DNA of 64,000 nt from Blastocladiella emersonii ATCC 22665. Its lineage: Eukaryota; Fungi; Blastocladiomycota. Made by a program: the position numbers and the translations under genes. This document shows positions 1 through 64,000 of this stretch, piece after piece. The notes beneath the pieces were generated by a model. That model did not search any database, had not been told where the DNA came from, and was given only the letters and a program-made list of their open reading frames with translations. Every line of letters starts with the position of its first letter. Positions within the stretch are counted from its first letter, which is position 1. The stretch is taken from NCBI GenBank assembly GCA_025594325.1, contig JANHCV010000015.1, forward strand, positions 248,001 through 312,000. The letters are read 5' to 3'.

Positions 1-246
1 CTTGGACATGAAGCTAGGATTAAACCACTTTGATTCATCGATCAACCCGATAATGAAACTGCAAGGGAAATCAGAGCCCGCAGCGCCACCTTGGGGTGTG
101 CAACCACGCGTTGTGCCACTCACGCGATCGGCTGTCAGCGAAATTAGTCACCTTTCCTCACTCTGCCGCGTCGGCTCGCTCGCGAACCTTCGTCTCGCCC
201 GTGCATCAGGGCCCACCATGCACTTGGAGCAAACGCCAAAGACCAC

Positions 247-1111
247 ATGCAAGAAGCTCATGAAACTGATGGCAGTGCGCTCGAGGCCGACTTTCTCAGC
301 TTCCCCGAGATCACTGCGGCGTCGTGGTCAAGACCAACGTTCCGCGACGGCTTCTTGTCCATACGTATAACCGGTATCGGCGAAATACTCAACGAGTATA
401 TCGCCCTGGCCTACAGGAACGGCGAGACGGTCACTTTGTCTCACAAGCTTATCGCTGATATCAATGAATGGGTGACCGACACCAAGTACATGCCCGAGTG
501 CTTCCCCGACTGGACCACGATCCCACCCGGAGCAGCACGCGAAGTCTTTCTCAACTACTACTCACGCAATGGCCCTGCCGGGTGTCAACCCGTGATGCCC
601 GGGTTAGCACAGCTTGTCCATCGGCTTCGGCGGAATCTCCCACGAGTCGTCTCCTCCGCACTTGATCGGCACGTTACGGCCCAGAAGCGTCGCCTGATCG
701 TGTCGTGTACCGCCACTACCTCGCCGAGCTCGAGCGCCTGCACGGCGACGCGCTCCGCCGCCGCCGGATCCTCGAGTCTGCCGCTGGGGAGAGCGCTCGT
801 CAAGTGCTGACGGCGCTTGTTGGCCCTCATCACAACTCGCGTTGCCTTCAAACGTGCGCGCGTGGCTCGAATACGAGGAGCTCGTGGACGAGCCCGCCAT
901 CCTGCAATCGAGAGCTTCCAAGGGCATTGACCAGTGCGAAAAGGATGCTACCGACCGTGCTAGTGGAAAGCACGATCCCGGATTGCGTTGCTCGATGCGC
1001 TGCGGCAGGCGGCCGCGGAACTCGTCCGTGAGGACTGGGCCGAGTCAGGCCTCGCTGTGCCTGCTTGGATCGTTCGCTTCAGAGTTCCAGATCGCGTCCA
1101 AGAGCCAGTAG
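247..1111 (+). pseudogene. Probable frameshifted gene remnant of unknown family
   Basis: Protein-like segments continue across different frames (ORFs 247-810, 705-1031, 842-1111). A GTGGCGCAACGCG-like motif (reverse complement, one mismatch) lies upstream at 106-119. No family motif recognised. Confidence 0.3.
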
Positions 1112-1296
1112 TTCACGTCAGAGTCAGAAAGAATGTAATGCTCATTTAACATATTTTCTTGGCATCGGATCCCGCGTCGCGTGCTGAGATCGAGCTCACC
1201 TCGCTGGAAGGAGTGACGTGTCGGCCCAAGCTGGCCCGCGGGGTGAAAATCGCTGGCGCGCGCCGCGAACGGTTCGCGCTCTCACAGTGCCGCCAC

Positions 1297-1776
1297 ATGA
1301 AGCGAATGAATATCATGAATTCACCGCCGCCACCGCTCGACTTTTCTTCGCTTCCCGAGAATGCAATAGGTCTGGTCGTCTTACTTGCCACGCCCGCGGC
1401 ACGGGTTGTCAGTGCGTCCCGAGTTCTCACGGACGTTGCGACCAGTTTCCCTCTTCTCCCGCTCCCGCTCGTCTGGATCGACCGCATCGGCGACAGACTT
1501 TCGGCCTACCTTGCCTTGGCCGCGCCTTCCGACCGACTTGTCACCGATTTGGTACCCGAGTGGAAGTCCGCCATCGCTGGTTGTGCGGAAACTAGCCACT
1601 CTGAAGCCGTACGCAAGGCGGGACTTTTGGTCAGAATCCTACGCGCAGCAGCCGTTCATGCACCAGATAATCTTGCCGCGCTATTGCTCATTGTTTACGA
1701 AGGCGACGTGGCGCAGCTTCTCTCGATTTGGCGCCGCTTTTTCCCTGCAGGCTTCTTTGACACGCTCCTCAACTAA
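1297..1776 (+). pseudogene. Internally deleted copy (159 aa) of the F-box-like paralogue family
   Basis: The family N-terminus (MKRMNIMNSPPPPLDFSSLPENAIGLVVLLATPAARVV...PEWKSAIAGCA) is fused in frame to the family C-terminus (ILRAAAVHAPDNLAALLL...FFPAGFFDTLL). About 500 central residues are missing compared with 2065-4176. Confidence 0.75.
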
Positions 1777-1990
1777 CGAGCCGGTGCGGCTCTCAAGGCT
1801 TCCACGGAGGTCAATATAAACCAATGTTTGTGCCTTGGAGATAAGATTGTGAATGGTTGGCTAGTATGTTTGCCCTCGAGAACGCGAACATGGAGAGCGG
1901 GGTGGCGCGTTGCGCCACTCACGCCACCGTCTGTCAAACAAATCAGTGGCGCTGGCGGTCTCGCTGGAGTGAAAATTGCGGCCGCAGGCC

Positions 1991-2058
1991 CGAACCGGTC
2001 CTCTCTCTCGCGAACCGGTCCTCTCTCTCCCGAACCGGTCCTCTCTCTCCCGAACCGG
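1991..2058 (+). repeat. 20-bp tandem repeat, 3.4 copies (CGAACCGGTCCTCTCTCTCS)
   Basis: Read directly: units at 1991, 2011, 2031 and a partial unit at 2051, immediately upstream of ATG 2065. Confidence 0.95.
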
Positions 2059-2064
2059 CACCAC

Positions 2065-4176
2065 ATGCAGCGAATGAAATACTCCAACCCGAAGCTACAC
2101 CTTGCTTCACTTCCGGACGATGCACTGGCTCTCATCGTCCAACTCACCACCCCTGCGTCACGGGTCGTGAGCGCGACCCGGGCTCTCGCCAATGCCGCGG
2201 CCGCTTGCCCGCTCCTCCCGCTTATTTGGTTCGACCGCGTCAGCAGCAAACTTTCGGACTCTCTTGCCAAGTTCAAGGCCGAACCTCGCAACCTATTTAT
2301 CCTCGACTCGGTGCCCGAGTGGAAGTCGGTCGTTGCCCACTGCGCACGCGCGGCGCTTGCGCTGCGGAAAGACCCGGACTTGAAGAAGAAGTCTCACGGC
2401 TCGTTTGCGGGTGACCGCAACCGGCCGCAGCTAGCTATGCACCCCAGTTTGCCAAACGCGCTTCGCCCCAAACTTTTTGACACGCTCCTGCGGCCGTGCC
2501 GACAGCTTTCGGCCACGCAGCGCAGCTCGCTTCTGGACAGCCTCGCGTCTGGTACCCTCGAACCCAGGCACTGCAGTTGTGCCGCGGCGGGTCTTGTTGT
2601 CGACGCTCTAGTTCTTGTCCTGCTTTTCGAGTCCACCCAAAACACAGCAGCACTCGATTACGCGCTCGCGGCGCTTGTCCGCTCGCTCCCCGCGGCTGTA
2701 CTCGAGGCTCGCATTCCGCTCCGCCGAACGCTTGAATGGGTTCCCGACCGGTCGAGCTCCCTCCAGGACAAATTTGGCAGCCTCAAGTTCATGGAGTCCT
2801 TCGACTCGGAGCGCGCGGATATGTTAACTCTTGTTGCGTTCTCAGCAGCGCTGCACATGAACGTCGATGCGCTCAAGCTCGTTTACCAGCACCACCCGAG
2901 CCCTGACTCGATCGTGACATTCCTCCAGACGCCGTGGGTCTACGCAATGATTCTCAAACGTGTCAACCTTTACCGTCTCGAGCGCGTTCGCGGCTTCCTT
3001 GACTGGCTGATGAGCCGCGGGTGGAATCCGCAGATCACACCAGAGGCTGGCGAGACTGATCCGTGCGTTGCCGTCGTCAGCTATTTCGACATTGACGTCT
3101 TCAGCGACGACGATCTGCTCCGCGTATTCGAAGCGTACGACCGCTCCCGGCTCGCCACCTTGGCCGACAAGCACCAGCAGGAGCTGATCTGCAACACCTT
3201 CACTCGTTGGATTGACGGGGATTGCTTTGTCCCGATCCTTGCTGCTGCTCGCGCGTGGCCTTGGCTTTCAGCGCCTGCTTGCCTTGCCGTGGTGCTGGGG
3301 CACGTTGTCCGCTTCAATCACCCCGCTGACGACTTCGAACCATTCCTCGCGAACAAGCGCCCTGGCGAACTGAAACAGCTCTTTGGTCGCATGTTGCACC
3401 TCATCGGTGGCCCCTATACCGAGTTTCACGGCTCGCTCTCACGCACCATTATTTTTGCCGTCGAGCGGTGCGGGCTGACGGCAGCGATCGAGGTTGTCGC
3501 TACACACGCTCACGAATTTGCCGACCGCACGTTTGGCCTTGATCTCGAGGCGTTGGGCCTTGACAGTGTCAAGTCCCGCGTCGCGCTCGCCAGTCACTTG
3601 TTTCGTTTGCACGCCGCCGACTCGATCCTTGGCAACAAAGACCTTCTTTGCGCACTTGCAACCTGCCTGATTCCGGTTCTGGCCAAGCCTAACGCCAAGC
3701 GCTACCTTGCTTCGCTCGTGCCCGCTGGCGACAGCGGTCGCGCGCGCTGGTCCGCCATATACGCGGGCTTCCTGGCGGCCGTATCGAGCGAGTTCTCACG
3801 GACGCCACAGGGGTGGGACGACGACCAATCTATGGACGACGGGCTCCCCGAGGATGACGAGCTGCTTCCCGCGTGGCACAACTTCCTCGTCATGTGCCCG
3901 CCCAGCGCCGTCGATCAGCTCAACCCGCGCTTTGTCGCGCAGGCGGGCCCCGCGCTCGAGGTCCTTCATCACACCATGATCGATTCCGACCCTGAAGACT
4001 CGGATGACGAGTACGAAATCGATCTGGCGGAGGACATGCTCCGCGCGGCAGCGGCCCACGCACCTGAAAGCTTGGCCGCGCTTTTCCTCGTGCACTACAA
4101 TGGCGACGCGGCGCGGCTCGCAGGCCTGCAGTCTGTCTTTCCGGCTGGTTGCTTTGACGCGCTCGTCGATGAGTAA
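2065..4176 (+). CDS. F-box-like family paralogue, 703 aa, intronless
   Basis: Long ORF. The ATG was chosen by the family start pattern MQRMK followed by LASLPDDALALIVQL. Shares blocks (LDWL..GW.P, FADRTFGLDLEALGL, WSAIYAGFL, MLRAAAAHAP) with the other copies. Confidence 0.85.
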   Translation: MQRMKYSNPKLHLASLPDDALALIVQLTTPASRVVSATRALANAAAACPLLPLIWFDRVSSKLSDSLAKFKAEPRNLFILDSVPEWKSVVAHCARAALALRKDPDLKKKSHGSFAGDRNRPQLAMHPSLPNALRPKLFDTLLRPCRQLSATQRSSLLDSLASGTLEPRHCSCAAAGLVVDALVLVLLFESTQNTAALDYALAALVRSLPAAVLEARIPLRRTLEWVPDRSSSLQDKFGSLKFMESFDSERADMLTLVAFSAALHMNVDALKLVYQHHPSPDSIVTFLQTPWVYAMILKRVNLYRLERVRGFLDWLMSRGWNPQITPEAGETDPCVAVVSYFDIDVFSDDDLLRVFEAYDRSRLATLADKHQQELICNTFTRWIDGDCFVPILAAARAWPWLSAPACLAVVLGHVVRFNHPADDFEPFLANKRPGELKQLFGRMLHLIGGPYTEFHGSLSRTIIFAVERCGLTAAIEVVATHAHEFADRTFGLDLEALGLDSVKSRVALASHLFRLHAADSILGNKDLLCALATCLIPVLAKPNAKRYLASLVPAGDSGRARWSAIYAGFLAAVSSEFSRTPQGWDDDQSMDDGLPEDDELLPAWHNFLVMCPPSAVDQLNPRFVAQAGPALEVLHHTMIDSDPEDSDDEYEIDLAEDMLRAAAAHAPESLAALFLVHYNGDAARLAGLQSVFPAGCFDALVDE

Positions 4177-4883
4177 TGCGACCACGCGCGCCAGCTCGCG
4201 GCGGACGAGGGGTCTGACGTCTCGCGGCTCAGCGCAGCTTTCGTTTGACATTGACGCAGAGAAAAAAAAATAAACGGAGTCCAACAATTCAAATGTTTGA
4301 GGGAAGCAACCAAGATCAGCGGCAAACCTGGCCGCGAAACTCGCAGTTCGTCTCGTCAGGCTGCAGCGGGGCCGTCGTCTCGCCCTCTTCCTAGCACACG
4401 ACCGCGCCGAGCTTAGTCGTACACCCGGCCGCAGGTACCGTGACGCTGCCAGACTGTCGGCAGCCTCGCCAACTGTGAGCGCAACGCGGGTGCCCGCGTA
4501 CGCATCGCCGTTGCACGAGCGGATCCACGCGACGCTGCCGCTGACCAGCACCTTGTACGTGCAACCACAGGCCGCGATAAATTCTCGTCCGACTTGAGAT
4601 CAGCAAGCGCGCATTCATGGCGCGTGTACATGGCGGTGGCCAACGCCACGTTGACGCCCTCAAGCGCTCGCACGACACGAGGGCCTGCAGCCTGTCCTTC
4701 ACGGTGTTTGTTGCGCGTTCCGGTGCTACTCTGGACACCGGCGACCGGGGAGGGTTGACGAGCCTGTCGCTGCCGGAGTGGAGGTCGCACGCATCGCGTT
4801 TCAGAGTGGCCGGCCGGCTGGGCGTGCGGTGAAATTCCCGCGGCGCACCGCAGCGCGTCCTCTCTCCCGCAACCCGGCCGATA

Positions 4884-6917
4884 ATGTATCAAATGAAAAT
4901 GGACCGACCACCACCCAGCTTGACCTCGCTCCCCGACGAGGCGGTTGAGCTCATCTTGCTCCTGAGCGCCCCCTCGTCGCGGACCGTGACCGCATCTCAA
5001 TTTTATGCCGACGCTGTCAACCGAAGCCTGCTGATTCCGCTCGTCTGGTTTGACCAAGCCGAGGAGCAGCTGTCGAACTTGCTCACCGAAGCGGCGCCCG
5101 AAACATCCGATTCGCTGGAGGACACCCTCGTCGCTGGCTTAGTTCCCATGATGCCGTCCAAGCTCGCTCGTTGTGCATCCGCAGCGATCGCGCTGCAGGG
5201 CCGGTTTGACGGACTCCCGCGGCCGCCCCTGGACGTCAAGCTGTTTCACGCGCTCATGCGACGCTCCTGCCTCATGCCGGCTTCACAGCAGCGCGACCTG
5301 CTCGATTACGCAGTTGAAGGAGGTGCGTATACTATCAACGAAGTCTGTATCATCGATGCAACCGTCCTTGCACTGTACTTTGTTGCAACGCACAACGCAC
5401 CGGATTTCGAATACGCCCTGTCAAACTTGGTCCGCGTGCTACCCGTATTTATGCTTGAGCCCCGCGTACTCCTCCGCACGATGCTGCCCTTGATTCCCAA
5501 TCGCACTTTCGAGTTCCAAGAGGAGCTCAGAGCTCTATGTTTGACTCAACACGAGGACCTCTTCGCCCATCCATACAAACCTGTCGTCGCAGACGTCCTC
5601 ACCCTCTTCGCGATTTCAGCTGCCATGGAAATGAACCTCGATGCGCTCGAGCTGACTTTGCGCCATCACCCGCGGCCGGACTCGGTCCTTGCTCTGTTCG
5701 CCGAGACCGTTGTTTACCCAGCGTTTCTCGCACGCCTCAACAATTACCCGCTCGAAACCGGCTGCCGGCTGCTCGACTGGCTGCTTGCCCAAGGTTGGGA
5801 ACCGCGGTGTGCGACAGCAGACGAGGTACGCAAAGCAAATTTCACCATTGCCAGGAACCTTGATCCAGCCATCTATGACCTCGAGACTGTCGTTCGCATC
5901 TTCAACAAGTATGACCTTGCTCGACTCCAAAGCTTGACCAACGAAAAACAGCGGAGCGTCTTTTCTTGGAGCTTCGAGTGGTGGATTAACCAAGGTCACA
6001 CCGCTTACGTTCTCGCGATTGCCGCTGCGGTTCCCTGGTTCTCGGAGCTCGAGTACTGGACGCCGGTCGCGATCTGCGCTGTGCAACCAGAATCGCCTGG
6101 AATCGAGCTTGAATGCCTATTCCTTGGCAAGCATGGCGAGGACGCGCGGCAGTTGCTGGACGCCATGCTCCGCGCTGTTCCGCTTCGACTCCCGCAGCGA
6201 TGGAAGCGGTACGCCGAGATACTAGCCATCGCGGCACGCGAATGCGGGGAACCAGTCGCCATCGAGCTTGTCGTTACAAACATTGGCTCTCATACTGACC
6301 GCCGCTTCGGATTTGACCTCGACCTGATTGGGCTTGGCGATACGGAATCCCGCGTCGCGGTCGCTCAGCGGCTTCTTAATGTGCTCCTAAGCAGCGACCA
6401 AGCCGAGGAGAGCAAGCTTGCTGCGCTTGCGTTGTGCATGATTCCCATCATCAACTTATCAGGCATCATGGATCGACTGATTCCCGCTGGCGAAGGAAAC
6501 CTCCCGCTGTGGTCGATCGTGTACGCAGGCTTCCTTGCGGCCGTTGCGAACGAGTGCACCTCGGCGTCGCAATTTTGGTATAACGAAGAGACTGGGAACT
6601 ACATCGAGGCAATCGAGTCCGAATCCGTCGACCATCAGCTCATTCTTACCGCGTGGCGCGAGTTTCTTTCCAGTTGCCCTGCCGAGGCCGTCCGGCCGGA
6701 CGACCCACGCTTCCTTCAGCACATTCTTGGGCCGCTCGGGGTTCTCTATCGCGAACGGATTAATCTCTCGGATCCTTTTGCCACGCTCGCACACGAAACG
6801 CTCCGAGGCGCAGCAAACCATGCGCGTGCTCACTTTGACGCGCTTGTTGCGCTGAGCACCGCGAACGCGGGTAGCGCGACATCACCCGCCCCTCCGGCTG
6901 CAGCTCCGGAGCCCTAG
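4884..6917 (+). CDS. F-box-like family paralogue, 677 aa, intronless
   Basis: ORF begins MYQMKMDRPPPSLTSLPDEAVELILLL and carries the same family blocks. Confidence 0.85.
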   Translation: MYQMKMDRPPPSLTSLPDEAVELILLLSAPSSRTVTASQFYADAVNRSLLIPLVWFDQAEEQLSNLLTEAAPETSDSLEDTLVAGLVPMMPSKLARCASAAIALQGRFDGLPRPPLDVKLFHALMRRSCLMPASQQRDLLDYAVEGGAYTINEVCIIDATVLALYFVATHNAPDFEYALSNLVRVLPVFMLEPRVLLRTMLPLIPNRTFEFQEELRALCLTQHEDLFAHPYKPVVADVLTLFAISAAMEMNLDALELTLRHHPRPDSVLALFAETVVYPAFLARLNNYPLETGCRLLDWLLAQGWEPRCATADEVRKANFTIARNLDPAIYDLETVVRIFNKYDLARLQSLTNEKQRSVFSWSFEWWINQGHTAYVLAIAAAVPWFSELEYWTPVAICAVQPESPGIELECLFLGKHGEDARQLLDAMLRAVPLRLPQRWKRYAEILAIAARECGEPVAIELVVTNIGSHTDRRFGFDLDLIGLGDTESRVAVAQRLLNVLLSSDQAEESKLAALALCMIPIINLSGIMDRLIPAGEGNLPLWSIVYAGFLAAVANECTSASQFWYNEETGNYIEAIESESVDHQLILTAWREFLSSCPAEAVRPDDPRFLQHILGPLGVLYRERINLSDPFATLAHETLRGAANHARAHFDALVALSTANAGSATSPAPPAAAPEP

Positions 6918-7262
6918 TCATACCTTGTTAACCGGGCATAACAATCTCGACTGTTCTTCCAGGCGTGGACACGAAGAGCTCCCATACCATGGAGACTAGA
7001 CGCGTTGGGTGTTTTGGTTTGTCGTTGTAAATTGATAATATCTTCCTACATCCCAAAGCAAAACGTGAAAACCTCACCTTGAACTACGCGTCGAACTCGA
7101 ACTCGACCTGAAACTCGGACACGCGTCGCGAAAACACGTGAGCCGCCACGTGCAGCCTGCGTCACCTGAGAGACGCGTGAGTGGCGCGGGCGCGTCGCTC
7201 TTCTGTCTCCCGCCCCGTTCGTTCGCGGACGCGTCGCGCGTCGCGCCACCTTGTCTTGTTCT

Positions 7263-7318
7263 GGTGCTGCTTGTTACCCCGCGTACGCGGGGTGCTGCTT
7301 GTTACCCCGCGTACGCGG
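7263..7318 (+). repeat. Exact 28-bp tandem duplication containing palindrome CCCGCGTACGCGGG
   Basis: GGTGCTGCTTGTTACCCCGCGTACGCGG occurs at 7263-7290 and 7291-7318. Confidence 0.9.
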
Positions 7319-7419
7319 GCGCCTCCAGGCGCGGCCGATCGCCCTCTCTCTCTCGAGCCCGTACACCACTACACACCCATTAGACCGACCCTTGCGCAAC
7401 GAAGACTCGCTAGACAGAC

Positions 7420-8774
7420 ATGAATCTTACAATGCACCGACTCCGGCTCGCGGCCGCCGCGCTGGTCGCGGTGGCCGTGTGCCTTCTCCACGCCGCGGCG
7501 CCGGCGCTCGCGCAGCAGTGCTCGGCCGCGAGCCCGGCGTGTCCCGCGGGACTGTGCTGTTCCAAGGCCATGGGATGGTACGCCGCGCGCTGCAGTTGAC
7601 CGCGAGGGGTTGCACTCACATCCGGCCACGAATAGGTGCACCTCCTCGGCCGAAGCGTGCAATACGACGGACCAGTGCCTCAGCAACTGCCGCGCGCTCG
7701 GGCCCTCGTCCAACAGCACGTCGTGCCCGCCGCGACCGACCGTCTCGGCCGGCGCCATGAACGCGGCGCTCGTCACGCTCCGCGCGCTGCGTGCCGCGCC
7801 CCGCACCCTGCGCTCCCGCTCTCCGCAGAACCTCCCCGCCTCGACGAGCGCACTGCCCAACGTGACGTGCACATTCGCAACGACGCTGACCGAGTGCGAC
7901 CTGACAGCGTTCATGGGCGGCGCGTTATCGTGCCCGTACTGCGCGTATTACCTGCCGTACATAAACTCCGCGCTGCGCGAGTCCGCGATGCACTGCCCGC
8001 TACGCATCGCGGCGTTCCTCGCGCAGGTGCGGCACGAGACGCAGTCGCTGCGGCGCATGTGGCAGCCTGCGGACAACGGGGCCGGCGCGCTGCACCTGCT
8101 GCCGTCCAACTTCCCGGCGGCTGTGCGCGATATCCCGGCGCTGCGCGACGCGGTGCGCGCGGTCGTCCCGGCGACGGCGACGCCCGCGGGGGACGACGTG
8201 GACGTGCCGGCGATGGCGGCGCGGATCAAGTCCGACGCGGCGATGCAGCAGGCCGTCGGCGCGGTGATTGCGCGGCCCGAGTTCGCGTTCCGCACCGCCG
8301 CGTGGTGGTTCACGACGGGCGCAGGTAACGTGCTCGGGTTTGCCGGGTGCGGCGACCTGCGGCGCAACGCGGACCAGGGGCTCGGCGGGCCTGCGGCCAT
8401 GGTCGACGGCGGTGGCGGTGCGCCGAGCGGGCTGTATGGGATTTCGCCGTGCATCTTCGGGGTACGTGCGGCGTGGTTCAGTGTAGGGGACGCGAGAACT
8501 CACACTGTGCGCCGTGTAGACGAGCACGGACCCGGGCTGGTCGCAGCGTTTGCAGTACTACATGGAGGCGCTGGCGGTGGCCGAGCGGCTGGTCCCGGAC
8601 CCGCTGCCGCTGACGGATGCGGTGGCATCGGATCCGGGCACGACTACGGTCACGCGGAGCAAGTCGGGGACGACGGATCCATCGACCGCGACCGCTTCAT
8701 CAAGTGCGGGTTTGACGGATCCGGCCATGGGGCTGGTCGTGGCGCTGGTCGCCGCGGTTGCCCTCGTCCTGTAA
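7420..8774 (+). CDS. Secreted chitin-binding (CBM18/hevein) plus GH19 chitinase-like protein, probably GPI-anchored; introns 7578-7635 and 8462-8519
   Basis: Signal peptide, then QCSAASPACPAGLCCSKAMGWC, then the GH19 motif IAAFLAQVRHET and the C-terminal WSQRLQYY helix, then an S/T-rich stalk and hydrophobic tail. Both GT-AG introns restore the frame. Confidence 0.75.
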
Positions 8775-9087
8775 CGCACACCCCACTGCACAATACACCC
8801 GATTGCACGCTTACACATACACATGGTCGACCCCACGCGCGAGACAGGGGAGGGGAGACGCGTCTCATGCGAGACAGATTCGATCAGCTGTGCGCCACGT
8901 GATGCCCGGGATACACAGCATTTTCGCAATCTCCTCTTTCCTCGCCTCTCACCTCATTTGCCCTCGCTGGACCACCCCCGACTACCACGTAGCTATCCCC
9001 TGCATCTTGCTGCAACGCGTTGCCGACCTTCGACTGAACCCTATCCGCGGTCGATTAATTAGACTCCCTGACTAAGGAGAGCCATCC

Positions 9088-10162
9088 ATGTTCCGCCACT
9101 TGGTCCCCACCCTGGCCGTGGCCGCCCGCGCCTCCACGGTGGTCCGCGCGGCGCCCGCGGCCCGCCGCGCGCTGTCGAGCTCCGCCCTGCGCCTCAAGTC
9201 GGACGCCTCGTCGGCGCCCAAGTTCACGGGCCCCGCCGCCGCGATTGCCCGCAAGCCGGCCGCGACGGCGACGGCTGCTGCCTCGGAGCCCGTGGCCGCT
9301 GCCCGCGTCGACGAGCTCATGGAGGAGATGGAGGTGCTCAAGGACGAGCTCGTGCTCGGTACGCTGCTGCTCCGCGTGGGGACGTTGACGGTGGCCCGAC
9401 TAACGCTCGTTCACGTGTAGAGGGCACCGCGACCGAGGTCATCTCCGTACCCGCCGCCTCCACCTTCTCTACCGCTTCCGCCGCGACCGCCGCGCTGCCC
9501 GAGCGCAAGTCCGCCGTGGCCGCCGACATGGACCTGTTCGTGACGATGCTGCGCAACAAGGAGGCGGCGCGGCAGCGCGAGCTGACTGGCACGTCGGACG
9601 ACGCGCACGCGTCGGCGGGCGTTCGCAACAAGCGGCTCGAGAACCCGCTGATCCCGGCCGACCACCCGCTGCTGACGGACGATTTTGCGCTGCTGACGCC
9701 GTTCGCGACCCCGTCGCGCCCTACCGTCGCGTCCATCTTCGGCCCGCTCACCCTCCCGCACCGCGAGTTTGACGCGGACGCCGACGAGGTGCCCGAGGCC
9801 CATGAGGCGGCCGCGGCCTCGCTCATGAACCACGCCAACTTCCCGTACCTCCTCGCGCCCGGGCTCCCGCTGCTCCCCGGTGGCCCGACGCCGATCGTGC
9901 ACAGCGACGCGCTCGTCATGGAGCTCATGTCGCCGGCGGGTGCCGGTGAGCTGCCCGCCGGGTTCCTCGACCACACGCGCGCGCCGGGCGCCGAGGGCGC
10001 GGTCGACGGCATGTACATGACGTCCGTGCTGCGCAAGCGCCGCAAGAAGATGTACGTTACTCTGGCTGACGGAGGGAAGGGCGCGATGCTGATTCGTTGA
10101 TGTGTAGGAACAAGCACAAGCTGCGCAAGCTCCGCAAGCGCACCCGGTCGCAGCGCAAGTAG
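9088..10162 (+). CDS. mS38: Mitochondrial small-subunit ribosomal protein mS38-like (COX24/DUF1713); introns 9359-9420 and 10052-10107
   Basis: Mitochondrial-type presequence and spliced C-terminus SVLRKRRKKMNKHKLRKLRKRTR. Confidence 0.8.
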
Positions 10163-10320
10163 ACTCCTCTCTCGCCTCTCGCCGTCCTACCTGTATTCCA
10201 TGCCCCACCTCCTGCTGCTCTGTTCCCCTCCGTATTTGAACCTTCCCCTGCAACAACAACAAAGACTATTAGCTCGATACTTATGCAATTCAAACCACCA
10301 CCATAAAACCACCACCCTCG

Positions 10321-13300
10321 TCAAACCGACGCAGCCATCGCCGCCGCGATCCACTCCATATCCATCCCCGTCAGCGCACGGATCGCGTCTCGGTACTTTT
10401 CGAGCATCGCGCGCGCCATATCGCGCTGGCTGCGGTCGCCGCACCGGACGACGCCCGCGATCAGGGACGGCAGGATGTACGGGTCCCCGCCCGCAAGAAC
10501 CGCGCGGACATCGACGTGGACGTCCGCGTCGACGCCCGCCGCGACAACGGCCAGCGTCAGCTCGTCGTAGACGCGGTCGAGGTCCGCGAGCGGCACGATG
10601 CGCGGCGCGGGGAGGTCCGCGAACTCGGGGTCCGCCTCCGGGTTCGCGGGGCCGCGGAGCATAACGAACTGCGCAGCGGGGTTCGCGATCAGCCGCAGCG
10701 CATTGGCCGCCTGCCTGACGAGGACTTGGACGTCCGCGACCTCGGCGCCAGCGGCCGCCGCCGCGTCCGCCGCCATGTAGTAGCACCGCGCCGCGGTCCG
10801 GAAATCGGGCCCGCACTGGTGGTACATCGACCCCAACCGCTCGAGCCAGCGCGCGTGGTCGGCGTGGCTCGCGGGCTCGGCGGCCTTGGCGAGGAGCGCC
10901 GCCTCGATGTCGGCGATCGCGGGGCCGAACTCGAGCGTGCTGAAGTGCGCGTTGGTCAGGTGCGGCGCGAGGTGCGCAGCGGCGGCGCGGACGGCCGCGG
11001 GAGAGACCCCGGGGAGGGACTTGAGCTGCGCGACGGTCGCCGCGGCGGCGGGGACCTGGTGCGCGGCGAGCTGCGCGGCGAGGAGGCGCGACAGGACGCG
11101 GGCGGATTCCCCGACATCGCCCGCGGCGTGCGCGAGCTGGCGCGACAGGTGCGCGGCGGCCGCCGCGGCATGTGCGGGGGAGCGCTCGAGCGCCAAGGCC
11201 GCGGTATCGTGCAGGACGTACCACGGCGCGGACGCCACGGGCTCGGCGTCGCCGTGGAGCTCGCGCTCGAGTTCAGCCGCGCGCTGGAGGAGGTCGAGCC
11301 CGTGGTCGGACTCGGCGGGCGACTTGGCGGCGAGGACCGCGCTAAGGCCGTGGAGAAACGCGTGCTGCGGGGTCCCCTGTCGCGCGGCCGCGAGGAGCGC
11401 GGCGGTCGCGGACGCCGGGGCCGCGGCGACGAACTCGGCCTGCTGCGCATACGTCCAGTGGGTCGCGGCGCGCGCGGCGGCCGCGAGCTGGTCGGCGGCC
11501 CACCCCGTCACCTCCGCGGCCGGCGTGAGGACCGGGTCGAGGTTGAGCAGCGGGAGGACCTCGGGGACGACGAGGTCGGGCAAGGTGAAGAGCGGGCGGA
11601 GGCGCGCGACGAGTTCGGCGGGGTCGCACGGGACGACGCGCGAGAAGGCCGGGATCGCCGCCATCACGTGCACGACCGCGCGCGCGAGCGTCTGCGCCGC
11701 GCCCAGCAGGTCGTTGAGCAGCGGGCACAGGAGGTGCGGGACGGGGACGCCGTCAGCGGCAGAGCCCGATGCGGCGGCGGCGACGGCCGAGGTTTCGACG
11801 ATAAAGTTGAGGTGGTTCACGATCTCGCGGAAGTTGCGCGTGACGGCGTTGACGCGGTCGTTCTTGAGCGCGGCAAACTTGGCACACAGAGCGTTGAACG
11901 CCTCGGCCTCGTCGGCCTGGAGCAGCGCGATCCGCGCCTGAGCCCCCTCGCGGAGCGCGGCGAGGGCGGGCGCGTCGCCGCGCATCACGGCGTTGATCTG
12001 GGCCGCGGGGGCAACGGTCTCGCCGATGCGCTCGGCGAACCAGAACAGCTGGATAAAGTCCGGGTCGAGGTGCGGCAGGTACGCGGCGTGCGCGGCAAGG
12101 TCGCGGAACTCGGCGTTGTACGCAACCTCGAGCTCGGCGACCGTGTCCTCGAGCGGCGTCGACGCGCGCAGCAGGCCGAACCCGCCGCGCTTGATGATCC
12201 ACAGCATCGAGTGCGCGGGCGCGGGCTCGTAACCGGTGGTGATGCCGGGGACCTCGGTCTCGTCGTCGTCGTCCATGTCCACGTCGCCGTCGCGGTCAGC
12301 GGAAGCGACGGGCGAGCCGCCGCGCTTCTGCTCGACGCGCACGAACCGGACGCCGCGGAGGTACGCCGACACGAACTTGTGGACGAACATGGTGACGTGC
12401 GTGTGCGCGACGGCGGTCGACGTGACGACGGACCCGGCGCTGCTGCTGGACGCGTTGGTGGTGGACCGCGACGCGTCGATCGCGGAAACCTCGGGCCCCG
12501 CGTTGCCCAGCGCGAGCTGGCGCGCGTAGTCCTCAGCGACACCCTCGACGGTCAACGGGCTGGCGCCAGCGACGCCGAGGTGGTAGACGGGGACGTTGAA
12601 CTCGGCGCATAAGGCGCGGAGGGCGAGCTGGTGGAGGTCTGCGGCGGGCGCGTTGGCGGCGGCGAGGTCGCGGTCGACAGCGCGGTCGAGGTCCGCCGCG
12701 ACGGGCGACCAGACGGTTTCGCCGGACGTCCACGCGACGGTGACGGAGGCGGTGCGCGGGCCGGTGAAGAGGGCAGCGACGGTGGTGGGCGAGATCCAGC
12801 CGGCGTCGGCGAAGGCGAGCAGGCCGTCGCCCGCGTGCTTGTCGTCGGGGAGGCCCGACGAGGGGACGACCTGCAGGTCGCTCACGTGCGCGGTGTCGTT
12901 GAGGAGGAAAACGGACGCGACGGAGAAGGCCCCCGCGGTCGACCGGAACAGGATGCGGCCGGGCCCGACGTGCATCGAGGCGAGGTTGGTCGCGGCGAGC
13001 GCGCGCTCGACGACGAGTGTGTGTTCGACGAGGTGGTACAGGCGCAGCGACGAGTTGGACATGAGGACGCCGAGGTACGCCTGGTCGTCGACGGGGACGA
13101 TGGCCATGTCGACGGGTGCGGCGCGCGAGAAGAGCGACTTGACGAGGTGCGCGGCACCCGCGGCGCTCAGGAAAAAGTCGGGGTCGAGCGAGCGCACGAC
13201 GAAGGAGACTAGTCACAGTGCGTTAGCGCGTTTCGCAAACGGCTCTCAACTACCACAAGACGTACCCGATCCGCTCCACGAGTCCGACTCCTTGCGCGGC

Positions 13301-13974
13301 GTCCACTTCTCGTCGATGCGCATCACGGCAATCTCGTTGGTCTCGCTGGCCATGGTAAACACAGCGTCGCCGTGCGCGACGACGAGCCGGGGCCGGCGCG
13401 TCTTGATGTACCCGACGGACGTGCCGGCGACCTTGGCGTGCGGCGCGGGGAGCGCCTTGGCGACGCGGCGGCGGTACGGGTGCGCCGCCGCATCCCCCAG
13501 CACCTCGACGGGCGGGATCCGGATGCGGACCGACAGCAGGCGCGCGTCCCACGTCAGGAGCAGCACGTCCAGGACATCTCCCTTGTTGTCAGCCGCGGGC
13601 GTAGCGCGGACGAGGTGCACGCCCTGGAGGCCGTGGAGGTGGACGGCGATCCGGCGGGTCGCGCTGGGCCGGGCGGCGGCGACGACGAGGTGCAGGCGCG
13701 CGCCCGGGACCGACGCGGTGCGGGCGGACCACGGCAGCGCCGCCTCGCCCCACTGCTCGAGGTACCAGTGGACCGGGTGGTCGCGCAGGAAGAAGACGCC
13801 GGCGGGGACGCCGCGCCAGTCGGCGGGCAGCGGCGGCGCGGGCTCGGCGGCGGCGGCCGCGGATGAGGAAGCGGCGGCGGGCCCGTAGACGTCAACGGGC
13901 GTGTACACGAGGTGGTGCTCCCAGCCGAGGAGCACCGTCGTCTCGCGGGCCGCGGGGGCGGCGGGGGCGGCCAT
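10321..13974 (-). CDS. Nup120/Nup160-like nucleoporin; intron 13209-13265
   Basis: Two ORFs joined by a GTACG...CTAAC...TAG intron, giving about 1200 aa. A propeller-like N-terminus (SNSSLRLYHL) precedes a helical C-terminus with LGSMYHQCGPDFRTAARCYY. Confidence 0.55.
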
Positions 13975-14234
13975 TCTGACGAGGTGATCGCAGGGGGAAT
14001 ACGTTGCAGCAAGTGGGTGCCCGGGCGTGCTGGCGAGAGCGGCCGGTAGGGAGGGGCAGAAAGGGACGGGGAGATGAGCGCGAACGGCGCGACGGAGTCC
14101 GCGGTCGCAGCTGCCGCCGTCCAGAAATCAGTCGGGCTCACCTGACGCATCCGCGTAGCATCTCGTATGTATATGATGGAGTGTATAGGATACTGGCAGT
14201 GGAAAACAAATAGTAGCGACAAAACTGGGCGGGG

Positions 14235-15491
14235 CTATTCTGGCTTGGCAGCCTTGGCGGCCTCCTTGTCGGCCTCGGCGCGGACGCGCGCGGCGAAGGC
14301 GTCGTTAGCGCCCTCGCGGTTGCGGGCCACCTCGATGAGGTAGAACTGGCCCATGGACACGATGACCATGTTGTCGTCCTGGTACACGTCCCGGGCGCGG
14401 ACGCGGATCAGCGTCGACGCGGAGGCGCTGCTGGCGCCGGCACCCGCCGCGCTCTTGGCCGCGGCCTTGGGCAGCCACGCCGCGACCGTGTGGATCGTGT
14501 CGATCCACTTGGCCTGCTCGACGGGGTCGAGGAGCGCGACCGGGTCGAGCTCGGTGACGTCGTAGTCGGGGAACGCGGCGCGGAAGGCGCCGTGGACCGC
14601 CGCGTCGTCGCGCGTCAGCCGCACCGCGTCGGCGCCGTGCCGCGTCATGCGCGTCGAGTACTCCTCGGCGTGCTTGATGGCGCGCTTGGCCCACTCGATG
14701 CGGTCCGCCGGGATCGTCTGGTACATCTTGGCCTCGGCCAGCGCCTCGAGGTCCGGGTCCACCTCGGGCGAGTCCGACACGGGCTTCTTGCCCTTCTTCT
14801 TCTTCTTGTTGGTCTTCTTGGCGGCGGCGGCGGGGGTCGCGGCGTCGTCGGTCTCGGCCTCGACGGACGGTACTGGGACAGCGGCCGCTTCCCGTGGTGG
14901 CTCCGCGTCCTTCTCGCTGTTCACCTGGACAGCAGCCGCAGCAGACTTGGCCTCGGGCGCCGGAGACACGGCGCGCGGCGCTGCGGGCGCAGCATCGACG
15001 GCAGCCGGTGCCCTCGGGACTGCCTTCTTGGACGGAGCGTGGGAATTGGACGAAGCAGGAGCAGCAGACGACTTGCCCATGGCCTTGCTCTTCGACTTGC
15101 CGTTAGCCGACGTCGGGGACCCACCGGGCGGCGACGGCGTGGGCGAGGACCCGCCGGGCGGCGACGGCGCCTTGACCGCGTCCGCGTACGAGAACCCGTT
15201 GGCCGACGAGGGCGACACGAGTGCGGGCTCGGTGGGCGTCTCGGGGCGGTTCTCAGCGGACGCCGTCTCGGCCGATGGCGACACGGCGGCGGGCTCCTCG
15301 GTGGCGACGATGGTGGCGGCCACGGCCTTGTGCAGGGTCTGCGTCGCCTGCGTCTTCATGCGCATCTCGGGCTCCGCGACAAGCTGCTGCTCCTCCTTCT
15401 TGAGCTGCTGGGCGGCCTTCTTGGCCGACGGCGTGGCGCCCGGGAACGGCGCGGGTTGCCGGCGCGCGTTGGCCGAGCGTGGGGGCGCCAT
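14235..15491 (-). CDS. Low-complexity protein with C-terminal PBDC1 (DUF757)-like domain
   Basis: C-terminal TLIRV...YQDDNMVIVSMGQFYLIEVARNREGAND matches the PBDC1/YPL225W signature. Confidence 0.65.
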   Translation of the reverse strand: MAPPRSANARRQPAPFPGATPSAKKAAQQLKKEEQQLVAEPEMRMKTQATQTLHKAVAATIVATEEPAAVSPSAETASAENRPETPTEPALVSPSSANGFSYADAVKAPSPPGGSSPTPSPPGGSPTSANGKSKSKAMGKSSAAPASSNSHAPSKKAVPRAPAAVDAAPAAPRAVSPAPEAKSAAAAVQVNSEKDAEPPREAAAVPVPSVEAETDDAATPAAAAKKTNKKKKKGKKPVSDSPEVDPDLEALAEAKMYQTIPADRIEWAKRAIKHAEEYSTRMTRHGADAVRLTRDDAAVHGAFRAAFPDYDVTELDPVALLDPVEQAKWIDTIHTVAAWLPKAAAKSAAGAGASSASASTLIRVRARDVYQDDNMVIVSMGQFYLIEVARNREGANDAFAARVRAEADKEAAKAAKPE

Positions 15492-15847
15492 GCTGCTGCG
15501 AGAGTGGTAGTCGTGGGATACAGTCGATGATCCGTCCGTCCGGCGGGCGTAGTAGGGTTGATGCGTGGGCTCCGTAGTGTAGCTTGCCTGGTTGTGGTGG
15601 CGAAGGGAGGGGAGAGGGAGAGCGAGTGCGGCGTAGGGTGGGCGAGCAAGGGCGCCTCGCGTGCGCGCCGCCGCCGCCGCCGCCGCTGCAGCGACGCCCA
15701 CGGCCATGAAGCGTGCGCATGTGACCGCCGCCCATGCGCTTTGCGCCACACTTGCGTGCGCGCTTGCCTGCTCGCTTCCGCTCTCCCGCGCGCTTGGCGT
15801 GCGCCGATCGAGTGACGTTGCAAGCACAAACCCGTGTCTATTCATCA

Positions 15848-17621
15848 TCATTCACTGTCCAGCTCGTCGACCTCCTCGGGCTCAAAGGCCTCGTCGCTAC
15901 CGCCTTCACTCTCGCTGTCGGTGATTACTACCGCGTGCCGGCTCCGGATCGCCTTGGGCCGCGGCGGGGCCTCCAGTGGACGAAGCGGTGCAGCTTGTTG
16001 TGTTGGTGCCGGTGCCGGTGCCGGTGCCGGTGCCGGTGCCGGTGGAGTCGGGGGACTGGGCGGCGACGGGGCCCTCGACGGCGACGGGATCGGTGCTGGT
16101 GTCGCTGGAGCTGGAGCAGGTGTCCGCCGCCGCCGTGGCGGGACGACGGATGCCGCTGCGGCTGCCGCTGCTGCTGCTGCGGCCGCTGCTGCCGTGGCCC
16201 TGCGCCGCGAGCTCACTGCTGCAGGTGCCGCGGGTGCCGCGGGTGCCGGAGCCCTGCGCCGCGACTTGGGCACGACCGCCGCGTGTTCTGGCTCCGCTTC
16301 CGCCTCCGCGTCGGCGCGGCGGCGGAGATCGAGCGGCTCGACGTTCGGGTGGTCGGCGGGCAGCGCCTCGAAGACGGGTTCCTTGCACAAAAAGGGCACG
16401 ACGGGCGCCTGGGTGACGGCGGGGTCGAGCTTGTCGATGAACCTTAGCGGCTCGCTGCACCGCTTGCACTTGGCGGTGCGCTTGTCCTCGTCGTCGTCGG
16501 GTTTCGCGGCCTTGGCTTTCGAGAGCGCGCGCATGTCGGCGATCTTGTAGCAGTGGCCGCAGTACGCGAGCCGTTGCCTGGACGTCGCACGTGTGGGTTA
16601 GGAGAGGCGTCCGTGGATGAGCGAGGCGACGCGCGACGTACCGCAGCGAGCGGCGGCACATATAGCACATGTGGATCCGCACGTAGCCGCCGACCGAGTC
16701 GAGGTACATGAACACGGGCAGCGTGCCGTCCAGCGTGCTCGTCGACACGCGCCGGCAGCACACGCACCACCGCGGGTTGCGCGACAGCTCGACCACGGCT
16801 ATTCAGGGGTACCGCGTCAGTCATTCGTCTCGGAGACCGCGATGAGAGGGTGCACGTACGCCGATCCTCGACAATCGGCCGCGCAGCAGGGAACCCGCGT
16901 GGGGACCGGTCGCCGCGCCGCGGCTTCTTTGCCGCCGCCTCCTTCCTGGCACTCGCCTCCGCCTCCTCCTCGGCGGCACGCTTCCTGGCACTCCTGCGCG
17001 GACCAGCGGCAGGAGCAGCAGGAGCAAGAACCGCATCCACCTCCTTTTCACCCTCGCCCGCATCTGACTCGTCCCCGGCCTCCGCCGCGCGCGCGAGCGC
17101 AATCTTCTGGCGTCGGTTGCGGCGCAGCGACTGCCGCTTGCGGACGAGCGCGTCGGGCGCCTCGGTGCGCCGCGTGCCGAGCTCCTCGCGGAGCGCCGCC
17201 ATCTCGGCCTCGACCGTCATGAACTCGGGGTCGGCGTCCGAATCGGTCGCGGGCGCGAGCGGCGGGGTAGGCGGGAGTGGGACTCGTGTGGGTGGGGTGG
17301 CGGTGGTGTGGCGGTCGAGGCACGCTTGCGCGAGGAGTCCTAGCGACGGCACCGAGGGTCAGGAGGAGGCAGGGGCGGGTGGGCACGGGAGAGAGGTTGC
17401 ATACCGACGCATACGAGCGCACTGGCATCGAGCCGGCGGAACGCTTCGGGGGCGCACACGCGCGTCGAGAGCAGGTTGATGGACGCGAGCAGACCCTCGG
17501 TCGGCCACACGGCCGCGTCGTCCGACTCGCCTTCGCTTTCGCTCTCGCTCTCGCTCTGGCTGGGGCTGGACTCGTCGGAGGAGCTCTTTGCTTCAGGTTG
17601 CATGCGGTTACGTCGCTTCAT
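15848..17621 (-). CDS. Multi-exon protein with Cys-pair (zinc-finger-like) motifs
   Basis: ATG 17621 and intron 17340-17404 join ORFs, with further GTACG introns near 16.8 and 16.6 kb. Motifs CVCC, CYMC, CGHC and CKRC, plus a Pro/Ala-rich tail. Confidence 0.5.
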
Positions 17622-17767
17622 GGTTGCGTGTTTGTGAAGGGCTCGAGTGAAGGCAGCGGTGGGACGAAGATCCGACCGACCGAGCGAACGGAACGCTCAC
17701 CTGATGTCTCGCGTCTCACAGACGCGTCCGCTTCCTCCTCTCTCGTGTACATTACTCCACCCCATCA

Positions 17768-19709
17768 TCACCTGCCGCTCCCACCACTCCGCTTCGCCGC
17801 CGCCGTCGGCCGGCGTCTCCGCCACTCCTTCCCCCCGGTCTTCTTATCGAGCTCATCCTCGAGGTACGCCATGAGCGTGGCGCGGCCCGCGAGCGCAATG
17901 TTGATGGGCGGCGACTGGAACGGGTTGTCGGCGATCTCGAACACCGACAGGTCCGTGAGCAGGCACAGCTCGGGCGGGAGCGTCGACAGCTGGTTGTGCG
18001 CGACGTCGAGCTTGGACAGGTTCTGGAACTCGCCGATCGAGGATGGAAGGGTTGTGAGCGAGTTGTTGCGGCATTCGAGGGTTGTCAGGCGGACCATTTT
18101 GCTACACCCAGGAGAGTGTTAGGTTGGAGAGGTGTGAAAGTGGGAGTGGCGCGTACCCGATGGACCCGGGCAACTCGCGCAGCTTGTTGTGGTTGAGCAG
18201 CAGCTTCTCGAGGTACACGAGCGCGCCGACGCCCTCGGGCAGCTCCTTGAGCATGTTGGTGGACAGATCGAGTTCCGTCAGCGACACGAGCTGGGTGATC
18301 TCGGCCGGGAGCACTTCGATGTTGTTCTCGCTACACGGCTCGAGATTAGTTCATCGCCCTAGCTACTGCGCCCAAAAACCGTACCTGACGACGAGTTTGG
18401 AGATGAGCCGCCAGTTGACAATCGACCCGGGGAAGCTCGACGAGTACAGCTGGTTCTGGCGCAGGTCGAGGTGGACCAGCGCTGCAGAGTACCCGAGCGA
18501 CTCGGGGATCCCGCGGATCGAGCACCCGCTCGCGTCGATGCGCTCGAGCTTGGCCAGCGCGCCAATGTTTTCTACACACACGCCCAGAGTCAGAAACCGT
18601 TCCGTCACTCGACACCCGTGAAACGTACCGGTCAGCGACTCGATCTGCGAGTTATCCTTCATCCCGAGCTCGCGCAGCTCGGCCCACTGCTCAATGTAGA
18701 TGGGCAGGCCCTCCATCTTGGTGTTGCGGAAGTTGACGACCTGCAGCTCAGTGAGCGCCGCGAGCGAGTCGGGCCACCCGTTCAGCTCGCGGTTGTCCTC
18801 GATGTCGAGCACCTTGAGCTTGTGCAGGTTGCCCACTGTGCACGACGCGAGGTGAGGGTCTGGTACTGCAGGAAAGAGGCGTGAGACGTACGACTCGGCG
18901 ACAGCGAACGCAGGCGGTTGAACCCGAGGTACAGCTCGTTGAGGCACGCGAGGTTGCCGAGCGAGTCGGGCGTGATGGAGAGCAGGTTGCCGTTGATCCG
19001 GAGTATCTATACACACGCTCGCGTCAGAGCGATTCCACTCATACTGCAAGCCGCCACGTACCCGCAGCTCGTGCAGCCGGCCTATGTCGGCCTGCAGGAC
19101 CTTGATCTTGTTCTCGCTGAGGCCAAGCGTTTGCAGGTTCGCGAGGAGGAACAGCACGTCGGGCGCGGCCTGGAACTCGTTGTGCGACAGGTTCAGGTGC
19201 ACCAGGCGTTGCAGGTCGCCGAGTTCCTTGGGTATCTCTCTACCGTTTCGAGTGTGTGAGTGGGGGAGGATTGCAGGGATACCGAGAAGCGTACTCGAGC
19301 TGGTTGTGACTGAGATCCAGGCTCTCGAGGTTGACGAGCTTGGAGATCATGGGCGAGATCGGGGTGAAGAAGAGGCGGTTGTGCGAGAGGTCGAGCGACA
19401 TGAGCTGCAGCACCTCGCACAGGTCGATGGGGAACGCGTTGAACACATTTCGGCTCAGGTTGAGCGACACGAGCAAGGGGAGTTCGGCTAGTCGCGCGCG
19501 CGTCAGTCGTTGCCTCCACGCGGGCGCCGTAGCAAAAGCGTACTGATGCACTTGGTCAGGTCCGACAGCTTGTTCTCGCTGAGGTCGAGCTCCTCGCACT
19601 TGGTGAGCTTCCTGAGCTGCTTGGGCAGCTGCGCCAGGTTGTGCTTGGACAGGTCGACGCGCGGCTGCTTGCGCGCCTTGTCGAGCTCCTTTTCGAGTAC
19701 ATTGCCCAT
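17768..19709 (-). CDS. Multi-exon leucine-rich-repeat protein (SHOC2/RSU1-like repeats)
   Basis: Repeated LxxLxLxxNxLxxLP in successive exons; begins MGNVLEKEL. Confidence 0.85.
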
Positions 19710-20006
19710 GGTTGCGGCTTACATGCGAGTCCGTTGCTGGGAGGAAGACGAGCTGATGCGCGTTGCAACGCGACGTGACGAAGAACGAGAGACAGAACGT
19801 GACCGCGTCGAGCACCTGCCACTCCCGTCGGCGATGCGAGGCAGGGCCGAAATCTCTTCGAGCGTGGCCTCGCGCTAGCCGACCTCTCACTACTACTGCA
19901 TCCCGGGGAGGACGGGGCGGCATCACACTATCTGCAACGCATCGACGCTGTTATATATACCACGCCTCCCGCCCGAGGTTGCTGTCTACCCGCCACACCC
20001 GCCACC

Positions 20007-20586
20007 ATGTCATCCAGTCGAGTTCGGTTCTGCCCCGAATGGTAACGGCCCGCTCTCAGTCGTCGTCGCTGCTGTTGGTGGGACGCCGTCGCCGTCGCTG
20101 TGGTCGGCGAGCGATGGGGTGTCCTGTGACGTGAGCTGTTGTAAGGACGGGCACTGACGCGGTGCTGTGTGCGCGCCCCTCCTCCAGCCTCAACCTGCTG
20201 TACGCGCGCGAGGACCGCCACGAGGGCCGGCTGCTGTACGGGTGCCGGCGGTGCGGGCACCAGGAGGAGGCCATGGACATGGTCGTGTACCGCCACGAGA
20301 TTGCCATCTCGGACGCGTACGTCGCCACGGTTATCACATTCCCCCTCCGCTCCCTCATCCTCGACGCGCCTGTGTGTGTAGCGGTGAGACGTCGCGCGCG
20401 CGCGATCTCGTCACCGACTCGACGCTGCCTAAGGCCAAGCTCCCGTGCCCGAGCTGCGGGTGGCGCGAGTGCGTCTACTTCCAGTCGCGGTCGCAGCACA
20501 AGGACGCCAAGATGACCCTCTTCTACGTGTGCTGCAAGACCGACTGCTTGCACAAGTGGAGCTCGGTCGAGGCCAAGCGGAAATGA
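20007..20586 (+). CDS. RPB9: RNA polymerase II subunit RPB9 (3 exons)
   Basis: Spliced FCPECLNLLY...GCRRC and DSTLP...CPSC...VYFQS...MTLFYVC zinc ribbons. Confidence 0.9.
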
Positions 20587-20852
20587 GTTCGGGATGGTCG
20601 CGGTCGCGGCGGCGACGACGAGTCGCCCGCGAGATAAGCTGGAATAGGATTCTCGTGTACCCTTGTGTACTATCGCCCCCTCCCTCCTTCATGCGCGATA
20701 GAGAGCGAGAGTCATGTCCCTGTGATACTGCGGCTTGGTCGACGTCAACACGGCCGCCGCTTCAGCCGCCGCTCCCCCATGGCGCGGCCCTCGCTCCCCG
20801 CGATGGAACTCGACTCTCCATGTAACTTGATGCACCCTTGCACCCTCTGCCC

Positions 20853-22230
20853 ATGGCGTCCATAGGCACCTCCATCTTTGCCGCGACGCGCGCCGTGCTC
20901 AAGGTCGCCCTGGCCTGCGGTAAGCTCCCCCTTCCCTCGTCGCGACACGCGCTCACACCCTGACCACCACCTTCACGCGGACACAGGTACCGGCGCCCTC
21001 GCCTTCAAGTCGGGCATGTTCGACGCGCCGTCGATGAAAGTCATGTCGGGGCTATACGTGCGGCTGCTGATCCCGTGCCTCATGTTCGCGAAATCGGCCG
21101 TGGCCATCACCCCCGCGAACGTGCCGTACCTCGTGCACCTCGTCGCCTTCTCGGTCGGCTACCTTGCGCTCGGCCACGTCGTCGGCGCCGTGCTCGTGTG
21201 GTGGCTGCGCGATTCCCTGCCGCGCCATTTCCGGCGGACTTTGATCCCCGTCGCCGCGTTCGGGAACCACGGTGACTTGATCCTGTCGATCCTGTACACG
21301 GTCGGCGACTCTCCGCCGTTCCGGAAGGGCGACGCGGCGCTCGGGGTCGCGCTCGTGGCCGTGTTCCTCACCGCGTTCAACGTCATCTTCTTCTCGTCGG
21401 GCGTCGGACACTTCCAGGCCGACGTCGCGCATCTGGAAGTGGAGGAGGCCGTCGAGCTGAGTCTCCGCGCGGCGACGCCGGTGCCCGAGGAGGACGAGGA
21501 GGACGTGAAGCGGCCCGCGTCGCGTAGCCGTGACGACGCGGCTGGCCCGTCTTCGTCGGCTGCCGAGTCCACGATCCCGCTCGTCCCGCTCGACGAATCC
21601 GCGGCATCACCACCACCGCTGCGACCTCACTCGCTGCCCCGCCGCATCGCCGCCTCGCTCTCCGCGTTCTTCCGCCGTGCGACGCAGCACCCCGCGATCG
21701 CGTCACTCATGAACCTGCCGAACCTCGGGCTATTCCTGGGCCTGTTCGTTGCGCTGGTACCCGGCGTCGGTCCGCTCGTCGCGGGCTCGAAATCCGCACC
21801 GCTCTCCTTCCTGTACGACGCGGCCGACTTTTTGGGGTCCGCGGCGGTCCCGCTCAGCATGACCATTTTCGGCGCGTCGCTAACGACGCTCGAGACGGAC
21901 GCGGCCGCGTGGCGCGAGTTCCCCGGGATCCTGCGCGCGCTCGTCGCGGTGCTCGTGTTCCGGCTCGTGCTGATGCCCGTGGCCGGGGTCGCGGCGGTCG
22001 AGGCGGCGGTCAGGGGTGGGTGGATTCCGCGCGACCAAAAGATGCTCAGGTTTATCCTCATGATCGAGGCGTGTGTGCCCACGGCGCAGCTGTGCCTCAT
22101 CATGACCAAGTTCTACCACCCGCGCGGGGAGGCGAAGGAGGTGGCGGCTGTCATGCTCGCGCAGTATGCCGCGTGCTTTGTGACGTTGACGGCGAGTTTG
22201 AGCTTTATTCTCAACCTGCTCAGCGACTAG
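20853..22230 (+). CDS. Auxin efflux carrier (AEC/PILS, Mem_trans) family membrane transporter; intron 20920-20986
   Basis: Two blocks of five hydrophobic helices around a charged loop, with motifs LLIPCLMF, AFGNHGDL, GSAAVPL and EACVPTA. Confidence 0.85.
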
Positions 22231-22336
22231 GCGTTTTGGACTCTTGAATATATCAATACCGCGTGATGGGATGGGATGGTGATACTCGTGCATTCTCAGC
22301 GCAACAGCTCAACTCTCAGGCAACGACCGCGCGCGC

Positions 22337-24128
22337 CTACTCCTCGGCGACCGAGCGCAGCGGGTCCGCGGCGGGCACGTCGCCGAGCGCGTCGGGCGAC
22401 TTGACCACGGCGGCAAACGACGGCAGGTCGCCCTGGTTGATGGCCTGCGCGATGGGCGCCTCGGCCACGTGCTCGCGCGGCACCTCGCCCGCCGCGCCCT
22501 TGCCGCGCGACTCGGGCGTGTGCTCGCCCTGCTCGTCGGCCGTCGGGAACGGCGCCATGGCCCGCTTGTCGGCCGACCCGAACGGGTAGTACTGCGCGAC
22601 GTGCGCGGGGCCCGGCGGCGTCGCGGCCGCCGACGTCGAGGGGCCCGTCACCTTAGACTGGTCGGCCTTGGACACGTTCTTGGGCGGCGGCAGCGGCGCC
22701 TCGGGCTTGGGCTTCGCCTCCTGCGGGGCTGGGTGCGGCGCGTCGGCGGCCATCTTGGCGTCGTCGTCCGCGAGCGCGCCGGGCGTCGGGGTGCCGTGGC
22801 CCTGCATGACGACGAGGTCGAACTCGGCGCCCTCCTCGCCCATGTCGCGCACCTTGTCCTCGACGTCCGCGACAAACTCGTCGGTCGCGCGCTCGACGCG
22901 GTCGACGACCTCGCCGACCTCCTTGGCCATCTCGGTCTGCGCGTCGCGGACCGCGCGCGCGGGAGCCGACCCAGCGACGGCCGCGAGCGACCCGCGCACC
23001 GTCTCGATGCCGCGCTCGGCCTGCTCGACGGCCACCTCGGCGCCGTGCAGCGCGCGCACCTCGACCGATGTCAGCACGTCCTGCGCCGCGTGCACGACCT
23101 GGCCGGGCACCGCAATCGCGCGGTCGCGCAGCACCTCCATCTCGTGCGCCACCAGGTCCTTGGCCGCGCCCACGTACGACATGGCCGTGTGCTCGGCCGA
23201 CTCGATCGCGTGCCACGACGCGTCCACGAGCTGGTGCGCGATCGATGACAGGTACGACTCGGTCGCCTGCGCCGTCTCGCCCGCCTGCGCCGCCGTCTCC
23301 ATGGCCGCGCCCGTCGCGGCAGCGGCGGTGTCGGCGGCCTTGTTCGACGCCGTGGTCGCGGCAAAACGAGCCGTCTGCGCCGCCGACGACGCCGTGGCCT
23401 GGGCGCTACCAGCCGCCGAGACGGCCGTGTCGCGAGCAGCGGTACCCGCCGACATGGCCGTGTCGCGCGCAACAGTGCCGGCCGACATGGCCGTGTCGCG
23501 CGCCGCGGCGCCCGCGTCCTTGGCGGTCCCGGCAGCCGAGCGCGTAGCCGCCTTGGTAGACTCGGCCGCCGAGACACCGGCGCCCTTGGCCGCGTCGGCC
23601 ACCTTGCGCGCCGCCGTCGTGGTCTCGGAACCGGGCGTGTCGGACGCGAACGGCGAGACGGTCTCTACACGGTGAGGAGTGGATAGTGGTGAGACATCAG
23701 GTTCGTTATCACACCACCGACACGACGCGTGAGAGACGCGTACCGAGCATCTTCTCGAGCACCTCCTCGGCGTGCGCGAGCCCGGCGCGCGCCTTGGCCT
23801 GGATGCCCGACTCTTCGACCGCCTTGGCCGTGCTCGGGTCCGCGGCCGCCGACGTGCCCATCGACTCGGGGTACACGTCGACGTAGTCGCCGAGCGCGCC
23901 CGACAGCACGTCGGCCACGGCCTTGCGCACGCGCCCGACCATGCCCGCGGGCGGCGCCTCGGGCTCGTCGATACCCGCGTTCGGGTCGCCGGGCACCGTG
24001 TCGTCGAGCGTGCGCGGGAACCCAGCGCGGCGAAGGCGGTCCGCCGGCAGGTCCTCCTCGGACGGGATGCCCGCGCCGCTCGTCGTCTTGGTCGAGAGCT
24101 GTTTGGTGGGATCGGTTGGGGTGGACAT
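22337..24128 (-). CDS. Ala-rich LEA-like protein with 11-aa repeats; one intron near 23.67-23.75 kb
   Basis: AG(T/A)(A/V)ARDTA(M/V)S repeated three times in a hydrophilic helical sequence. A GTACG...GTAG intron joins ORFs 23709-24128 and 22337-23602. Confidence 0.5.
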
Positions 24129-24433
24129 TTTGGGTGGGTGTGGTGGGTGAGGGGGTTGAGGTCTCAAGGGGAGAGCGGAAGAAGGGACCGCGGAGGGACC
24201 GCCGCCCTTTTTATTGCGCCGGATCAACGCGAGACTGCGCAGCAACAGCAGCAGGTGGCCGCCCGCTTGCCGATGCGGGAAGCGCGAACGCGTGGCGCGG
24301 TCGAGACCGCGCGTTCGGCACGCGTGTGGCGCAACGCGACCGCGTGGCCGTGACTCTCGCGGAGTCGTTTCCACCTCACAGTTGTTGTTTAAACTTGACT
24401 CGGAAATTCGGATTTATCGAGCCAACATTCACG

Positions 24434-26488
24434 TCAATAGCCCGTGTTGCTCCCGAGGAACCCCTCGGGGAACACGCAGCGCACGATACTCGCGTCGCCC
24501 TCGCGCACATGGAGAAGGAGCTCGGCGAAGCAAGCAGGAGCGTGGTCCGCGGCCGCTCGAAGCACCGCTTCCGCGAGGGCCAGCTCGCGCTTGGTGTCCT
24601 CGTCTCGCGGGTCAATAAGCTCAAGCACGGTCCGGCACAAGACGCCCATCGGCTCGACGATTCGCTCGACCAAGTGCGCGTCGTCCTTGTCCACGACCTC
24701 GACCGGGCACGACGCGAGGAAGCTGCGCCATGCGGGGACGACGTGGTCGTTGTGAAGCAGCGCGCGGCCCTGGAACTGGTCGCGCCACGCCCAGGTCCGC
24801 AGCGAGCACTCGCTTGACACGGCGACCAGGAACGCAACGTACAGGGTGGACCAGCGAGTGCGACTTGTTTCGTCAGAACCAGCGGAAACCAGTTGCTCGA
24901 GTGAGGGAGAAGAGGCGCCGGCATCGGCAAGAACCGGGACCAGAGTGGTCGCAAGCGCGCCGAGCAGGTCCTCGTCGTACACGTTATCGTCCTCGAGCAA
25001 GAGCTCGAGTAGCCGGTCAGCGATCGCGACGCGGGCCTCGGTGCTGCCAATCCCGAGCGAATCGAGCATGATGCCAAACGTGCGGTCAGCGAACGCGTCC
25101 AGGTGCTCGACCACAAGTTTGACCGTCGCCAAGTACCCGCACCGTTGGATAGCGACTGAGATGAGCTGCGAGAAAGTCTTCGGGGCGTCCGAGTAGCTTC
25201 CCGACACTGCGCGCAGCATGAGGCCGAGCAGCTCCTGCAGGTCGCCGCCCTGTGCGCCCAGAAGCAGGCGATCGAACCCGTCCTCTGAGCAATCCATTTC
25301 CAAGAACCGGGTTACAAAGGTGGCCCAGTACTTGAACTCGGCGAGCCAGGACCACGCTTGCGCGAACGCGAAGATGGGCTCGACGTGGTCCTCGTCGATC
25401 CAACGGAGCATCGTACAACAGATCATGTTGCGCTGGACCTCGTCAGTCAGATCGGCGAGCCGAGCGCGATCGTACTTTTCGAACACGAGGAGTAAGTCGT
25501 CCGATCTAAAGCGGGCCGGGCTGAGGTACATTGAGACGGCCATGCACGGCGTGCGGCCCCAGTCGTCCGTCGCGATACGCGGAGACCAGCCACGGGCCGC
25601 GAGCCAGTCAAGCACGCGACAGCAGTCTTTGAGCTCGCAGTTGTCGATGCGCTCGAGAAAGGCCGAGTAGACGCACGGAGTCTCGAGTAGAGCCATGATC
25701 GCGCCGGGGCGCGGGTGGTGCGCGAAGACAGCTTCGAGTGCATCGAGGTTCATGTGCATGGCGGCCGAGATGGCGACAACCGCGAAAAACTCGACGCGAG
25801 GCACTTCCTCGGTGACCATGGCCTGCTGCTGCAGCGCACACCACAACTCCTCGAGCTCGTACTGGAAATCGGCGGTCCGGTCCGGGATCCACTCGAGCAT
25901 CTTTTGCAGCGGAGCGCACGCTTCGAGGGCAAGCGCGGAAAGGGTGCGAACCAGAGACGCGAGCGCGTGGTTGAGAGATGGCAAGTCACTGGTCGATTCG
26001 AAGTAGAGCGCGAGGGACATGGCATCGATGGCGTGGCCTTCCTTGACACCCTCGGGAGGTCGAGGCACGGCGACCCCGCCGATTGTCGGATCCACGAGCG
26101 CGCGCTGCTGTGCGTCGGAGATGCGTCGGAAGGACCGTAGAAGCGCGTCAAATAGCTGTGTAGTGAGGGCAGGACGTGCGAGTCCACCAAAAGAACCCTG
26201 TAGCGCGATCGAGGCACTCGCGCACCGAGCAACGGCAGACGCGCGCTCGGGGATGCAGTCGGTCAAGAGACGACCTTCGGGTACGGCCTCGCGAAGCAGA
26301 TCCGAAAGAGGACCGCCAGCGCGATTGAACCAGGCGAGGAGGAGCACTGGGTGGTCCACGGCTGCAGCTGAGAGAACTCGCGATGCGCCGACGATCCGAG
26401 ACGCGGGCGCACTGAGTGCAACGATCAGCGCCACTGCGACTTCAGGAAGTGCTGCAAGGTTTATGCTAGGGTTATTCATTTGATGCAT
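24434..26488 (-). CDS. F-box-like family paralogue, 684 aa
   Basis: MHQMNNPSINLAALPEVAVALIVAL plus all family blocks. Confidence 0.85.
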   Translation of the reverse strand: MHQMNNPSINLAALPEVAVALIVALSAPASRIVGASRVLSAAAVDHPVLLLAWFNRAGGPLSDLLREAVPEGRLLTDCIPERASAVARCASASIALQGSFGGLARPALTTQLFDALLRSFRRISDAQQRALVDPTIGGVAVPRPPEGVKEGHAIDAMSLALYFESTSDLPSLNHALASLVRTLSALALEACAPLQKMLEWIPDRTADFQYELEELWCALQQQAMVTEEVPRVEFFAVVAISAAMHMNLDALEAVFAHHPRPGAIMALLETPCVYSAFLERIDNCELKDCCRVLDWLAARGWSPRIATDDWGRTPCMAVSMYLSPARFRSDDLLLVFEKYDRARLADLTDEVQRNMICCTMLRWIDEDHVEPIFAFAQAWSWLAEFKYWATFVTRFLEMDCSEDGFDRLLLGAQGGDLQELLGLMLRAVSGSYSDAPKTFSQLISVAIQRCGYLATVKLVVEHLDAFADRTFGIMLDSLGIGSTEARVAIADRLLELLLEDDNVYDEDLLGALATTLVPVLADAGASSPSLEQLVSAGSDETSRTRWSTLYVAFLVAVSSECSLRTWAWRDQFQGRALLHNDHVVPAWRSFLASCPVEVVDKDDAHLVERIVEPMGVLCRTVLELIDPRDEDTKRELALAEAVLRAAADHAPACFAELLLHVREGDASIVRCVFPEGFLGSNTGY

Positions 26489-26728
26489 CGGATCGCGATC
26501 GCTGTTGCGGGAGACGGGAGAGAGAGCATTTTGTGGCGCGCCGCTGCGCTCTCACCGCCACCGGCCTCGACAGAGTTGACAGCCTCGGCAGCGTGTGGCG
26601 CAACGCGTCTTGCACATCAGCCGAGAGACGAGAGACATAAAGCCTCGACGCCGCACTCGCTCAAAACACTGTTGGTCCAGCTGGAGTGCGTAAAGAAACA
26701 AATATTTTTACTCCAACTGCGGCTTGGA

Positions 26729-27331
26729 TCACCACTCGGGTCCCTCCCACACACCCTCCTTGCAGTCCGCAATCCACATCGCGCGGAGCTCGTCGTCCGC
26801 CACGCACTCGTCCCACCACATGTTGACGTATGTGTCGATCGAGTTTTTGGGGAAGAGGTGCTCGAGATCAAGAAGGGCCGTCAGTTCCATGTCGCAGTGG
26901 TGGATGACAAGCTCTGCAAGTCGAGCTGGAGCGTGCGCTGCCGCGGCGCGAAGCATGTTCGACGCCAAAGCGTGCTTCCACGCGGCTTCGTGGTCTTGAG
27001 TGCTCGGTTTGTGATGCGCGACGATTCTGTGAAGGAAATCCACCGCCTCTTCAGTCCAAAGGAGGAAATCCTCGTCGGTGAAGTCGACGGCCTTGGGCGG
27101 GCACACGGAGAGGAACGCGGTCCACGATTGGACAATTTGGTCCGCGTGATGAGGCAGGAGCATCGCCTGAGCTTGGTCGGTAGGCGGCTCGCACGCCTTC
27201 CACAAGTCGTCGCCAATACAAGTAATGAGGAACCCTGCACAAATGCAGAAATAGTCCAGGAACGGACGTGAGTTTCCATGGCGGCCTGCATGAGAAAGCG
27301 TGGGAGGATACTTTGACGCCGCCAGCCTCAA
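26729..27331 (-). pseudogene. 5'-truncated C-terminal fragment of the family
   Basis: Only the last ~190 aa are present (SWTAFLSVCPP, MLRAAAAHAP, LFPKNSIDTYVNMWWDE). It closely resembles the end of 27382-29514. Confidence 0.75.
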
Positions 27332-27381
27332 TCAACTTGAAGTTTGAGCGGTATATTATACATTCAGACCCAACCGTGTGC

Positions 27382-29514
27382 TCAATCGCCCCCGTTGGTC
27401 CAATCCTCGAAAACCATGCGGCGGAACTCTTCGTCTTCCATTTGCTCATCCCACCAGCGGTTCACGTACGCGTCAAGCGAACGCTCCGGGAAGAGATACT
27501 GCAGGTTGACGAGGGAGAAGAGTCCGTCTTGGCACTGGAGAATCACGAATTCTGCAAAGCGCGAAGGAGAATGGGATGCCGCACCACGGATTATGCCGCG
27601 CGCCAAGGCGCTCTTGCGCTCGCTCGTGTGGGTCTCAGGCCCAATCAAGGAAATTTCCCACGCTGAGCGGTAGACTGCGACCATTTCTTCGCGCGTCCAC
27701 CAGAGCAGGTTTTCGTCGGTGTGGTCGACGGCGTGAGGTGGACACAGTGAAAGAAACGAGGTCCAAGCGGGAACGATTTGGTTGCCAACTGACGCCAACA
27801 AATCGAGGTCGTTGTTGGCTAGTTTCTCGGTTTGGCGGATGCATGTGCTCGCGGTTGTGAGAAATGCAGCATAGATGGTGGAATACTGCGTGTGGCTCGC
27901 TTCGCCCGCGCTAATCAAGCTCGTGAGATGATCACTGGCATTTGGGTTCAGGAACAAAGGGAGCAGGAGTATTGCTAGCGCCTCAAGCAAGTAAGGATAG
28001 CTTGCAGTTGGGTCGTTGCGAAGAATACCAATGAGGCGTTTTGCGAGTACGATCCGGGACTCGAAATCGCCCAAGCCGAGACGATTGAGATCGATAGCAA
28101 ACTCGCTGTCAGCAAATGTCGCGAGCCTGTGGGACACCAGCTCGAGAGCACCCGGCAATCCGCACCGTTCGACCGCGAACGTGATTATCCGCAAGTACAT
28201 TTCCCGCCAATCCGAGTACTTCTCGGACACGTTGTCAAGCAACTCTTTAAGGAGCTGCCCGAGCTCGGCGCCTTCCTTGTCAAGCATGAGTGGGCGCAAA
28301 TCGGTCTCTGAGAGATCTGCTCCGAGGAGATATCTCACATTCTGCGACCAATATTCAATTTCAGCGACCCATGGCCACGCGCGAGAAACCGCAACAGCAG
28401 GTACAACGTGGCCCGCTTCGACCCACAGGCCCAGCTCTCTGCAAAACAGTTGGCGCTGCATCTCGTCAAGTTGTTCGTTGAGGCGAGTGCGATCGTAAGT
28501 GTCAAATATGAATAAAAACGTGTCCAAATCGACTTCCTCTGGAGAGAAGTAGCTTGAGATAGCCAGGTACGGAGGATGTCGATCATTCGCTGTGGGGTTG
28601 CGGGGTTTCCAGCCTTGGCCTTGCAGCCAGTTGAGGAGCCGGCAAGTCGCCTCGAGTGAATTCGCGTCAATGCTTGGCAGGAACGCGCCGTAAACTCGAG
28701 GCATCGCAAGAACGTCAATGATCGAGTTTGGCCGCGGGTGCCGTTGAACAGCAATTTCAAGAGCGTCTTGGTTCCAGTGGATTGCTGCTAAGCTTGCAAG
28801 GAAGGTCAAGAAATCAACCCCAGACGGTGCATCGAGGCCGTTTGCGCTTTGCGAGAGGTTCGAGAGGGCTTCCTGCATCCGAAAAGTGCGGTCCGGCACC
28901 ACACCCGCCAGGGCTCTGATAGTGAAGCGCACTTCGAGCATGAGAACGGGAAGCGAGCTGAGCAGCTCCGTGAGCGCAAAGTCGAGCGCGATTGTATCGC
29001 GTGTTGCCTCAAAGTACAGGGTAAGGCTAATCGCGTCAGTGAAGCGCTTCGTCACCGCCGTGTGAAGACTTGGCAAGGTTCTGGCGCCAAGAAAATGATT
29101 AGCGAGCGCGCGCTGCTGAGTGGCCGTAAGGTGCGAACATGACCGCATGAACGCGCGGAACATAGTGAGATGGAGCGGAGGGCGAACAAATGCGTCAGAT
29201 ACGTTTAGACCTCGAAGCGCATTCGCCGCCATGGCACATAGTGCGGCAGCCGATGGGCTGCTGGGATATTCGTAGAGCGCAATCTCTTTCTCAACGGCTT
29301 CAAGCAACGGACTCGACAAGCTCGCCCCAACGCGTTCAAACCATACAAGCAAAGGGCGCTGATAACCGCGCGCGAGGTCCGCAAAGTTGCGGGACGCGCT
29401 CAGGATCCGCGAGGCGGGCGCGCAGAGGGCAATGACACACTCAAAAAGATCGTCCGGGAGCAAGGCAAGATTCGGGGATAAATTCGCGTTCATGATCAAC
29501 TTCATTCGATTCAT
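27382..29514 (-). CDS. F-box-like family paralogue, 710 aa
   Basis: MNRMKLIMNANLSPNLALLPDDLFECVIAL plus family blocks. The viral element is inserted 136 bp upstream of this ATG. Confidence 0.85.
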   Translation of the reverse strand: MNRMKLIMNANLSPNLALLPDDLFECVIALCAPASRILSASRNFADLARGYQRPLLVWFERVGASLSSPLLEAVEKEIALYEYPSSPSAAALCAMAANALRGLNVSDAFVRPPLHLTMFRAFMRSCSHLTATQQRALANHFLGARTLPSLHTAVTKRFTDAISLTLYFEATRDTIALDFALTELLSSLPVLMLEVRFTIRALAGVVPDRTFRMQEALSNLSQSANGLDAPSGVDFLTFLASLAAIHWNQDALEIAVQRHPRPNSIIDVLAMPRVYGAFLPSIDANSLEATCRLLNWLQGQGWKPRNPTANDRHPPYLAISSYFSPEEVDLDTFLFIFDTYDRTRLNEQLDEMQRQLFCRELGLWVEAGHVVPAVAVSRAWPWVAEIEYWSQNVRYLLGADLSETDLRPLMLDKEGAELGQLLKELLDNVSEKYSDWREMYLRIITFAVERCGLPGALELVSHRLATFADSEFAIDLNRLGLGDFESRIVLAKRLIGILRNDPTASYPYLLEALAILLLPLFLNPNASDHLTSLISAGEASHTQYSTIYAAFLTTASTCIRQTEKLANNDLDLLASVGNQIVPAWTSFLSLCPPHAVDHTDENLLWWTREEMVAVYRSAWEISLIGPETHTSERKSALARGIIRGAASHSPSRFAEFVILQCQDGLFSLVNLQYLFPERSLDAYVNRWWDEQMEDEEFRRMVFEDWTNGGD

Positions 29515-29650
29515 GGAGCCGAGTGGAGCTGCGGGAGAGAGAGCGCGCTTTGGGGCACGCCGCCGATTTTTCACTGGCCGGGCTGGACGCGTTGTCGCCG
29601 TGGTCACCACCTCGCTTCCCTGACCACATAGTGTGCTCTGACCGACCACC

Positions 29651-29678
29651 GTGCCGTATCCCTTAAGGGATACGGCAC
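29651..29678. other. Perfect 28-bp terminal palindrome GTGCCGTATCCCTTAAGGGATACGGCAC
   Basis: Self-complementary, read directly, at the extreme left end. Confidence 0.97.
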
Positions 29679-30128
29679 ACGGCTGCCCTTAGGGACTTCG
29701 CCTCTGGACTCTATCCACCCGGGCTAACCCACGTGATATCTCATTGCTTACCCCGAGTGACTCATAATGAATATAGCGATATCCTCAGGGATTTCGCCAC
29801 CCGGATCGGAGGCCGAAGGCCGAAGCAGGTGGGCGGGAGGGTGGGTGGAAGGGAGGGGCGAGCGGTCCAGGAGTGAGTCCCTGACCTGACCCCTGAGCCC
29901 GTCCCTAACCAACCCCTTGGGCTGACCATTGCTTACCCCGAGCGGTCGGCGGCGGCCGGCGAGCGCAGCGAGACGAAGAGCAGCGCAGCTGCGGCTACCC
30001 ACTGACAGAGTTCCCTGGTCTGGTCCCTGAGCACAGCTGCAAGTCGATCTGTGAGCAGTCCCCGAGCCAGTCCCTGAGCCCGTCCCTGACCACCTGCTGC
30101 AAGCGACTGCTATGAAGCCGTTCACCGT

Positions 30129-30205
30129 AAAAGTTCCACTTTTCGCTCAAAAACAGGTAGGTATATATATACACTGCCCCTTTTTGAGCGAAAAGTGGAA
30201 CTTTT
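30129..30205. promoter_or_regulatory. Stem-loop in the TIR: 25-bp perfect arms and 27-nt loop with TATATATATA (mirror copy at 43283-43359)
   Basis: AAAAGTTCCACTTTTCGCTCAAAAA (30129-30153) pairs with 30181-30205. The function (origin or promoter) is inferred. Confidence 0.6.
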
Positions 30206-30216
30206 CAGAGACAAGA

Positions 30217-30396
30217 GGTCAGGGTACGGGGGTCAGGGCAGGGGAGCGTCTTAGCAGCATCAATGTATTAATCAAAGACAAAGGGTCAGGGTACGGGGGG
30301 TCAGGGCAGGGGAGCGTCTTAGCAGCATCAATGTATTAATCAAAGACAAAGGGTCAGGGTACGGGGGGTCAGGGCAGGGGAGCGTCTTAGCAGGCA
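30217..30396 (+). repeat. 68-bp tandem repeat (~2.6 copies) at the inner edge of the left TIR
   Basis: GGGGAGCGTCTTAGCAG recurs at 30241, 30309 and 30377. Confidence 0.93.
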
Positions 30397-30418
30397 TTGT
30401 GGCAGGTTGTGGACTGTC

Positions 30419-33400
30419 TTAGGGCTCGTTGATGAGCTCGTTGTAGACCTCATCCAGGTCCAGCTCCAGGACAAACGGCGCCGACTTGGCCGGGGCAGTG
30501 GTCCAGGTCTTGTACATGACAAAGTAGTTGATGTCTTCCGTCCACTTCAGGTTAGTGTACTTCTTGCCACGAATTGTGACCTGGCGGTTGTCCTTGTCTG
30601 GCACAGCAAGGCACTTGTTAAAGTAAGTGCTGAGAAGCCTGTTTAGGACTGTTGCTGTGTCACACTTGTAATACCCAAGCTTCTTGAAGTACTTGTGGAT
30701 GTCTGCTTCAAACGTGGCGGGGATGGTGGCCTGGATGTTGAACTCCTCGGACGTGCGGAGGTCCATGCCGTTGTGGTCAAGGAGCTTGTGCAGGACGTGG
30801 GCCTTGTCCTTGGTGTAAAAGTACTGGATACGTTCCATGAAGCGCTCGGCGTTGTCGTCCCAGATGGCCTCCATGTTGTTCTCGCTCAGACCCTTGAACT
30901 TGCGGATGAAGAAGGCCTTGCGGACAGAGAGGCAGATGGTCCAGTCTGGGTCCTCGAGTGTACCCTGGCAGTGGTCGCGCAGGGTCTCCTTGGATGGAAG
31001 CTGGACGTTTGCCCAGTCAAAGGACCAGCCCGATGTCATGACATCCTCAATCTCGGGGTGCGCCTTGTAGTAGTACTCGGGGGAGTCGTCCATGACAATG
31101 TTGGCAACCTTGCAGAAGGCGTCAAAGACCTTGAGGCACGAGGTCACAGCGGCCATCTCGTTCTCGAGATCCGTGTTCTTGACAATGGCCTGGTGAAGTT
31201 TGCCGACCAAGTCCGAGTTAATGACCTGGGACTTGTTCATGTACGCGCCGTGGCAACCATTGCTGATCATGAACACGATCTCGTTGTCAATGGGGTAGCG
31301 CACGCGGTAGATTGCCTGGAAGAAGTCGCGGGCAGGGACCCAGGACTCGTAGCGCGCGTACACCTTGTCAAACTTGTTCTTTGTCGAGAAGTTGACGCCA
31401 ACGGTGATCTTGAGGTTGGCGATGACTATACGGACCGTATCATCGCCCCACACAGAGTCAGGGTCAATGAGTTCCTTGTCCTCGTGGTTGGGGCGGTCGC
31501 CGTGGTAGAGCTTGATCTGCTTGCCAATCTTCCACGTCTCCTTGGCAAAGACCCGCTCAAGGTACTCGCCAAAGGTCTGCACCGACCACTTGGTTGACTT
31601 CTTGCATGGTCGTGGGAGGAAGAGGTAGAGCTTCTTGTTGGCCTTGAGGTCGGCAATGATGTTGCTCTCCATGATGTCTTCGGCGGACTTCTCCTTGTCC
31701 TTGTCGTTGGTGATGAGGCTCATCTTGCGCGGCTCAAACTCCTTGCCAAGCGTGTTCGTGATCACCTTGATCTTACCATGGAGTATGGTCTTGATGTTGT
31801 GCTCAACAGTAAAGGAGCGGAGGACGTCCATGGTCAGGTTTGTGACAAACGCGTCCATGAAGATACCCTTGCTGCCCTTGTGCTCGCACAGCGTCTTGAA
31901 GGCCTTGAGGTTGGCCTCGAGGTTGTTGCAAATGGTGGTTGTGTGCAACTTGGCGTCCTGGAACATCTTGAGGACTGTCTCGGACTCGTCCACCACAACA
32001 ATGTTGTAGGGCTCGGTCAAGTAGTGCAGCGAGCACGGCGAGACAATGAGTCGCTTGTGATCCCCCAGTGTCTTCTTGTCCTTGATGCTGCGGTAGTTGA
32101 CAAAGCCAAGCTTCTGTTCGCGGGCTCGACCCTCGGTGTTGTGGGCCAGGGTGATGCGAGGTGTGATCCAGACCACTCGCGCGTCTGGGTACTTGGCAAT
32201 GTAGTCGCAAACAGCGCCTGTCTTGTTGGAGCCCATGCCCGTGGCCAGCACGTTGAACTTGGCCTCGGTAATGTCGTTGCAGCTCAGGAACTGGTTGGGG
32301 ACGGTCACGTCGGCGGGGACCTGGAGCGACTGCTCAAACTTGATCATGGCCTTGGACTTGAACGCGTCCCAGAACCGCTTGTAGAAGATGGCCTTGATGA
32401 ACTTGTCTGGCACCTGGTAGTCGCAGTTGCTGGCAATCTCGCCCCACCGCTGCTGGTACTTGGCAAAGCGCTGAGCCGAGTTGTCCTGCTGCGACGTCCA
32501 CGCCCAGAACTGTTCAAAGGTGACACCCTTGCGCATGGCCCAGGTCATGATCAGCCAGGTCACGTTGTTGTGGAACGCGTTCTCAGGGCTGACAGGGAGG
32601 TTTTGGAGGATCTCGAGTGGCGTGGCGTCATAGTAGAAGAAGTTGGGGTCGATCTGCACGTCCTTGAACTCGGGGATGTCGAGGTCGTAGTCAAAGCGAC
32701 CCTTGCGGCGCTTGGCCCGCGCTGCCTTGGCCTCGGCAGACACAAACTCGACAAAGGACAGGTCCGAGATCGGCACGCAGTTGGGGTCAAAGTCGTACTG
32801 GATCAGATGCTTGGACAGGCGGTCCTTGTTCCCTGCCTTGAACGTGCCGGGTGTCTTCTTGGGCTTGGACTGGTTGATGCACTTCATGAAGCGGTGCTTG
32901 CTGTACACGCTGGCGTCAAAGCCGAGCTTGACGTGGTCGGGGTGGCTGCAGAACAGCTTCAGGAACGACATGTCCTTGAGCGTGGCCGTGTAGTTGCTGA
33001 GGACAATGTGCCACGACTTTTTGAGGTCCGTCTCGTAGCCGCAGACCTGGAGGTTGGCGCCGGGGAACTGGGCCAGGATGACCTTCTTGATGACGTCCAG
33101 CGTCACGTCCTTGTTGTTGCCCGGGCAGTCAATGTCAAAGTAGACCTTGGACAGGCGCTCGGGGTGGACCATCTCCTGGATGCAGCAGTTCTTGTTGAGG
33201 AGCCCAGCCAGGCCCACCGTCTTGACCTTGGCAAAATAGTGCGCCGCCTTGGGTTCGCCATGGTTGTCGACGCCCTTGTTGATGAGGCGCTTGATGACCG
33301 TCTCGTCGTCTTGCAGCTCGGACAAGAGCTTGCGCTGAGGGCCCATGTCGCTGCCGCCGCCGTCCTTGCCACGGTACCACTGGAGACCAAAGGATTTGCC

Positions 33401-33433
33401 ACCTGCATTGTCGGGGACCGTCTCGCAGACCAT
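30419..33433 (-). CDS. AEP (PrimPol-like) primase + PriCT-like + UL9-like SF2 helicase fusion, 1004 aa
   Basis: AEP motifs YFDID, SWH and FDASVYSKHRFMK. Helicase motifs TGMGSNKT, VVVDESE, KITVGVNF and FFQAIYRVR. Confidence 0.85.
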   Translation of the reverse strand: MVCETVPDNAGGKSFGLQWYRGKDGGGSDMGPQRKLLSELQDDETVIKRLINKGVDNHGEPKAAHYFAKVKTVGLAGLLNKNCCIQEMVHPERLSKVYFDIDCPGNNKDVTLDVIKKVILAQFPGANLQVCGYETDLKKSWHIVLSNYTATLKDMSFLKLFCSHPDHVKLGFDASVYSKHRFMKCINQSKPKKTPGTFKAGNKDRLSKHLIQYDFDPNCVPISDLSFVEFVSAEAKAARAKRRKGRFDYDLDIPEFKDVQIDPNFFYYDATPLEILQNLPVSPENAFHNNVTWLIMTWAMRKGVTFEQFWAWTSQQDNSAQRFAKYQQRWGEIASNCDYQVPDKFIKAIFYKRFWDAFKSKAMIKFEQSLQVPADVTVPNQFLSCNDITEAKFNVLATGMGSNKTGAVCDYIAKYPDARVVWITPRITLAHNTEGRAREQKLGFVNYRSIKDKKTLGDHKRLIVSPCSLHYLTEPYNIVVVDESETVLKMFQDAKLHTTTICNNLEANLKAFKTLCEHKGSKGIFMDAFVTNLTMDVLRSFTVEHNIKTILHGKIKVITNTLGKEFEPRKMSLITNDKDKEKSAEDIMESNIIADLKANKKLYLFLPRPCKKSTKWSVQTFGEYLERVFAKETWKIGKQIKLYHGDRPNHEDKELIDPDSVWGDDTVRIVIANLKITVGVNFSTKNKFDKVYARYESWVPARDFFQAIYRVRYPIDNEIVFMISNGCHGAYMNKSQVINSDLVGKLHQAIVKNTDLENEMAAVTSCLKVFDAFCKVANIVMDDSPEYYYKAHPEIEDVMTSGWSFDWANVQLPSKETLRDHCQGTLEDPDWTICLSVRKAFFIRKFKGLSENNMEAIWDDNAERFMERIQYFYTKDKAHVLHKLLDHNGMDLRTSEEFNIQATIPATFEADIHKYFKKLGYYKCDTATVLNRLLSTYFNKCLAVPDKDNRQVTIRGKKYTNLKWTEDINYFVMYKTWTTAPAKSAPFVLELDLDEVYNELINEP

Positions 33434-33610
33434 GTTGTTATGATGAGGTAACAGAAAAGGTGACAGGGCAGGTGCGTTTAAACGCGCAGGATTTAGCGCT
33501 AATGGCTGTGACCCGGGAGCCCTTGTTGGCATGGCCCATGACTTGCCACTGTCCTGACCCAGGCCCGGCTGCCCTTGTGTGACCTGTCCCTGACCCAGAC
33601 ACGACCTCCC

Positions 33611-33867
33611 CCATGACCCCGACTTGGGAGCCAATCGCGTCTCAGGTCACGATCCTTGAACCGTGACCTGGGCAGCGACTGAGGGCAAAGTCACGGACCC
33701 CCCAGGAGCCCAACTTGGGAGCCAGCAGAGGCCGAGGTCACGATCCTTGAACCGTGACCTGGGCAGCGACTGAGGGCGAAGAACCAGACCTCCACCCCCC
33801 CCCCATGACCCCGACTTGGGAGCCAGCAGGGTCCAAGGTCACGATCCGCTCAAACCGTGACCTGGGC
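33611..33867. repeat. Three direct repeats, each with an inverted motif AGGTCACG-N10/12-CGTGACCT, in the divergent intergenic region
   Basis: Copies at 33644-33669, 33735-33760 and 33836-33863. CATGACCCCGACTTGGGAGCCA is also repeated. Confidence 0.85.
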
Positions 33868-33991
33868 CCTCCCACGGTCCATGACTTGCCACCACCCTGA
33901 CCCTGACCCAGGCCCAGCTACCCAGAAAAAAGAACGTTGCGTTCAAACGCACTTGAGCCCATGGAGCCTTTTTGTTGACAGTCAGTAAACC

Positions 33992-35134
33992 ATGTCGCTC
34001 GAGTCTCTTGCCTCCCAGGTCGCCGTTGCCCTCGCTCAGCATGTTGCCGCAGACGTGGTGCAGCAAGTCATGGACAAGCTCCAGCCCGTGTTTGGGTCAA
34101 TCGACAAGCGCTTCAAGGACTTGGACGCGCGACTCAAGGCCATCGAGTCACACGACCCAGATCACGGCGCTGATCAGCAAGTCACTCCCGTGGAAGTCGA
34201 CACCCCCAAGGTCAAGTTTGCTGAGCTGACTGAGGATGCCATCGAGGCATGTGTCAACGCGCCTGTGGTGGACAAGAACGGGGAGCAGGCCACGCTGAGC
34301 GACACGGACAAGACCAAGACAACTCGCGTGCTCCTTGCATTTGCCAAGTCGGGCATGGATATCCACAACGTTGATGCCGTGTCCAAGGCCGTGGCCACGT
34401 ACCGCGCGACCAAGGGGTCCAAGAACGTCCAGGGACTGCAGGTTGAGACGCTCAAGGCCCTTGCCAAGTACTGTACGTGGAATGGGTGGACCGAGCTTGG
34501 GGCCAAGTACACAGAGGCCAAGAAGCGGGACGCTGACGCCAGCGTGGACGTGCGCAAGGAGCTTGAGTCGGGCGCCCTTCCAAGCCGTGCCGTTCTGCTG
34601 GCTGCTGCGGTTGCTGCCAAAAAGTGGGACAAGCTCGAGTGCACGGGCACCATGCGCTACCTGCGTCTCTACCTCCAAGTCGTGTGCGCGACCCACAGCG
34701 ACCTCGCGTTCCTGACTACAGCCCCAAGCGACAAGTACCCGTCCTACGACCCTGAGACCAAGACGCTGGCCGGGCCAATCTGTGTCAAGACCGAGGGTCG
34801 TGGCTACGAGTTCTCGCATGTCATCGCCGACCCCAACGTGGCAGCCGCCCTGGAGCGGGTCATGGCCAAGCGCAAGGAAGACGGCTACGAGCTGCTGTTC
34901 TTTGACTACACAATCAAGGACCTCGACGACGCCAAGGTGAACACGGCCATTCGCAAGGACTGGTCCAAGACGATTGGCCTTGCTACCAAGAAGCTCAAGT
35001 TTGACGGGTGCGGCGTGCAGCAGATCCGTCGGATTGCTGCGAGCGAGAACGCCGAGGCTTACGCGGCCATTGCCCAGCGCGCCAATGAGATGGGTCACAG
35101 CGTGCCTGTCGCCGTCGCCCACTACATGGTGTAA
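33992..35134 (+). CDS. Divergent tyrosine recombinase-like protein, 380 aa
   Basis: C-terminal QQIRR...ANEMGHSVPVAVAHY gives R...H-x8-Y, and VKTEGRG supplies the Lys. The box I Arg position reads LYLQVVCATHSDL. Confidence 0.75.
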   Translation: MSLESLASQVAVALAQHVAADVVQQVMDKLQPVFGSIDKRFKDLDARLKAIESHDPDHGADQQVTPVEVDTPKVKFAELTEDAIEACVNAPVVDKNGEQATLSDTDKTKTTRVLLAFAKSGMDIHNVDAVSKAVATYRATKGSKNVQGLQVETLKALAKYCTWNGWTELGAKYTEAKKRDADASVDVRKELESGALPSRAVLLAAAVAAKKWDKLECTGTMRYLRLYLQVVCATHSDLAFLTTAPSDKYPSYDPETKTLAGPICVKTEGRGYEFSHVIADPNVAAALERVMAKRKEDGYELLFFDYTIKDLDDAKVNTAIRKDWSKTIGLATKKLKFDGCGVQQIRRIAASENAEAYAAIAQRANEMGHSVPVAVAHYMV

Positions 35135-35154
35135 CTTTTGTCTGTTGTATTGTA

Positions 35155-36267
35155 ATGTACCCACACGAAGAACCTTTGACTGCTGAACAGACCGAGTACC
35201 TGAAAGACTTGTACTACAAACGCGGCCATGTTGGGGTCGGGATCCGCTGTCTCTTTGACATTGTTGACCGCGAGCATACAGGGAAGCACATTTACCGCGC
35301 CCAGCTCGAGCGGTGGCTCAACGACCAGTCCGTGTGGCAGCAGTACAAGCGCGCACCTCAGAAGCGCCAAGACATTCGAAGCATCAACTCAACAAGTCCT
35401 GGCCGCAACTTTCAGCTCGACCTCATTGACATGGGCGAAAACGGTACGTACAAGGGCTTCCGTTACATTCTTACGTGTGTCGACCTGGCGAGCCGCCGCG
35501 TCTACCTCCAACCCATCAAGACCAAGGACAAGACGCGGGAAGCATGGTCCAGCGTGGTCGCCAAGCACAGCCTTGCACCTGCCACGATCCAGACGGACAA
35601 TGGGACCGAGTTCTTTGGCATAGAGGCCGGGACCGAGGCCAAGCACATCAAGGGCAAGGCAGGAGTGCCATACGGTCAAGGTGTTGTTGAGCGTATGAAC
35701 GGGACCATCCGCCGGATGCTCACACCGTGGCTGTCCATTGCCGGCAACAACGACTGGCCCAAGCACCTCAAGACCATTGAATCTGTGATCAACAGCAGCA
35801 AGTCGAGGGCCACAGGCAGGGCGCCCAACGAGTTCCATGACATGCCCCGCGAAACGGCCAAGGAAGAGCTCAAGGCAATCCGAGCTGCCAAGGGCAAGCC
35901 AGAAGGCGACCCTCTGAGCGCGTTGTTGAAGGTAGGGACCCAGGTCCGAGTCCGCGAGCCGTACAAGACTGCCATGGAGGCCAAGGGGAAGCCGGTCTGG
36001 TCGACAACTGTGAGCCAGGTCCAGGTCGTGCGCAAGGGGTTGGGCGTAAGCAATCCGAGCTACAAGGTCCAAGGCCTCAAGGGCTTCTACCCTCGAAGCG
36101 ACGTCCAGCCAGTCACAGCGACCCAGGACCCGCCAACAAGGCAGCGCGTAGGTCCAGGTCTTCCAAGGCTCCCTGTTGCGCGCACCCCAGTCACGCCAAG
36201 GGAGCCCTCGACCCGGGTCAGGCGCGTCCCAGTCCGAGTCCAAGAAAAGTGGGACCGCGGGCTTTAG
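35155..36267 (+). CDS. rve-type DDE integrase (Maverick/PLV c-integrase-like), 370 aa
   Basis: QLDLID, QTDNGTEF and GVVERMNGTIR give an intact D-D-E triad. C-terminal LKVGTQVRV domain. Confidence 0.93.
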   Translation: MYPHEEPLTAEQTEYLKDLYYKRGHVGVGIRCLFDIVDREHTGKHIYRAQLERWLNDQSVWQQYKRAPQKRQDIRSINSTSPGRNFQLDLIDMGENGTYKGFRYILTCVDLASRRVYLQPIKTKDKTREAWSSVVAKHSLAPATIQTDNGTEFFGIEAGTEAKHIKGKAGVPYGQGVVERMNGTIRRMLTPWLSIAGNNDWPKHLKTIESVINSSKSRATGRAPNEFHDMPRETAKEELKAIRAAKGKPEGDPLSALLKVGTQVRVREPYKTAMEAKGKPVWSTTVSQVQVVRKGLGVSNPSYKVQGLKGFYPRSDVQPVTATQDPPTRQRVGPGLPRLPVARTPVTPREPSTRVRRVPVRVQEKWDRGL

Positions 36268-37790
36268 AGCAGGGTCCAGTGGCTTTGAATGATGACCTGG
36301 CAGTCGTTGGCAACTGCGACCAACGGGATCCAGATGAAAGAGTAGCTCTTGGCCGCGTCAAGGTACTCAATGCTCGAGAACTGAAGGAACTGGACGTTGC
36401 CTTCAGCGCGGCACCCGGTGACAAGCGACACTGCAATCATGTCTGTCATATTGTACAGCGCAAAGTTCACAGTGTGGGCTCCAGGGAGCGCGCCGTTTGC
36501 GTAGTAGCCCTTTGCATGGACGAGGTAGTAGCCACTGACAGGGGGTTTGACGCATCCATTGATCACAGACGTGAACGCGCCCGCCGTGGACTGGAACGCA
36601 AAGGTGGCTGGGCCTGTCGATGCTGTGCCGCCAATGATCTTGCCGCCCGTGGTCACTCCGTTTGTAGAGCGGTGCTCGGCCTGAGCGACGTACCGGGTCG
36701 TGCCAGACCGCGAGTCAATGTACGCCTTGTTTGCCGCATCGGTGCCTGCCACTGGAGCGAGGTCAAGAGTGAGCTGCCCTGTGAAGCGACCAGTGCCATT
36801 GACGCGGAGCCTTTCTGTGCCAAGCGTCGCCAAGCCCACGACCACGTTGCTGCCACCTGCCACGAGGGAGACCCCGCCTGTGGTCGCAGACGCAATCTCA
36901 ATGTTACCCGCCGCTGTGCATGCCAGGTTGCTTCGCAGTACGCCTGCCTGCTTAAAGTCGACGTACGTCAATGTATTGGCAGCCGAGTCAAAGACAAGGT
37001 TTGCGCTTGTGGCATTCCGGACCAGGACGTTGGGCACAGTCAGTTGCTTGCCAACTCCAAGACCACCAGCAATGGTGACTGCTCCAGTGCTTGATGTCAA
37101 ACTGTCCGTCGTATTCGCAAAGGCAAAGGCAGCGCCAAGCCCAAGGGTGGACTGGGGGAGCGTGCCAGCGACCGAGGCTGCGCTCACCGCCGTGACCTTG
37201 GCCGAGACGTCGGGGAGTCGTGCCAGGTCAATGGTCCCTGCAAGCTTGGCCGAGTCAATGCCAGATGCCAGCTTGGCGTTGGTCAGGGTCCCGTCTGCAA
37301 TGCGGGCAGGGTCGAGGATCCCAGTGAGCTTGACCGCCGACACGTCCGCAACCTTGGCGTCTGTGACCGCGCCTGTTGCCAGGTGGGCTGTTCCAATGGA
37401 CCCAACGTTGAGCTTGGCCCCATCAATGCCAGTTGCCAGCTTGGCGTTGGTCACGGCCGCGTCTGCCAGGACCAGGGAGCCGACCGTGCCTGCTGCCAGC
37501 TTGGACCCGTCGATGCCAGCTGCCACCTTGGCGTTGGATATGGCACCGTCTGCCAGGGCTCCCGTCCCAATAGTCCCTGCAACGAGCTTGGACCCAGACA
37601 CGGACGCGACCTTGGCATCTGTGACTGCCAGGTCAACGAGAGCCGCCGTGCCGACCGTGCCTGCCACGAGCTTGGACCCGGACACGGACGCGACCTTGGC
37701 ATCAGTCACTGAGCCGTCTGCCAGGACCGAGGTCCCGACTGTGCCTGCCACGAGCTTGGACCCAGACACGGACGCAACCTTGGCATCTGG
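36264..37790 (-). pseudogene. 5'-truncated viral fibre/adhesin-like gene (~500 codons remaining)
   Basis: 27-29-aa repeats DAKVASVSGSKLVAGTVG..LADG.VT, followed by STGAVTIAGGLGVGK, TDAANKAYID and a C1q-like beta head. No in-frame ATG upstream of the repeats in this segment. Confidence 0.7.
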
Positions 37791-39317
37791 ACGCCCGAGA
37801 GCTATGCCAACGACTTTGGCCGCAAACGAGGTGACTCGCTGTTCTACCTCAAGCACCAGGACGGCGTCACTGGGTACGAGGTCAAGGACCTCCAGGAGCA
37901 CGTCCAAGACACGCTTAAAGCGTGGGAAGAGCACCAGGCAACGGGCAAGGTCACTTGAGTCCCAGTCGCTCCACCAGCGGCAAGCCCCAGACCAGAGGCC
38001 CCCGAGTCGGCCACGGACAGCAACAGGGGCAGCAGCGAAGAGGAGCGCGACGAGCTGGCAGAAGAGATCTCGCGAGCCCTGGATGTCATTGACAAGGACG
38101 CTGTACCGGACCACTTGCTCCCCGTGCCCGTCCGGCCAGTCATGCCCGAGCAGTACCCGGTCGAGGCCAGCGACTATGTTGGTCAAGACATTGACAAGTA
38201 CAGCGCCATGATCCCCGGCCAGTACCTGATCCAGAATGACAATGACGGCGGCAACGACCCACCCCCAAGGCTTGACGACGGCACCCGCAACCTCGTGGTC
38301 ATGCCACCAAGCTACGGCCCGGACGTGGCACAGCGGCAAGGCGTGTACAACGAGGGTCACGTCCACCCGGCCATGGACGAGGCACGCACGATCGAGGGCT
38401 CCAAGGACTTGCAGGTCTACAACCCCGAGCGGGCGCTGACAACCACGGACGACATGGAGGTCGACGTTGTCCAGAACTTTCAACAGTTTAACCAGTTCGT
38501 GTACAACAGCTACACGCAGCAGAACACGCAGAACGTCGACATGCGGCAGTTCATCACCCAGTACGAGAACAACTACTACGAGCAGAACGTGGACATGCGG
38601 CAGCAGATCCTGGTCCAGTACAACAATGACCCGAACGTCATGGCCGCGCTTGAGCTCATTGCCTCGCAGTTTGCCGGGTCCCAGGTCATGCAGTACCAGG
38701 CGTACCAGGCGCTCATCGAGCAGTCGGCGGCCGCTCAGGGACTGGCCATGGACGCATTTGCCAACCTCGCGTCCGGGATCGTGGACACGCTCCGAGCCGA
38801 ACGCAACGACTTTGTCCGCCAGATTGACGCTGGCAACCGCGCGCTTGTGTCTGAGATTGCCACGGGCATGTCCTCTGCGCTCAGCAACCAGCAGGTGCTC
38901 ATGAACCAGCTCGCAAGCGGCGTCCAGGGCGCGATCCAAGGGCAGACCCAGAGCAACGAGGCCATGACCAAGACGCTCCAAGACCTTGGGTCCAAGCTGG
39001 ACACGATCCCTGCACCCCAAGTCATTGTCCAGCCTGCCGACACAAGCGGCCTTGAGGCCATGATCAGGGAGCTGGCCGCGCAAAACAATTCTGGCAGTAG
39101 TTCTAAGAAGACCGACATGCTCCTCGAACAGATCCTCAAGCAACTGGGCTACAAGAAGCCGACCGACGCGAAGCTGTTCACAGACAAGCGGGCAGCGGGT
39201 AGCGGGCTGACAGCGCCCAAGATCCAGCGTCACCAGAAGATCCCTGAGCGGCCCGTCAAGCAGGTCCGTGAGACCCCAAGGCGCAGCGGCATTGTGCTTG
39301 ACCTCGGCTGGGACTGA
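37782..39317 (+). pseudogene. 5'-truncated Q/N-rich coiled-coil gene with in-frame TGA at 37956-37958; an ATG at 38142 could give 391 aa
   Basis: A coding-like frame (GIWTPESYANDFGRKRGDSLFYLK...KVT*VPVAPP...EEERDELAEEISRALD) is continuous with ORF 38115-39317. There is no ATG before the TGA. Confidence 0.6.
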
Positions 39318-39343
39318 CGCCCTTTTTTGTTGGCAGTCTTTAA

Positions 39344-40141
39344 ATGTACGACATTGTTGCCATTGACAACGGCTTTACGCGCAACGACGACGGCGAGCCG
39401 CTGCCGATCCCCACGCACCCGTTCACCATGAACGTCATTGGCGCCAAGGGTCAGGGCAAGTCGACGCTGATCGCAAACATGGTCTGCTTCCCGCACTTTT
39501 ACAAGGGCCAGTTCGACAACATCTGGGTCTTTAACCCGACGTTCCACGCCGACGACAAGTACAAGTACATTGCCAGTCAACCGATCCTGCGACCGCCCAA
39601 GAAGGAGCGCAACGTGCTGGACCCCCAGGAGCGCGACCCGGACCGGCTCAAGATCAAGCCAAGCTGCATCGTCACGGACCCCAAGCAGTTCATCCCGACC
39701 CTGCTCAAGATGCGCCAGGACCTGACCAAGACATTCGAAGAGTCTGGCAAGAAGGCGCTCCAGGACCAGCTGCTGATCATCGACGACGTGCTTGGGCTCA
39801 AGCTGCTGAGCCACCAAACGCTGACCAACTTTCTGTGCAACTCGCGGCACTTGAAGATCAGCTGCATCATTGGCGTCCAGCGGTGGTGTGCCCTGCCCAA
39901 GACCCTGCGTATCAACTGCAGCTACAGCGTGGTCTACCCAATCTATGACAAGACCGAGGTCCAGACGCTGCACAAGGAGATTGGGTCGCAGTTCGACCTC
40001 AAGGAGTTTGAGGCCATCATTGAACAGCTCTTTGACACGCGTACTGGCAACACGAAGCGACGCTTCCTGGGCGTCAACAACCAGAACCCGCCCAAGTACC
40101 GGCTCGTAGACAGCTTCAGCGAGTGGATCGTGAAGCAGTAG
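39344..40141 (+). CDS. A32-like (FtsK-HerA) genome-packaging ATPase, 265 aa
   Basis: Walker A GAKGQGKS, Walker B LLIIDD, and SRHLKIS....Q....LPKTLRIN. Confidence 0.93.
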   Translation: MYDIVAIDNGFTRNDDGEPLPIPTHPFTMNVIGAKGQGKSTLIANMVCFPHFYKGQFDNIWVFNPTFHADDKYKYIASQPILRPPKKERNVLDPQERDPDRLKIKPSCIVTDPKQFIPTLLKMRQDLTKTFEESGKKALQDQLLIIDDVLGLKLLSHQTLTNFLCNSRHLKISCIIGVQRWCALPKTLRINCSYSVVYPIYDKTEVQTLHKEIGSQFDLKEFEAIIEQLFDTRTGNTKRRFLGVNNQNPPKYRLVDSFSEWIVKQ

Positions 40142-40181
40142 ACTCTTGACTTTTTTTTGTTGCCGAGTCCTAAACTAAACC

Positions 40182-41402
40182 ATGTCCAGTACCAACGCCC
40201 AGTTCTTGCAGGTCCTGTCCAAGACTCTCCCTCCCGAGATGTCGTTCAACCTGCCCAAGGAGTCCGTCTATGCCGAGCGCCAGACCGTCCAGTTCACGGC
40301 TCAGGGCGGCCCCGAGTTTGCTCCTGGCAACAGCATCAGCGTCCTGCTCCCGCCGCGCGACGACATGATGGACACGCACTGTACTTTCCTGCAGTTCTCG
40401 GCCAAGACCACGGACGCCAACGTTGCTTTCTGCGATGGTATCTTCAGCGTCATTGACCGTGTCCGCATCTACAGCGCGTCTGGTGCCCTACTCGAAGAGC
40501 TCCCGTACTACAACCTGCGTCAGCGCATCGAGGCCGACGTGACGGTCCCCCAGTACCTCAAGGACTCGTGTCTTGGTGTGGCACAGGGCTACTTTGCGTC
40601 CGGCGCTGACAAGTTCGCCGTCTCGTCCGGGCTGCACCGGTACATGCTGCCCATCAAATCCGCCCTGCTGGCAAACCAGAAGCACCTCCCAATGAAGTAC
40701 ACGGGCGGCATCCGCGTCGAGTTCACCCTTGCACCTGGCAGCGACGCCTGCGTGGTCAAGAACAATGCAATCCCGGGCTACACAGTCAAGGACGTCTGCA
40801 TTGTCTCGGACCTGATCAAGCTCAACGACCAGCAGATCGCGGTCATGGACGCGGCCTTCAAGAAGCAGGGCCTCAAGCTCTTTGGCACGACCTACAACCA
40901 CCACTTCCTGAACTACTCGGTGCCCAACTCGACGCTCAACATCTCAGACCGCTCGGCCTCACAGAAAGACATCCTGCTGTCGTTCCGCGACAATGCCGTG
41001 CTCAACGACAATGCCAAGGACTCGTTCCTTCGTGCCAAGACCATTACATCGTACCAGTTCAGCGTGGCCGGCCGACTCTTCCCTCAGCGACCCATCCGCT
41101 GTGACGACTACGCGTCCGAGGCGTTCGTTGAGCTGACCAATGCCTTCCATGGCCACGTCATTGGCGCTGGCCTCACAGTCGACAAGTTCAACGCGCTGGC
41201 CGAGGGTACCTTTGTTGTCGGCCGTGACCTCAAGTCGAGTCGCACCGTGGTCAGCGGCGACAAGTCTTGCAAGAGCCAGGCCGTGGACATGCAGGTGATC
41301 CTGACTTCAAGCGTGGCCCCAAACCAGCGCGTGGACGCCTTCATTGGCATCGACGTGGTCTACAAGTTCCTGCCAACCAGCGAGATCAACATCTACAAGT
41401 AA
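40182..41402 (+). CDS. Major capsid protein, probably double jelly-roll, 406 aa
   Basis: Size, alternating beta-strand pattern, YQFSVAGRLFPQRPI and FVVGRDL..S...SG as in PLV-type MCPs, and position next to the ATPase. Not confirmed by structure search. Confidence 0.78.
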   Translation: MSSTNAQFLQVLSKTLPPEMSFNLPKESVYAERQTVQFTAQGGPEFAPGNSISVLLPPRDDMMDTHCTFLQFSAKTTDANVAFCDGIFSVIDRVRIYSASGALLEELPYYNLRQRIEADVTVPQYLKDSCLGVAQGYFASGADKFAVSSGLHRYMLPIKSALLANQKHLPMKYTGGIRVEFTLAPGSDACVVKNNAIPGYTVKDVCIVSDLIKLNDQQIAVMDAAFKKQGLKLFGTTYNHHFLNYSVPNSTLNISDRSASQKDILLSFRDNAVLNDNAKDSFLRAKTITSYQFSVAGRLFPQRPIRCDDYASEAFVELTNAFHGHVIGAGLTVDKFNALAEGTFVVGRDLKSSRTVVSGDKSCKSQAVDMQVILTSSVAPNQRVDAFIGIDVVYKFLPTSEINIYK

Positions 41403-41443
41403 CGGCCCTGTCCTTTCTTTTCTTGCATAGAGTTAAACCCGCC

Positions 41444-41710
41444 ATGATCTTCCGTAACCTCTGGACCAACTTTAGCAATGTGCTCGGCCAGGTCGGGTCC
41501 TTTGTCAACAAACACATGCCGACTGTCCTCAAAGGCGTCAAGACCGTGTCCAAGTTCTTTGAGCGGTCGCACAACCCCGCCGTGAGCTCCATTGCGCAGA
41601 TGGTGACCAAGGGCGCGGACCTTGCCCAAGACATTCACACCTGGTACAACCAACCGACGAGCGAGATCTTTGAGGCAGACGCTGACGACACGGGGACAGC
41701 TGTACAATAA
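41444..41710 (+). CDS. 88-aa protein with N-terminal amphipathic helices
   Basis: ATG in the element's typical T-rich context. Sequence LWTNFSNVLGQVGSFVNKHMPTVLKGVKTVSKFF with an acidic tail. Confidence 0.7.
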   Translation: MIFRNLWTNFSNVLGQVGSFVNKHMPTVLKGVKTVSKFFERSHNPAVSSIAQMVTKGADLAQDIHTWYNQPTSEIFEADADDTGTAVQ

Positions 41711-41728
41711 ATTGTTGTCTTTGTTTAA

Positions 41729-42460
41729 ATGTCCGAGTACAAGACGCTGACCATCTGCAGCCGCGACCTCAAGAACGGCATCCTGTACCTACCACGACCC
41801 CTGTCCGTGCGCGGCGTCAAGGTCAACTCGGCGTACCTCTGCAACAGCTGGCACAAGGCCAACAAAGTGTACCTGACCCAGAGCCGTGGCGCGCTGACGT
41901 TCCCGGGCACCATCACCGTCCCTGATGGCAACTACACGGTCGAGACGTTCACGGCCACGCTCAAGAGCCTGCTCAACAACGCGCCCTCAGCGTACCTCTG
42001 GCAGGGCACATGGGACGTCCAGGTTGACTCGACTACCCAGAAGATGCGCCTGGCCAACGACACGGTTGACTTTACAATTGGAACAGGGACGGCGTCGCTG
42101 AACGTCCACATGGGCTTTGTTGGAGCGTATGGCTACAGCAAGGTCCAGTACGCGTCGGCGCTGGTCAACATCTCGCCCATCAACCTGCTTCACGTCTACT
42201 CGCGCAACCTTGGCACCCGGCTTGCGGACAACATGTACAGCGCGTACCCACAAGACAACGGCGTACTTTGTAGCATCCACGTCATGCAACCCTTTGGCAG
42301 CTGGTTCGAGCATCGACCACACATGGGTGACTACTTTCGCTTTGACGCGCAGGGACAGGCCCAGCAGATTGACTGTATTGACATTGACGTGGTAGATGAG
42401 AACCTGCGCTCTGTCGACTTTCTCGGCCAACCCTTCTACGTCGAGCTCGCGTTCATCTGA
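41729..42460 (+). CDS. Minor capsid (penton-like) protein, 243 aa
   Basis: ITVPDGNY and C-terminal IDIDVVDENLRSVDFLG, typical of Maverick/PLV single jelly-roll pentons. Confidence 0.75.
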   Translation: MSEYKTLTICSRDLKNGILYLPRPLSVRGVKVNSAYLCNSWHKANKVYLTQSRGALTFPGTITVPDGNYTVETFTATLKSLLNNAPSAYLWQGTWDVQVDSTTQKMRLANDTVDFTIGTGTASLNVHMGFVGAYGYSKVQYASALVNISPINLLHVYSRNLGTRLADNMYSAYPQDNGVLCSIHVMQPFGSWFEHRPHMGDYFRFDAQGQAQQIDCIDIDVVDENLRSVDFLGQPFYVELAFI

Positions 42461-42491
42461 CGTTGACTTTAATTGTTGTTGTACTGTAAAC

Positions 42492-42593
42492 ATGATCCTC
42501 GAGACGCTCCTTGTTGCCACCAACGCCCTGATCCTTGTAGCCAACCTGGCCATTGTCGGGTACACAAGCAAAGTATTCCGCGCCGTAGAGTAA
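42492..42593 (+). CDS. 33-aa hydrophobic single-pass peptide
   Basis: MILETLLVATNALILVANLAIVGY, preceded by TTGTTG...TAAAC as in the other element genes. Confidence 0.5.
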   Translation: MILETLLVATNALILVANLAIVGYTSKVFRAVE

Positions 42594-42601
42594 GCAACGA
42601 C

Positions 42602-42799
42602 ATGTGCTTTAAATTCTTTCTGCGAAGGCATAGTAAGACACAGGACAATGAATACTGGCTCTACTGCATCAACGCCCCACGCACCTTCCACGAGCATCCC
42701 TTGGACTGGCCGTCCAGGCCCCCAGTCGACAGCCAACTACACGGCCATCCGCGACGTGGCCCTGCCAGGTGCCAAGGTTGTGTACACTGTCTGCTTTGA
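42602..42799 (+). CDS. 65-aa hypothetical protein with C-terminal CQGCVHC
   Basis: ATG 8 nt after the previous stop, in the same compact packing. Confidence 0.35.
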   Translation: MCFKFFLRRHSKTQDNEYWLYCINAPRTFHEHPLDWPSRPPVDSQLHGHPRRGPARCQGCVHCLL

Positions 42800-42853
42800 A
42801 TAGATCCTTCAAGTTAACTTGGTTAGCTACCTTGAAGCCTTCACTGGTCGCTC

Positions 42854-43006
42854 TCAGACTACCCGGCGGTATGTGTACTTGTGCCTGCAGCATGGGTACA
42901 CAACTTGGACCCACAGCAGCTCATTGTCATGGACCCAGCTGGGAGCATCATAGTGATCGCATGGCGGCTTGGGCAGGGGGACGATCTCTTTGATACAGCC
43001 TCGCAT
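42854..43006 (-). CDS. 50-aa Cys/His-containing hypothetical protein
   Basis: The ATG is preceded by the element motif TTTGTTG...GTAACT. Confidence 0.35.
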   Translation of the reverse strand: MRGCIKEIVPLPKPPCDHYDAPSWVHDNELLWVQVVYPCCRHKYTYRRVV

Positions 43007-43074
43007 AGTTACAGTAGTCCAACAAAGTTTAAATTGACAAACGCATTCAACGCACTTGGCATGACGTAGCAACG

Positions 43075-43206
43075 GGCACCCCCGACCCTCCTTGACCCGG
43101 CACCCCCGACCTGGCACCCCTGACCTGGCACCCCCGACCCTCCTTGACCCGGCACCCCCGACCTGGCACCCCCGACCCTCCTTGACCCGGCACCCCCGAC
43201 CTGGCA
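43075..43206 (+). repeat. Composite tandem repeat of 24-bp and 14-bp units (24-14-14-24-14-24-14)
   Basis: GGCACCCCCGACCCTCCTTGACCC and GGCACCCCCGACCT, read directly. Confidence 0.92.
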
Positions 43207-43230
43207 TGCCCCTTCCTGCTAAGACGCTGC

Positions 43231-43837
43231 CTGCTAAGACGCTCCCCTGCCCTGACCCCCGTACCCTGACCTCTTGTCTCTGAAAAGTTCCACTTTTCGC
43301 TCAAAAAGGGGCAGTGTATATATATACCTACCTGTTTTTGAGCGAAAAGTGGAACTTTTACGGTGAACGGCTTCATAGCAGTCGCTTGCAGCAGGTGGTC
43401 AGGGACGGGCTCAGGGACTGGCTCGGGGACTGCTCACAGATCGACTTGCAGCTGTGCTCAGGGACCAGACCAGGGAACTCTGTCAGTGGGTAGCCGCAGC
43501 TGCGCTGCTCTTCGTCTCGCTGCGCTCGCCGGCCGCCGCCGACCGCTCGGGGTAAGCAATGGTCAGCCCAAGGGGTTGGTTAGGGACGGGCTCAGGGGTC
43601 AGGTCAGGGACTCACTCCTGGACCGCTCGCCCCTCCCTTCCACCCACCCTCCCGCCCACCTGCTTCGGCCTTCGGCCTCCGATCCGGGTGGCGAAATCCC
43701 TGAGGATATCGCTATATTCATTATGAGTCACTCGGGGTAAGCAATGAGATATCACGTGGGTTAGCCCGGGTGGATAGAGTCCAGAGGCAAAGTCCCTAAG
43801 GGCAGCCGTGTGCCGTATCCCTTAAGGGATACGGCAC
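43231..43837 (-). repeat. Right terminal inverted repeat (607 bp) ending in the palindrome (43810-43837; extends to 32 bp, 43808-43839)
   Basis: Reverse complement of 29651-30257. Confidence 0.95.
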
Positions 43838-44032
43838 ACCGATTGGCTCCATAACTTGGCGCATTCTACTTTTTGGTCAAGCCACTGTGCGCTGAACGGC
43901 CAGGGGTGAGAAGGGTTTGAGACTTCTGCGGCCGCGCTGGAACGGCCGCGCCTCTCGCATCTGCCCACGCACAGGCCAGGCAATTAACAAATAATATTCA
44001 GTTTATCCATCATCAACCGTGGTCGTGCCGTG

Positions 44033-46056
44033 TTACTTGGCTTCGTAAGCCTCGAAGAAACCGGGAGGAAAAATGAACTCGACCTTGGACAGGCACTTGA
44101 CGTCGCCCTTGTGATGGAGGAGGATGAGTGCCGCGAACTGCGCAGGCGCGTGGGCAGCCGCTGCAGAAAATACGTCAGCAGCCAACGTTTGGCGGCGCTG
44201 ACGGTGCTGATCGTCTTCGCCGTGATGAGGCCGAGTCGAGTTCGCGTTCCTTACAAACATTTGAAGCGACCATTCGAGCTGTGCGCAAAATCGTGCATCC
44301 GCTAGATTGACTGCCTCGACGGGGCACTTTGTCAAGAACGCGCGCCACCCAGGTAGAAGTCGATCGTTGTGTAGCAGTGTGCGGCCTTCGGGTCGAGGCA
44401 AATGCTGGAATGCGAAGCAGTCGTACAACACGGCAAATAAAATTCCAGCGTACACGGTCGACCACTGCGCGCGACTCGTTTCGCCTGGAGGAACCAGCCG
44501 TAAAAGCGCGTCGGCGCTTCTGACCTCGTAAGAAGTGGGAGCAGACACGTAGCCAGCGCTCCAAGCTTGAAATCGTCGTTCGGGTCGAACTTGGGTTTGG
44601 CAAGCATCAGCGAAAGCATCCGGGCGGCAATCGCGAGGCGGGTTTCCGAGCCGCCAATTCCAAGATGTTCGAGATCAAGTCCAAACTCGTGGTCAGCAAT
44701 CGCATCGCAATTGGCAACGATAAGCTCGGACGCCGCCTCTTGGCCGCACCGCTCGACCATCAAGGCAATGAGCCGGGTGCAAAAATCCAGGTGCTCTGAG
44801 TGGTAGGGTTCAGGCACTGCGTTCAACATGTGGCAGAAAAGCTGGTGCAGGTTCGTTCCCTGCATGTCAAGGAGGAGAGATTCCACCAAGCTTGCAGGAC
44901 AACCCCGCTGCACGATAAAGGTCACCAGCGCGGTCCAGGTCTTGACTTCCGCTAGCCATGGCAGCGCGCGGCCGGCTGCAACGACCGCAGCAATTTCGTC
45001 ATCCGCGATCATGCGGACCAAAACCTTGATAAATTTTTGTTGCTCGTCTCGATCAACTAAGTTTGCGAGGCGATTCGAGTCGTACGACTCGAACAAGCGG
45101 ATAAAAGTCTGAGAGTCGCGATGATTGGCGTCAAGATAGCTGCAGACGGCCGAGCAAAATTTGCCATCGTGACCTGGCGTCGGGATACGGGGCGCCCAGC
45201 GGTGGCCCACCAGCCAATCGAACAACAGACAAGCTTTTTTGAGCCCAAAGTAGTTGACGCCAGGAAGAAACGCTGCGTACACGGAGGGTGCCTCGAGTGT
45301 GGAGACAATCGACTCGGGGTGCGGGTGGTGCTCAAAGATGAGCTTGAGAGTGTCGAGGTTCATGTTGATTGCAGCCGAAATCGCCAAACGTGAGAGTATG
45401 CCGACGCTGAGATCCGTGGCGGTCTCGAGGGTTTTGCGGGCCGATTGCACGTGTTTGTTCGGAACTGGGATCCAATCGAGCATGTCACGCAAAGGTGCGA
45501 TGGCTTCTAACGCGAGCGCGGGAGACAAGCGGACCAAAGTCGCAAGTGCGCGTTCAAGCTCCAACAACTGGCCAGTCGATTCAAAGCAAAGCATGAGCAC
45601 GACCGCATCAATGAGGAAAGCCGTCGTGTCGCCGCAATGCTGGCTCGGGACCCATTTCAGGGTTGAGACGTGATTCAGCAGCAACTTCTGCTGCGCGGGC
45701 GAGCTCCGGCTAGCGGGTCGCAACAGGGCGTGAAAAAGCTTGGAATTGAGAGGTAGGCGGAAGCGCGCGTGGTTCCACATGTCCGCCGACGCGAACGCGC
45801 ACTGAGCTATGGCAGACGGCCAGTCGGGTGTTGGGAGAAGGCTGCCGTACTGCTTCATATGTTTCAAAACAATCAAGATCCGCGACTGCCGCTCGCTGAC
45901 GGAATCAAACCAGACCAGCAAGAGCGGGACACTGCTCCTGGCCGCGTCCGCAAGGGCACGGGAGGCGATCACAGTTCGAGCGGAGGGCCTCGCGAGCAGG
46001 AGGACCTGCTCTATAATAAGGTAGGGCAATGCAGCAAGACTGGGTGGCGAGTTCAT
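44033..46056 (-). pseudogene. F-box-like family paralogue with one frameshift near 44500-44530
   Basis: The 574-aa ORF loses family similarity after ALATCLLPLL. The family C-terminus (LVPPGETSRAQWSTVYAG...FPPGFF) continues in ORF 44033-44548. Confidence 0.8.
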
Positions 46057-46583
46057 TGTTTCATTCGATGCATGGGGTCAAGCGGGGCGGCGGGAGAGAG
46101 AGGGCGCCTTGCGTTGCGTCGCCTGAGTTTGATCACTCAGCTGGGCTTGCGCCAGAGACTGGATTGGCAGCTGTCGCACGTGTGTGGCGCAACGCGTCTT
46201 CGCCGCGTCCCGCGCTGCTTGACCTCGAAGCACCGAGAAGCCTGCTCAAAAGCTCACTTAGGCTTAAATTGTCAGCAACCTCGTGAGGGTTGCAGTCTGT
46301 GTTCAACTACGCTCGCCGTCAGCAACGCAATCCACATCAGTGCGAGCGCGATAGCAGTTCCATCAACCCTGCCGCGTGCACGTCTTCTTCCAAGACAAGA
46401 ATCTATTTCCTCTACTTTGATTCTCATACGCCTCGCCTACTCGGTACCTCAAAGCTGCAGGGAGCGCAGTACGTGCGACTTCCAACCCTTCCAGAGCGCG
46501 CACCCAACACCTGTATGGAACGATCACCGGTACTCCCTTACACACAATATGTCAACGCATGAATTTGAAGAAGAATACAAACT

Positions 46584-46715
46584 TCATTCATCATCATCAT
46601 TGACCGTGATGGCCTCGTAGAAGACGCGCGCGGCGAGCGTGGTGGCCGACTTGGGCGAGGCGAGGCACAGGATGTGGGCGACGAGGTCGTCCGAGAGATT
46701 GTTGAGAGTTTGCAT
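46584..46715 (-). pseudogene. 43-aa N-terminal fragment of the family
   Basis: MQTLNNLSDDLVAHILCLASPKSATTLAARVFYEAIT matches the start of 48744-50858. The upstream CTTTGTACGGCC.TGGTGGA segment is shared as well. Confidence 0.8.
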
Positions 46716-46875
46716 TGCGGTTTCTACAGTTGAGGCGAGGAGTGTGGGCGGGCCGCAGCTTTGTACGGCCGTGGTGGAACCCATACAAGCTCACTAATGC
46801 ACTCAGGACTAGGAATGTGCACAGGAGCAAGAATGCACGCACGCGACCGCAAATGCATTCAGCATCGGTTACTGT

Positions 46876-48552
46876 TCATGCGCACGCATTGCTCATCAGT
46901 GTTGGCGCCGCGTTGCGAGCGGAGATGGACTGCACAAAACGGTTCTTGTCGGCCTGATCGAGCATGACCGGAATCAAACAGGTCGCCAAGGCATCGAAAT
47001 TAGTTCCGTAAAAGTCGAAGGGAGAAAATTCATCCGAGTCCTCGTCCAAGAGTTGTAGCAGCCGGTTTGCAAAGAAGATGCGAGCCTCAATCCCGCCAAT
47101 TCCGAGGGCCTCGAGATTCATGCCAAAGCGATGATCGGCCAACATGAGATAATGTTCAGCAACGAGGTGAACAGTTGCTTCTTTACCGCAACGGCGAAGC
47201 GCGAGCGAAACGATCCGAGCAAATTCATCTGGGCGTTTTGAACGCGCTGGGAGCTCTTCCAGCATTATGCCAAGTACTTGACCCGCTTCATTGCCTTGTT
47301 GGTCGAGAAGCAGGTCATCAAGCTCGACGCCTTTAAGATCGCCAATGATGGTCTGGGGAACAATCAGGGACCAGTACTCGAACTGCCTCAGCCATGGCCA
47401 CGCGCGACCCATCGCAATCGCAAGCCCAGACGCGACGGCGTAGCCACGGTCGACCCACCGGCACAGAATATTGCAGATGAGAGCTCGTTGTGTCCCGCTT
47501 GCCAGGTCAGCGAGGCGAACACGATCATAAGTCTCGAACAGACGCATGACAATAGCGGGATCGGTACGATCCGCGTAAACGAACGTGAAAACCGCTGCGC
47601 AATGGGGTTTCATGCTTGCAGGCATTGTGACTTGCTGCGGCTCCCAGCCATGGTCAAAGAGCCAGTCGAGCAAGCAGCAAACCGCCTCGAGCGGATAGAC
47701 GTTAACACACTTAAGGAACGTTCCGTACACGCGGTGTGCCGCGAGGAAATCAATGATGCGAGAAGGCTGTGGGTGATGCCGCACGACGATTTTGAGTGCC
47801 TCAAGATTTGCATGAGACGCGGCCAACATAGCAACGAGCTCCAGGAAGCTCGCGCTAAACGGCTTCGCACTCTTATTAGCGTCGCAGTCGAGGGCATACC
47901 AGAGGTGAGAGAGCGCCATTTGAAGCCATGGGGCATGGTCCGGTAGTAGCTTGACGAATTCACGCGAAGGCAAGGTGGCTTCGAGCGAGAGGATATGATA
48001 CGAGCGGACGAAGCTCGAGAGCGCGGAATCAAGACTAGTCGCGTCTTTGATGGCCTCAAAGTACAGCGCAAGGATCACGGTGTCGATAATACGCTTGGTG
48101 CCGCCACTCGAACCGCTTGAAGCACCATGGCTCGCGGGTGTGGCATTGAGATCAAGAGGCACGCGCTGCTGGTAAGCGGAGAGTCGCGGACACGCCCTCA
48201 AAGCGGCGTTGAACATGTATACGCCGAGCTGGGGGCAAGGTATGTCATGAACAGTCGAGGTGCAGCTGAGCGCGAGCGATGCCGTTGCGCACCGTGCGAG
48301 AGCGCTGGGCCAAATAGGTATGCTGCCCTCGCAAAGGTCATCATACGGAACTGCGTTGAGAAGTCTGTTTGACACGCCTGAGCCGGCGCGATTGAACCAC
48401 GAGTACAGGAGGCGGTGGCGGTTCGCCGCGAGGACGCGGGACGCGCGCACGACTCGCACGCGAGGGGTGCAGAGCAATGCGATGTGGTCGACCAGCTCGT
48501 TGGGAAGCGATGATAAATCCAGCGGTGGGTCCATTTGCTTCGTTTGATTCAT
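46876..48552 (-). pseudogene. C-terminally truncated family paralogue, 558 aa
   Basis: MNQTKQMDPPLDLSSLPNELVDHIALL. It ends shortly after ALATCLIPV and lacks the last ~150 aa. Confidence 0.7.
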
Positions 48553-48743
48553 GACTCCTTCCGTTGCGCAGGGGAGAGCGAGGATGGCGCACGAGGCACC
48601 GCCTGCGTTTTCGCCGCTTCTCGCCGTGATTGGCGTGACAGCCGCCGTCGTGAGTGGCGCATCGCGTCTTCACCACACCACCTCCCCTCCACACAGCAGC
48701 CGCGTCAAGGGCACACAGAAGTTTAAAGTAGGTATAGAATAAA

Positions 48744-50858
48744 TCAACTTCCGGGTATCTGCGCGCGACGACCTTCACTATCCACTCCATCCTTGGACCG
48801 CACAGCGTCCACAATCTTTTCCGCCAGCTTCGGCGGGAGCCAATCCGCGACGCGGACAAGCACTCCCTCGATTCCGTACGCGAGAGCAATCTTGAAAATG
48901 CCCTCCGCATTGTGCTGAACCATAACACGGAACATCTCGCCCGCGACCGCGCGCTCGCGCTGGACTTGCGGGAGTTCATCAGCCCGGGCGGGCGCACTGG
49001 CCACGACGGCAAGGACGTGGATCGGAGCACTGAGCGTCGCCGAGTCCTTGGGAACTAGGACCGTTGGCGGACACACGCTGAGGAACGCGGTGAGCGCAGG
49101 CACGACGCGAGTGTCGCTGGCCACCGACGACTCGAACAGCGACTTGTGCTGGAGGCCGTTCTTGTACAGGATGAGGCGGAAAGCGTGGGTCGTTGTACCG
49201 ATGATCGACGCGTACATGCGGATCCAGTTGTCGGCGTCGTCGCCAGCGAGCTGCACGATCTTGTCAACACCGCCGTCGCCGCCGTGGGCGAGGAAGGAAA
49301 TGAGCAGCTCGCCGAGCGCTTCCGTCACGAGCGGCTCGCGTTCCGGCGTCGCCTTCTTCATCAGGGCCTCGGCAATCTCGAACCGCACCGCCGGCGACCC
49401 GAGCCCGAGCGCATCGAGGCTGCGGGCGAAACAGTCGTCCGCAATCTGCGGGACGAACGGCGTCAGGACAGCAGCCATGGCCGCGTCGCCCTCGCGCTCC
49501 GTAACCAGCGAGATGATGCGGGTGAGAGGGCCGATGAACGAGAAGAACGGACCCACGAACTGCCGCATCAGCGCGCGCATCAGCGGGCGCCACGCGTCCT
49601 CGCTGACGAGCGAGACCATGAGCTTGATCTCGTCGGCCGGATGGCCCGCGTAGCACGTGGCCGCGACGACGGTCGCCCAGTGCGGGATCTCGAGGAGCCA
49701 CGGCCACGCGATCGCGATCTCCATGGCCACGTCCGTGTCGCCGCGCTTGATCCACGGGATGAGCGCCGTCGCGACGGCGCGTTTCGTCGACTCGGACCAC
49801 GCGCTCGCATCCACGTGAGCGTAGTCAAACTTGTAGAACAGGAGGAGCGCCGCGACGGCCGTGGCCGACGGCGACCACCCATCGACGTACCCGGTGACGA
49901 ACGGGTGCGGCGTGGAGCCCGCATGCGAGACGGATTCGCCGGCAGCTGTCTGCATCGACCACCCGTGCGCAAAGAGCCACTCGAGCACCTCGACCACGCG
50001 CGCGATCGGGTGTTGGTTGAGTAGCGGGAGGAACGCGCCGTAGACGAGCGGCGACGAGAGGAGTGCGACGACGCGGTCGAACTGCGGGTGGTGCTTGGCC
50101 ACGGCCTGGAGCCCGTCCAGGTTCCAGTGCAGCGCCGCCGAGACGGCGACGAGGGAGAAGAAGTCGGCCAGGACGGACCCGTTCCGCGTGTCGCGCTCGT
50201 GCAGGCGGAGCGCCGAGCGGAGCGACCCGAGCTCCGTCTCGAACGCGGGCGTGCGGTCGGGCACGAGCTCGAGCAGGCGCTGCAGCGGGACGCGCGGCTC
50301 GAACGCGAGGACCGGCGTGTTGCGCGCCATGACGCTCAGGGCGGCGTCGAGCTGGGCGTTCTCGCCGAGGGCTTCAAAGTAAAGCGCGAGAACGAGCCCG
50401 TCCGGCACGAAGCCGTGGAGCCCGTTACCCAGCAACACGGGCTTTGTGAGTGAATCAAGGAGATGATGCTGGCGCGCGGCCGTGATGAAGCCGCCGTTGC
50501 GCCATAGCAGCGACCCGAGCAGACTGTGAAACAGACCAATATCCATCGGCGGCAGCGCGAACCCGACCCCGGCCGCGCAACGAGCGTGCGCGGCGTCAAT
50601 GGCCGCGGTCGCGCACTTGGCCATGGTCGACGGCCACAGCAGGACGAGGGTCCCGGGCGAGTCGGTGGCCTTGGTGCGGCGGGCGAGGCGCCAGGAGATG
50701 GGCTCGGCCACGTGCTGGAACCAGACGAGCACGACGAGGCGATGGGCCGTAATGGCCTCGTGGAAGACGCGCGCAGCGGCCGTAGGGGCCGACTTGGGCG
50801 TGGTGAGGCACAGGATGTCGGCAACGAGGTCGCGAGGAAGGTGGTTGAGAGTGAACAT
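48744..50858 (-). CDS. Divergent, GC-richer F-box-like family paralogue, 704 aa
   Basis: MFTLNHLPRDLVADILCL plus family blocks (VVLVWF, LVLALYFE, VLEWLFAHGW, SLDALGLG). Confidence 0.8.
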   Translation of the reverse strand: MFTLNHLPRDLVADILCLTTPKSAPTAAARVFHEAITAHRLVVLVWFQHVAEPISWRLARRTKATDSPGTLVLLWPSTMAKCATAAIDAAHARCAAGVGFALPPMDIGLFHSLLGSLLWRNGGFITAARQHHLLDSLTKPVLLGNGLHGFVPDGLVLALYFEALGENAQLDAALSVMARNTPVLAFEPRVPLQRLLELVPDRTPAFETELGSLRSALRLHERDTRNGSVLADFFSLVAVSAALHWNLDGLQAVAKHHPQFDRVVALLSSPLVYGAFLPLLNQHPIARVVEVLEWLFAHGWSMQTAAGESVSHAGSTPHPFVTGYVDGWSPSATAVAALLLFYKFDYAHVDASAWSESTKRAVATALIPWIKRGDTDVAMEIAIAWPWLLEIPHWATVVAATCYAGHPADEIKLMVSLVSEDAWRPLMRALMRQFVGPFFSFIGPLTRIISLVTEREGDAAMAAVLTPFVPQIADDCFARSLDALGLGSPAVRFEIAEALMKKATPEREPLVTEALGELLISFLAHGGDGGVDKIVQLAGDDADNWIRMYASIIGTTTHAFRLILYKNGLQHKSLFESSVASDTRVVPALTAFLSVCPPTVLVPKDSATLSAPIHVLAVVASAPARADELPQVQRERAVAGEMFRVMVQHNAEGIFKIALAYGIEGVLVRVADWLPPKLAEKIVDAVRSKDGVDSEGRRAQIPGS

Positions 50859-51136
50859 TGTGATGTTGATGTGAAGTGGAGGAACTGTGGGATAGCGGCC
50901 TCGAGCAGCGGCTTTGTACGGCCATGGTGGAGTGCGTATGTGACCACGAGTGAATGCACGCGTGAACCGGTCCGCCGGCCCACCTTGGGCCAAGGCGCAC
51001 GCATTGTTCATGACCAACGCCGACCAATCCGATCCAAAGCGCACGCAGCGACACAAGACACGTGCGGAGACTATACAAGGGACGATTTATTCATACGCGC
51101 GCTCGCGCACGCGGGGGATATCACAGCCGACCGCGT

Positions 51137-51775
51137 TCAATCGCGGAACTCGCGCACAAAGTGCGAGGGGCACTCGTAGCCCGAGGGGTTCTTGATGAGG
51201 TACTTCTGGTGGTACTCCTCGGCGGGCCAGAACGTCGTGAGGGGCTGGATCTCGGTGGCGATGGGCGCGTTGAAGTACTTCTGGACCTTGGCCTTGACGG
51301 CCTCGGCGACCTGGCGCTGCGCGTCGTTCTCGGTGTAGATGCCCGAGCGGTACTGGGTGCCGACGTCGGGACCCTGGCGGTTGACGGTGGTCGGGTCGTG
51401 GATGCGGAAGAAGAAAGTGACAAGCTCCTCGTAGCTCACCTTGGCCGGGTCGAACTCGACGCGCAGCACCTCGGCGTGGTTGGTGGTCCCCGAGCACACC
51501 TGCTTGTACGTCGGGTTCGCGGACGCGCCCTGCGCGTACCCGACGGCCGTGCTCACGATGCCCTTGGTCCGGTAGTGCTTGAGGTACAGGTGCTCGACGC
51601 CCCAGAAGCAGCCGGCGGCGAGCGTCGCGAACTCGGTCGTCGCGGGGGAAGTGGTGGTCGAGGGCTCGGGGGTCATGGCGGTAGCGGTAGCGGCGGCAGT
51701 GGTGGTCGATGCGGCAGCGGCGCGGAACTGAGTGGCAAACTGGCGAAGACGGCCGAGCATGGTGGAGCGATACAT
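51137..51775 (-). CDS. msrA: Peptide methionine sulfoxide reductase A
   Basis: GCFWG, PTYKQVCSG.T.HAE, RQGPDVGTQYRS and AEEYHQKYL. Confidence 0.97.
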   Translation of the reverse strand: MYRSTMLGRLRQFATQFRAAAASTTTAAATATAMTPEPSTTTSPATTEFATLAAGCFWGVEHLYLKHYRTKGIVSTAVGYAQGASANPTYKQVCSGTTNHAEVLRVEFDPAKVSYEELVTFFFRIHDPTTVNRQGPDVGTQYRSGIYTENDAQRQVAEAVKAKVQKYFNAPIATEIQPLTTFWPAEEYHQKYLIKNPSGYECPSHFVREFRD

Positions 51776-52357
51776 GGAGCGGGGGCTGCAGGGTCAATAA
51801 GAGGCTCGATGCATGGGTATCCCTCGCGTAAGGGAGAGGGAGATGGCCGCGGCGGCGATCGTACGAGATGGTCCTCGCGGCGGGTTTGTCAGCAGCAAGA
51901 ATGGATCGGTCCAGACACCACGTGTGATGAGCGCGGAGCCGAAGGGAATTCGTTCGTTCGTTCGATGCGTAGCAGATGACGATGCGTGAGGGCTGTCGCC
52001 GATGGGAACGCGGGAGACGGCCGCTCTTTATACGCGCTGAGCCGCGACCCCCAAGGGACAAGGGTTCATCGGGATCTCAGTCATCCGAGAACCGAGGGGA
52101 CCCGCTGCATCCGCGGCCGGCGCGGCGCGCGACGTCGATGGCGCGAGCGCCGAGTCGGCCGCGATGGTGGGAGGAGCGTTTGGTCACGTCAGGGACGGGC
52201 GCGATGGCGTGATGCGCGCGACTTGTCCCGCCTCCGCCACACGGTGCAGCAAGCCTGTTTTTACCCGCCAGCGGCCCCGATGACCTGACCTCCGACCACG
52301 TTGCAAGACACCAAAATTTTGCATGAGACAATGTTGGGGTGAGGCAAGGTGAGACAT

Positions 52358-53554
52358 CTAGACGGCCGACCCGGGCGCGGCGGCGATAGTGCCCTCCATG
52401 ACGGGGTACGACCCGAGGACCTTGAGGTCGACGCAGAGCGCCGCGAGCTTGTCGAGCGCGGAGCGGACGGCGGGGAGCGACGCGTGGCCGACGAGCTCGA
52501 CGAAGAAGACGTAGTGCCAGAGCCCGGCGCGGTCGTTGCGGAGGCGGTCGGGGCGGCTGTCGATGCGGGTGAGGTTGATGCCGTACTCCTTGAAGATGCG
52601 GAGCGCGTCGCACAGGGCGCCGGGGACGCGGTGGTCGACCGTGAAACAGAGCAGCGTCTTGTCGCGGTCCGACTGCGCGCTGGCGACGCCGTCGCTCTCG
52701 CGGGCGATCACGAGGAACCGCGTGGTGTTGCCCGCGGTGTCCTCGACGCGCGGCGCGACCACCGACAGGCCGTAGAGCTGCGCGCACACGGCGTTGCAGA
52801 TGGCGGCGGCGTGGATCTCCTTGGCGGCGAGCTCGGCGGCGAGCGCGGTGCTGGCGACGCTGATGCGCTCGGCGTGCGGCATCTGCGCGTCGAGGAACCG
52901 CTGGCACTGGCCGAGCGCCTCCGGGTGCGAGTAGACGCGACGGATCGAGTGCAGCTGCGAGTTGGACATGAGATAGTGGTGGATCGGCAGGTACGTCTCG
53001 CCGCGGATCTGCAGCGGGCTCGAGATGAACCGGTCGAGCGTCTGCGCCACGCTGCCGAACGTCGAGTTCTCAAAGGGGACCAGCCCGTACAGCGTGCGGC
53101 CCTGCTCGACCGCCGTGAACACCTCGGCGATCGTCGCCATGGGCACGTACAGCACGCTGTCGCCGAACCGGTCCATGGCCGCCTGGTGCGAGTGCGTCCC
53201 CGCCGGGCCCAGGAACGCCACGGCGACCTGCTGCTGCAGCGAGATGCTCGCCGACATGATCTCGCGGTAGATGGCCACCACGGCCTCGTTGCTGAGCGGG
53301 CCGTGGTTCAGCTGCACCACCGTCTCGAGCACCTCGCGCTCGCGCCGCGGCACGTACACTTGCGCGGGCGGCTGGTCCGCCGCCTCGGCATCGGCGGAGC
53401 CGTCGCCAGTCATATCCACATCGGTACTCGTGGCACGAGTGCCCGCGGCCTTGGCGCGACCGACCTGCACCGAGATGGTCGCCCGCTCGTTGAGCAGCGC
53501 CACAATCTTGGCGTCCAGCGAGTCAATGTCCTTGCGCAGCTTTCCGAGATCCAT
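52358..53554 (-). CDS. pheA: Bifunctional chorismate mutase (AroQ-type)/prephenate dehydratase with ACT domain
   Basis: N-terminal LRKDIDSLDAKIVALLNER, then FLGPAGTHS, VPFENSTFGSV, SHPEALGQC, NTTRF, NLTRIDSRP and YVFFVE. Confidence 0.93.
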   Translation of the reverse strand: MDLGKLRKDIDSLDAKIVALLNERATISVQVGRAKAAGTRATSTDVDMTGDGSADAEAADQPPAQVYVPRREREVLETVVQLNHGPLSNEAVVAIYREIMSASISLQQQVAVAFLGPAGTHSHQAAMDRFGDSVLYVPMATIAEVFTAVEQGRTLYGLVPFENSTFGSVAQTLDRFISSPLQIRGETYLPIHHYLMSNSQLHSIRRVYSHPEALGQCQRFLDAQMPHAERISVASTALAAELAAKEIHAAAICNAVCAQLYGLSVVAPRVEDTAGNTTRFLVIARESDGVASAQSDRDKTLLCFTVDHRVPGALCDALRIFKEYGINLTRIDSRPDRLRNDRAGLWHYVFFVELVGHASLPAVRSALDKLAALCVDLKVLGSYPVMEGTIAAAPGSAV

Positions 53555-53889
53555 GGTTGCGTTGGTTTGCGATGCGTTGGAGAGGGAGGGAGGGGCACCG
53601 CGTCAAGGCGGGCGAAGGCAACGAGCGAAACGAAGAGCGACGCGAGTCAGCGCGACACGTGCGCCTTGATTAGCGCCACGTGGGAGCGCGTCTGTCTCGC
53701 ACCGTGTCTCACGGTCCCGACGCGTCGGTCTTCGGTCAAAGCTCGTTCGAGCAACGCGGGTTTGGGAGGTGCGGAACGGGCGCAAACTCGTCAGAAGCGC
53801 AGATGATGCCTCTCAAGTCCGTCGCGGGGAACGATTCAAAGTGTGGCAAAACAGATCCATTACTAGGTACAACCATACACACTCCCCTC

Positions 53890-56800
53890 CTACGCGTCCC
53901 ACTGAATCTTCTCCGCCTTATGCGCGAGGACCATGGCGCGGGGCACGACGCTGCTGGGCATGAACGCGAGGGACCCGAGGTCGCGCAGGAGCTGCTCGCC
54001 GTACGTGAGGACGATCCACGACCAGTACTGGCCCATCGCCGCCAAATCGCCGCCCTTGAGCGGGGTGTCAACGACGTCGCCGCCCGTCTCGGCGCCGCCC
54101 GCCGCGCGCTTGAGCTCGGGCAGGTGCCCGCGCAGCTGCGCCGTGACCTTGTCCGTGACGTGCACGGGCTGCACCTCGCGGCGCAGCTCGTCGAACCACG
54201 CGAGCCAGTGGCGCAGCTGCGACTCGCGGCGCTTGGCGAGCCACGTGTCGCGGTCCGGGAACGCCGGGATCACGAGCGGCGGCAGGTCCGTGCGCCCGGG
54301 CACCGTGAGCGTGACCGACGCGTTGGTGAGCGGCGCGGCCGCGTCATTCTCGTCCTCGTGCTTGGCCTCGGCGGACGCAACGAATGCGCCCTCGTCGTGG
54401 TCGTCGCCGTCCGAGTCGTAGCGCGTCGCCGCGGCGCCCGTGTCGAACTTCTTGACCGAGATCTGGTGCTTGGCCGCGTACTTCTCCTTGAACACGCGGT
54501 GGTGCCGCTCGAGCGCCTGGCGGTACTCGTTGGCGTCGGCGCGGTCGAGCGACTCGCGGCGCTTGGCGCTGTTGACGTGGCCGAGCGACGACGTCTGCAT
54601 CTCCTCGTCCTCGTCGTCGATCGTCATCTGCGTCGCACCCACCAGCACAAACGGGTTCCACAGCTCGAGCCCGCCGGCCGTCAGCGGCCAGTACGCCCAC
54701 GCGTCGAGGAGGTCGGCACCCGCGGGCACGTGCGCGGCGAAGGGCGCCGCCTGCATGCGGTGGGCAAGCGCGTGGACCACGTTCCCGTTGGGCGCGTCGG
54801 GGAAGACCGCGCGGTGGATATCGGCGAGCGCGCGCTGCACGGCCTCGGTGTGCGCTTTTCCAGCGCCGACGGCCGTAGTAGCAAAGTTGCGCACGAAGAA
54901 CCGCATGTACCGGTTGTACACGTTGATCCACGCGAGCACCGTGGGCGCGGCGGCGAGCCGGCCGCGGAACTCGGCCACGTGCGGCTCCAGCAGCGCCGCG
55001 TCCACCTCCCACGCGCCCGTCGACGCGCTCAGCTTGACCGAGCCCCACGAAATGTCGCCCTTCGGGAACCCCGACCCGGGCGCGCCGTTGATGTCCTCGG
55101 CGAGCTCGATGGCGATGGGCGCGGGCGCCGCGGTCGCCGCCGCCGCCGCAGCGTTGCCCTCGTTGGCCGCCGTCGGGTTGCGGATCACGACGGTGCCACT
55201 CTTCTCGACGTTGAACTTGAGCCCGGCGAGCTTGGCGAACCGCTGGCACTCCTTCCACGCGTGCATGGCCTTGCGCGTGTCGGCGGACCACATCCAGATA
55301 TCGTCGTGGAGGCGGAGGAACGAGACGGCGCCGCCGCCGTGGCGGATCATGTGGAAGTCGAGGAGGAACATCATTGACTCGCCGAGCAGGAAACTCAGCG
55401 CGTGCGAGATGGGCACGCCGCGCTTGCGCATCTGCGGCGTCTCGTCGTCGGCGAACTTGGTCGGGACCGCGAGGAACCGGCCGACGAACGCAACCCACGG
55501 CTTGGGCACGCCGAGGAACTCGAGCAGCGCGAGCAGGTGCGGGTGCGGGAGCGAGGGCCCGAACCACTCGAAGTCGGTGCGGACCACGACCAGCTCGGCG
55601 CCCGCGGGCCGGATCGCACGGTGCAGGCGCGCCTCGGCCGCGATGAAGTGCAGCAGCTCCTGCTTGCGCTTGAGCGCGGCTGCCGGATCGACCTTGCCCG
55701 CCTGCGCCGACGCCTTGCCGCCCGCGTCGCTGTCGTCGTCCGAGTCCGAGTCGCTGTCGCCGTCGTCGTACGACCCCGTGGTGCCCTGCGACATGATCGT
55801 CGACGGGATCTGCTCCATGAACCCGGCGCGGACAAACTCGGCGCGCTCCTCGGCGATCGACGACGCGTAGTTGGGCCGGCGGCGGTTGATGGTGCGCGCG
55901 ATGCGGCCGAGCGCGGGCGCCGTCACGGCACCCGACCCACGGCCACGGCCGCGACCGCCCGAGCCGCCGCGGAGGAAATCGTACGTCGTCGCGTGCTGGC
56001 CGACAAACTGGCCCTTGGCGGCCTTGCGCTTGCACACCTCGACGGCGTTCCAGAGCTGCGACTCGTGGACGGCCACGAACAGGCCGCGGAGCGCGCAGGA
56101 CCACTGGACGCCGACCCACTGGAGGAACAGGGCGGTCATGAGGTCCTCGTCGAGGTAGGCGCGGAACTTGCCGTTCATCTGGCGGCGGAAGTCGACGCGG
56201 ACGCCCGCCGCGGGCCAGGACCACGCCTCGTACTGGGTCAGGTACATGTTGAGGACCGAGGCGATCTCGGCGTGGATCACGGCGTTGGTGCGGATGTCGC
56301 GCAGCGCGGCCTGGCGCGCGTCGTCGAGCAGGCCCTGCGCGAGGAGGCCCTCGACCGTGTACTTGACGTCCTCGGCCGTGATGGTCGTCTTGGCGAGCTC
56401 CTTGCCGAAGGTGGCGATCTCGGCGACCTCGGCGTCAAAGAAGGCCTTCTGGTCGGCGCTCGCGAACTGGAACACCTCGGTGCGCAGGAACTCGATGAAG
56501 GGCGCCGCGTCGGCGAGCTCGGCGGGCGGCGACGTCAGCACGCGCTCGACGAACTCGTCCTTGGTCGCCTGCCGCTCGGCGCGCAGCTTGGCGACCGACT
56601 CGGCGATGATGCGCGCGCGGTCCGTCGGCGCCGCTGCCGCCGCGGGGCTCGTGCCCGACTCGGACTTGGCCATGGCGGCCTCGATCGCCTCCCAGTCCTC
56701 GGACGCAATCTCCGACACCGCCGCGTCGGCGCCCTTATCCCCCGCCGTGAACGCGGCGTGCTCGGAGAGGACCTGGCCGAACAGCATCGCGTACTGGCAC

Positions 56801-57153
56801 CGCTTCTTGCCCTGGTCGATCTCGGCGCGCAGCTTGGTGCACCAGACGGCGACCGAGTCGGCGTGCGCCGTCGGGTCGCGCTCGAGGAGCTGCATCACGG
56901 GGCGCACGGCCGCGACGTCCGGGTGGAACGGCGTCTGCGCGACGGCGAGGGACTTGAGCCCGTCGCACAGCACGCGCAGCTCGGCGGTACGCGACGGCGC
57001 CGCGTCGGCGGCGGCGAGGATCGTCGCGTACGCCGCGTCGAACCGCGACTTGACCGCGGAAAAGGCGTCGATCTTGGTCGACGTGATCACCTGCAGGATC
57101 TCGCCGAGCGCGGCCGTCGCGGCGGAGGTCGCGGACTTGCCGGTGGCCGACAT
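53890..57153 (-). CDS. rvt: Reverse transcriptase-related cellular protein (rvt-like), 1087 aa, intronless
   Basis: NGKFRAYLDED, an acidic loop, VVRTDFEWFGPSLPH, RGVPISHALS, LRLHDDIW, GLKFNVEKSG and SWGSVKL. No gag, RNase H, integrase or endonuclease domains and no flanking repeats seen. Confidence 0.72.
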   Translation of the reverse strand: MSATGKSATSAATAALGEILQVITSTKIDAFSAVKSRFDAAYATILAAADAAPSRTAELRVLCDGLKSLAVAQTPFHPDVAAVRPVMQLLERDPTAHADSVAVWCTKLRAEIDQGKKRCQYAMLFGQVLSEHAAFTAGDKGADAAVSEIASEDWEAIEAAMAKSESGTSPAAAAAPTDRARIIAESVAKLRAERQATKDEFVERVLTSPPAELADAAPFIEFLRTEVFQFASADQKAFFDAEVAEIATFGKELAKTTITAEDVKYTVEGLLAQGLLDDARQAALRDIRTNAVIHAEIASVLNMYLTQYEAWSWPAAGVRVDFRRQMNGKFRAYLDEDLMTALFLQWVGVQWSCALRGLFVAVHESQLWNAVEVCKRKAAKGQFVGQHATTYDFLRGGSGGRGRGRGSGAVTAPALGRIARTINRRRPNYASSIAEERAEFVRAGFMEQIPSTIMSQGTTGSYDDGDSDSDSDDDSDAGGKASAQAGKVDPAAALKRKQELLHFIAAEARLHRAIRPAGAELVVVRTDFEWFGPSLPHPHLLALLEFLGVPKPWVAFVGRFLAVPTKFADDETPQMRKRGVPISHALSFLLGESMMFLLDFHMIRHGGGAVSFLRLHDDIWMWSADTRKAMHAWKECQRFAKLAGLKFNVEKSGTVVIRNPTAANEGNAAAAAATAAPAPIAIELAEDINGAPGSGFPKGDISWGSVKLSASTGAWEVDAALLEPHVAEFRGRLAAAPTVLAWINVYNRYMRFFVRNFATTAVGAGKAHTEAVQRALADIHRAVFPDAPNGNVVHALAHRMQAAPFAAHVPAGADLLDAWAYWPLTAGGLELWNPFVLVGATQMTIDDEDEEMQTSSLGHVNSAKRRESLDRADANEYRQALERHHRVFKEKYAAKHQISVKKFDTGAAATRYDSDGDDHDEGAFVASAEAKHEDENDAAAPLTNASVTLTVPGRTDLPPLVIPAFPDRDTWLAKRRESQLRHWLAWFDELRREVQPVHVTDKVTAQLRGHLPELKRAAGGAETGGDVVDTPLKGGDLAAMGQYWSWIVLTYGEQLLRDLGSLAFMPSSVVPRAMVLAHKAEKIQWDA

Positions 57154-57513
57154 GCTGTGGGAGGAGGGGAGCGGGGGTGAGTGATCGGCGCGAGACACGC
57201 GCGCATGGCGGGCGAGCTTACATTGCAGGTGGTGCGGGTTCAAGCGGGTGAGGACGAGACGAGGACGGGGCCTCGCTTGCGTGCTGTAAGGGACGGCGAG
57301 AGCGGGAGAGCGGGGGAGCGGGCGCCCTTTATATTGTCCGTTGCGGTCGGTGCGGACAGCGGTCGCGTCGAACGGGTGACGCGCCTGTGACGCGGCCGCG
57401 TCAATCATGCCTTCGCGTCGTCGCGACTGACTCGACCTCGACTCTTCAACGAAAGTGTGACGAAGCAAGCGGATTACATTACAAGATGACGAAAGGCACA
57501 ATCAACAGTCAAC

Positions 57514-59178
57514 TCAGTAGAAGCTGCCGCCCGTGTACGCGTTGCCTTCGGTGGCAGGCGACTCGGTCGCGGCGGGGGCCGCGCTGCTCTCGGGCATCAC
57601 GGCGGGCGAGTACGCCGGGGTCTCGGCCGAGGCGTCGCGCGCGGCCGAGTACGTGGGCTCGGCCGTCGCGGCGGGGGCAGCGGTTGCGGTCTCGCACGGC
57701 GTCGTCGTGGCGGTGGCGGTCGGCTCGACGAGGTTGACGGGCGTCGTGGCGATGGGCTCCTCGTTGTCGCAGTCCTCCTCGGCCTCGTCTTCCTCCTCGC
57801 AGTCCTCCTCGTCGCCCGTGAGGTTGTCGGCCTCGTCCTCCTCCTCGCAGTCCTCCTCGTCGCCGGTCAGGTTATCAGGCTGCTCCTCCTCGCAATCCTC
57901 CTCGTCGTCAACGACCTGGGTCGGGGTAGGGACCGGGGCGGGGGCAGCGGGGTAGCCAGTGTCGCGGGTGACCTCGGTGGGGGCGGCCGTGGGCTGAACG
58001 AGGTCGACGGGCGTGGTAGCCGTGGGCTCCTCGTCCTCGCAGTCCTCCTCCTCGTCGCCCGTCAGGTTATCGGGCTGCTCGTCCTCCTCGCAGTCCTCCT
58101 CCTCGTCGCCCGTCAGGTTGTCGGGCTCGTCGTCGCAGTCCTCGGTCGGCTCCGGAACCGGCGCGGGGGCCGGGGTGGTGCCGGCATCGAGGTTGTCGCC
58201 GGTCGGCGTCGGCGTCGGCGCGGGCGCGCCGTACCCGGGCTCGGGCTGGGGCTGCACGGGCGCGGGCGAGTCGCCGCCGTTGCCGTACCCGGGCTCGACG
58301 GGAGCGGGGGCGGGCGGCGAGATGGGCGAGGCGCCGTCGTTGCCGCCGCCGTTGCCGTTGCCGTAGCCGGGCTCGGGCTGGACGGGCGCCGGGGGAGAGA
58401 TGGGCGCGGGCGAGCCGCCGTTGTAACCACCGTCGGCGGGCGTGGTCGGGACCGGGTCGGTGCCAATGATGGTGGACACGACGGGCGAGGTCGGGACGGG
58501 GTCCGTCGCGACGGTGGTGGTGGCGATGACCGACGACACGCCGGGCGTCGTGGTCGGGCCACCGTACCCGCCGCCGTTGGACGCGGTCGAGGTGACGATG
58601 ACGGAGCCGGTCGACGAGGCCGTGAGCGTCGACGACGGGATGTAGGCGCCGCCCGTCGCGGTCGTGGTCGCGCTCGAGACCGACGACGCGGTACCCGTCT
58701 GCGTCGTGGTGCCGAGGGTGCCGGTCTGCGACGTGGTGCCGGCGGTGCCCGTCTGCGTGGCCGTGGTGCTGACGGCGCCCGTCTGGGTCGTCGTGCCGAG
58801 CGTGCCCGTCTGGGTCGTGGTCACGGCGGTGCCGGTCTGCGAGGTGGTGGCGGACGCCGACGAGGCCGACGAGGTGACGGCGGGGTCGGTCGTCGAAGTC
58901 TTGCGGCCGTACGCCGGCGGGGCGACGGGGGTCGACGTTGCGATGACAGACGAGGTCGCGGGCACCGTGTCGGTCGACGTCTTGCGGCCGTACGCGGGCG
59001 GCTGCGGGTCGACGGGGGTCGGGGCGGGGACGGGGACCGACGACGAGGGCGAGACGGCCGCCGACGAGGTCGGGTCGGACGTGGGCGGCTTGATGATAGG
59101 CGTATATACGGCGTTGGGCGCCGGCGCGGCCGAGGCCACGGCCACAAAGAGGGCGGCGACGAGGAACTGAGTCTTCAT
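57514..59178 (-). CDS. Secreted Pro/Thr-rich mucin-like protein with acidic Cys repeats, 554 aa
   Basis: Signal peptide MKTQFLVAALFVAVASA and repeats TTTQTG, PEPGYG and DNLTGDEEEDCEE. Confidence 0.85.
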   Translation of the reverse strand: MKTQFLVAALFVAVASAAPAPNAVYTPIIKPPTSDPTSSAAVSPSSSVPVPAPTPVDPQPPAYGRKTSTDTVPATSSVIATSTPVAPPAYGRKTSTTDPAVTSSASSASATTSQTGTAVTTTQTGTLGTTTQTGAVSTTATQTGTAGTTSQTGTLGTTTQTGTASSVSSATTTATGGAYIPSSTLTASSTGSVIVTSTASNGGGYGGPTTTPGVSSVIATTTVATDPVPTSPVVSTIIGTDPVPTTPADGGYNGGSPAPISPPAPVQPEPGYGNGNGGGNDGASPISPPAPAPVEPGYGNGGDSPAPVQPQPEPGYGAPAPTPTPTGDNLDAGTTPAPAPVPEPTEDCDDEPDNLTGDEEEDCEEDEQPDNLTGDEEEDCEDEEPTATTPVDLVQPTAAPTEVTRDTGYPAAPAPVPTPTQVVDDEEDCEEEQPDNLTGDEEDCEEEDEADNLTGDEEDCEEEDEAEEDCDNEEPIATTPVNLVEPTATATTTPCETATAAPAATAEPTYSAARDASAETPAYSPAVMPESSAAPAATESPATEGNAYTGGSFY

Positions 59179-59759
59179 GGCGGCGACAGCGGGTGGGTTG
59201 AGAGAGAGTGTGTGGTGTGGTGGTCGGTCTTCTATGGAGACAAGTCTAGGAGTGTGCGACGAGGTCTATCGCCCAGCGAGAGAACAGCAGGTCGTCAATG
59301 GAGATTCGGAGGGAGGAGTCTGAACGAGAAGAGGAGAGGAAGGGATGCGCGGGCGGCGCCTCGTACTTGTAGCGCGACCGAGGGTGAAGTATTCCTGACG
59401 CCTAAGGTCAGCCTCATTCCGCGGACCTGTCGCAAGCCCTGTCGCCGTCCATTAACTCGACCACGTGTGGGGCTTGGCCGGGTCATGAACGCCCAGCTCG
59501 CCGGCAGTCCGGGTCGCCGCCGCGGAAAGCGGTGAATGATGATGTATGGTCGAGCGAGTCGCCGCGTCGCGTTGCTCGGCGGCGACTGCATCGCGGGGGT
59601 GGGGCGTGGTGGCTCAGCAGGGACTCGGGCGCGCGACGCGACGCACGCGAGTTGATGCACGAGTCGCGTGATGCTGTTGATCGCTCGCTGATCGCTCTTG
59701 GTCCCGCCTCGCTCCTTCCCTCTCCTCCCGAGCAACGACCTCGACCCCCGCACTCCACC

Positions 59760-60749
59760 ATGTACCGCTCCATGCAACGCGCCCTGCGCCCGCTGGCAAC
59801 CACCGCCGCCGCCGCTGCCGCGCGGTCGCGCCCATCCGCGGCCCGCACTCTCGCCACGACTGCCGTGCGCGCATCGAGCAGCAGCGTGCCCGTCGGCCGC
59901 ATGGCGTTCCCGTTCGGGTACAAGGTCATTCTGCCCGCCTCGACGACGCCGGGTGACTCGGTCTCGCCGCTCTCGACGGCTGCTACCTCTGCTGCTGCCG
60001 CTGCGTCGGTCGCGAACGCTGCGGCGACGGCGGCAAGCGAGTCTGTGACCCTAGACACGTCCGACTCGGACCCGTCGTCGTCGCTCGACGCCGCCGTGGC
60101 CGCCGAGTCCAAGCCGAACCTCGACTGGTTCGTCGACCCGCTGCCGTCGGACCTGTCGCCCGTGTGGATGCGCAACCTGACGGCGCTCAACGCCGAGGCC
60201 GGTTCCCCTCCTGCCGCCGTCTCCGAGCCGGGCGCGAACCCGCTCCTCTACGGGCACGAGTTCTCGTTCGGCGACACCGTGACACCCGCAGACCTGGCAT
60301 CGTTCCTAACGGACCGCGGCATGTGCACGTCCGTCACCGTCCTCGACGTGCGCGGGCGGAGCGACGTGGCGGACGCCATGGTGGTCGCGAGCGCGCGGTC
60401 GACGGCGCACATGCGTGCCGTGACCGAGGACCTGTACCGGCACCTCAAGTCCGCCGCCGCCGCATCCGCCCCCACGCCGGCGGACGCACAGCAGGCGATT
60501 GCGGCGATCCACGTCGACGGGCTCGACACGGACGACTGGGTCGTGGTCGATCTCGGCCGCGTGTTCGTGCACATCTTCACGCCCGAGGGCCGCGCGACGT
60601 ACGACCTCGACCGGCTCTGGACGCAGTCGCCCGCCGAGACCGAAGCCGAGATCGCGGCCTACCTCGCGGACGAGGGACCCGTCGGCGAGGACGAGTGGTT
60701 CTTTGACGAGGCCAGCGAGGATGTGGAGGGCGAGGTCGAGCGCGCCTAG
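59760..60749 (+). CDS. rsfS: Mitochondrial ribosome silencing factor (RsfS/Iojap/MALSU1)
   Basis: VTVLDV...ADAMVVASARS..HM...DWVVVDLGRVFVHIFTPEGRATYDLDRLW, with a presequence. Confidence 0.92.
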   Translation: MYRSMQRALRPLATTAAAAAARSRPSAARTLATTAVRASSSSVPVGRMAFPFGYKVILPASTTPGDSVSPLSTAATSAAAAASVANAAATAASESVTLDTSDSDPSSSLDAAVAAESKPNLDWFVDPLPSDLSPVWMRNLTALNAEAGSPPAAVSEPGANPLLYGHEFSFGDTVTPADLASFLTDRGMCTSVTVLDVRGRSDVADAMVVASARSTAHMRAVTEDLYRHLKSAAAASAPTPADAQQAIAAIHVDGLDTDDWVVVDLGRVFVHIFTPEGRATYDLDRLWTQSPAETEAEIAAYLADEGPVGEDEWFFDEASEDVEGEVERA

Positions 60750-60812
60750 GAGATGCGCGATTGAGATGGTTGGAGAGTAGCTGCTAGTAAATCTATATAT
60801 GTGTATCCTTTG

Positions 60813-61833
60813 TCACGAGCGCCGGTTCGGCGCAAAGTACCTTTGCGCGATACGGTTGGCCTCTTCCTACACACGCTCGCGCGCACGTCAGTCTCCGCTT
60901 CGCGTGAACAACCGCACGTCGTCGACGCACATCCAGCATCGCCGTCTCGCCCGCCGGGTTCCGCGACCCGCCGCCCATGATCGTATCGCTCGGGTCCATG
61001 ATCCGCGGCATCGCGATAGCTGGCGGCGGCGCGCGTGCGACTGGGGGCGCCTGCTCACGCGGTCGCGGCGGGTAGTACCCGGTGCTGTTCGGTCGCTGCT
61101 GGCCGCTGCCCCACGACGACGTCACGGACGCGGGCCGCTCGCACGTCGGCCGCGGCGGGCGGTAGCTCTGGTACTGACGCACGCCGACCGACGGGTCGTG
61201 GTTTTCCCGCTGGTGCTGCTGGTCGTCCCACTGCGAGTACGGCTGCGGTTGGCGCGACGGTGCCTCCCACGATGCGGGCGCAGCGGGCTCACGCCGTTGC
61301 TGGCCGCCGTCCCACTGCTGCTGCGACGGGTACGGCTGCTGCTGTTGCGGCGCATCCCATGACGCGACCGGCGCACTCGACCGCGCAGCCCGCGGCGGTC
61401 CCGAAACCTTCTCACGCCGAACGACTGGCTCGTCCCACCGCGCCTGCGACGACGGCTGCTGCTGCTGTTGCTGGCTTGGCGCTTTCCACGCGGCCGGCGC
61501 AACCGCAGGAGCGTACCCGTCGGCCGACCGGCGCTGCGACGGCGCACGCTGCTGCTGCTGCGGCTGGCTGTAGCTCTGCGCGGACGCCGCCGGCGGCGGC
61601 TGCGAGTACGGCTCACGCTGCTGCTCGGCCCACTGCTGCTGCGACTGCGCCCGCGAACGCGACGACGTCGAGGCGGTACTCGACTGCGGACGGTACACCA
61701 CCTGCTGCGCCGGCGCGGGTACCGGCTCGGTCCGCGCGAGCAGCTCCTCGAGGTCAGCGAGAATCTCGTCGCACTCGGCGGCGACGACGGCCTTCAACGC
61801 CGGCGTGAGCGTTGCAGGAGGTTGATATTGCAT
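60813..61833 (-). CDS. Gln/Pro/Ser-rich hypothetical protein with a short 3' intron
   Basis: A 346-codon ORF. A GTGCG...CTGAC...GTAG intron gives the ending EEANRIAQRYFAPNRRS*. Confidence 0.6.
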
Positions 61834-61932
61834 CGAGTCAAGTCGTCGTCTTCAAGACCGCATTCATCAAGTAGATAGGGCAAGTATATGAAGAGAGGAA
61901 GAAACAAACAGCTAAGGCAACCCGACCCAAAC

Positions 61933-62966
61933 TTACACGATCTCGTACTTGTTGTGCACGAGCCCATCGACGCCCTTGCGCCCGATCCGTGGCCGGGTGA
62001 CGTACCGGGGCTCCTTCTCGCCGATCATCTCGGTGAAGATGCGCGGGACGGCCTCGTCCCACTCGGCCTTCCACACGTTGATGCCGCGGGGCGTCAGGCC
62101 GTGCGCCTGGATCAGCTCCCACACGGAGACGCCGCGGGGCAGGGTCGCGGGGAGCGCGTGCGGGACACCGGCGGCGGCATCGGCGTCGCCGGCCGCGGTC
62201 TTGGCGGGCTGCTCGAACACGAACACGGCCATGCGGTGCGCACCCGTGCCCTTGGTCGGGTGTGGCGGGAGGTAGGGGAGGACGAGCGTGCCCTTGGTCC
62301 CCTCGGCCTTACCATCCGCCGAGGTCGGGAGCGCGAGCGGGGCGGTGGCGGCGGCGGCGTTGAGCGGAATGTCCTTGACCATCCAGAGGATCTCCTCGGA
62401 GCGGACCTCGTAGTCGGGGCGCGCCTTGTCGGCGTCGACGAGCACCAACGTGTACTTTTTCACGTCGGCGTGGTACGGCTGCAGGTAGACGTGGACGGGG
62501 TCGACGGTGGCTGTTGGCGGGACGGCGGCGCCGAGCGCGATCAGGTCGCCGGCCGCGGTCGCGACGTGCACCTCGACGTCAATGTCGTCGGCGCGCTTCG
62601 GGAAGAAGTCGGCGAAGATGCCGCGCTGCTCGGCGAACTGGATCTACACTCCCGAAAAAGCGTGAGCGGACACCCCGCCAGCACCGCAGCACGGAGGCGC
62701 GAACGTACGACGCGGTCGCGGCGGTGGCGCACGAAATGGTCGCGGCCGAGCTTCTGGAACTCGGACAGCGCGTAGTTGGCGTCGCCGTTGCGGAACGCGC
62801 GGATCGTCTCGGGCGCGTTGGCCGGCTTGAGCGCGCCCGTCGTCTCGAGCACCTTGCGCGCCTCGGCGAAGGCGGCGGCGCGCGCCTCGCCCGACAGGGC
62901 ACGGCGCGGCGCGGCCGCCATCGTGGCGGACGTCGCCAGGCGGGCGAGCGAGCGGCGGGCCAGCAT
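61933..62966 (-). CDS. mL38: PEBP-domain mitochondrial ribosomal protein mL38-like; intron 62644-62708
   Basis: Presequence, YTLVLVDAD, PYLPPHPTKGTGAHRMAVFVFEQ and WKAEWD. Confidence 0.8.
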
Positions 62967-63295
62967 CGTGATCGTGATTTGCGCCGAGTTACGTGGCGCG
63001 TTCGCTACGTGGGTGCCCGCGGTGCAAGGCTTCGGCGGATCGGCGCCGTGGAGGCAGCGAGAGAAGGGAGATTTGATCTTCAATCCTGTTTAAGTCGGGC
63101 CGCGTGACATCAGGTGGCGGCGTATCCGGATACCCGCGATGGGGCCGCCGGATAGCGCACATTGCCCGAAACGGCGGAACGACGCGCCGGCCATGCGGGC
63201 CGCGGCCGACTTGCTTTCGCCGCGCCCATCATGCAGCCCTGACGAAAGCGCCCGCATCTGCTACGTGATCGACACTCTACGCAACGAAGCAAACC

Positions 63296-64000
63296 ATGTC
63301 GCTGCCATCCGCATCGCTGCTCCGCCCGGCCGGCGCCGTGCTGCGCCGCCGGTGTGCCGCAGCGTCGCCATCCATCATCGCCGCTATGCGCGTGGCGGCC
63401 GTCCCTGTCCTCCGCACCACCACTGCTGCTGCTTCGTTCACCTCGGCCCCCGCCCGGAGCTTCTCGTGGACGCGCGTGGCGCGGAGCGACGCCCATGGCC
63501 CGAGCGAAGCGGAACTCGACGCGGCGTTCATTGGCAACACGCCAATGGACGGCGCCGAGCTGCGCGCGCTGATCGAGGCCGGGCGCACGGGCGTCGGCAA
63601 GGAGGTGCTGATCGTCGACGTGCGCAACGCGAGCGAGACGGCCGAGGGCATGATTCCGACGGCTGTGCATCTGCCACGTACGTTTCTCACGGCGTGAGAG
63701 ATGGTGCCAGGTTGCTGACTTGGGCAGACAGTCCCGGAGCTCGCCAACGCGCTCAACCAGCCCAACATGCAGTTCCAGCTGCTCAACCAGTTCCCCAAGC
63801 CGTCGCGCGAGTCCGACAACCTCGTCGTCTACTGCAAGGCCGGCGTGCGCGCCGAGAACGCGCTCAAGATTGCCCGCGAGCTCGGGTTCAAGCGGTACGC
63901 TTTGAGGCTGGGATCGTGTCGCGATCATGCGCTCACTCTCATTGACTGTAGCGTGCGCAACTACAAGGGCTCGTGGAACGACTGGACCGCCAACTTTGCC
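63296..64000 (+). CDS. Single-domain rhodanese (sulfurtransferase), spliced, runs off the window
   Basis: LIVDVRN..E...GMIPTAVHLP, active-site loop YCKAGVR, and NYKGSWNDW. Confidence 0.9.

Follow-up and report, generated by a model that had tools for sequence, protein, structure and literature searches.

Polinton-like viruses (PLVs) occur integrated in Allomyces, in oomycetes, and in Spizellomyces, and PLV genes of Allomyces are already published, as stated in the parts of PMC7805220 drawn on here. The corresponding parts of PMC11296320 describe a PLV "end module" that combines an inverted repeat, a primase-helicase, and a tyrosine recombinase, float the resolution of dimers at telomeres, and model how one end module takes the place of another. 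For phaeoviruses, a TelN-like resolvase together with a telRL-like site is described in the parts of PMC13236599 that we cite.

The element reported here lies in the window, by which we mean the whole 64,000-nucleotide stretch of Blastocladiella emersonii DNA that was analyzed. It resembles the PLVs of PMC11296320 and PMC7805220, as far as the cited parts describe them, in its size of 14 kb, its terminal inverted repeats, its A32-type ATPase, and its integrated, multicopy state, and its 5-bp target duplication falls inside the 5-7 bp range published there. Like the end-module PLVs of the cited text, it has a primase-helicase beside a tyrosine recombinase, the pair adjoining one repeat; unlike them, it possesses a retroviral-type integrase in addition to the tyrosine recombinase, and its helicase is a UL9-like SF2 enzyme. 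In the portions of the literature covered by our search, we found no description of a perfect palindrome at the repeat tips abutting the target duplication.

Results

The 14-kb element is an integrated multicopy PLV in a eukaryotic chromosome, and its closest named relatives are proteins of Blastocladiella and Allomyces. PLVs were delimited by a size of 14 to 40 kb, terminal inverted repeats and, if integrated, an integrase or recombinase; the element measures 14.2 kb, is bounded by 607-bp perfect inverted repeats, encodes an rve integrase, and is flanked by a target duplication. The initial annotation of this DNA had overlooked both the integrated PLV setting and the retroviral-type integrase, whereas the palindromes, the recombinase fold, and the missing protein-primed polymerase that it reported all stood up to analysis. 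The public runs with the element consist of short-read contigs from one sample, which are incapable of proving absence; neither a fold-back, nor a circle, nor an empty-site joint (29651 to 43842) was found among them, and no RNA dataset is listed with the element.

Read with TG...CA ends, the element spans positions 29652-43836, beginning with TG at 29652-29653 and ending with CA at 43835-43836, and direct reading of the flanks gives a 5-bp target-site duplication, CACCG, on the left (29647-29651) and on the right (43837-43841). Strictly speaking, GTG...CAC ends with a 3-bp ACC duplication are also conceivable. The gene at 35155-36267 (plus strand) encodes a retroviral-type (rve, DDE) integrase of 370 aa with an RNase H-fold catalytic core, as judged from Pfam, PHROG, and PDB sequence matches: Pfam rve was matched at E 2.9e-6 (27.9 bits, short of the cut-off of 32.6), the PHROG matches were transposase families, and all 36 of the 36 PDB sequences matched at E<=0.01 were retroviral integrase cores, with PFV integrase as the best (1.3e-4). 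Candidate D-D-E motifs, LDLIDM, QTDNGTEF, and VVERMNG, were read by eye. The ends expected of an rve integrase are TG...CA with a target duplication of 4-6 bp, and the element has both. Since TG...CA ends, a 5-bp CACCG duplication, and a retroviral-type integrase are found together, it is likely that the insertion was produced by the integrase and not by the tyrosine recombinase. With integration thus explained, the recombinase becomes dispensable for this step and is free for another task.

The sequence GTGCCGTATCCCTTAAGGGATACGGCAC is a perfect 28-bp palindrome of which the window contains exactly two copies, at 29651-29678 and 43810-43837, and a search tolerating up to 3 mismatches still returned two, with 0.00 expected from 100 shuffles. 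On the right, the symmetry reaches 32 bp (43808-43839). No other perfect palindrome of the window is as long as these two, whose arms measure 14 and 16 nt as against 10 for the next longest; in 50 block shuffles, the longest arm per shuffle ranged from 7 to 11 nt. Exact-match and shuffle counts thus confirm the earlier observation that one perfect palindrome, centered on CTTAAG and lengthened to 32 bp on the right, terminates both ends. The palindromes form the tips of a 607-bp terminal inverted repeat whose left (29651-30257) and right (43231-43837) copies are 100% complementary. In the TG...CA reading, the palindrome proper to the element is 26 bp long: it occupies 29652-29677 on the left (axis 29664/29665, center CTTAAG; 28 bp, 29651-29678, with the flanking G/C pair) and 43811-43836 on the right (axis 43823/43824), and in that reading the outer G/C pair and the right-hand 32-bp extension derive from the duplicated flank. 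At each end, the outer edge of the palindrome therefore is the TG/CA boundary and the edge of the CACCG duplication.

No half-site of the palindrome is found elsewhere in the element, and exact searches for its 22-nt core in metagenome_contigs and viral_contigs found nothing. As single-stranded DNA, the 26-mer folds into a hairpin with 11 bp in its stem and 4 nt in its loop (-12.1 kcal/mol, z -7.0), a value equaled by 0 of 200 shuffles. A long subterminal hairpin lies further inside the repeat (30129-30205, mirrored at 43283-43359), with 32-nt arms that are 91% complementary and an AT-rich 13-nt spacer; its DNA fold scores -30.9 kcal/mol (z -11.7), and it is a candidate origin or promoter element.

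The minus-strand gene at 30419-33634 (GC3 0.83) encodes a primase fused to an SF2 helicase of the UL9/Herpes_ori_bp-like type; its true ATG is uncertain and may be codon 35, 68, or 97 of the frame. The motifs, read by eye, are VYFDIDC and SWHIV for the AEP-like primase and GMGSNKTG and VVVDESE for the helicase. The protein scored 0.99 in the Atlas to Preplasmiviricota clusters with Herpes_ori_bp (70%) and PriCT_2 (52%), and 5 of 12 homologs carry a precomputed PF02399 annotation; the window's own protein had no match in Pfam. No polymerase, protein-primed or other, was found in the element, so that the earlier claim that it lacks a protein-primed one is supported, the replication protein being this primase and SF2 helicase. 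In the intergenic region between the divergent helicase and recombinase genes, three direct repeats of about 91-101 bp (33605-33847) each contain a small GGTCACG..CGTGACC inverted repeat; their fold is not significant (z -1.5).

Beyond the integrase gene, a fiber-like protein with 28-aa repeats is encoded on the minus strand (36264-38100, the upstream limit being approximate and the first in-frame ATG lying near the 3' end) and matches PHROG tail-fiber families (5e-10 and 1.3e-9) and Pfam Phage_Tail_Tip (2.6e-8). The remaining genes are on the plus strand: a Q/N-rich protein with no family match (38142-39317, GC3 0.83), an A32/FtsK-type genome-packaging ATPase (39344-40141; Pfam Pox_A32, E 4.8e-12, 46.3 bits, above the cut-off of 22.8), a candidate major capsid protein proposed from position and size only (40182-41402, GC3 0.83), and a candidate minor capsid (penton) protein proposed from position only (41729-42460, GC3 0.80). 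PLVs are expected to encode a double jelly-roll major capsid protein and a penton protein; neither capsid candidate matched Pfam or PHROG, the major one had no relatives in viral_contigs, and no cysteine protease was detected in the element.

The 380-aa product of 33992-35134 (plus strand) is, by its predicted fold and its conserved Arg/Arg/His/Tyr columns, a tyrosine recombinase, and its earlier description as a divergent member of this group was correct. An N-terminal coiled coil precedes a core-binding domain (~78-195) and a catalytic domain (~200-380) bearing H235, K266, R346, H369, and Y378, where K266 was assigned as the catalytic Lys by eye only. The modeled core-binding domain (residues 78-195) best matched XerA (4a8e_A; Z 9.8, rmsd 2.3, 90 residues), and lambda Int, XerD, Cre, and IntI are also in its list of structures. 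The model built from a deeper alignment is of middling quality (pLDDT 63), and its residues 80-380 matched XerA (Z 9.2), XerH (9.0), and Cre (8.4) in VIA, along with type IB topoisomerases; an initial AlphaFold model of low quality (pLDDT 46.5) retrieved nothing meaningful from BFVD by Foldseek. The best 11 Foldseek matches all belong to the tyrosine recombinase superfamily, none of them at E<=0.001. Rank 1 is the protelomerase TelA (4f41_A, E 0.045, probability 0.82), with lambda Int and Cre close behind, and TelA is not among the 50 VIA matches.

Across 62 aligned sequences, the catalytic Tyr (Y378) is present in 62, R346 in 61, H369 in 36, and the box-I Arg in 58. At this first catalytic Arg column, which is R in all six paralogs that cover it, the window copy alone has His (His235, codon CAC at 34694-34696, plus strand), a substitution that would probably cripple the enzyme in this copy. 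The spacings R346-H369 (23 residues) and H369-Y378 (9 residues) equal those of lambda Int, Cre, and XerD.

Neither the recombinase nor its 7 paralogs matched Pfam Phage_integrase (PF00589), even at E<=10, and no resolvase or integrase model of Pfam or NCBIfam matched the recombinase; Phage_integrase matches at E<=0.01 were obtained for 4 of the 62 aligned sequences, all of them aquatic PLV relatives (best 5e-6). With the family profile, nothing relevant was retrieved from NCBIfam and PHROGs at E<=10, no relatives were found in viral_contigs, and the ORFs of 26 PLV loci gave nothing at E<=10. Four queries to PDB sequences, the family profile among them, brought up nothing relevant. Word-based homolog searches returned Blastocladiella proteins only, 7 with the whole protein and 6 with region 205-380. 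The initial annotation had proposed a candidate protelomerase-like system, for which we found no support at the level of sequence: hhalign of the family profile against 8 phage protelomerases gave a probability of 0.24%, that is, no relation, and the resolvase models of Pfam (PF16684) and NCBIfam were silent, as said above. An Atlas neighbor bearing ResT-TelK_cat (score 0.92) is a lead only. Judging from adjacent locus tags, the recombinase adjoins a primase-helicase in at least 3 of the 7 paralogous loci.

In 7 IMG/VR PLV contigs, the stop codon of the recombinase gene is followed at a distance of 100-140 nt by a perfect palindrome whose length ranges from 38 to at least 58 bp. These aquatic palindromes fall into four variants with the common core GAAA[TC]CCGCGG[GA]TTTC, and their outer arms vary yet are perfectly symmetric. 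Two contigs (L093 and L137) terminate at the palindrome and a third (L082) is a perfect 2 x 2607-nt fold-back around it; such fold-backs and contig ends can arise in assembly from any palindrome that exceeds the word length of the assembler. Four of the 7 contigs contain their palindrome internally, with flanks that are different and stable, and those of L089 and L132 are framed by imperfect inverted arms of ~150 nt. Internal palindromes are also compatible with an ordinary recombination site or an origin. Hairpin telomeres are a plausible idea for the window element, to which the palindromes beside related recombinase genes in aquatic PLVs lend indirect support. The two recombinase families are connected by a weak link (hhalign probability 23.8%, P 8.4e-4), and the aquatic recombinases showed no similarity to phage protelomerases (hhalign, 0.37%).

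Counting perfect palindromes whose arms reach 10 nt or more, which in PLV loci are mostly AT-only, we found no higher density within 600 nt of recombinase genes (13 in 157 kb) than elsewhere (53 in 776 kb). Terminal hairpins were not enriched at PLV contig ends either (5/145, versus 4/145 and 2/145 at internal controls); one contig end in 145 had a long terminal palindrome, and one whole PLV contig in 41 had inverted ends, this being the complete fold-back L082. Of 26 viral_contigs matches to the 16-nt core, 20 were set aside, with arms of 3-11 nt and no recombinase nearby.

Discussion

We read the element as an integrated PLV that bears the marks of its integrase, and we tentatively regard its palindromes as a possible footprint of hairpin telomeres resolved by the predicted action of the recombinase. 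When free, the genome would exist as a linear duplex with a hairpin at both ends, the tip lying at the center of CTTAAG, and its replication would depend on the primase-helicase and on a polymerase of the host or of a helper virus. Copying through a hairpin would yield a perfect palindrome. The recombinase would open this palindrome a few bases to the left and right of its axis and seal the products as two hairpins, in the manner of TelN acting on telRL. Integration would start with a cut by the integrase after CA, 13 nt from the hairpin tip, which would generate a 26-nt fold-back 3' end with CA-OH, to be joined to the target with a 5-bp stagger; gap repair would then leave, at each end, a perfect 26-bp TG...CA palindrome abutting a 5-bp duplication, which is the arrangement observed. 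Central cuts in both terminal palindromes would release the hairpin-ended genome again. Among the mechanisms considered, hairpin telomeres are the one that we prefer, as a coherent but still doubtful account. Several results given above count against them, namely the absence of profile similarity to phage protelomerases and of Pfam or NCBIfam matches, the marginal lead of TelA in Foldseek and its absence from the VIA matches, the weak link to the aquatic recombinases, the internal palindromes in 4 of the 7 aquatic contigs, the lack of a general enrichment of palindromes near recombinase genes, and His235. In addition, the window element has 4.3 kb between its recombinase gene and the closest palindrome, a chromosome break capped by hairpins would remain after release by two resolutions, and neither a hairpin nor a head-to-head junction was seen for the element among the short-read contigs of the one sample.

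A first alternative, which we consider unlikely, is that the protein is an ordinary conservative site-specific recombinase whose sites are the palindromes, and that it acts without hairpins, either by excising a circle in which one palindrome lies between the two repeat arms, by inversion, or by a resolution of dimers like that of Xer at dif. Fold and motifs are indeed of the integrase/Xer/Cre type, Xer proteins head the VIA lists, and 4 of 62 aligned relatives match Pfam Phage_integrase, none matching the resolvase family. Moreover, the internal palindromes of L089 and L132, with their inverted arms of ~150 nt, have the look expected of an excised circle, and circular-mapping PLV genomes are listed in the cited part of PMC7805220. 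However, it can be argued that the central symmetry of the palindrome, which suits hairpin formation, deprives an ordinary recombination site of direction, so that excision would be in competition with inversion. A symmetry that is perfect over 26 to 58 bp and is maintained despite the divergence of the arms also exceeds what a recombinase site usually needs, and the coincidence of the palindrome edge with the integrase CA is left unexplained. Neither a circle junction nor a solo palindrome was seen in the window or in the short-read contigs of one sample.

A second alternative, slightly more improbable in our opinion, is that the palindrome serves the integrase or end replication alone, the recombinase being irrelevant, a leftover, or an alternative integrase. 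In one form, each tip would consist of two inverted 13-bp integrase-binding sites that abut, as at a retroviral two-LTR junction or at abutted IS ends, and the TG start and CA end do provide each palindrome with two mirror-image cut sites of the integrase type. In the other form, an open 3' end would fold back and prime its own extension (Cavalier-Smith/Bateman type, parvovirus-like), which the stable fold of the 26-mer by itself would allow. The His that replaces the catalytic Arg in the window recombinase also points this way, as does the temporary coexistence of both enzyme sets that is implied by the model of end-module replacement in the cited part of PMC11296320. On the other hand, the recombinase is kept beside the primase-helicase in at least 3 of the 7 paralogous loci, and the catalytic Arg is retained in all 6 other paralogs covering its column, which argues for selection on the recombinase family. 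In aquatic PLVs, recombinase genes and palindromes are paired (the pairing concerns these two only), and self-priming requires a nickase to finish the ends, none other being evident. Finally, that the palindromes are functionless products of chance or of assembly is improbable in the extreme: assemblers can make inverted duplications, and nothing in that is specific to this element, but arms of 14 and 16 nt face at most 11 in the 50 shuffles, contigs obtained independently in four runs of a single sample halt within 1-2 nt of the same boundaries (29680/29681 and 43809/43811), other copies retain the same tip with differing subterminal sequence, and both ends of the element sit in unique flanks with a target duplication.

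Returning to hairpin telomeres, a broader claim would be that the PLVs with a primase-helicase and a tyrosine recombinase are hairpin-telomere viruses at large, and that their small, divergent recombinase constitutes a new resolvase lineage of eukaryotic viruses with no detectable relation to TelN, ResT, or TelA. Both ends of their integrated copies would be complete resolution sites, two resolutions would release the hairpin-ended genome, and the integrase would re-insert it with a cut placed 13 nt from the hairpin tip. In this general form we hold the claim to be rather unlikely.

To our knowledge, two questions are still open for these viruses, namely how PLVs and virophages devoid of protein-primed polymerase copy their linear ends, and how an integrated PLV or virophage copy leaves the chromosome when a helper virus arrives. 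The element offers a concrete and testable answer to both, with a putative resolution site, a candidate enzyme, and an integrase in one 14-kb unit, in host fungi that can be cultured and that provide many natural copies for comparison. If the recombinase is a resolvase, the range of hairpin telomeres would grow beyond phages, Borrelia, Agrobacterium, and phaeoviruses and take in the large PLV group, and the element would exemplify a DDE integrase and a tyrosine recombinase that share the work on the same DNA ends. Even if it is no resolvase, the element is a clean case of a PLV with both an integrase and a tyrosine recombinase, and such a two-enzyme PLV is the intermediate predicted by the end-module replacement model, as given in the cited part of PMC11296320.

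With Mavirus/EMALE virophages and Polintons/Mavericks, the element shares a retroviral-type integrase, long terminal inverted repeats, a short target duplication, and a multicopy state in a protist-grade host; it differs from them by having neither a protein-primed polymerase nor a detected cysteine protease and by adding a tyrosine recombinase and palindromic tips. Its inverted terminal repeats with self-complementary tips recall the hairpin telomeres of poxviruses and chloroviruses and the palindromes of parvoviruses, which serve the end replication of linear genomes. Poxviruses, however, resolve concatemer junctions with a RuvC-like resolvase, and the nicking enzyme of parvoviruses is an HUH endonuclease; neither is evident in the element. 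Compared with the TelN type, the protein of the element is shorter (380 aa versus 520-680 aa) and has no detectable sequence or profile relation, and the palindrome occurs twice, at the ends of the integrated copy, whereas telRL occurs once and internally; the hairpins of the element are predicted only. The element nevertheless resembles N15 TelN/telRL, phiKO2, PY54, VP882, and the phaeovirus resolvase of PMC13236599 by combining a tyrosine recombinase fold with a perfect palindrome that is similar in size and has a 6-bp palindromic center. In the aquatic PLVs, the likeness extends to gene order, with the palindrome adjoining the recombinase gene as telRL adjoins telN.

Results

The element is an integrated polinton-like virus (PLV), most probably of a zoosporic fungus, and two features set it apart: it combines a DDE integrase with a tyrosine recombinase, and its tips are perfectly palindromic. 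Two copies of GTGCCGTATCCCTTAAGGGATACGGCAC are present, one at 29651-29678 and the other at 43810-43837, where the palindrome reaches 32 bp; no third site with up to 3 mismatches occurs in the window, and the count expected from 100 shuffles is 0.00. Among the seven perfect palindromes of the window with arms of at least 8, the terminal two are the longest (arms of 14 and 16, the next being 10), and the longest arm per shuffle ranged from 7 to 11 in 50 block shuffles of the window. The scan and the shuffles thus confirm the initial annotation, which had described the same perfect palindrome of 28 bp at both tips, 32 bp on the right. The palindromes form the outermost bases of an inverted repeat of 607 nt that is 100% complementary (29651-30257 versus 43231-43837). 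Directly inside the left terminal repeat are three direct repeats of 30-33 nt (GGGGGTCAGGGCAGGGGAGCGTCTTAGCAG) with a spacing of 68 nt (30228-30396) and directly inside the right one are tandem GGCACCCCCGACC-type repeats (43075-43215), and the subterminal regions are therefore asymmetric.

Retroviral-type integrases leave TG...CA ends and a 5-bp duplication. When the element is read as TG...CA (29652-43836), CACCG is found on both sides, at 29647-29651 and 43837-43841; reading the ends as GTG...CAC, next to a 3-bp duplication of ACC, is less likely, as it requires two extra coincidences. Passages of PMC7805220 place PLVs with 5-7 bp duplications on record. In-silico removal of the element leaves a minus-strand frame of 803 codons open across the junction, and the insertion therefore lies within a long ORF without a family assignment or a short way upstream of it. 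The flanking genes are eukaryotic (PBDC1, E 8.2e-20; leucine-rich repeats). The immediate surroundings (24400-29650 and 43840-48600) have a GC content of 55-60% versus about 70% further out and carry minus-strand ORFs of 684, 755, 574, and 558 codons, all without a Pfam match; the PLV may have landed here in a separate insertion of mobile or viral origin. Further away, an ORF of 1203 codons (53890-57501, minus strand) has a weak RVT_1 match below the cut-off (E 9.5e-4) and may be a retroelement remnant.

Evidence on other copies came from the contigs of four public runs of one sample. The summed contig depth of the element, which is not a copy number, is several-fold to about 50-fold that of the flanks. 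Flank contigs end at 29680/29681 and begin at 43809/43811, positions that lie inside the repeat by roughly the length of an assembler word, which is what the edge of a repeated element should produce. Some contigs link the terminal palindrome via 31-34 other letters to 29928 or to its mirror position 43560, so other copies differ subterminally, some with about 250 nt of the repeat replaced, and keep the same tip. Transitions make up most of the differences between copies (297 of 373 places at 29000-44500 in run X1). Among the contigs of the four runs, none is listed that joins across an empty site, closes a circle, or folds back, and contigs cannot show absence.

Likely genes were picked by third-position GC, and three were named by family searches. 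The retroviral-type integrase (35155-36267) matches Pfam rve below the curated cut-off (E 2.9e-6), and every one of its 36 PDB sequence matches at E<=0.01 is the core of a retroviral integrase, with PFV integrase the best (1.3e-4). An A32-type packaging ATPase lies at 39344-40141 (Pox_A32, E 4.8e-12). On the minus strand, 36264 to about 38100 encodes a protein that family searches and translation mark as fibre-like, with repeats of 28 residues; its first in-frame ATG occurs only near the 3' end, which may reflect an upstream exon, a non-ATG start, or damage in the window copy. Candidate capsid genes are proposed from position and size alone. The minus-strand frame of 1071 codons at 30419-33634 has no Pfam match and was assigned as a primase/helicase from its motifs, Atlas clusters, and homologues: it contains primase-type motifs (VYFDIDC, SWHIV) and SF2 helicase motifs (GMGSNKTG, VVVDESE), the Atlas clusters nearest to it (score 0.99) consist of Preplasmiviricota proteins bearing Herpes_ori_bp and PriCT_2, and PF02399 is recorded on 5 of 12 homologues. 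No protein-primed polymerase was found in the element, in agreement with what had been claimed at the outset.

The seven homologues of the recombinase all come from Blastocladiella emersonii (56-91% identity), and those of the helicase come mostly from B. emersonii (7/12, identity up to 98%) and Allomyces species (4/12, 45-50%). With the eukaryotic flanks, this makes a blastoclad fungus the most probable host. PLV genes from Allomyces macrogynus have already been published, according to parts of PMC7805220. Three helicase homologues (P0021, P0022, and P0025; Allomyces arbusculus, A. javanicus, and a Logan assembly) are on contigs that, at 14.6-15.0 kb, match the element approximately in length and may be whole elements assembled alone or free forms.

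The recombinase (33992-35134) and its paralogues were recognized by none of the Pfam, NCBIfam, PHROG, or PDB sequence searches. In a first structural model (pLDDT 46.5 overall), residues 78-195 were confident and matched the N-terminal core-binding domain of XerA (Z 9.8, rmsd 2.3, 90 residues) as well as those of lambda integrase, XerD, Cre, and IntI, with the right position in the chain for each. A deeper alignment gave a model with pLDDT 63. The top VIA ranks for the second model were XerA (9.2), a topoisomerase (9.1), XerH (9.0, catalytic domain 185-380), XerA (8.9), and Cre (8.4), and Foldseek rows 1-11 were all tyrosine recombinases, with no row as good as E 0.001. Relatives of the helicase in IMG/VR occupy 26 loci, with neighbor genes of about 300 codons whose products have C-termini of the form ..SMLRHI..MGHS......Y.K. 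Comparison of the fungal recombinase profile with six of these aquatic proteins gave a probability of 23.8% (P 8.4e-4) and paired IRRI with MLRHI and EMGHSV with MGHS, suggesting a weak relationship between the two groups. A further scan yielded 80 loci and 53 nonredundant proteins. In a joint alignment of 62 sequences, Tyr378 (62/62) is invariant, and R346 (61/62), the box-I Arg (58/62), and H369 (36/62) are conserved to differing degrees; Pfam Phage_integrase is matched at E<=0.01 by four of these sequences. Together, the XerA/Cre-type fold matches and the conserved catalytic columns, on which the assignment rests, bear out the earlier proposal that this product is a divergent tyrosine recombinase. 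In the window copy, the first catalytic Arg column is occupied by His235 (CAC, 34694-34696), whereas all six paralogues covering it have Arg, and the enzyme of this copy is probably impaired in catalysis and would rely on other copies.

The same annotation had put forward a candidate protelomerase-like system. By sequence family, the enzyme is not a protelomerase: against eight aligned protelomerases of phages, with TelN and TelK included, no relation was found for the fungal profile (0.24%) or for the aquatic one (0.37%). The protelomerase TelA heads the Foldseek list (E 0.045), within the noise of lambda Int and Cre, and an Atlas neighbor with a ResT/TelK domain (0.92) is only a lead.

In seven aquatic PLV contigs, the recombinase stop codon is followed by a perfect palindrome, with about 100-140 nt between the stop codon and the palindrome axis. 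Four variants were found: V1, 38 bp, at the contig end of L093; V2, 42 bp, internal in L089 and L132; V3, 50 bp, internal in L126 and L138; and V4, at least 58 bp, in L137, which starts with it, and in L082, which folds back perfectly about it (2 x 2607 nt). All share the core GAAA[TC]CCGCGG[GA]TTTC, and their outer arms differ between variants, each being perfectly symmetric; in L089, the symmetry goes on imperfectly for about 150 nt on either side. Long palindromes in general are enriched neither near aquatic recombinase genes nor at contig ends, and 20 other matches to the core pattern have short arms and no recombinase nearby. Fold-back contigs and contig ends can also arise simply because a palindrome is longer than the assembler word. 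Two PLV contigs, L089 (98-1072) and L025 (2-598), also encode a TET-associated glycosyltransferase (E 1.2e-16 and 5e-12) adjoining the recombinase or helicase module, which hints at DNA base modification.

Discussion

Integration can be attributed to the integrase, which leaves the recombinase without an evident role in that step. We tentatively predict, with more doubt than confidence, that the element ends in hairpin telomeres resolved by the recombinase. Hairpin formation requires symmetry through the center, and the palindrome is symmetric through its central CTTAAG. Its outer edge is exactly the CA of the integrase, a coincidence that a simple hairpin-end model would explain. In a hairpin-ended genome, the continuous strand would read ...GTG-TGCCGTATCCCTT-AAGGGATACGGCA-CACGG...; an integrase cut after that CA, 13 nt beyond the tip, would produce a 26-nt fold-back 3' end, and its joining to the target with a 5-bp stagger, followed by repair, would leave a 26-bp palindrome beside the duplication at each end, which is the arrangement observed. 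A further point in favor is comparative, namely the perfect palindromes near the weakly related recombinase genes of aquatic PLVs.

Conservative recombination between the two palindromes is rather unlikely as the explanation; the internal palindromes of the aquatic contigs, whose flanks are stable and different in independent contigs, would also suit ordinary site-specific recombination or the origin of a circular genome. That the palindrome serves only the integrase or self-priming is unlikely, and other readings, artifact among them, share the remainder.

Among the papers searched, we found no work joining protelomerases with polintons and no description of the aquatic palindromes near recombinase genes. 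Searches for telomere resolvases and virophages returned phaeovirus work only, and hairpin or covalently closed PLV ends are reported in none of the literature matches listed. Sections of PMC13236599 report, for phaeoviruses, a resolvase similar to TelN, an internal palindrome similar to telRL, and Nanopore reads running from sense into antisense. The palindrome adjoining the recombinase gene in aquatic PLVs is likewise reminiscent of telRL beside telN in N15 and phiKO2. Portions of PMC11296320 describe a PLV end module composed of a repeat, a primase-helicase, and a tyrosine recombinase, suggest dimer resolution at telomeres as a possible role for such recombinases, and model an intermediate still carrying the old integrase; our element fits this intermediate.

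Follow-up and report, generated by a model that had tools for sequence, protein, structure and literature searches.

The locus raises the question of whether a repeat-bounded unit carrying capsid genes in the chromosome of Blastocladiella emersonii ATCC 22665 is the genome of a Polinton-like virus (PLV), and whether that genome has open core genes and an unusual gene set, as a preliminary description had claimed. PLVs are understood here in the sense of Yutin et al. 2015, with the TVS and PgVV groups. The majority of the PLVs described so far were found in algae or metagenomes, whereas the Blastocladiella element is fungal. The analysis covered a stretch of 64,000 nucleotides, referred to below as the window. 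With a probability of about 0.9, the region is an integrated PLV genome belonging to a lineage that lives in blastocladiomycete fungi; the genome carries roughly 17 or more such copies.

The limits of the element were defined from its repeats. The inverted repeat of 607 nt reported earlier is real (29651-30257 and 43231-43837, with exactly one mismatch), but its outermost base on each side belongs to the target-site duplication (TSD). The element proper therefore occupies positions 29652-43836 (14,185 bp), with terminal inverted repeats (TIRs) of 606 nt in each arm that differ by one mismatch, and has 5'-TG...CA-3' ends (Table 1). The contig also holds a sister copy (L009; 15,334 bp, with 801-nt TIRs free of mismatches) with its own 5-bp TSD, GAAAT, and since this differs from the one observed here, the 5-bp duplication is not due to chance. 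The terminal palindrome has two matches in the whole window, both at the element ends, against a chance expectation of 0, and it occurs at the ends of every sister copy; in two copies with a variant form (L004 and L010) the changes are symmetric across both halves. It is exceedingly improbable that the unit is an assembly artefact or contaminant DNA. Nothing was found in favour of this apart from a GC content below that of the host (58.8% in the element against 67.3% in the window outside its lower-GC parts), whereas the element sits with its TSD inside a 1.07-Mb contig and is flanked by paralogous host genes, its copies are spread over at least nine contigs, and the same type of element is present in Allomyces.

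Table 1. Features of the element and its borders, with positions in the window.
Feature	Position	Strand	Basis or remark
Target-site duplication CACCG, 5 bp, left copy	29647..29651	.	identical bases flank both ends directly
Left TIR, 606 nt, begins TG	29652..30257	.	1 mismatch to right arm
Terminal palindrome, 26 bp, perfect; 10-bp arms, 6-bp CTTAAG centre	29652..29677	.	
Tandem repeat, 68 bp x 2.8 copies	30205..30393	.	spans inner edge of left TIR
Replication protein, 1004 aa from first ATG	30419..33433	-	AEP primase motifs N-terminal; UL9-like SF2 helicase central
Tandem repeats, 91 bp	33608..33867	.	between divergent replication and 380-aa genes
Putative tyrosine recombinase, 380-aa ORF	33992..35134	+	motifs only
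rve-family DDE integrase, 370 aa	35155..36267	+	Pfam rve, NCBIfam IS481, PHROG transposases
Remnants of two divergently transcribed genes, joint boundary is the break	36264..39317	.	compared with intact L004, L009, L010
A32-like genome-packaging ATPase, 265 aa	39344..40141	+	Pfam Pox_A32 4.8e-12
Major capsid protein (MCP), double jelly-roll, 406 aa	40182..41402	+	fold match to viral capsids
ORF of 88 aa between the genes for MCP and putative penton	41444..41710	+	no Pfam match
Putative penton (minor capsid) protein, 243 aa	41729..42460	+	synteny and homology
Variable non-coding stretch	42461..43230	.	short low-complexity ORFs only, no Pfam matches
Right TIR, 606 nt, ends in 26-bp palindrome (43811-43836) and CA	43231..43836	.	
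Target-site duplication CACCG, 5 bp, right copy	43837..43841	.	identical bases flank both ends directly

Two different integration enzymes had been attributed to the element, and one of them, the rve integrase, was confirmed. The protein scores under the Pfam rve cut-off (2.9e-6, 27.9 bits against 32.6 bits); it matches the NCBIfam IS481 transposase at 2e-18, and its PHROG matches are transposases. Residues D89, D148 and E179 are invariant in five relatives; together with the TG...CA ends, and with the TSD of 5 bp seen in two copies (4-6 bp being expected), this D,D,E triad agrees with an rve/DDE integrase. Tyrosine recombinases, the class proposed for the second enzyme, carry catalytic R-K-H-R-H/W-Y residues in a conserved fold. 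In the 380-aa ORF, the R..K..R..H..Y motif order recurs in the paralogues and in the Allomyces orthologue identified by its position (hhalign E 0.002), while the copy studied here departs from 6 of the 6 other full-length paralogues at one putative catalytic residue. Profiles, PDB and fold gave the assignment no support: no Pfam, PHROG or PDB match was obtained, and a Foldseek search with an unreliable AF2 model (pLDDT 46.5) returned nothing below E 0.4, with Cre and TelA appearing only at E ~1.5. Together with the 26-bp terminal palindrome, this recombinase-like protein may make up a second system, for site-specific recombination or for the processing of ends.

The capsid and packaging genes were previously described as a full morphogenesis module. 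The ATPase, the MCP and the fibre profile were upheld; the fibre gene, in contrast, is truncated, and the penton assignment is based on synteny and homology. The ATPase reaches 46 bits against the Pfam Pox_A32 cut-off of 22.8 bits, its gene lies directly upstream of the MCP gene, and its exact sequence is present in NCBI nr for B. emersonii. The double jelly-roll (DJR) fold of the MCP was established by a confident AlphaFold2 model (pLDDT 91.5, pTM 0.88), for which Foldseek returned PBCV-1 Vp54 (E 1.9e-18, probability 1.0, TM 0.65) followed by the iridovirus, EhV, faustovirus and D13 proteins. The comparison with BFVD agreed with this result (top match 6.8e-23, TM 0.78); capsids of the NCLDV/PLV type ranked highest there, and those of virophages followed only much lower, at E 3e-12 to 7e-12. 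A phmmer search identified 458 relatives of the MCP. The slot of the 88-aa ORF also holds a small ORF in two metagenome relatives (L002 and L003). The 243-aa protein, which had no PDB sequence match, is 36-38% identical to the post-MCP gene of two PLV-like metagenome contigs, and is considered a putative penton on these sequence comparisons.

A primase-SF2 helicase had been proposed as the replication protein; the helicase part of this proposal stood, and the primase part is putative. The protein matches NCBIfam CyRepA1 at 3e-20, its homologues match Pfam Herpes_ori_bp (PF02399) above the cut-off, and a profile built from 28 sequences retrieved the herpesvirus origin-binding protein in PDB at 5.5e-26. 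The profile match extends over the Walker A and DExx helicase core, which marks the helicase as UL9-like SF2. The putative N-terminal primase part gave no profile or PDB match and was assigned by its motifs: F99-D100-x-D102, H142 and D173..Y177, which do not vary among 28 diverse homologues, are candidates for AEP motifs I (DxD), II (H) and III (D). The usual replication type of PLVs is instead a primase-SF3, and a non-homologous primase-SF3 helicase gene occupies the replication-gene slot in L009 and L010, whereas the copy studied here has the UL9-like SF2 helicase fused to the putative AEP domain.

PLVs in general are 14-40 kb long and have a DJR MCP, a penton, an A32 ATPase, TIRs and a helicase-primase; typical members have neither protein-primed PolB (pPolB) nor protease, and their helicase-primase occurs with or without a tyrosine recombinase (PMC7805220). 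The element resembles them in its DJR MCP, the A32/FtsK-type ATPase adjoining the MCP, the TIRs, a length within about 14-40 kb, and the lack of pPolB and protease. This lack was correctly noted before: neither pPolB nor an adenain-like protease was matched by any ORF, the remaining coding space has no room for them, and both are absent from 6 of the 6 copies examined and from the Allomyces relative. The gene set had been called unusual, which it is not, since the same absences together with a helicase-primase are described as typical of PLVs (PMC7805220). An endogenous PLV in a true fungus is nevertheless supported by the B. emersonii host and by the MCP, ATPase, integrase, fibre and replication protein. 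Polintons/Mavericks likewise have an rve integrase, TIRs, a TSD, a DJR MCP, a penton and an A32 ATPase, and those of these features found here would fit a canonical Polinton that had lost pPolB and protease by deletion. This origin is very unlikely: Polintons/Mavericks have the protein-primed PolB and adenain-like protease that the Blastocladiella element is without, its coding space is fully accounted for, complete primase-helicase genes of two kinds are present instead, and both copies tested have a 5-bp TSD.

Comparison with intact sister copies further revealed that this copy is damaged. The core ORFs had been taken as open, but two genes have been cut short by a single deletion, and an added stop lies in one of the pair. 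The fibre gene, on the - strand and 632 aa long where intact, was identified by Pfam Phage_Tail_Tip at 1.6e-9, above the cut-off, and by PHROG tail-fibre families; it is missing its 5' end. The second gene (+ strand; 571 aa when intact), which has no assigned function, has lost its 5' end and contains one premature stop. As two genes are broken, this copy cannot be complete; because its TIRs differ at one position in 606, it is a recent insertion, yet a defective one.

Sister copies also bear on the state of the family. It is possible, although unlikely, that these elements are fossils or behave purely as transposons, with disused capsid genes, spread only by integrase transposition or segmental duplication, and no particle stage today. 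The two broken genes of this copy are in keeping with it, as are an internal stop in the integrase frame of another copy (L005), truncated MCP and ATPase models at NCBI, and the lack of a close free-virus contig in the pattern scans. Against it, every gene compared in L009, L010 and L004 aligns full-length as a single tblastn block, the checked 571-aa and fibre frames of these three copies have no internal stops, and the TIRs are perfect in L009 and over at least 1014 nt in L010. The dN/dS values between copies were 0.08-0.25 for the MCP, ATPase and integrase, even between close copies, which indicates at the sequence level that purifying selection acted as the copies diverged and that their genes were then in use. 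A separate TSD flanks each copy examined, and the copies are thus not segmental duplicates.

A short upstream motif, found at gene starts only, appears to be common to every gene of the element, including the 88-aa ORF, and lies close to the ATG. It takes the form T-run...AGTAA, includes CAGT, and appears promoter-like for all genes; within the morphogenesis block, neighbouring genes are separated by 18-41 nt. Characteristic of virophages are a cysteine protease, a virophage-type MCP and a dependence on giant viruses; those of the Mavirus type integrate into chromosomes with short TSDs and have long TIRs, an rve integrase and a compact promoter before each gene. The motif near each ATG and the short gaps represent a layout typical of virophages, and the rve integrase and TIRs are likewise shared with Mavirus. 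The element could thus be conceived as a virophage-like satellite, latent in the chromosome and expressed through viral transcription machinery only on infection by a giant virus (Mycodnaviridae). Giant viruses do infect zoosporic fungi, Mycodnaviridae being known from Allomyces, a genus related to Blastocladiella, and some of their contigs have PLV-like integrases (PMC13533422). We consider a satellite of this kind improbable, given that the element encodes its own primase-helicase, its MCP is closer to NCLDV/PLV-type than to virophage capsids, and the CAGT in the motif could equally be a host Pol II initiator. The combination of a virophage-type MCP and a cysteine protease was not found, the Mycodnaviridae paper does not mention Blastocladiella (PMC13533422), and the literature searched contained nothing joining Blastocladiella with a polinton or virophage.

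The integrated PLV is real, and it belongs to a multi-copy family with relatives already noted in Allomyces. A paper of 2021 described PLV genes in Allomyces macrogynus and a PLV integrated in Spizellomyces (Bellas & Sommaruga, PMC7805220); for Allomyces, it covers only MCP, ATPase and DNA helicase genes, with no architecture, ends or copy families, and places the MCPs among PLVs. The Allomyces protein AMAG_17996 is 32% identical to the MCP described here. An Allomyces macrogynus locus (L011), from the same host phylum, has the same gene order, with identities of 59% for the MCP, 60% for the ATPase, 49% for the rve integrase, 44% for the AEP-UL9-like replication protein, 35% for the 571-aa gene and 30% for the fibre, and a recombinase-like ORF in the same slot. 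It differs in having an additional Cys-rich ORF of 247 aa and in showing no long TIR within the stretch examined. The novelty suggested for the lineage could not be maintained in view of this shared architecture and the fungal PLV genes published in 2021, while the Blastocladiella family itself has no description in the literature searched.

The Spizellomyces punctatus PLV group likewise has a fungal (chytrid) host and is integrated in large contigs. Fungal PLVs with an rve or tyrosine recombinase have TIRs and 5-7-bp TSDs, and about half of the Spizellomyces punctatus group has a chitinase (PMC7805220), which the Blastocladiella element lacks. The Spizellomyces homologue of the replication protein shows 30% identity, and one locus (L008) holds a replication gene and an integrase fragment with no capsid genes within 10 kb. 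Syntenic relatives occur in metagenome contigs. Pattern scans of IMG/VR and JGI metagenomes detected no relatives, which leaves two Logan/ENA contigs, with an MCP identity of 33-38%, as the only known trace of a free-living counterpart.

For the integrated PLV, a life cycle can be proposed in which the linear genome would be inserted by its own DDE integrase, acting on the TG...CA ends with a 5-bp staggered cut. The primase-helicase would open an origin, probably in one of the tandem-repeat arrays, and recruit host polymerases. MCP trimers would build an icosahedral shell whose vertices are occupied by the 243-aa protein; the ATPase would fill this shell with the DNA, and the fibre would serve for attachment. 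A more far-reaching proposal, which we hold only tentatively and rather doubt, is that the Blastocladiella family represents a dsDNA virus that is active today and forms particles in a true fungus amenable to culture, in which whole replication modules (AEP-SF2 versus primase-SF3) are swapped between co-resident genomes and, besides the DDE integrase, a recombinase-like protein acting on the 26-bp palindromes is used; an interaction with the newly described giant viruses of zoosporic fungi, either virophage-like or defensive, is conceivable as well. Rhizidiomyces virus, which has isometric particles and a dsDNA genome and was reported to be latent in a zoosporic water mould, is alike by description only, its host being a hyphochytrid (stramenopile) and not a fungus.

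The non-coding parts of the element are rich in repeats. The 91-bp tandem repeats vary in copy number among the element copies, and their region is a candidate origin or promoter region. The variable stretch beyond the putative penton gene shows no conservation with the diverged copy L005 and contains 14/24/38-nt repeats at 43075-43215, and a 32-nt hairpin is located inside the left TIR at 30129-30205.

The preliminary description of an endogenous Polinton-like virus (PLV) in a fungus was real and correctly read. A direct count of the inverted repeat at 29651–30257 and 43231–43837 gave 607 nt with one mismatch, as first proposed. A 5-bp direct repeat, CACCG, was identified at 29647–29651 and 43837–43841 and includes the outermost base of each arm. 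As these bases are part of the repeat, the element proper extends from 29652 to 43836 (14,185 bp), with terminal inverted repeats (TIRs) of 606 nt and 5'-TG...CA-3' ends. The contig also holds the sister copy L009 (15,334 bp), in which the two 801-nt TIRs match perfectly and the TG...CA termini are the same, while its flanking 5-bp repeat is different (GAAAT). Two independent insertions with a 5-bp duplication and TG...CA ends present the signature of a DDE (retroviral-type) integrase. A weak 3-bp target-site duplication (TSD), ACC, seen at the first inspection of the flanks, was rejected, as L009 places the start of the element at TG.

The earlier reading of the genome as fungal was also right, since the capsid protein and the ATPase of the window were exact NCBI matches to proteins of B. 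emersonii ATCC 22665. The contig, JANHCV010000015.1, is 1,068,026 bp long, and the element lies between two of seven tandem paralogous host genes, with ordinary fungal genes around the region. Contamination or misassembly as the source of the element is very unlikely. The GC content of the element is 58.8%, compared to 67.3% for the window excluding its lower-GC parts, and the insertion point precedes the likely start of one flanking paralogue by ∼150 bp. The seven paralogues are uncharacterised, share 25–41% identity, encode 560–780 aa and occupy the lower-GC parts of the window; none of them had a Pfam match. No tRNA or Rfam family was found within the element. The features are listed in the table.

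Features of the window, the sister copies (L004, L009, L010) and the Allomyces macrogynus locus (L011)
Feature	Location	Strand	Basis or annotation
Host paralogues	1828–4176, 4884–6917	+	paralogy
Host paralogues	24434–26488, 27382–29649, 44332–46056, 46876–48552, 48744–51056	-	paralogy
26-bp palindrome	window 29652–29677, 43811–43836; L004:13872–13897; L010:5917–5942		
Replication protein, 1004 aa	30419–33433	-	CyRepA1; Herpes_ori_bp in homologues
380-aa ORF, putative tyrosine recombinase	33992–35134	+	motif order
rve/DDE integrase	35155–36267	+	rve slightly under cut-off; IS481; PHROG
A32-like ATPase	39344–40141	+	Pox_A32, exceeds curated cut-off
Major capsid protein (MCP)	40182–41402	+	AlphaFold2 model and Foldseek
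Putative penton, 243 aa	41729–42460	+	homology to post-MCP gene
Fibre		-	Phage_Tail_Tip over cut-off; several phage tail-fibre families (PHROG)
DUF5906/SF3 replication gene	L009:6836–9277; L010:7048–9390	-	domain matches
A. macrogynus element	L011:233–12172 (GG745338.1)		annotated gene: replication protein only
416-aa recombinase-like ORF	L011:7460–8710	-	

The MCP was not recognised by sequence searches of Pfam, PHROG, NCBIfam and the PDB. An exhaustive phmmer search yielded 458 relatives, and an alignment of 58 of these gave a confident AlphaFold2 model (pLDDT 91.5, pTM 0.88). Using Foldseek, the model matched the double jelly-roll capsid protein of PBCV-1 (E 1.9e-18, probability 1.0), followed by the double jelly-roll capsids of iridovirus, EhV, faustovirus and vaccinia D13, and the best match among the BFVD viral models reached 6.8e-23 with a TM of 0.78. 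The MCP thus has the double jelly-roll fold, the absence of which had been named beforehand as counting against the viral reading. Pattern scans of IMG/VR and the JGI metagenomes for relatives of the MCP were empty. The A32-like ATPase and the fibre, both claimed from the sequence, were borne out by profile matches above cut-off, and the fibre protein contains a run of ∼28-residue repeats. The putative penton showed 36–38% identity to the gene directly after the MCP in two PLV-like metagenome contigs, and returned no match from the PDB sequence search, Pfam, PHROG or NCBIfam. In the NCBI models (window 41444–42460, L001), an 88-aa ORF is spliced to the penton ORF via a predicted intron, giving 299–303 aa; the replication gene is also given an intron, and the integrase and the 380-aa ORF are without annotation in the window copy.

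The helicase core of the replication protein matched the plasmid replication family CyRepA1 (3e-20, NCBIfam), and Pfam Herpes_ori_bp was found in its homologues. A profile built from 28 sequences matched the herpesvirus origin-binding protein in the PDB (5.5e-26); other PDB sequence searches with the replication protein were without result. Judged by these profiles, the helicase is assigned to SF2, UL9 type, which agrees with the helicase part of the primase-SF2 helicase originally proposed. The primase part stands at the level of motifs: the N-terminal domain had no profile match, and the archaeo-eukaryotic primase motifs DxD, H and D..Y were invariant in 28 of 28 homologues, which makes it a putative primase. 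Neither a protein-primed polymerase nor a protease was matched by any ORF of the element, which has no coding space left over, so the reported absence of both genes was upheld. This absence is the norm among PLVs, and the gene set can therefore not be called unusual. The combination of a helicase-primase and a tyrosine recombinase has been described as “more typical of the PLV” (Bellas and Sommaruga, 2021; PMC7805220).

Two different integration enzymes had been proposed, one of which is confirmed. The rve integrase matched the IS481 transposase (2e-18, NCBIfam) and PHROG transposases, and its D, D and E residues were invariant in relatives from Allomyces and two metagenome contigs. The second, the 380-aa ORF, presented the motif order of tyrosine recombinases, which was kept in the B. 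emersonii paralogues, and a 416-aa ORF that takes this position in the Allomyces element could be aligned on these motifs (hhalign E 0.002, probability 14%). Its identity as a tyrosine recombinase is unconfirmed. Searches of Pfam, PHROG, NCBIfam and PDB sequences gave no match to this ORF even at E 10, and its AlphaFold model, from an alignment of eight paralogues, was unreliable (pLDDT 46.5); the fold search performed on that model returned no significant match, with Cre and protelomerase TelA in the noise at E ∼1.5. A tblastn search of the recombinase-like proteins against phage genomes gave nothing useful. The window ORF further deviates at one putative catalytic residue from all six other full-length paralogues.

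In the apparently intact sister copies L004, L009 and L010, a 632-aa fibre gene and a 571-aa gene are divergently transcribed. Relative to these copies, a single deletion of ∼1 kb has taken the 5' ends of both genes in the window, and the 571-aa gene, the protein of which had no match in Pfam, PHROG or NCBIfam, additionally carries one premature stop. The earlier statement that the core ORFs are open holds for six genes (replication protein, 380-aa ORF, integrase, ATPase, MCP and penton), all of full length, but not for the fibre and 571-aa genes. The 88-aa ORF is also open. The window copy is an incomplete genome. In the diverged copy L005, the integrase frame (L005:3972–5084) contains an internal stop, which indicates that this copy is decaying too.

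The extent of the family was gauged from the NCBI proteins of B. emersonii. The ATPase was represented by at least 15 distinct sequences of 90% identity or more (17 accessions), spread over nine or more contigs; several MCP clusters at 83–97% identity and 14 replication-protein sequences were also present. The copies differ by 3–20% in their DNA, yet the TIRs within a copy are identical or nearly so (one mismatch in 606 nt, and none in 801 nt or in at least 1014 nt). Each insertion thus stems from a genome that keeps its ends identical, and each is young. The dN/dS values among copies were 0.08–0.25 for the MCP, ATPase and integrase, which indicates that the divergence was built up under purifying selection.

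The morphogenesis proteins of L009 and L010 were mostly 94–99% identical to those of the window, with the exception of the L009 MCP (85%; its ATPase was at 98%). Between L009 and the window, dS was 0.51 for the MCP, compared to 0.13 for the adjacent ATPase and 0.17 for the integrase. The higher divergence of the L009 MCP points to recombination between lineages and a mosaic family. A homologue of the UL9-like replication protein was not found in L009 or L010; their replication slot is occupied by a 780–813-aa protein with a DUF5906, an SF3 helicase and a P4-type primase C-terminal domain. An SF3-type replication protein was also present in the metagenome relative L003. Two non-homologous replication modules thus circulate in one family within one genome, through a swap of the whole module.

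Homologues of the window replication protein were identified in Allomyces arbusculus, A. javanicus and A. macrogynus (46–50% identity), in Spizellomyces punctatus (30%), in Borealophlyctis, Boothiomyces, Rhizophlyctis and Thoreauomyces (29–32%), and in many metagenome contigs. The A. macrogynus element has the gene order of the window, with identities of 59% (MCP), 60% (ATPase), 49% (integrase) and 44% (replication protein), and differs by an extra 247-aa Cys-rich ORF (L011:8773–9516, minus strand). A second, more distant A. macrogynus MCP, AMAG_17996, likewise belongs to the relatives identified. Two Logan/ENA contigs have the ATPase-MCP-small ORF-penton block and the integrase in common with the window (33–45% identity). 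In S. punctatus (L008:10001–17564, KQ257452.1), the replication-protein homologue adjoins a 1046-aa DNA methylase gene and an integrase fragment, and no capsid genes were found within 10 kb of it; this locus may be a decayed or different element.

These relatives limit the novelty first inferred for the lineage, which had been noticed before in Allomyces; the element is not of a new kind. An integrated PLV of S. punctatus defines a PLV group, the MCP, ATPase and DNA helicase genes of A. macrogynus were noticed as “implying these were integrated viruses”, and integrated elements were found to carry TSDs of 5–7 bp (Bellas and Sommaruga, 2021; PMC7805220). Giant-virus contigs of zoosporic fungi also bear PLV-like integrases (PMC13533422). 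No paper found in our literature search paired Blastocladiella with Polintons or virophages, and the B. emersonii genome paper mentions neither viral nor transposable elements. Judged against the searchable literature, four features are new, namely a large and young family in B. emersonii whose ends and TSDs are defined, the presence of two alternative modules for replication, the palindrome conserved at the termini and the shared motif upstream of genes. Very few DNA viruses of true fungi are known, and what is known of fungal PLVs comes only from short notes on genome mining. In B. emersonii, a laboratory model whose genome is contiguous, a young multi-copy family would offer a well-defined sequence resource for how PLVs integrate, recombine and are expressed in fungi: it has perfect TIRs and TSDs, some sister copies seem intact, and its two replication modules are interchangeable. 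It could also reveal any relation to the Mycodnaviridae, giant viruses discovered recently in Allomyces, the sister genus. The family further accounts for dozens of ‘hypothetical protein’ models in the B. emersonii assembly and in Allomyces.

Every copy, including the diverged L005 (80%), ends in a perfect 26-bp palindrome with 10-bp arms and a CTTAAG centre. L004 and L010 have a variant in which the changes are symmetric across both halves. This retention, together with the symmetric variant, argues for a function that would depend on symmetry, such as dimer binding or a hairpin. Telomere resolution (hairpin ends) was considered and fits poorly, as the whole palindrome is retained at both integrated ends. 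A pattern scan of IMG/VR for the palindrome was empty.

A T-run...AGTAA(A/C) motif precedes five of the seven gene starts at a distance of 10–45 nt (33433 on the minus strand, 33992, 39344, 40182 and 41444) and is absent before the remaining 374 of the element's 379 ATGs, a statistic inflated by the choice of the pattern after inspection. The motif was also present before genes of L005 and the Allomyces element, and resembles a compact promoter or initiator common to the genes; it could be either a viral promoter or an initiator of the host. Two tandem repeats, with units of 91 bp and 68 bp, adjoin the replication gene and the inner TIR edge and are candidate origin elements. The 91-bp unit that precedes the replication gene is repeated more often in L004 (1429–2123) than in the window (33608–33867).

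Follow-up and report, generated by a model that had tools for sequence, protein, structure and literature searches.

Adjacent tyrosine recombinase-fold and DDE integrase genes in an endogenous Polinton-like virus of Blastocladiella emersonii, with a box I histidine found in this copy only and likely due to decay

The window analyzed here, a stretch of 64,000 nucleotides of Blastocladiella emersonii ATCC 22665, contains adjacent genes for a tyrosine recombinase-fold protein and a DDE integrase, and both lie within one 14,185-bp endogenous Polinton-like virus (PLV) that is bounded by TIRs. In our main reading, to which we assign a probability of roughly 0.55, the retroviral-type (rve) integrase likely inserted the element. 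The histidine that replaces the box I arginine of the recombinase occurs in no other copy and likely goes back to a CpG mutation that postdates insertion. Where sister copies have kept the recombinase intact, it would likely free or resolve the viral genome at the palindromes that form its ends.

The element is a TIR-bounded PLV integrated in a fungal genome, and its size falls within the range given for such viruses (14 to 40 kb, TIR-bounded and integrated in a eukaryote). The left TIR (positions 29652 to 30257, plus strand; 606 bp) starts with TG, and the right TIR (43231 to 43836, minus strand) ends with CA. The two differ at a single position (29699), where a CpG has become TpG. The left end is a perfect 26-bp palindrome of the form TG...CA centered on TTAA (29652 to 29677; hairpin z, -4.97), with its right copy at 43811 to 43836. 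These are the two longest palindromes in the window, and 26 bp was reached in 0 of 30 shuffles. Target-site duplications of 5 bp flank the element on the plus strand (29647 to 29651, identical to 43837 to 43841), which is the longest duplication among the seven boundary offsets tried. No paralogous empty site was found within the 64-kb window, and no Rfam family matched in the element.

Besides the enzyme pair, the element encodes a large replication protein with a UL9-like (Herpes_ori_bp) superfamily 2 helicase (30419 to 33427, minus strand; PF02399, E 4.4e-11, above the cut-off). An alternative start of this gene is possibly located at 33532. The N-terminal 300 amino acids of the helicase have no Pfam match and contain a DxD and a His, which we take to be primase-like motifs. 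Three repeats of about 91 to 101 bp, each partly self-complementary, lie where the helicase and recombinase genes diverge (33605 to 33867). A fibre-like frame with repeats of 28 to 29 amino acids (36264 to 37790, minus strand; PF09327, E 1e-9) has no upstream in-frame ATG, with its first Met at 36449, and is probably 5'-truncated. A coding-like frame that starts at about 37785 and runs across one TGA (37956 to 37958) into the ORF at 38142 to 39317 (overall 37785 to 39317, plus strand) is probably a truncated and interrupted gene. The A32-like packaging ATPase (265 amino acids; 39344 to 40141, plus strand; Pox_A32, E 4.8e-12, above the cut-off) belongs to a cluster of 15 proteins. The 406-amino-acid protein that follows it (40182 to 41402, plus strand) is a probable double-jelly-roll major capsid protein (MCP), as suggested by its position after the ATPase and by Atlas neighbors at 0.97 to 0.98, with the recognition score below the benchmark of the tool. 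The neighbor clusters carry DJR-like_dom in 10% and Capsid_N/Capsid_NCLDV in 15 to 24% of their members, and the protein has seven close relatives and no Pfam match. Two further plus-strand ORFs encode 88 amino acids (41444 to 41710) and 243 amino acids (41729 to 42460); the latter has no match in Pfam or PHROG and, from its position and size, is possibly a minor capsid protein. PolB matched none of the element ORFs in the Pfam and PHROG scans, pPolB was not found, and the only large gene is that of the UL9-like helicase; a Polinton/Maverick sensu stricto (pPolB plus rve) was rejected. No maturation cysteine protease was recognized among the ORFs scanned, and this copy is probably internally deleted.

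The integrase gene (35155 to 36267, plus strand) encodes 370 amino acids with an intact triad (D89/D92, D148, and E179), in agreement with the preliminary description of this locus. Its match to Pfam rve is just below the cut-off (E 2.9e-6; 30.1 against 32.6 bits), and it matches the PFV and HIV integrases at E 1e-4 and aligns with that of PFV. The TG...CA ends and the 5-bp target duplication are the signature of rve integrases, for which 4 to 6 bp is the criterion. Since tyrosine recombinases make no target duplications and need no CA ends, insertion of the element by the DDE (rve) integrase is well supported, which leaves another job for the recombinase. A division of labor between the two enzymes, one of the two explanations first offered for the pair, is therefore plausible: these ends speak for its integration half, and end resolution or excision by the recombinase is a proposal.

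The recombinase gene (33992 to 35134, plus strand; 380 amino acids) ends 20 nt before the integrase gene on the same strand. As previously read from the sequence, its box I is ATHSD, with His235 (codon 34694 to 34696) in place of Arg, its HxxR motif is QQIR, and K266, R346, H369, and Y378 are kept. The fold was assessed with an AlphaFold2 model of the sister protein P0001, which is 92% identical to the window protein (mean pLDDT, 63.6). VIA-align placed this model with XerA (Z 7.1, rmsd 10.3, 178 residues aligned), lambda Int (Z 6.2, rmsd 7.8, 168 aligned), XerD (Z 5.9, rmsd 2.9, 81 aligned), and Cre (Z 5.6, rmsd 8.1, 186 aligned); 11 of the best 12 rows are recombinase or integrase chains or Ndc10, a consistent ranking with no Z of 8 or more. 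The N-terminal core-binding domain is well modeled and intact, and the catalytic end has a pLDDT below 50. A single-sequence prediction of the window protein reached a pLDDT of 37.7. Foldseek on the PDB gave nothing at E ≤ 0.001, with Cre on top at E 0.19, and PDB sequence searches with the recombinase and its profile gave nothing meaningful. No recombinase family came up when the window protein and nine aligned copies were scanned against Pfam and PHROG, and a match to LPD7 (E 0.003 to 0.005) was taken as chance. Two homologues match Phage_integrase (PF00589) weakly, below the cut-off (E 0.005 and 0.06), and the window protein does not. The nearest predicted structures and Atlas clusters belong to Preplasmiviricota and algal giant viruses. 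Tyrosine recombinases typically have R-H-Y spacings of about 23 and 9, and the R346-H369-Y378 spacings are exactly 23 and 9, of the ordinary-recombinase type. The tyrosine recombinase fold is thus present at moderate strength, and we assign the 380-amino-acid protein, with moderate confidence and by its predicted fold, to the tyrosine recombinase superfamily, with the box I Arg absent in the window copy.

The close relatives are all Blastocladiella emersonii proteins and include 24 further recombinase gene models. For 16 of these 24, a listed capsid-module gene lies no more than eight locus tags away (chance, 0.03 each), and the adjacency of recombinase and integrase recurs in at least one sister (the fused gene model P0017) and in bridging contigs. 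The counts given here are based on 23 sister copies covering the catalytic domain, leaving out P0032 to P0034 (54 amino acids, unrelated) and P0005 and P0049 (halves, with a partial catalytic domain). Box I has Arg in 21 and Cys in 2 of the 23 sisters, and His occurs in the window copy only (1 of 24). Arg is also the residue at this position in the two distant homologues that extend over box I. A decaying copy among homologues with Arg is the outcome that the preliminary description had set against its own reading, and this is what was found for the His. The positions of K266, H369, and Y378 are invariant (23/23), and R346 is kept in 22/23. At the position of the HxxR His, all 23 sisters have Q or A and two distant homologues have R and N; QQIR is thus no defect of this copy, since the His is absent across the whole family. 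On the sister tree, the box I His maps to a terminal branch (length, 0.019), and His and Cys are both CpG-transition products of an Arg codon. Five changes are private to the window copy, two of them of the CpG type, and none gains an Arg. The element has a CpG observed/expected ratio of 0.84 against 1.19 to 1.34 in five host regions and a TpG value of 1.31 against 0.98 to 1.09, a composition from which we infer CpG methylation in the host; a literature search returned nothing on 5mC methylation in Blastocladiella emersonii. The TIR mismatch rate predicts about 0.75 nonsynonymous CpG hits in the recombinase gene since insertion, a very rough figure derived from one event. The window copy shows further decay, with a probable deletion near 37790 and a stop codon within the frame at 37956. 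The His is private to this copy and is likely a CpG mutation that followed insertion, the ordinary decay of one provirus copy.

The role that we propose for the recombinase starts from what was observed, namely, the element anatomy, the TG...CA ends, the 5-bp duplication, the multicopy family, and the Arg of the sisters. Two steps are strongly indicated: the rve integrase would have made the insertion, and the window recombinase would be a decayed, probably cleavage-dead allele that the sisters could complement in trans. The next step is much less firm. A virus without a protein-primed polymerase would need other means of handling its ends. Being perfectly symmetric, the 26-bp site has no orientation, which would allow a recombinase dimer to act on each copy of it. 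In one version, the TIR-bounded element would be excised as a circle whose single junction is head to head; in the other, a replicated junction would be cut and refolded to give hairpin ends. Subsequent nicking by the integrase after CA on both sides of the palindrome would leave a whole palindrome at both ends of the new insertion, which matches the ends observed here. The 26-bp palindrome is a candidate substrate of the intact recombinase, for excision or for hairpin-telomere resolution. None of the 15 joints listed shows a strand change, and the contigs, which cannot show ends, gave no sign of a free, circular, or fold-back form.

Hairpin telomere resolvases (N15 TelN, TelK, TelA, ResT, and the phaeovirus resolvase described in the accessible parts of PMC13236599 and PMC13221069) likewise have R-K-R-H-Y without the HxxR His and act on a symmetric site, for which the palindrome is the candidate here. 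However, the Blastocladiella recombinase lacks the family features of protelomerases in its sequence. The second Arg lies 23 residues from the His, an interval that measures 33 in four phage protelomerases and 28 in a fifth, and the family has Q/AxxR and no KxxR, whereas protelomerases have K or R at the position of the HxxR His. The N-terminal domain resembles the Xer/Int core-binding domains, unlike that of telomere resolvases, and no sequence or profile match was found: hhalign against six protelomerases gave probabilities of 0.1 to 0.2%, with both profiles shallow. An Atlas cluster with PF16684 (score 0.96, 143 shared features) is a lead only, and the absence of a protelomerase among the matches listed by Foldseek on the PDB and VIA-align is no evidence. 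Literature searches returned nothing joining protelomerases with polintons and, for virophages with hairpin telomere resolvases, the phaeovirus work only.

The pairing of rve with a recombinase, palindromes at element ends, and PLVs of zoosporic fungi have each been published before. The available text of PMC8547959 describes both enzymes in single TIR-bounded elements, the mid-GC EMALEs (types 5 to 8) of Cafeteria burkhardae, which also lack pPolB and have a long primase/helicase gene, with target duplications of 3 to 5 bp in the EMALE05 rows; the word "palindrom" is absent from that paper. In contrast to these virophages, which have a maturation protease and live in a flagellate, the Blastocladiella element has no recognized protease, a 406-amino-acid capsid gene, a UL9-like helicase, and a zoosporic fungus as its host. 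According to the accessible part of 10.64898/2026.07.28.741278, endogenous virophages and PLV subtype 4 of Halocafeteria seosinensis have palindromes at the TIR ends beside the target duplication (52 nt in one example, against 26 here), which its authors link to certain rve integrases and to replication without pPolB. Rve and Yrec occur together in some of these virophages, so the notion that such elements usually carry one integration enzyme has published exceptions in both of these sources. The Halocafeteria PLVs are said not to carry both enzymes, which indicates that palindromes do not require the enzyme pair. The authors propose hairpin priming and relate the recombinase to giant-virus integration, not to the palindrome. 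In the available text on PLVs with an OLV11-like tyrosine recombinase (PMC4642659) and on the "end module" (PMC11296320), the order TIR, helicase, recombinase is the same as in our element, and the recombinase is also divergent. These PLVs are mostly without rve, whereas here rve follows the recombinase and has left its insertion signature. The PLVs integrated in Spizellomyces punctatus and Allomyces macrogynus (PMC7805220, accessible part) share the MCP, ATPase, and helicase in zoosporic fungi, and a homologue of the recombinase is present in Allomyces javanicus (P0051). Neither the available text of PMC7805220 nor, by word search, the genome paper (PMC9730499) mentions the Blastocladiella family, its 24 further recombinase gene models, its ends, or its enzyme pair. 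Recombinases go with non-pPolB replicases in the available text of 10.64898/2026.10.13.758929, as in the mid-GC EMALEs. We tentatively suggest that in pPolB-less PLVs and virophages with both enzymes, the recombinase may be an independently evolved end resolvase rather than a second integrase; it would cut the palindromic 26-bp junction to give provirus excision and hairpin-capped linear genomes, and rve would open the junction after CA for insertion. The Blastocladiella family would then be a culturable fungal model, possibly of a Mycodnaviridae parasite.

Alternatively, the two enzymes may serve two targets, with rve inserting the virus into the genome of the fungus and an intact recombinase placing it in that of a helper giant virus; the palindromes would only prime replication, and the His would be decay. 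We regard this as possible but doubtful. Virophages that carry both enzymes have been interpreted in this way in print (PMC8547959 and 10.64898/2026.07.28.741278, accessible parts), Mycodnaviridae giant viruses infect Blastocladiomycota (PMC13533422, accessible part), and giant-virus proteins of Aureococcus and Heterosigma are among the nearest predicted viral structures. However, it leaves unexplained why the recombinase travels with non-pPolB replicases, and no relative was found in IMG/VR locus scans with the recombinase, ATPase, and MCP or in a JGI metagenome locus scan with the recombinase. A tblastn search of the sister P0008 against phages gave no match, and the exact 20-bp palindrome core has no match in IMG/VR. 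Its single metagenome match is an intergenic hairpin among bacterial genes and was rejected as chance.

The recombinase could also have come in as a passenger when a helicase-recombinase module was exchanged (replicon turnover); with insertion now the work of the integrase, it would be redundant and drifting to loss throughout the family. Module replacement is proposed in the available text of PMC11296320. The catalytic Arg is lost in 4 of 24 copies, and two losses are common to pairs: the box I Cys of P0021 and P0022, one change on the tree, and a Gln at position 346 in P0025 and P0049. This indicates that dead alleles have been copied, either because the recombinase is unneeded in cis or through host duplications. 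We nevertheless consider such drift unlikely. The invariant K266, H369, and Y378 and the two majority Arg residues persist across subfamilies only 39 to 66% identical, and the catalytic set recurs in homologues at 25 to 28% identity, which argues for long purifying selection. The losses are of the CpG type, and noncatalytic Arg residues are affected too; the 10 columns with an Arg majority contain 13 distinct minor states, of which 11 are C, H, Q, or W and just one is K.

The His could also stem from faulty sequencing or from the assembly of a collapsed multicopy family, with Arg in the true copy, but this is improbable. The difference is a single base, near-identical copies are hard to polish, and many letters of the window are without a supporting contig, but missing support is expected because Logan contigs drop single-copy variants. 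Moreover, like the other Arg losses of the family, the His is a CpG-type change, and the left junction is identical in Logan contigs of sequencing runs X1 to X3 over 681 bases without a difference. Exaptation of the His form as a noncatalytic DNA-binding regulator, the other explanation first offered, is largely refuted and very improbable: the core-binding domain is intact, recombinase-derived binders exist (Ndc10 and MrpR are among the structural matches), and dead alleles were duplicated at least twice, but it is not supported given a His private to one further-decayed copy, different CpG-type lesions in the other dead alleles, and CpG-type decay across the family and in the TIR.

The locus points to a family of two dozen or more PLVs in a laboratory model fungus, and with giant viruses just described in the host phylum, a fungal virophage-type system is possible. 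A 2026 preprint asks why recombinases accompany non-pPolB replicases and by what means such viruses replicate and free their ends. For this question, the locus offers a short and exact candidate substrate of 26 bp and many natural Arg and non-Arg alleles of the Blastocladiella recombinase.

The recombinase and integrase genes both lie inside a 14,185-bp unit (29652-43836) with 606-bp terminal inverted repeats (TIRs) that differ from each other by one base; its boundaries were placed by TG...CA ends and a 5-bp duplication, the longest among seven offsets tried. The element also encodes a UL9-like helicase (PF02399; E value, 4.4e-11), an A32 ATPase, and a probable double-jelly-roll capsid protein, assigned solely from its Atlas neighbors. 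A 243-aa ORF is a candidate minor capsid gene, and neither a protein-primed polymerase B (pPolB) nor a protease was recognized in the element. Among the close homologs of the genes for the recombinase, capsid protein, and ATPase, all that bear a name are Blastocladiella emersonii proteins, which makes this zoosporic fungus the most probable host. A further 24 recombinase gene models exist; 16 have a listed capsid-module gene no more than 8 locus tags away (0.03 by chance), and two more lie near listed ATPase tags. The depth of the element contigs reached up to 16 times that of the flank in sequencing run X2, a rough value from single contigs of one sample, and the left junction, including its palindrome, showed no difference in three runs of that sample. 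Three repeats of about 91 to 101 bp (33605-33867), whose copy number differs across sister contigs, separate the divergent helicase and recombinase genes, and 14- and 24-bp GC-rich tandem repeats (43075-43215) lie just inside the right TIR. The window also has a cluster of host paralogs of 560 to 710 aa (1297-6917, 24434-29514, and 44332-48552), all with a similar L-x-x-L-P start; the insertion lies upstream of one paralog, at a distance of about 137 bp, and Pfam gave no match for the three members scanned.

The recombinase ORF (33992-35134, plus strand, 380 aa) and the integrase ORF (35155-36267, plus strand, 370 aa) are 20 nt apart. Box I of the recombinase reads ATHSD, with His235 at codon 34694-34696, and K266, QQIR346, H369, and Y378 are retained, in agreement with the preliminary description. 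The integrase, also correctly described as having an intact triad, aligns with foamy virus and HIV integrases at D89 or D92, D148, and E179, and its matches to the Pfam retroviral-type integrase family (rve) have E values of 2.9e-6 (whole protein) and 5.9e-7 (core), both just below the cutoff. Sequence library searches recognized no family for the window recombinase; two homologs match Phage_integrase weakly, the closest Atlas clusters are unnamed Preplasmiviricota proteins (0.98), and the best BFVD matches include an Aureococcus virus protein (E value, 0.0055) and a Heterosigma virus "Tyr recombinase domain" protein (E value, 0.052). Sister P0001, which is 92% identical, was modeled from nine sequences; the mean pLDDT is 63.6, the N-terminal domain is good, and values fall below 50 near the second Arg, the His, and the Tyr. 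When this model was compared with 48,161 PDB representatives, the best matches were XerA (Z, 7.1; rmsd, 10.3; 178 aligned residues), lambda integrase (6.2; 7.8; 168), Ndc10 (6.0; 2.8; 86), XerD (5.9; 2.9; 81), and Cre (5.6; 8.1; 186). The best matches span both domains, and although Z is middling, the ranking is consistent and supports the predicted tyrosine recombinase fold on which the preliminary description depended.

The substitution in box I is best read as ordinary decay of one provirus copy, with a probability of roughly 0.85 to 0.9. Among the 23 sister sequences covering the catalytic domain (P0005 and three unrelated 54-aa proteins being excluded), the residue is Arg in 21 and Cys in 2. 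A search of 1.84 billion representatives gave five matches, two of them distant, and both distant homologs, a Logan protein (25% identity) and an Allomyces javanicus protein (28%), carry Arg. The terminal branch of the window copy is 0.019 long in the tree, and the neighbors of this copy carry Arg. A CGC codon becomes a His or a Cys codon by one or the other of its two CpG transitions, and the pattern is a wider one: across ten Arg-majority columns, C, H, Q, or W account for 11 of 13 distinct minor states and K for one. The sole TIR mismatch is itself a CpG-to-TpG change, which, scaled to the gene, gives about 0.75 nonsynonymous CpG changes expected since insertion, an estimate from one event. 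Two of the five changes private to the window copy are of the CpG type, and none gains an Arg. The element is depleted in CpG (observed/expected, 0.84, versus 1.19 to 1.34 in host DNA) and rich in TpG/CpA relative to host DNA. It is also depleted in ApT (0.74 versus 0.96 to 1.03), the 6mA site in early-diverging fungi. Reduced 6mA is reported for integrated giant viruses of Allomyces (PMC13533422).

Characterized recombinases do not cleave once the first Arg is lost, so the window allele is probably catalytically dead. A fibre-like repeat frame (36264-37790, minus strand) has no upstream ATG, and a coding-like plus-strand tail (37785-37958) abuts it and crosses one TGA into the ORF at 38142-39317; this region probably reflects an internal deletion near 37790 that removed the starts of two divergent genes, together with a premature in-frame TGA at 37956, which suggests further decay of the window copy. 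His235 could instead, with low probability, be an assembly error, the available data being contigs. Exaptation as a DNA-binding regulator, one of the readings first proposed, is not supported, given the Arg in 21 of 23 sisters and both distant homologs. QQIR had been read correctly but is no lesion, since every family member lacks the HxxR His. The original observation holds, and its interpretation survives in part only.

The part that survives is the integration half of the proposed division of labor. Retroviral-type integrases, unlike tyrosine recombinases, characteristically leave a target duplication and TG...CA ends, and the rve enzyme thus very probably inserted the window copy. The recombinase catalytic set is kept across subfamilies at 39 to 66% identity, and intact alleles are therefore likely functional. 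The loss of a catalytic Arg is common to both members of P0021/P0022 and of P0025/P0049, two pairs of sister copies in which putatively dead alleles have been duplicated, so that either the recombinase is unnecessary in cis or these are host duplications. P0002 and P0018 to P0020 have an N-terminal part nearly identical to that of the window protein and a catalytic domain only 52 to 53% identical, by which they are predicted chimeras between subfamilies.

Each element end carries a perfect 26-bp palindrome, starting with TG and ending with CA; these are the longest palindromes in the window, and none of at least 26 bp occurred in 30 shuffles. As a symmetric site has no direction, the recombinase could excise the element despite its inverted repeats or, alternatively, could convert a head-to-head junction left by replication into hairpins; nicking by the integrase after both CA would leave a full palindrome at each end of a new insertion. 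We lean slightly toward this full mechanism, in which the palindromic ends are the substrate of an intact recombinase, while hairpin end resolution as a general role of such recombinases is doubtful. No strand change was seen at the 15 listed contig joints. In run X4, one contig (region 29674-29928) agrees with the window as far as 29674, a position within the terminal palindrome, and from there carries another inner TIR sequence, which hints that the palindrome core may be common to a divergent subfamily. Metagenome locus L007 (3314-3363) was rejected as a chance match: it is an intergenic inverted repeat with 25-bp arms among bacterial genes that shares the 20-bp palindrome core. Each TIR has a second hairpin (30129-30205 and 43283-43359; 32-bp arms, 91%; AT-rich 13-nt loop), followed on the left side by 68-bp tandem repeats, and the UL9-like helicase might use this inner hairpin as an origin.

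By family marks, the recombinase does not appear to be a protelomerase, which counts against the proposed mechanism at the ends: the second Arg and His are 23 residues apart, versus 33, 33, 33, 33, and 28 in five phage protelomerases, the protelomerase KxxR is absent, and profile comparison with protelomerases gave no match. Nevertheless, function can cross this line, as two point mutations convert TelA into a Cre-like recombinase (PMC13221069).

The pairing of rve with a tyrosine recombinase is already known. All mid-GC EMALEs have both and lack pPolB (PMC8547959), and type 5 EMALEs are listed with 3- to 5-bp duplications (PMC8547959 supplement). In Halocafeteria, the pair occurs in some virophages and not in the Polinton-like viruses (PLVs) there; palindromes at TIR ends are tied to non-pPolB replication under a hairpin priming model, and the recombinase is assigned to giant virus integration (July 2026 preprint, 10.64898/2026.07.28.741278). 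An end module of TIR, helicase, and recombinase has been described, with dimer resolution mentioned for a poxvirus homolog (PMC11296320), and recombinases have been linked to PolA and AEP replicases for a reason termed elusive (October 2026 preprint, 10.64898/2026.10.13.758929). The idea of a resolvase acting at a terminal palindrome was not found in the openly accessible literature searched. PLVs have been noted in Spizellomyces and Allomyces macrogynus (PMC7805220) and giant viruses in Blastocladiomycota (PMC13533422); a large protist survey left out fungi (PMC10120064), and a word search of the main text of the Blastocladiella genome paper gave no mention of viruses or transposons (PMC9730499). 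The element is a multicopy PLV of a model fungus and unites features previously reported apart.
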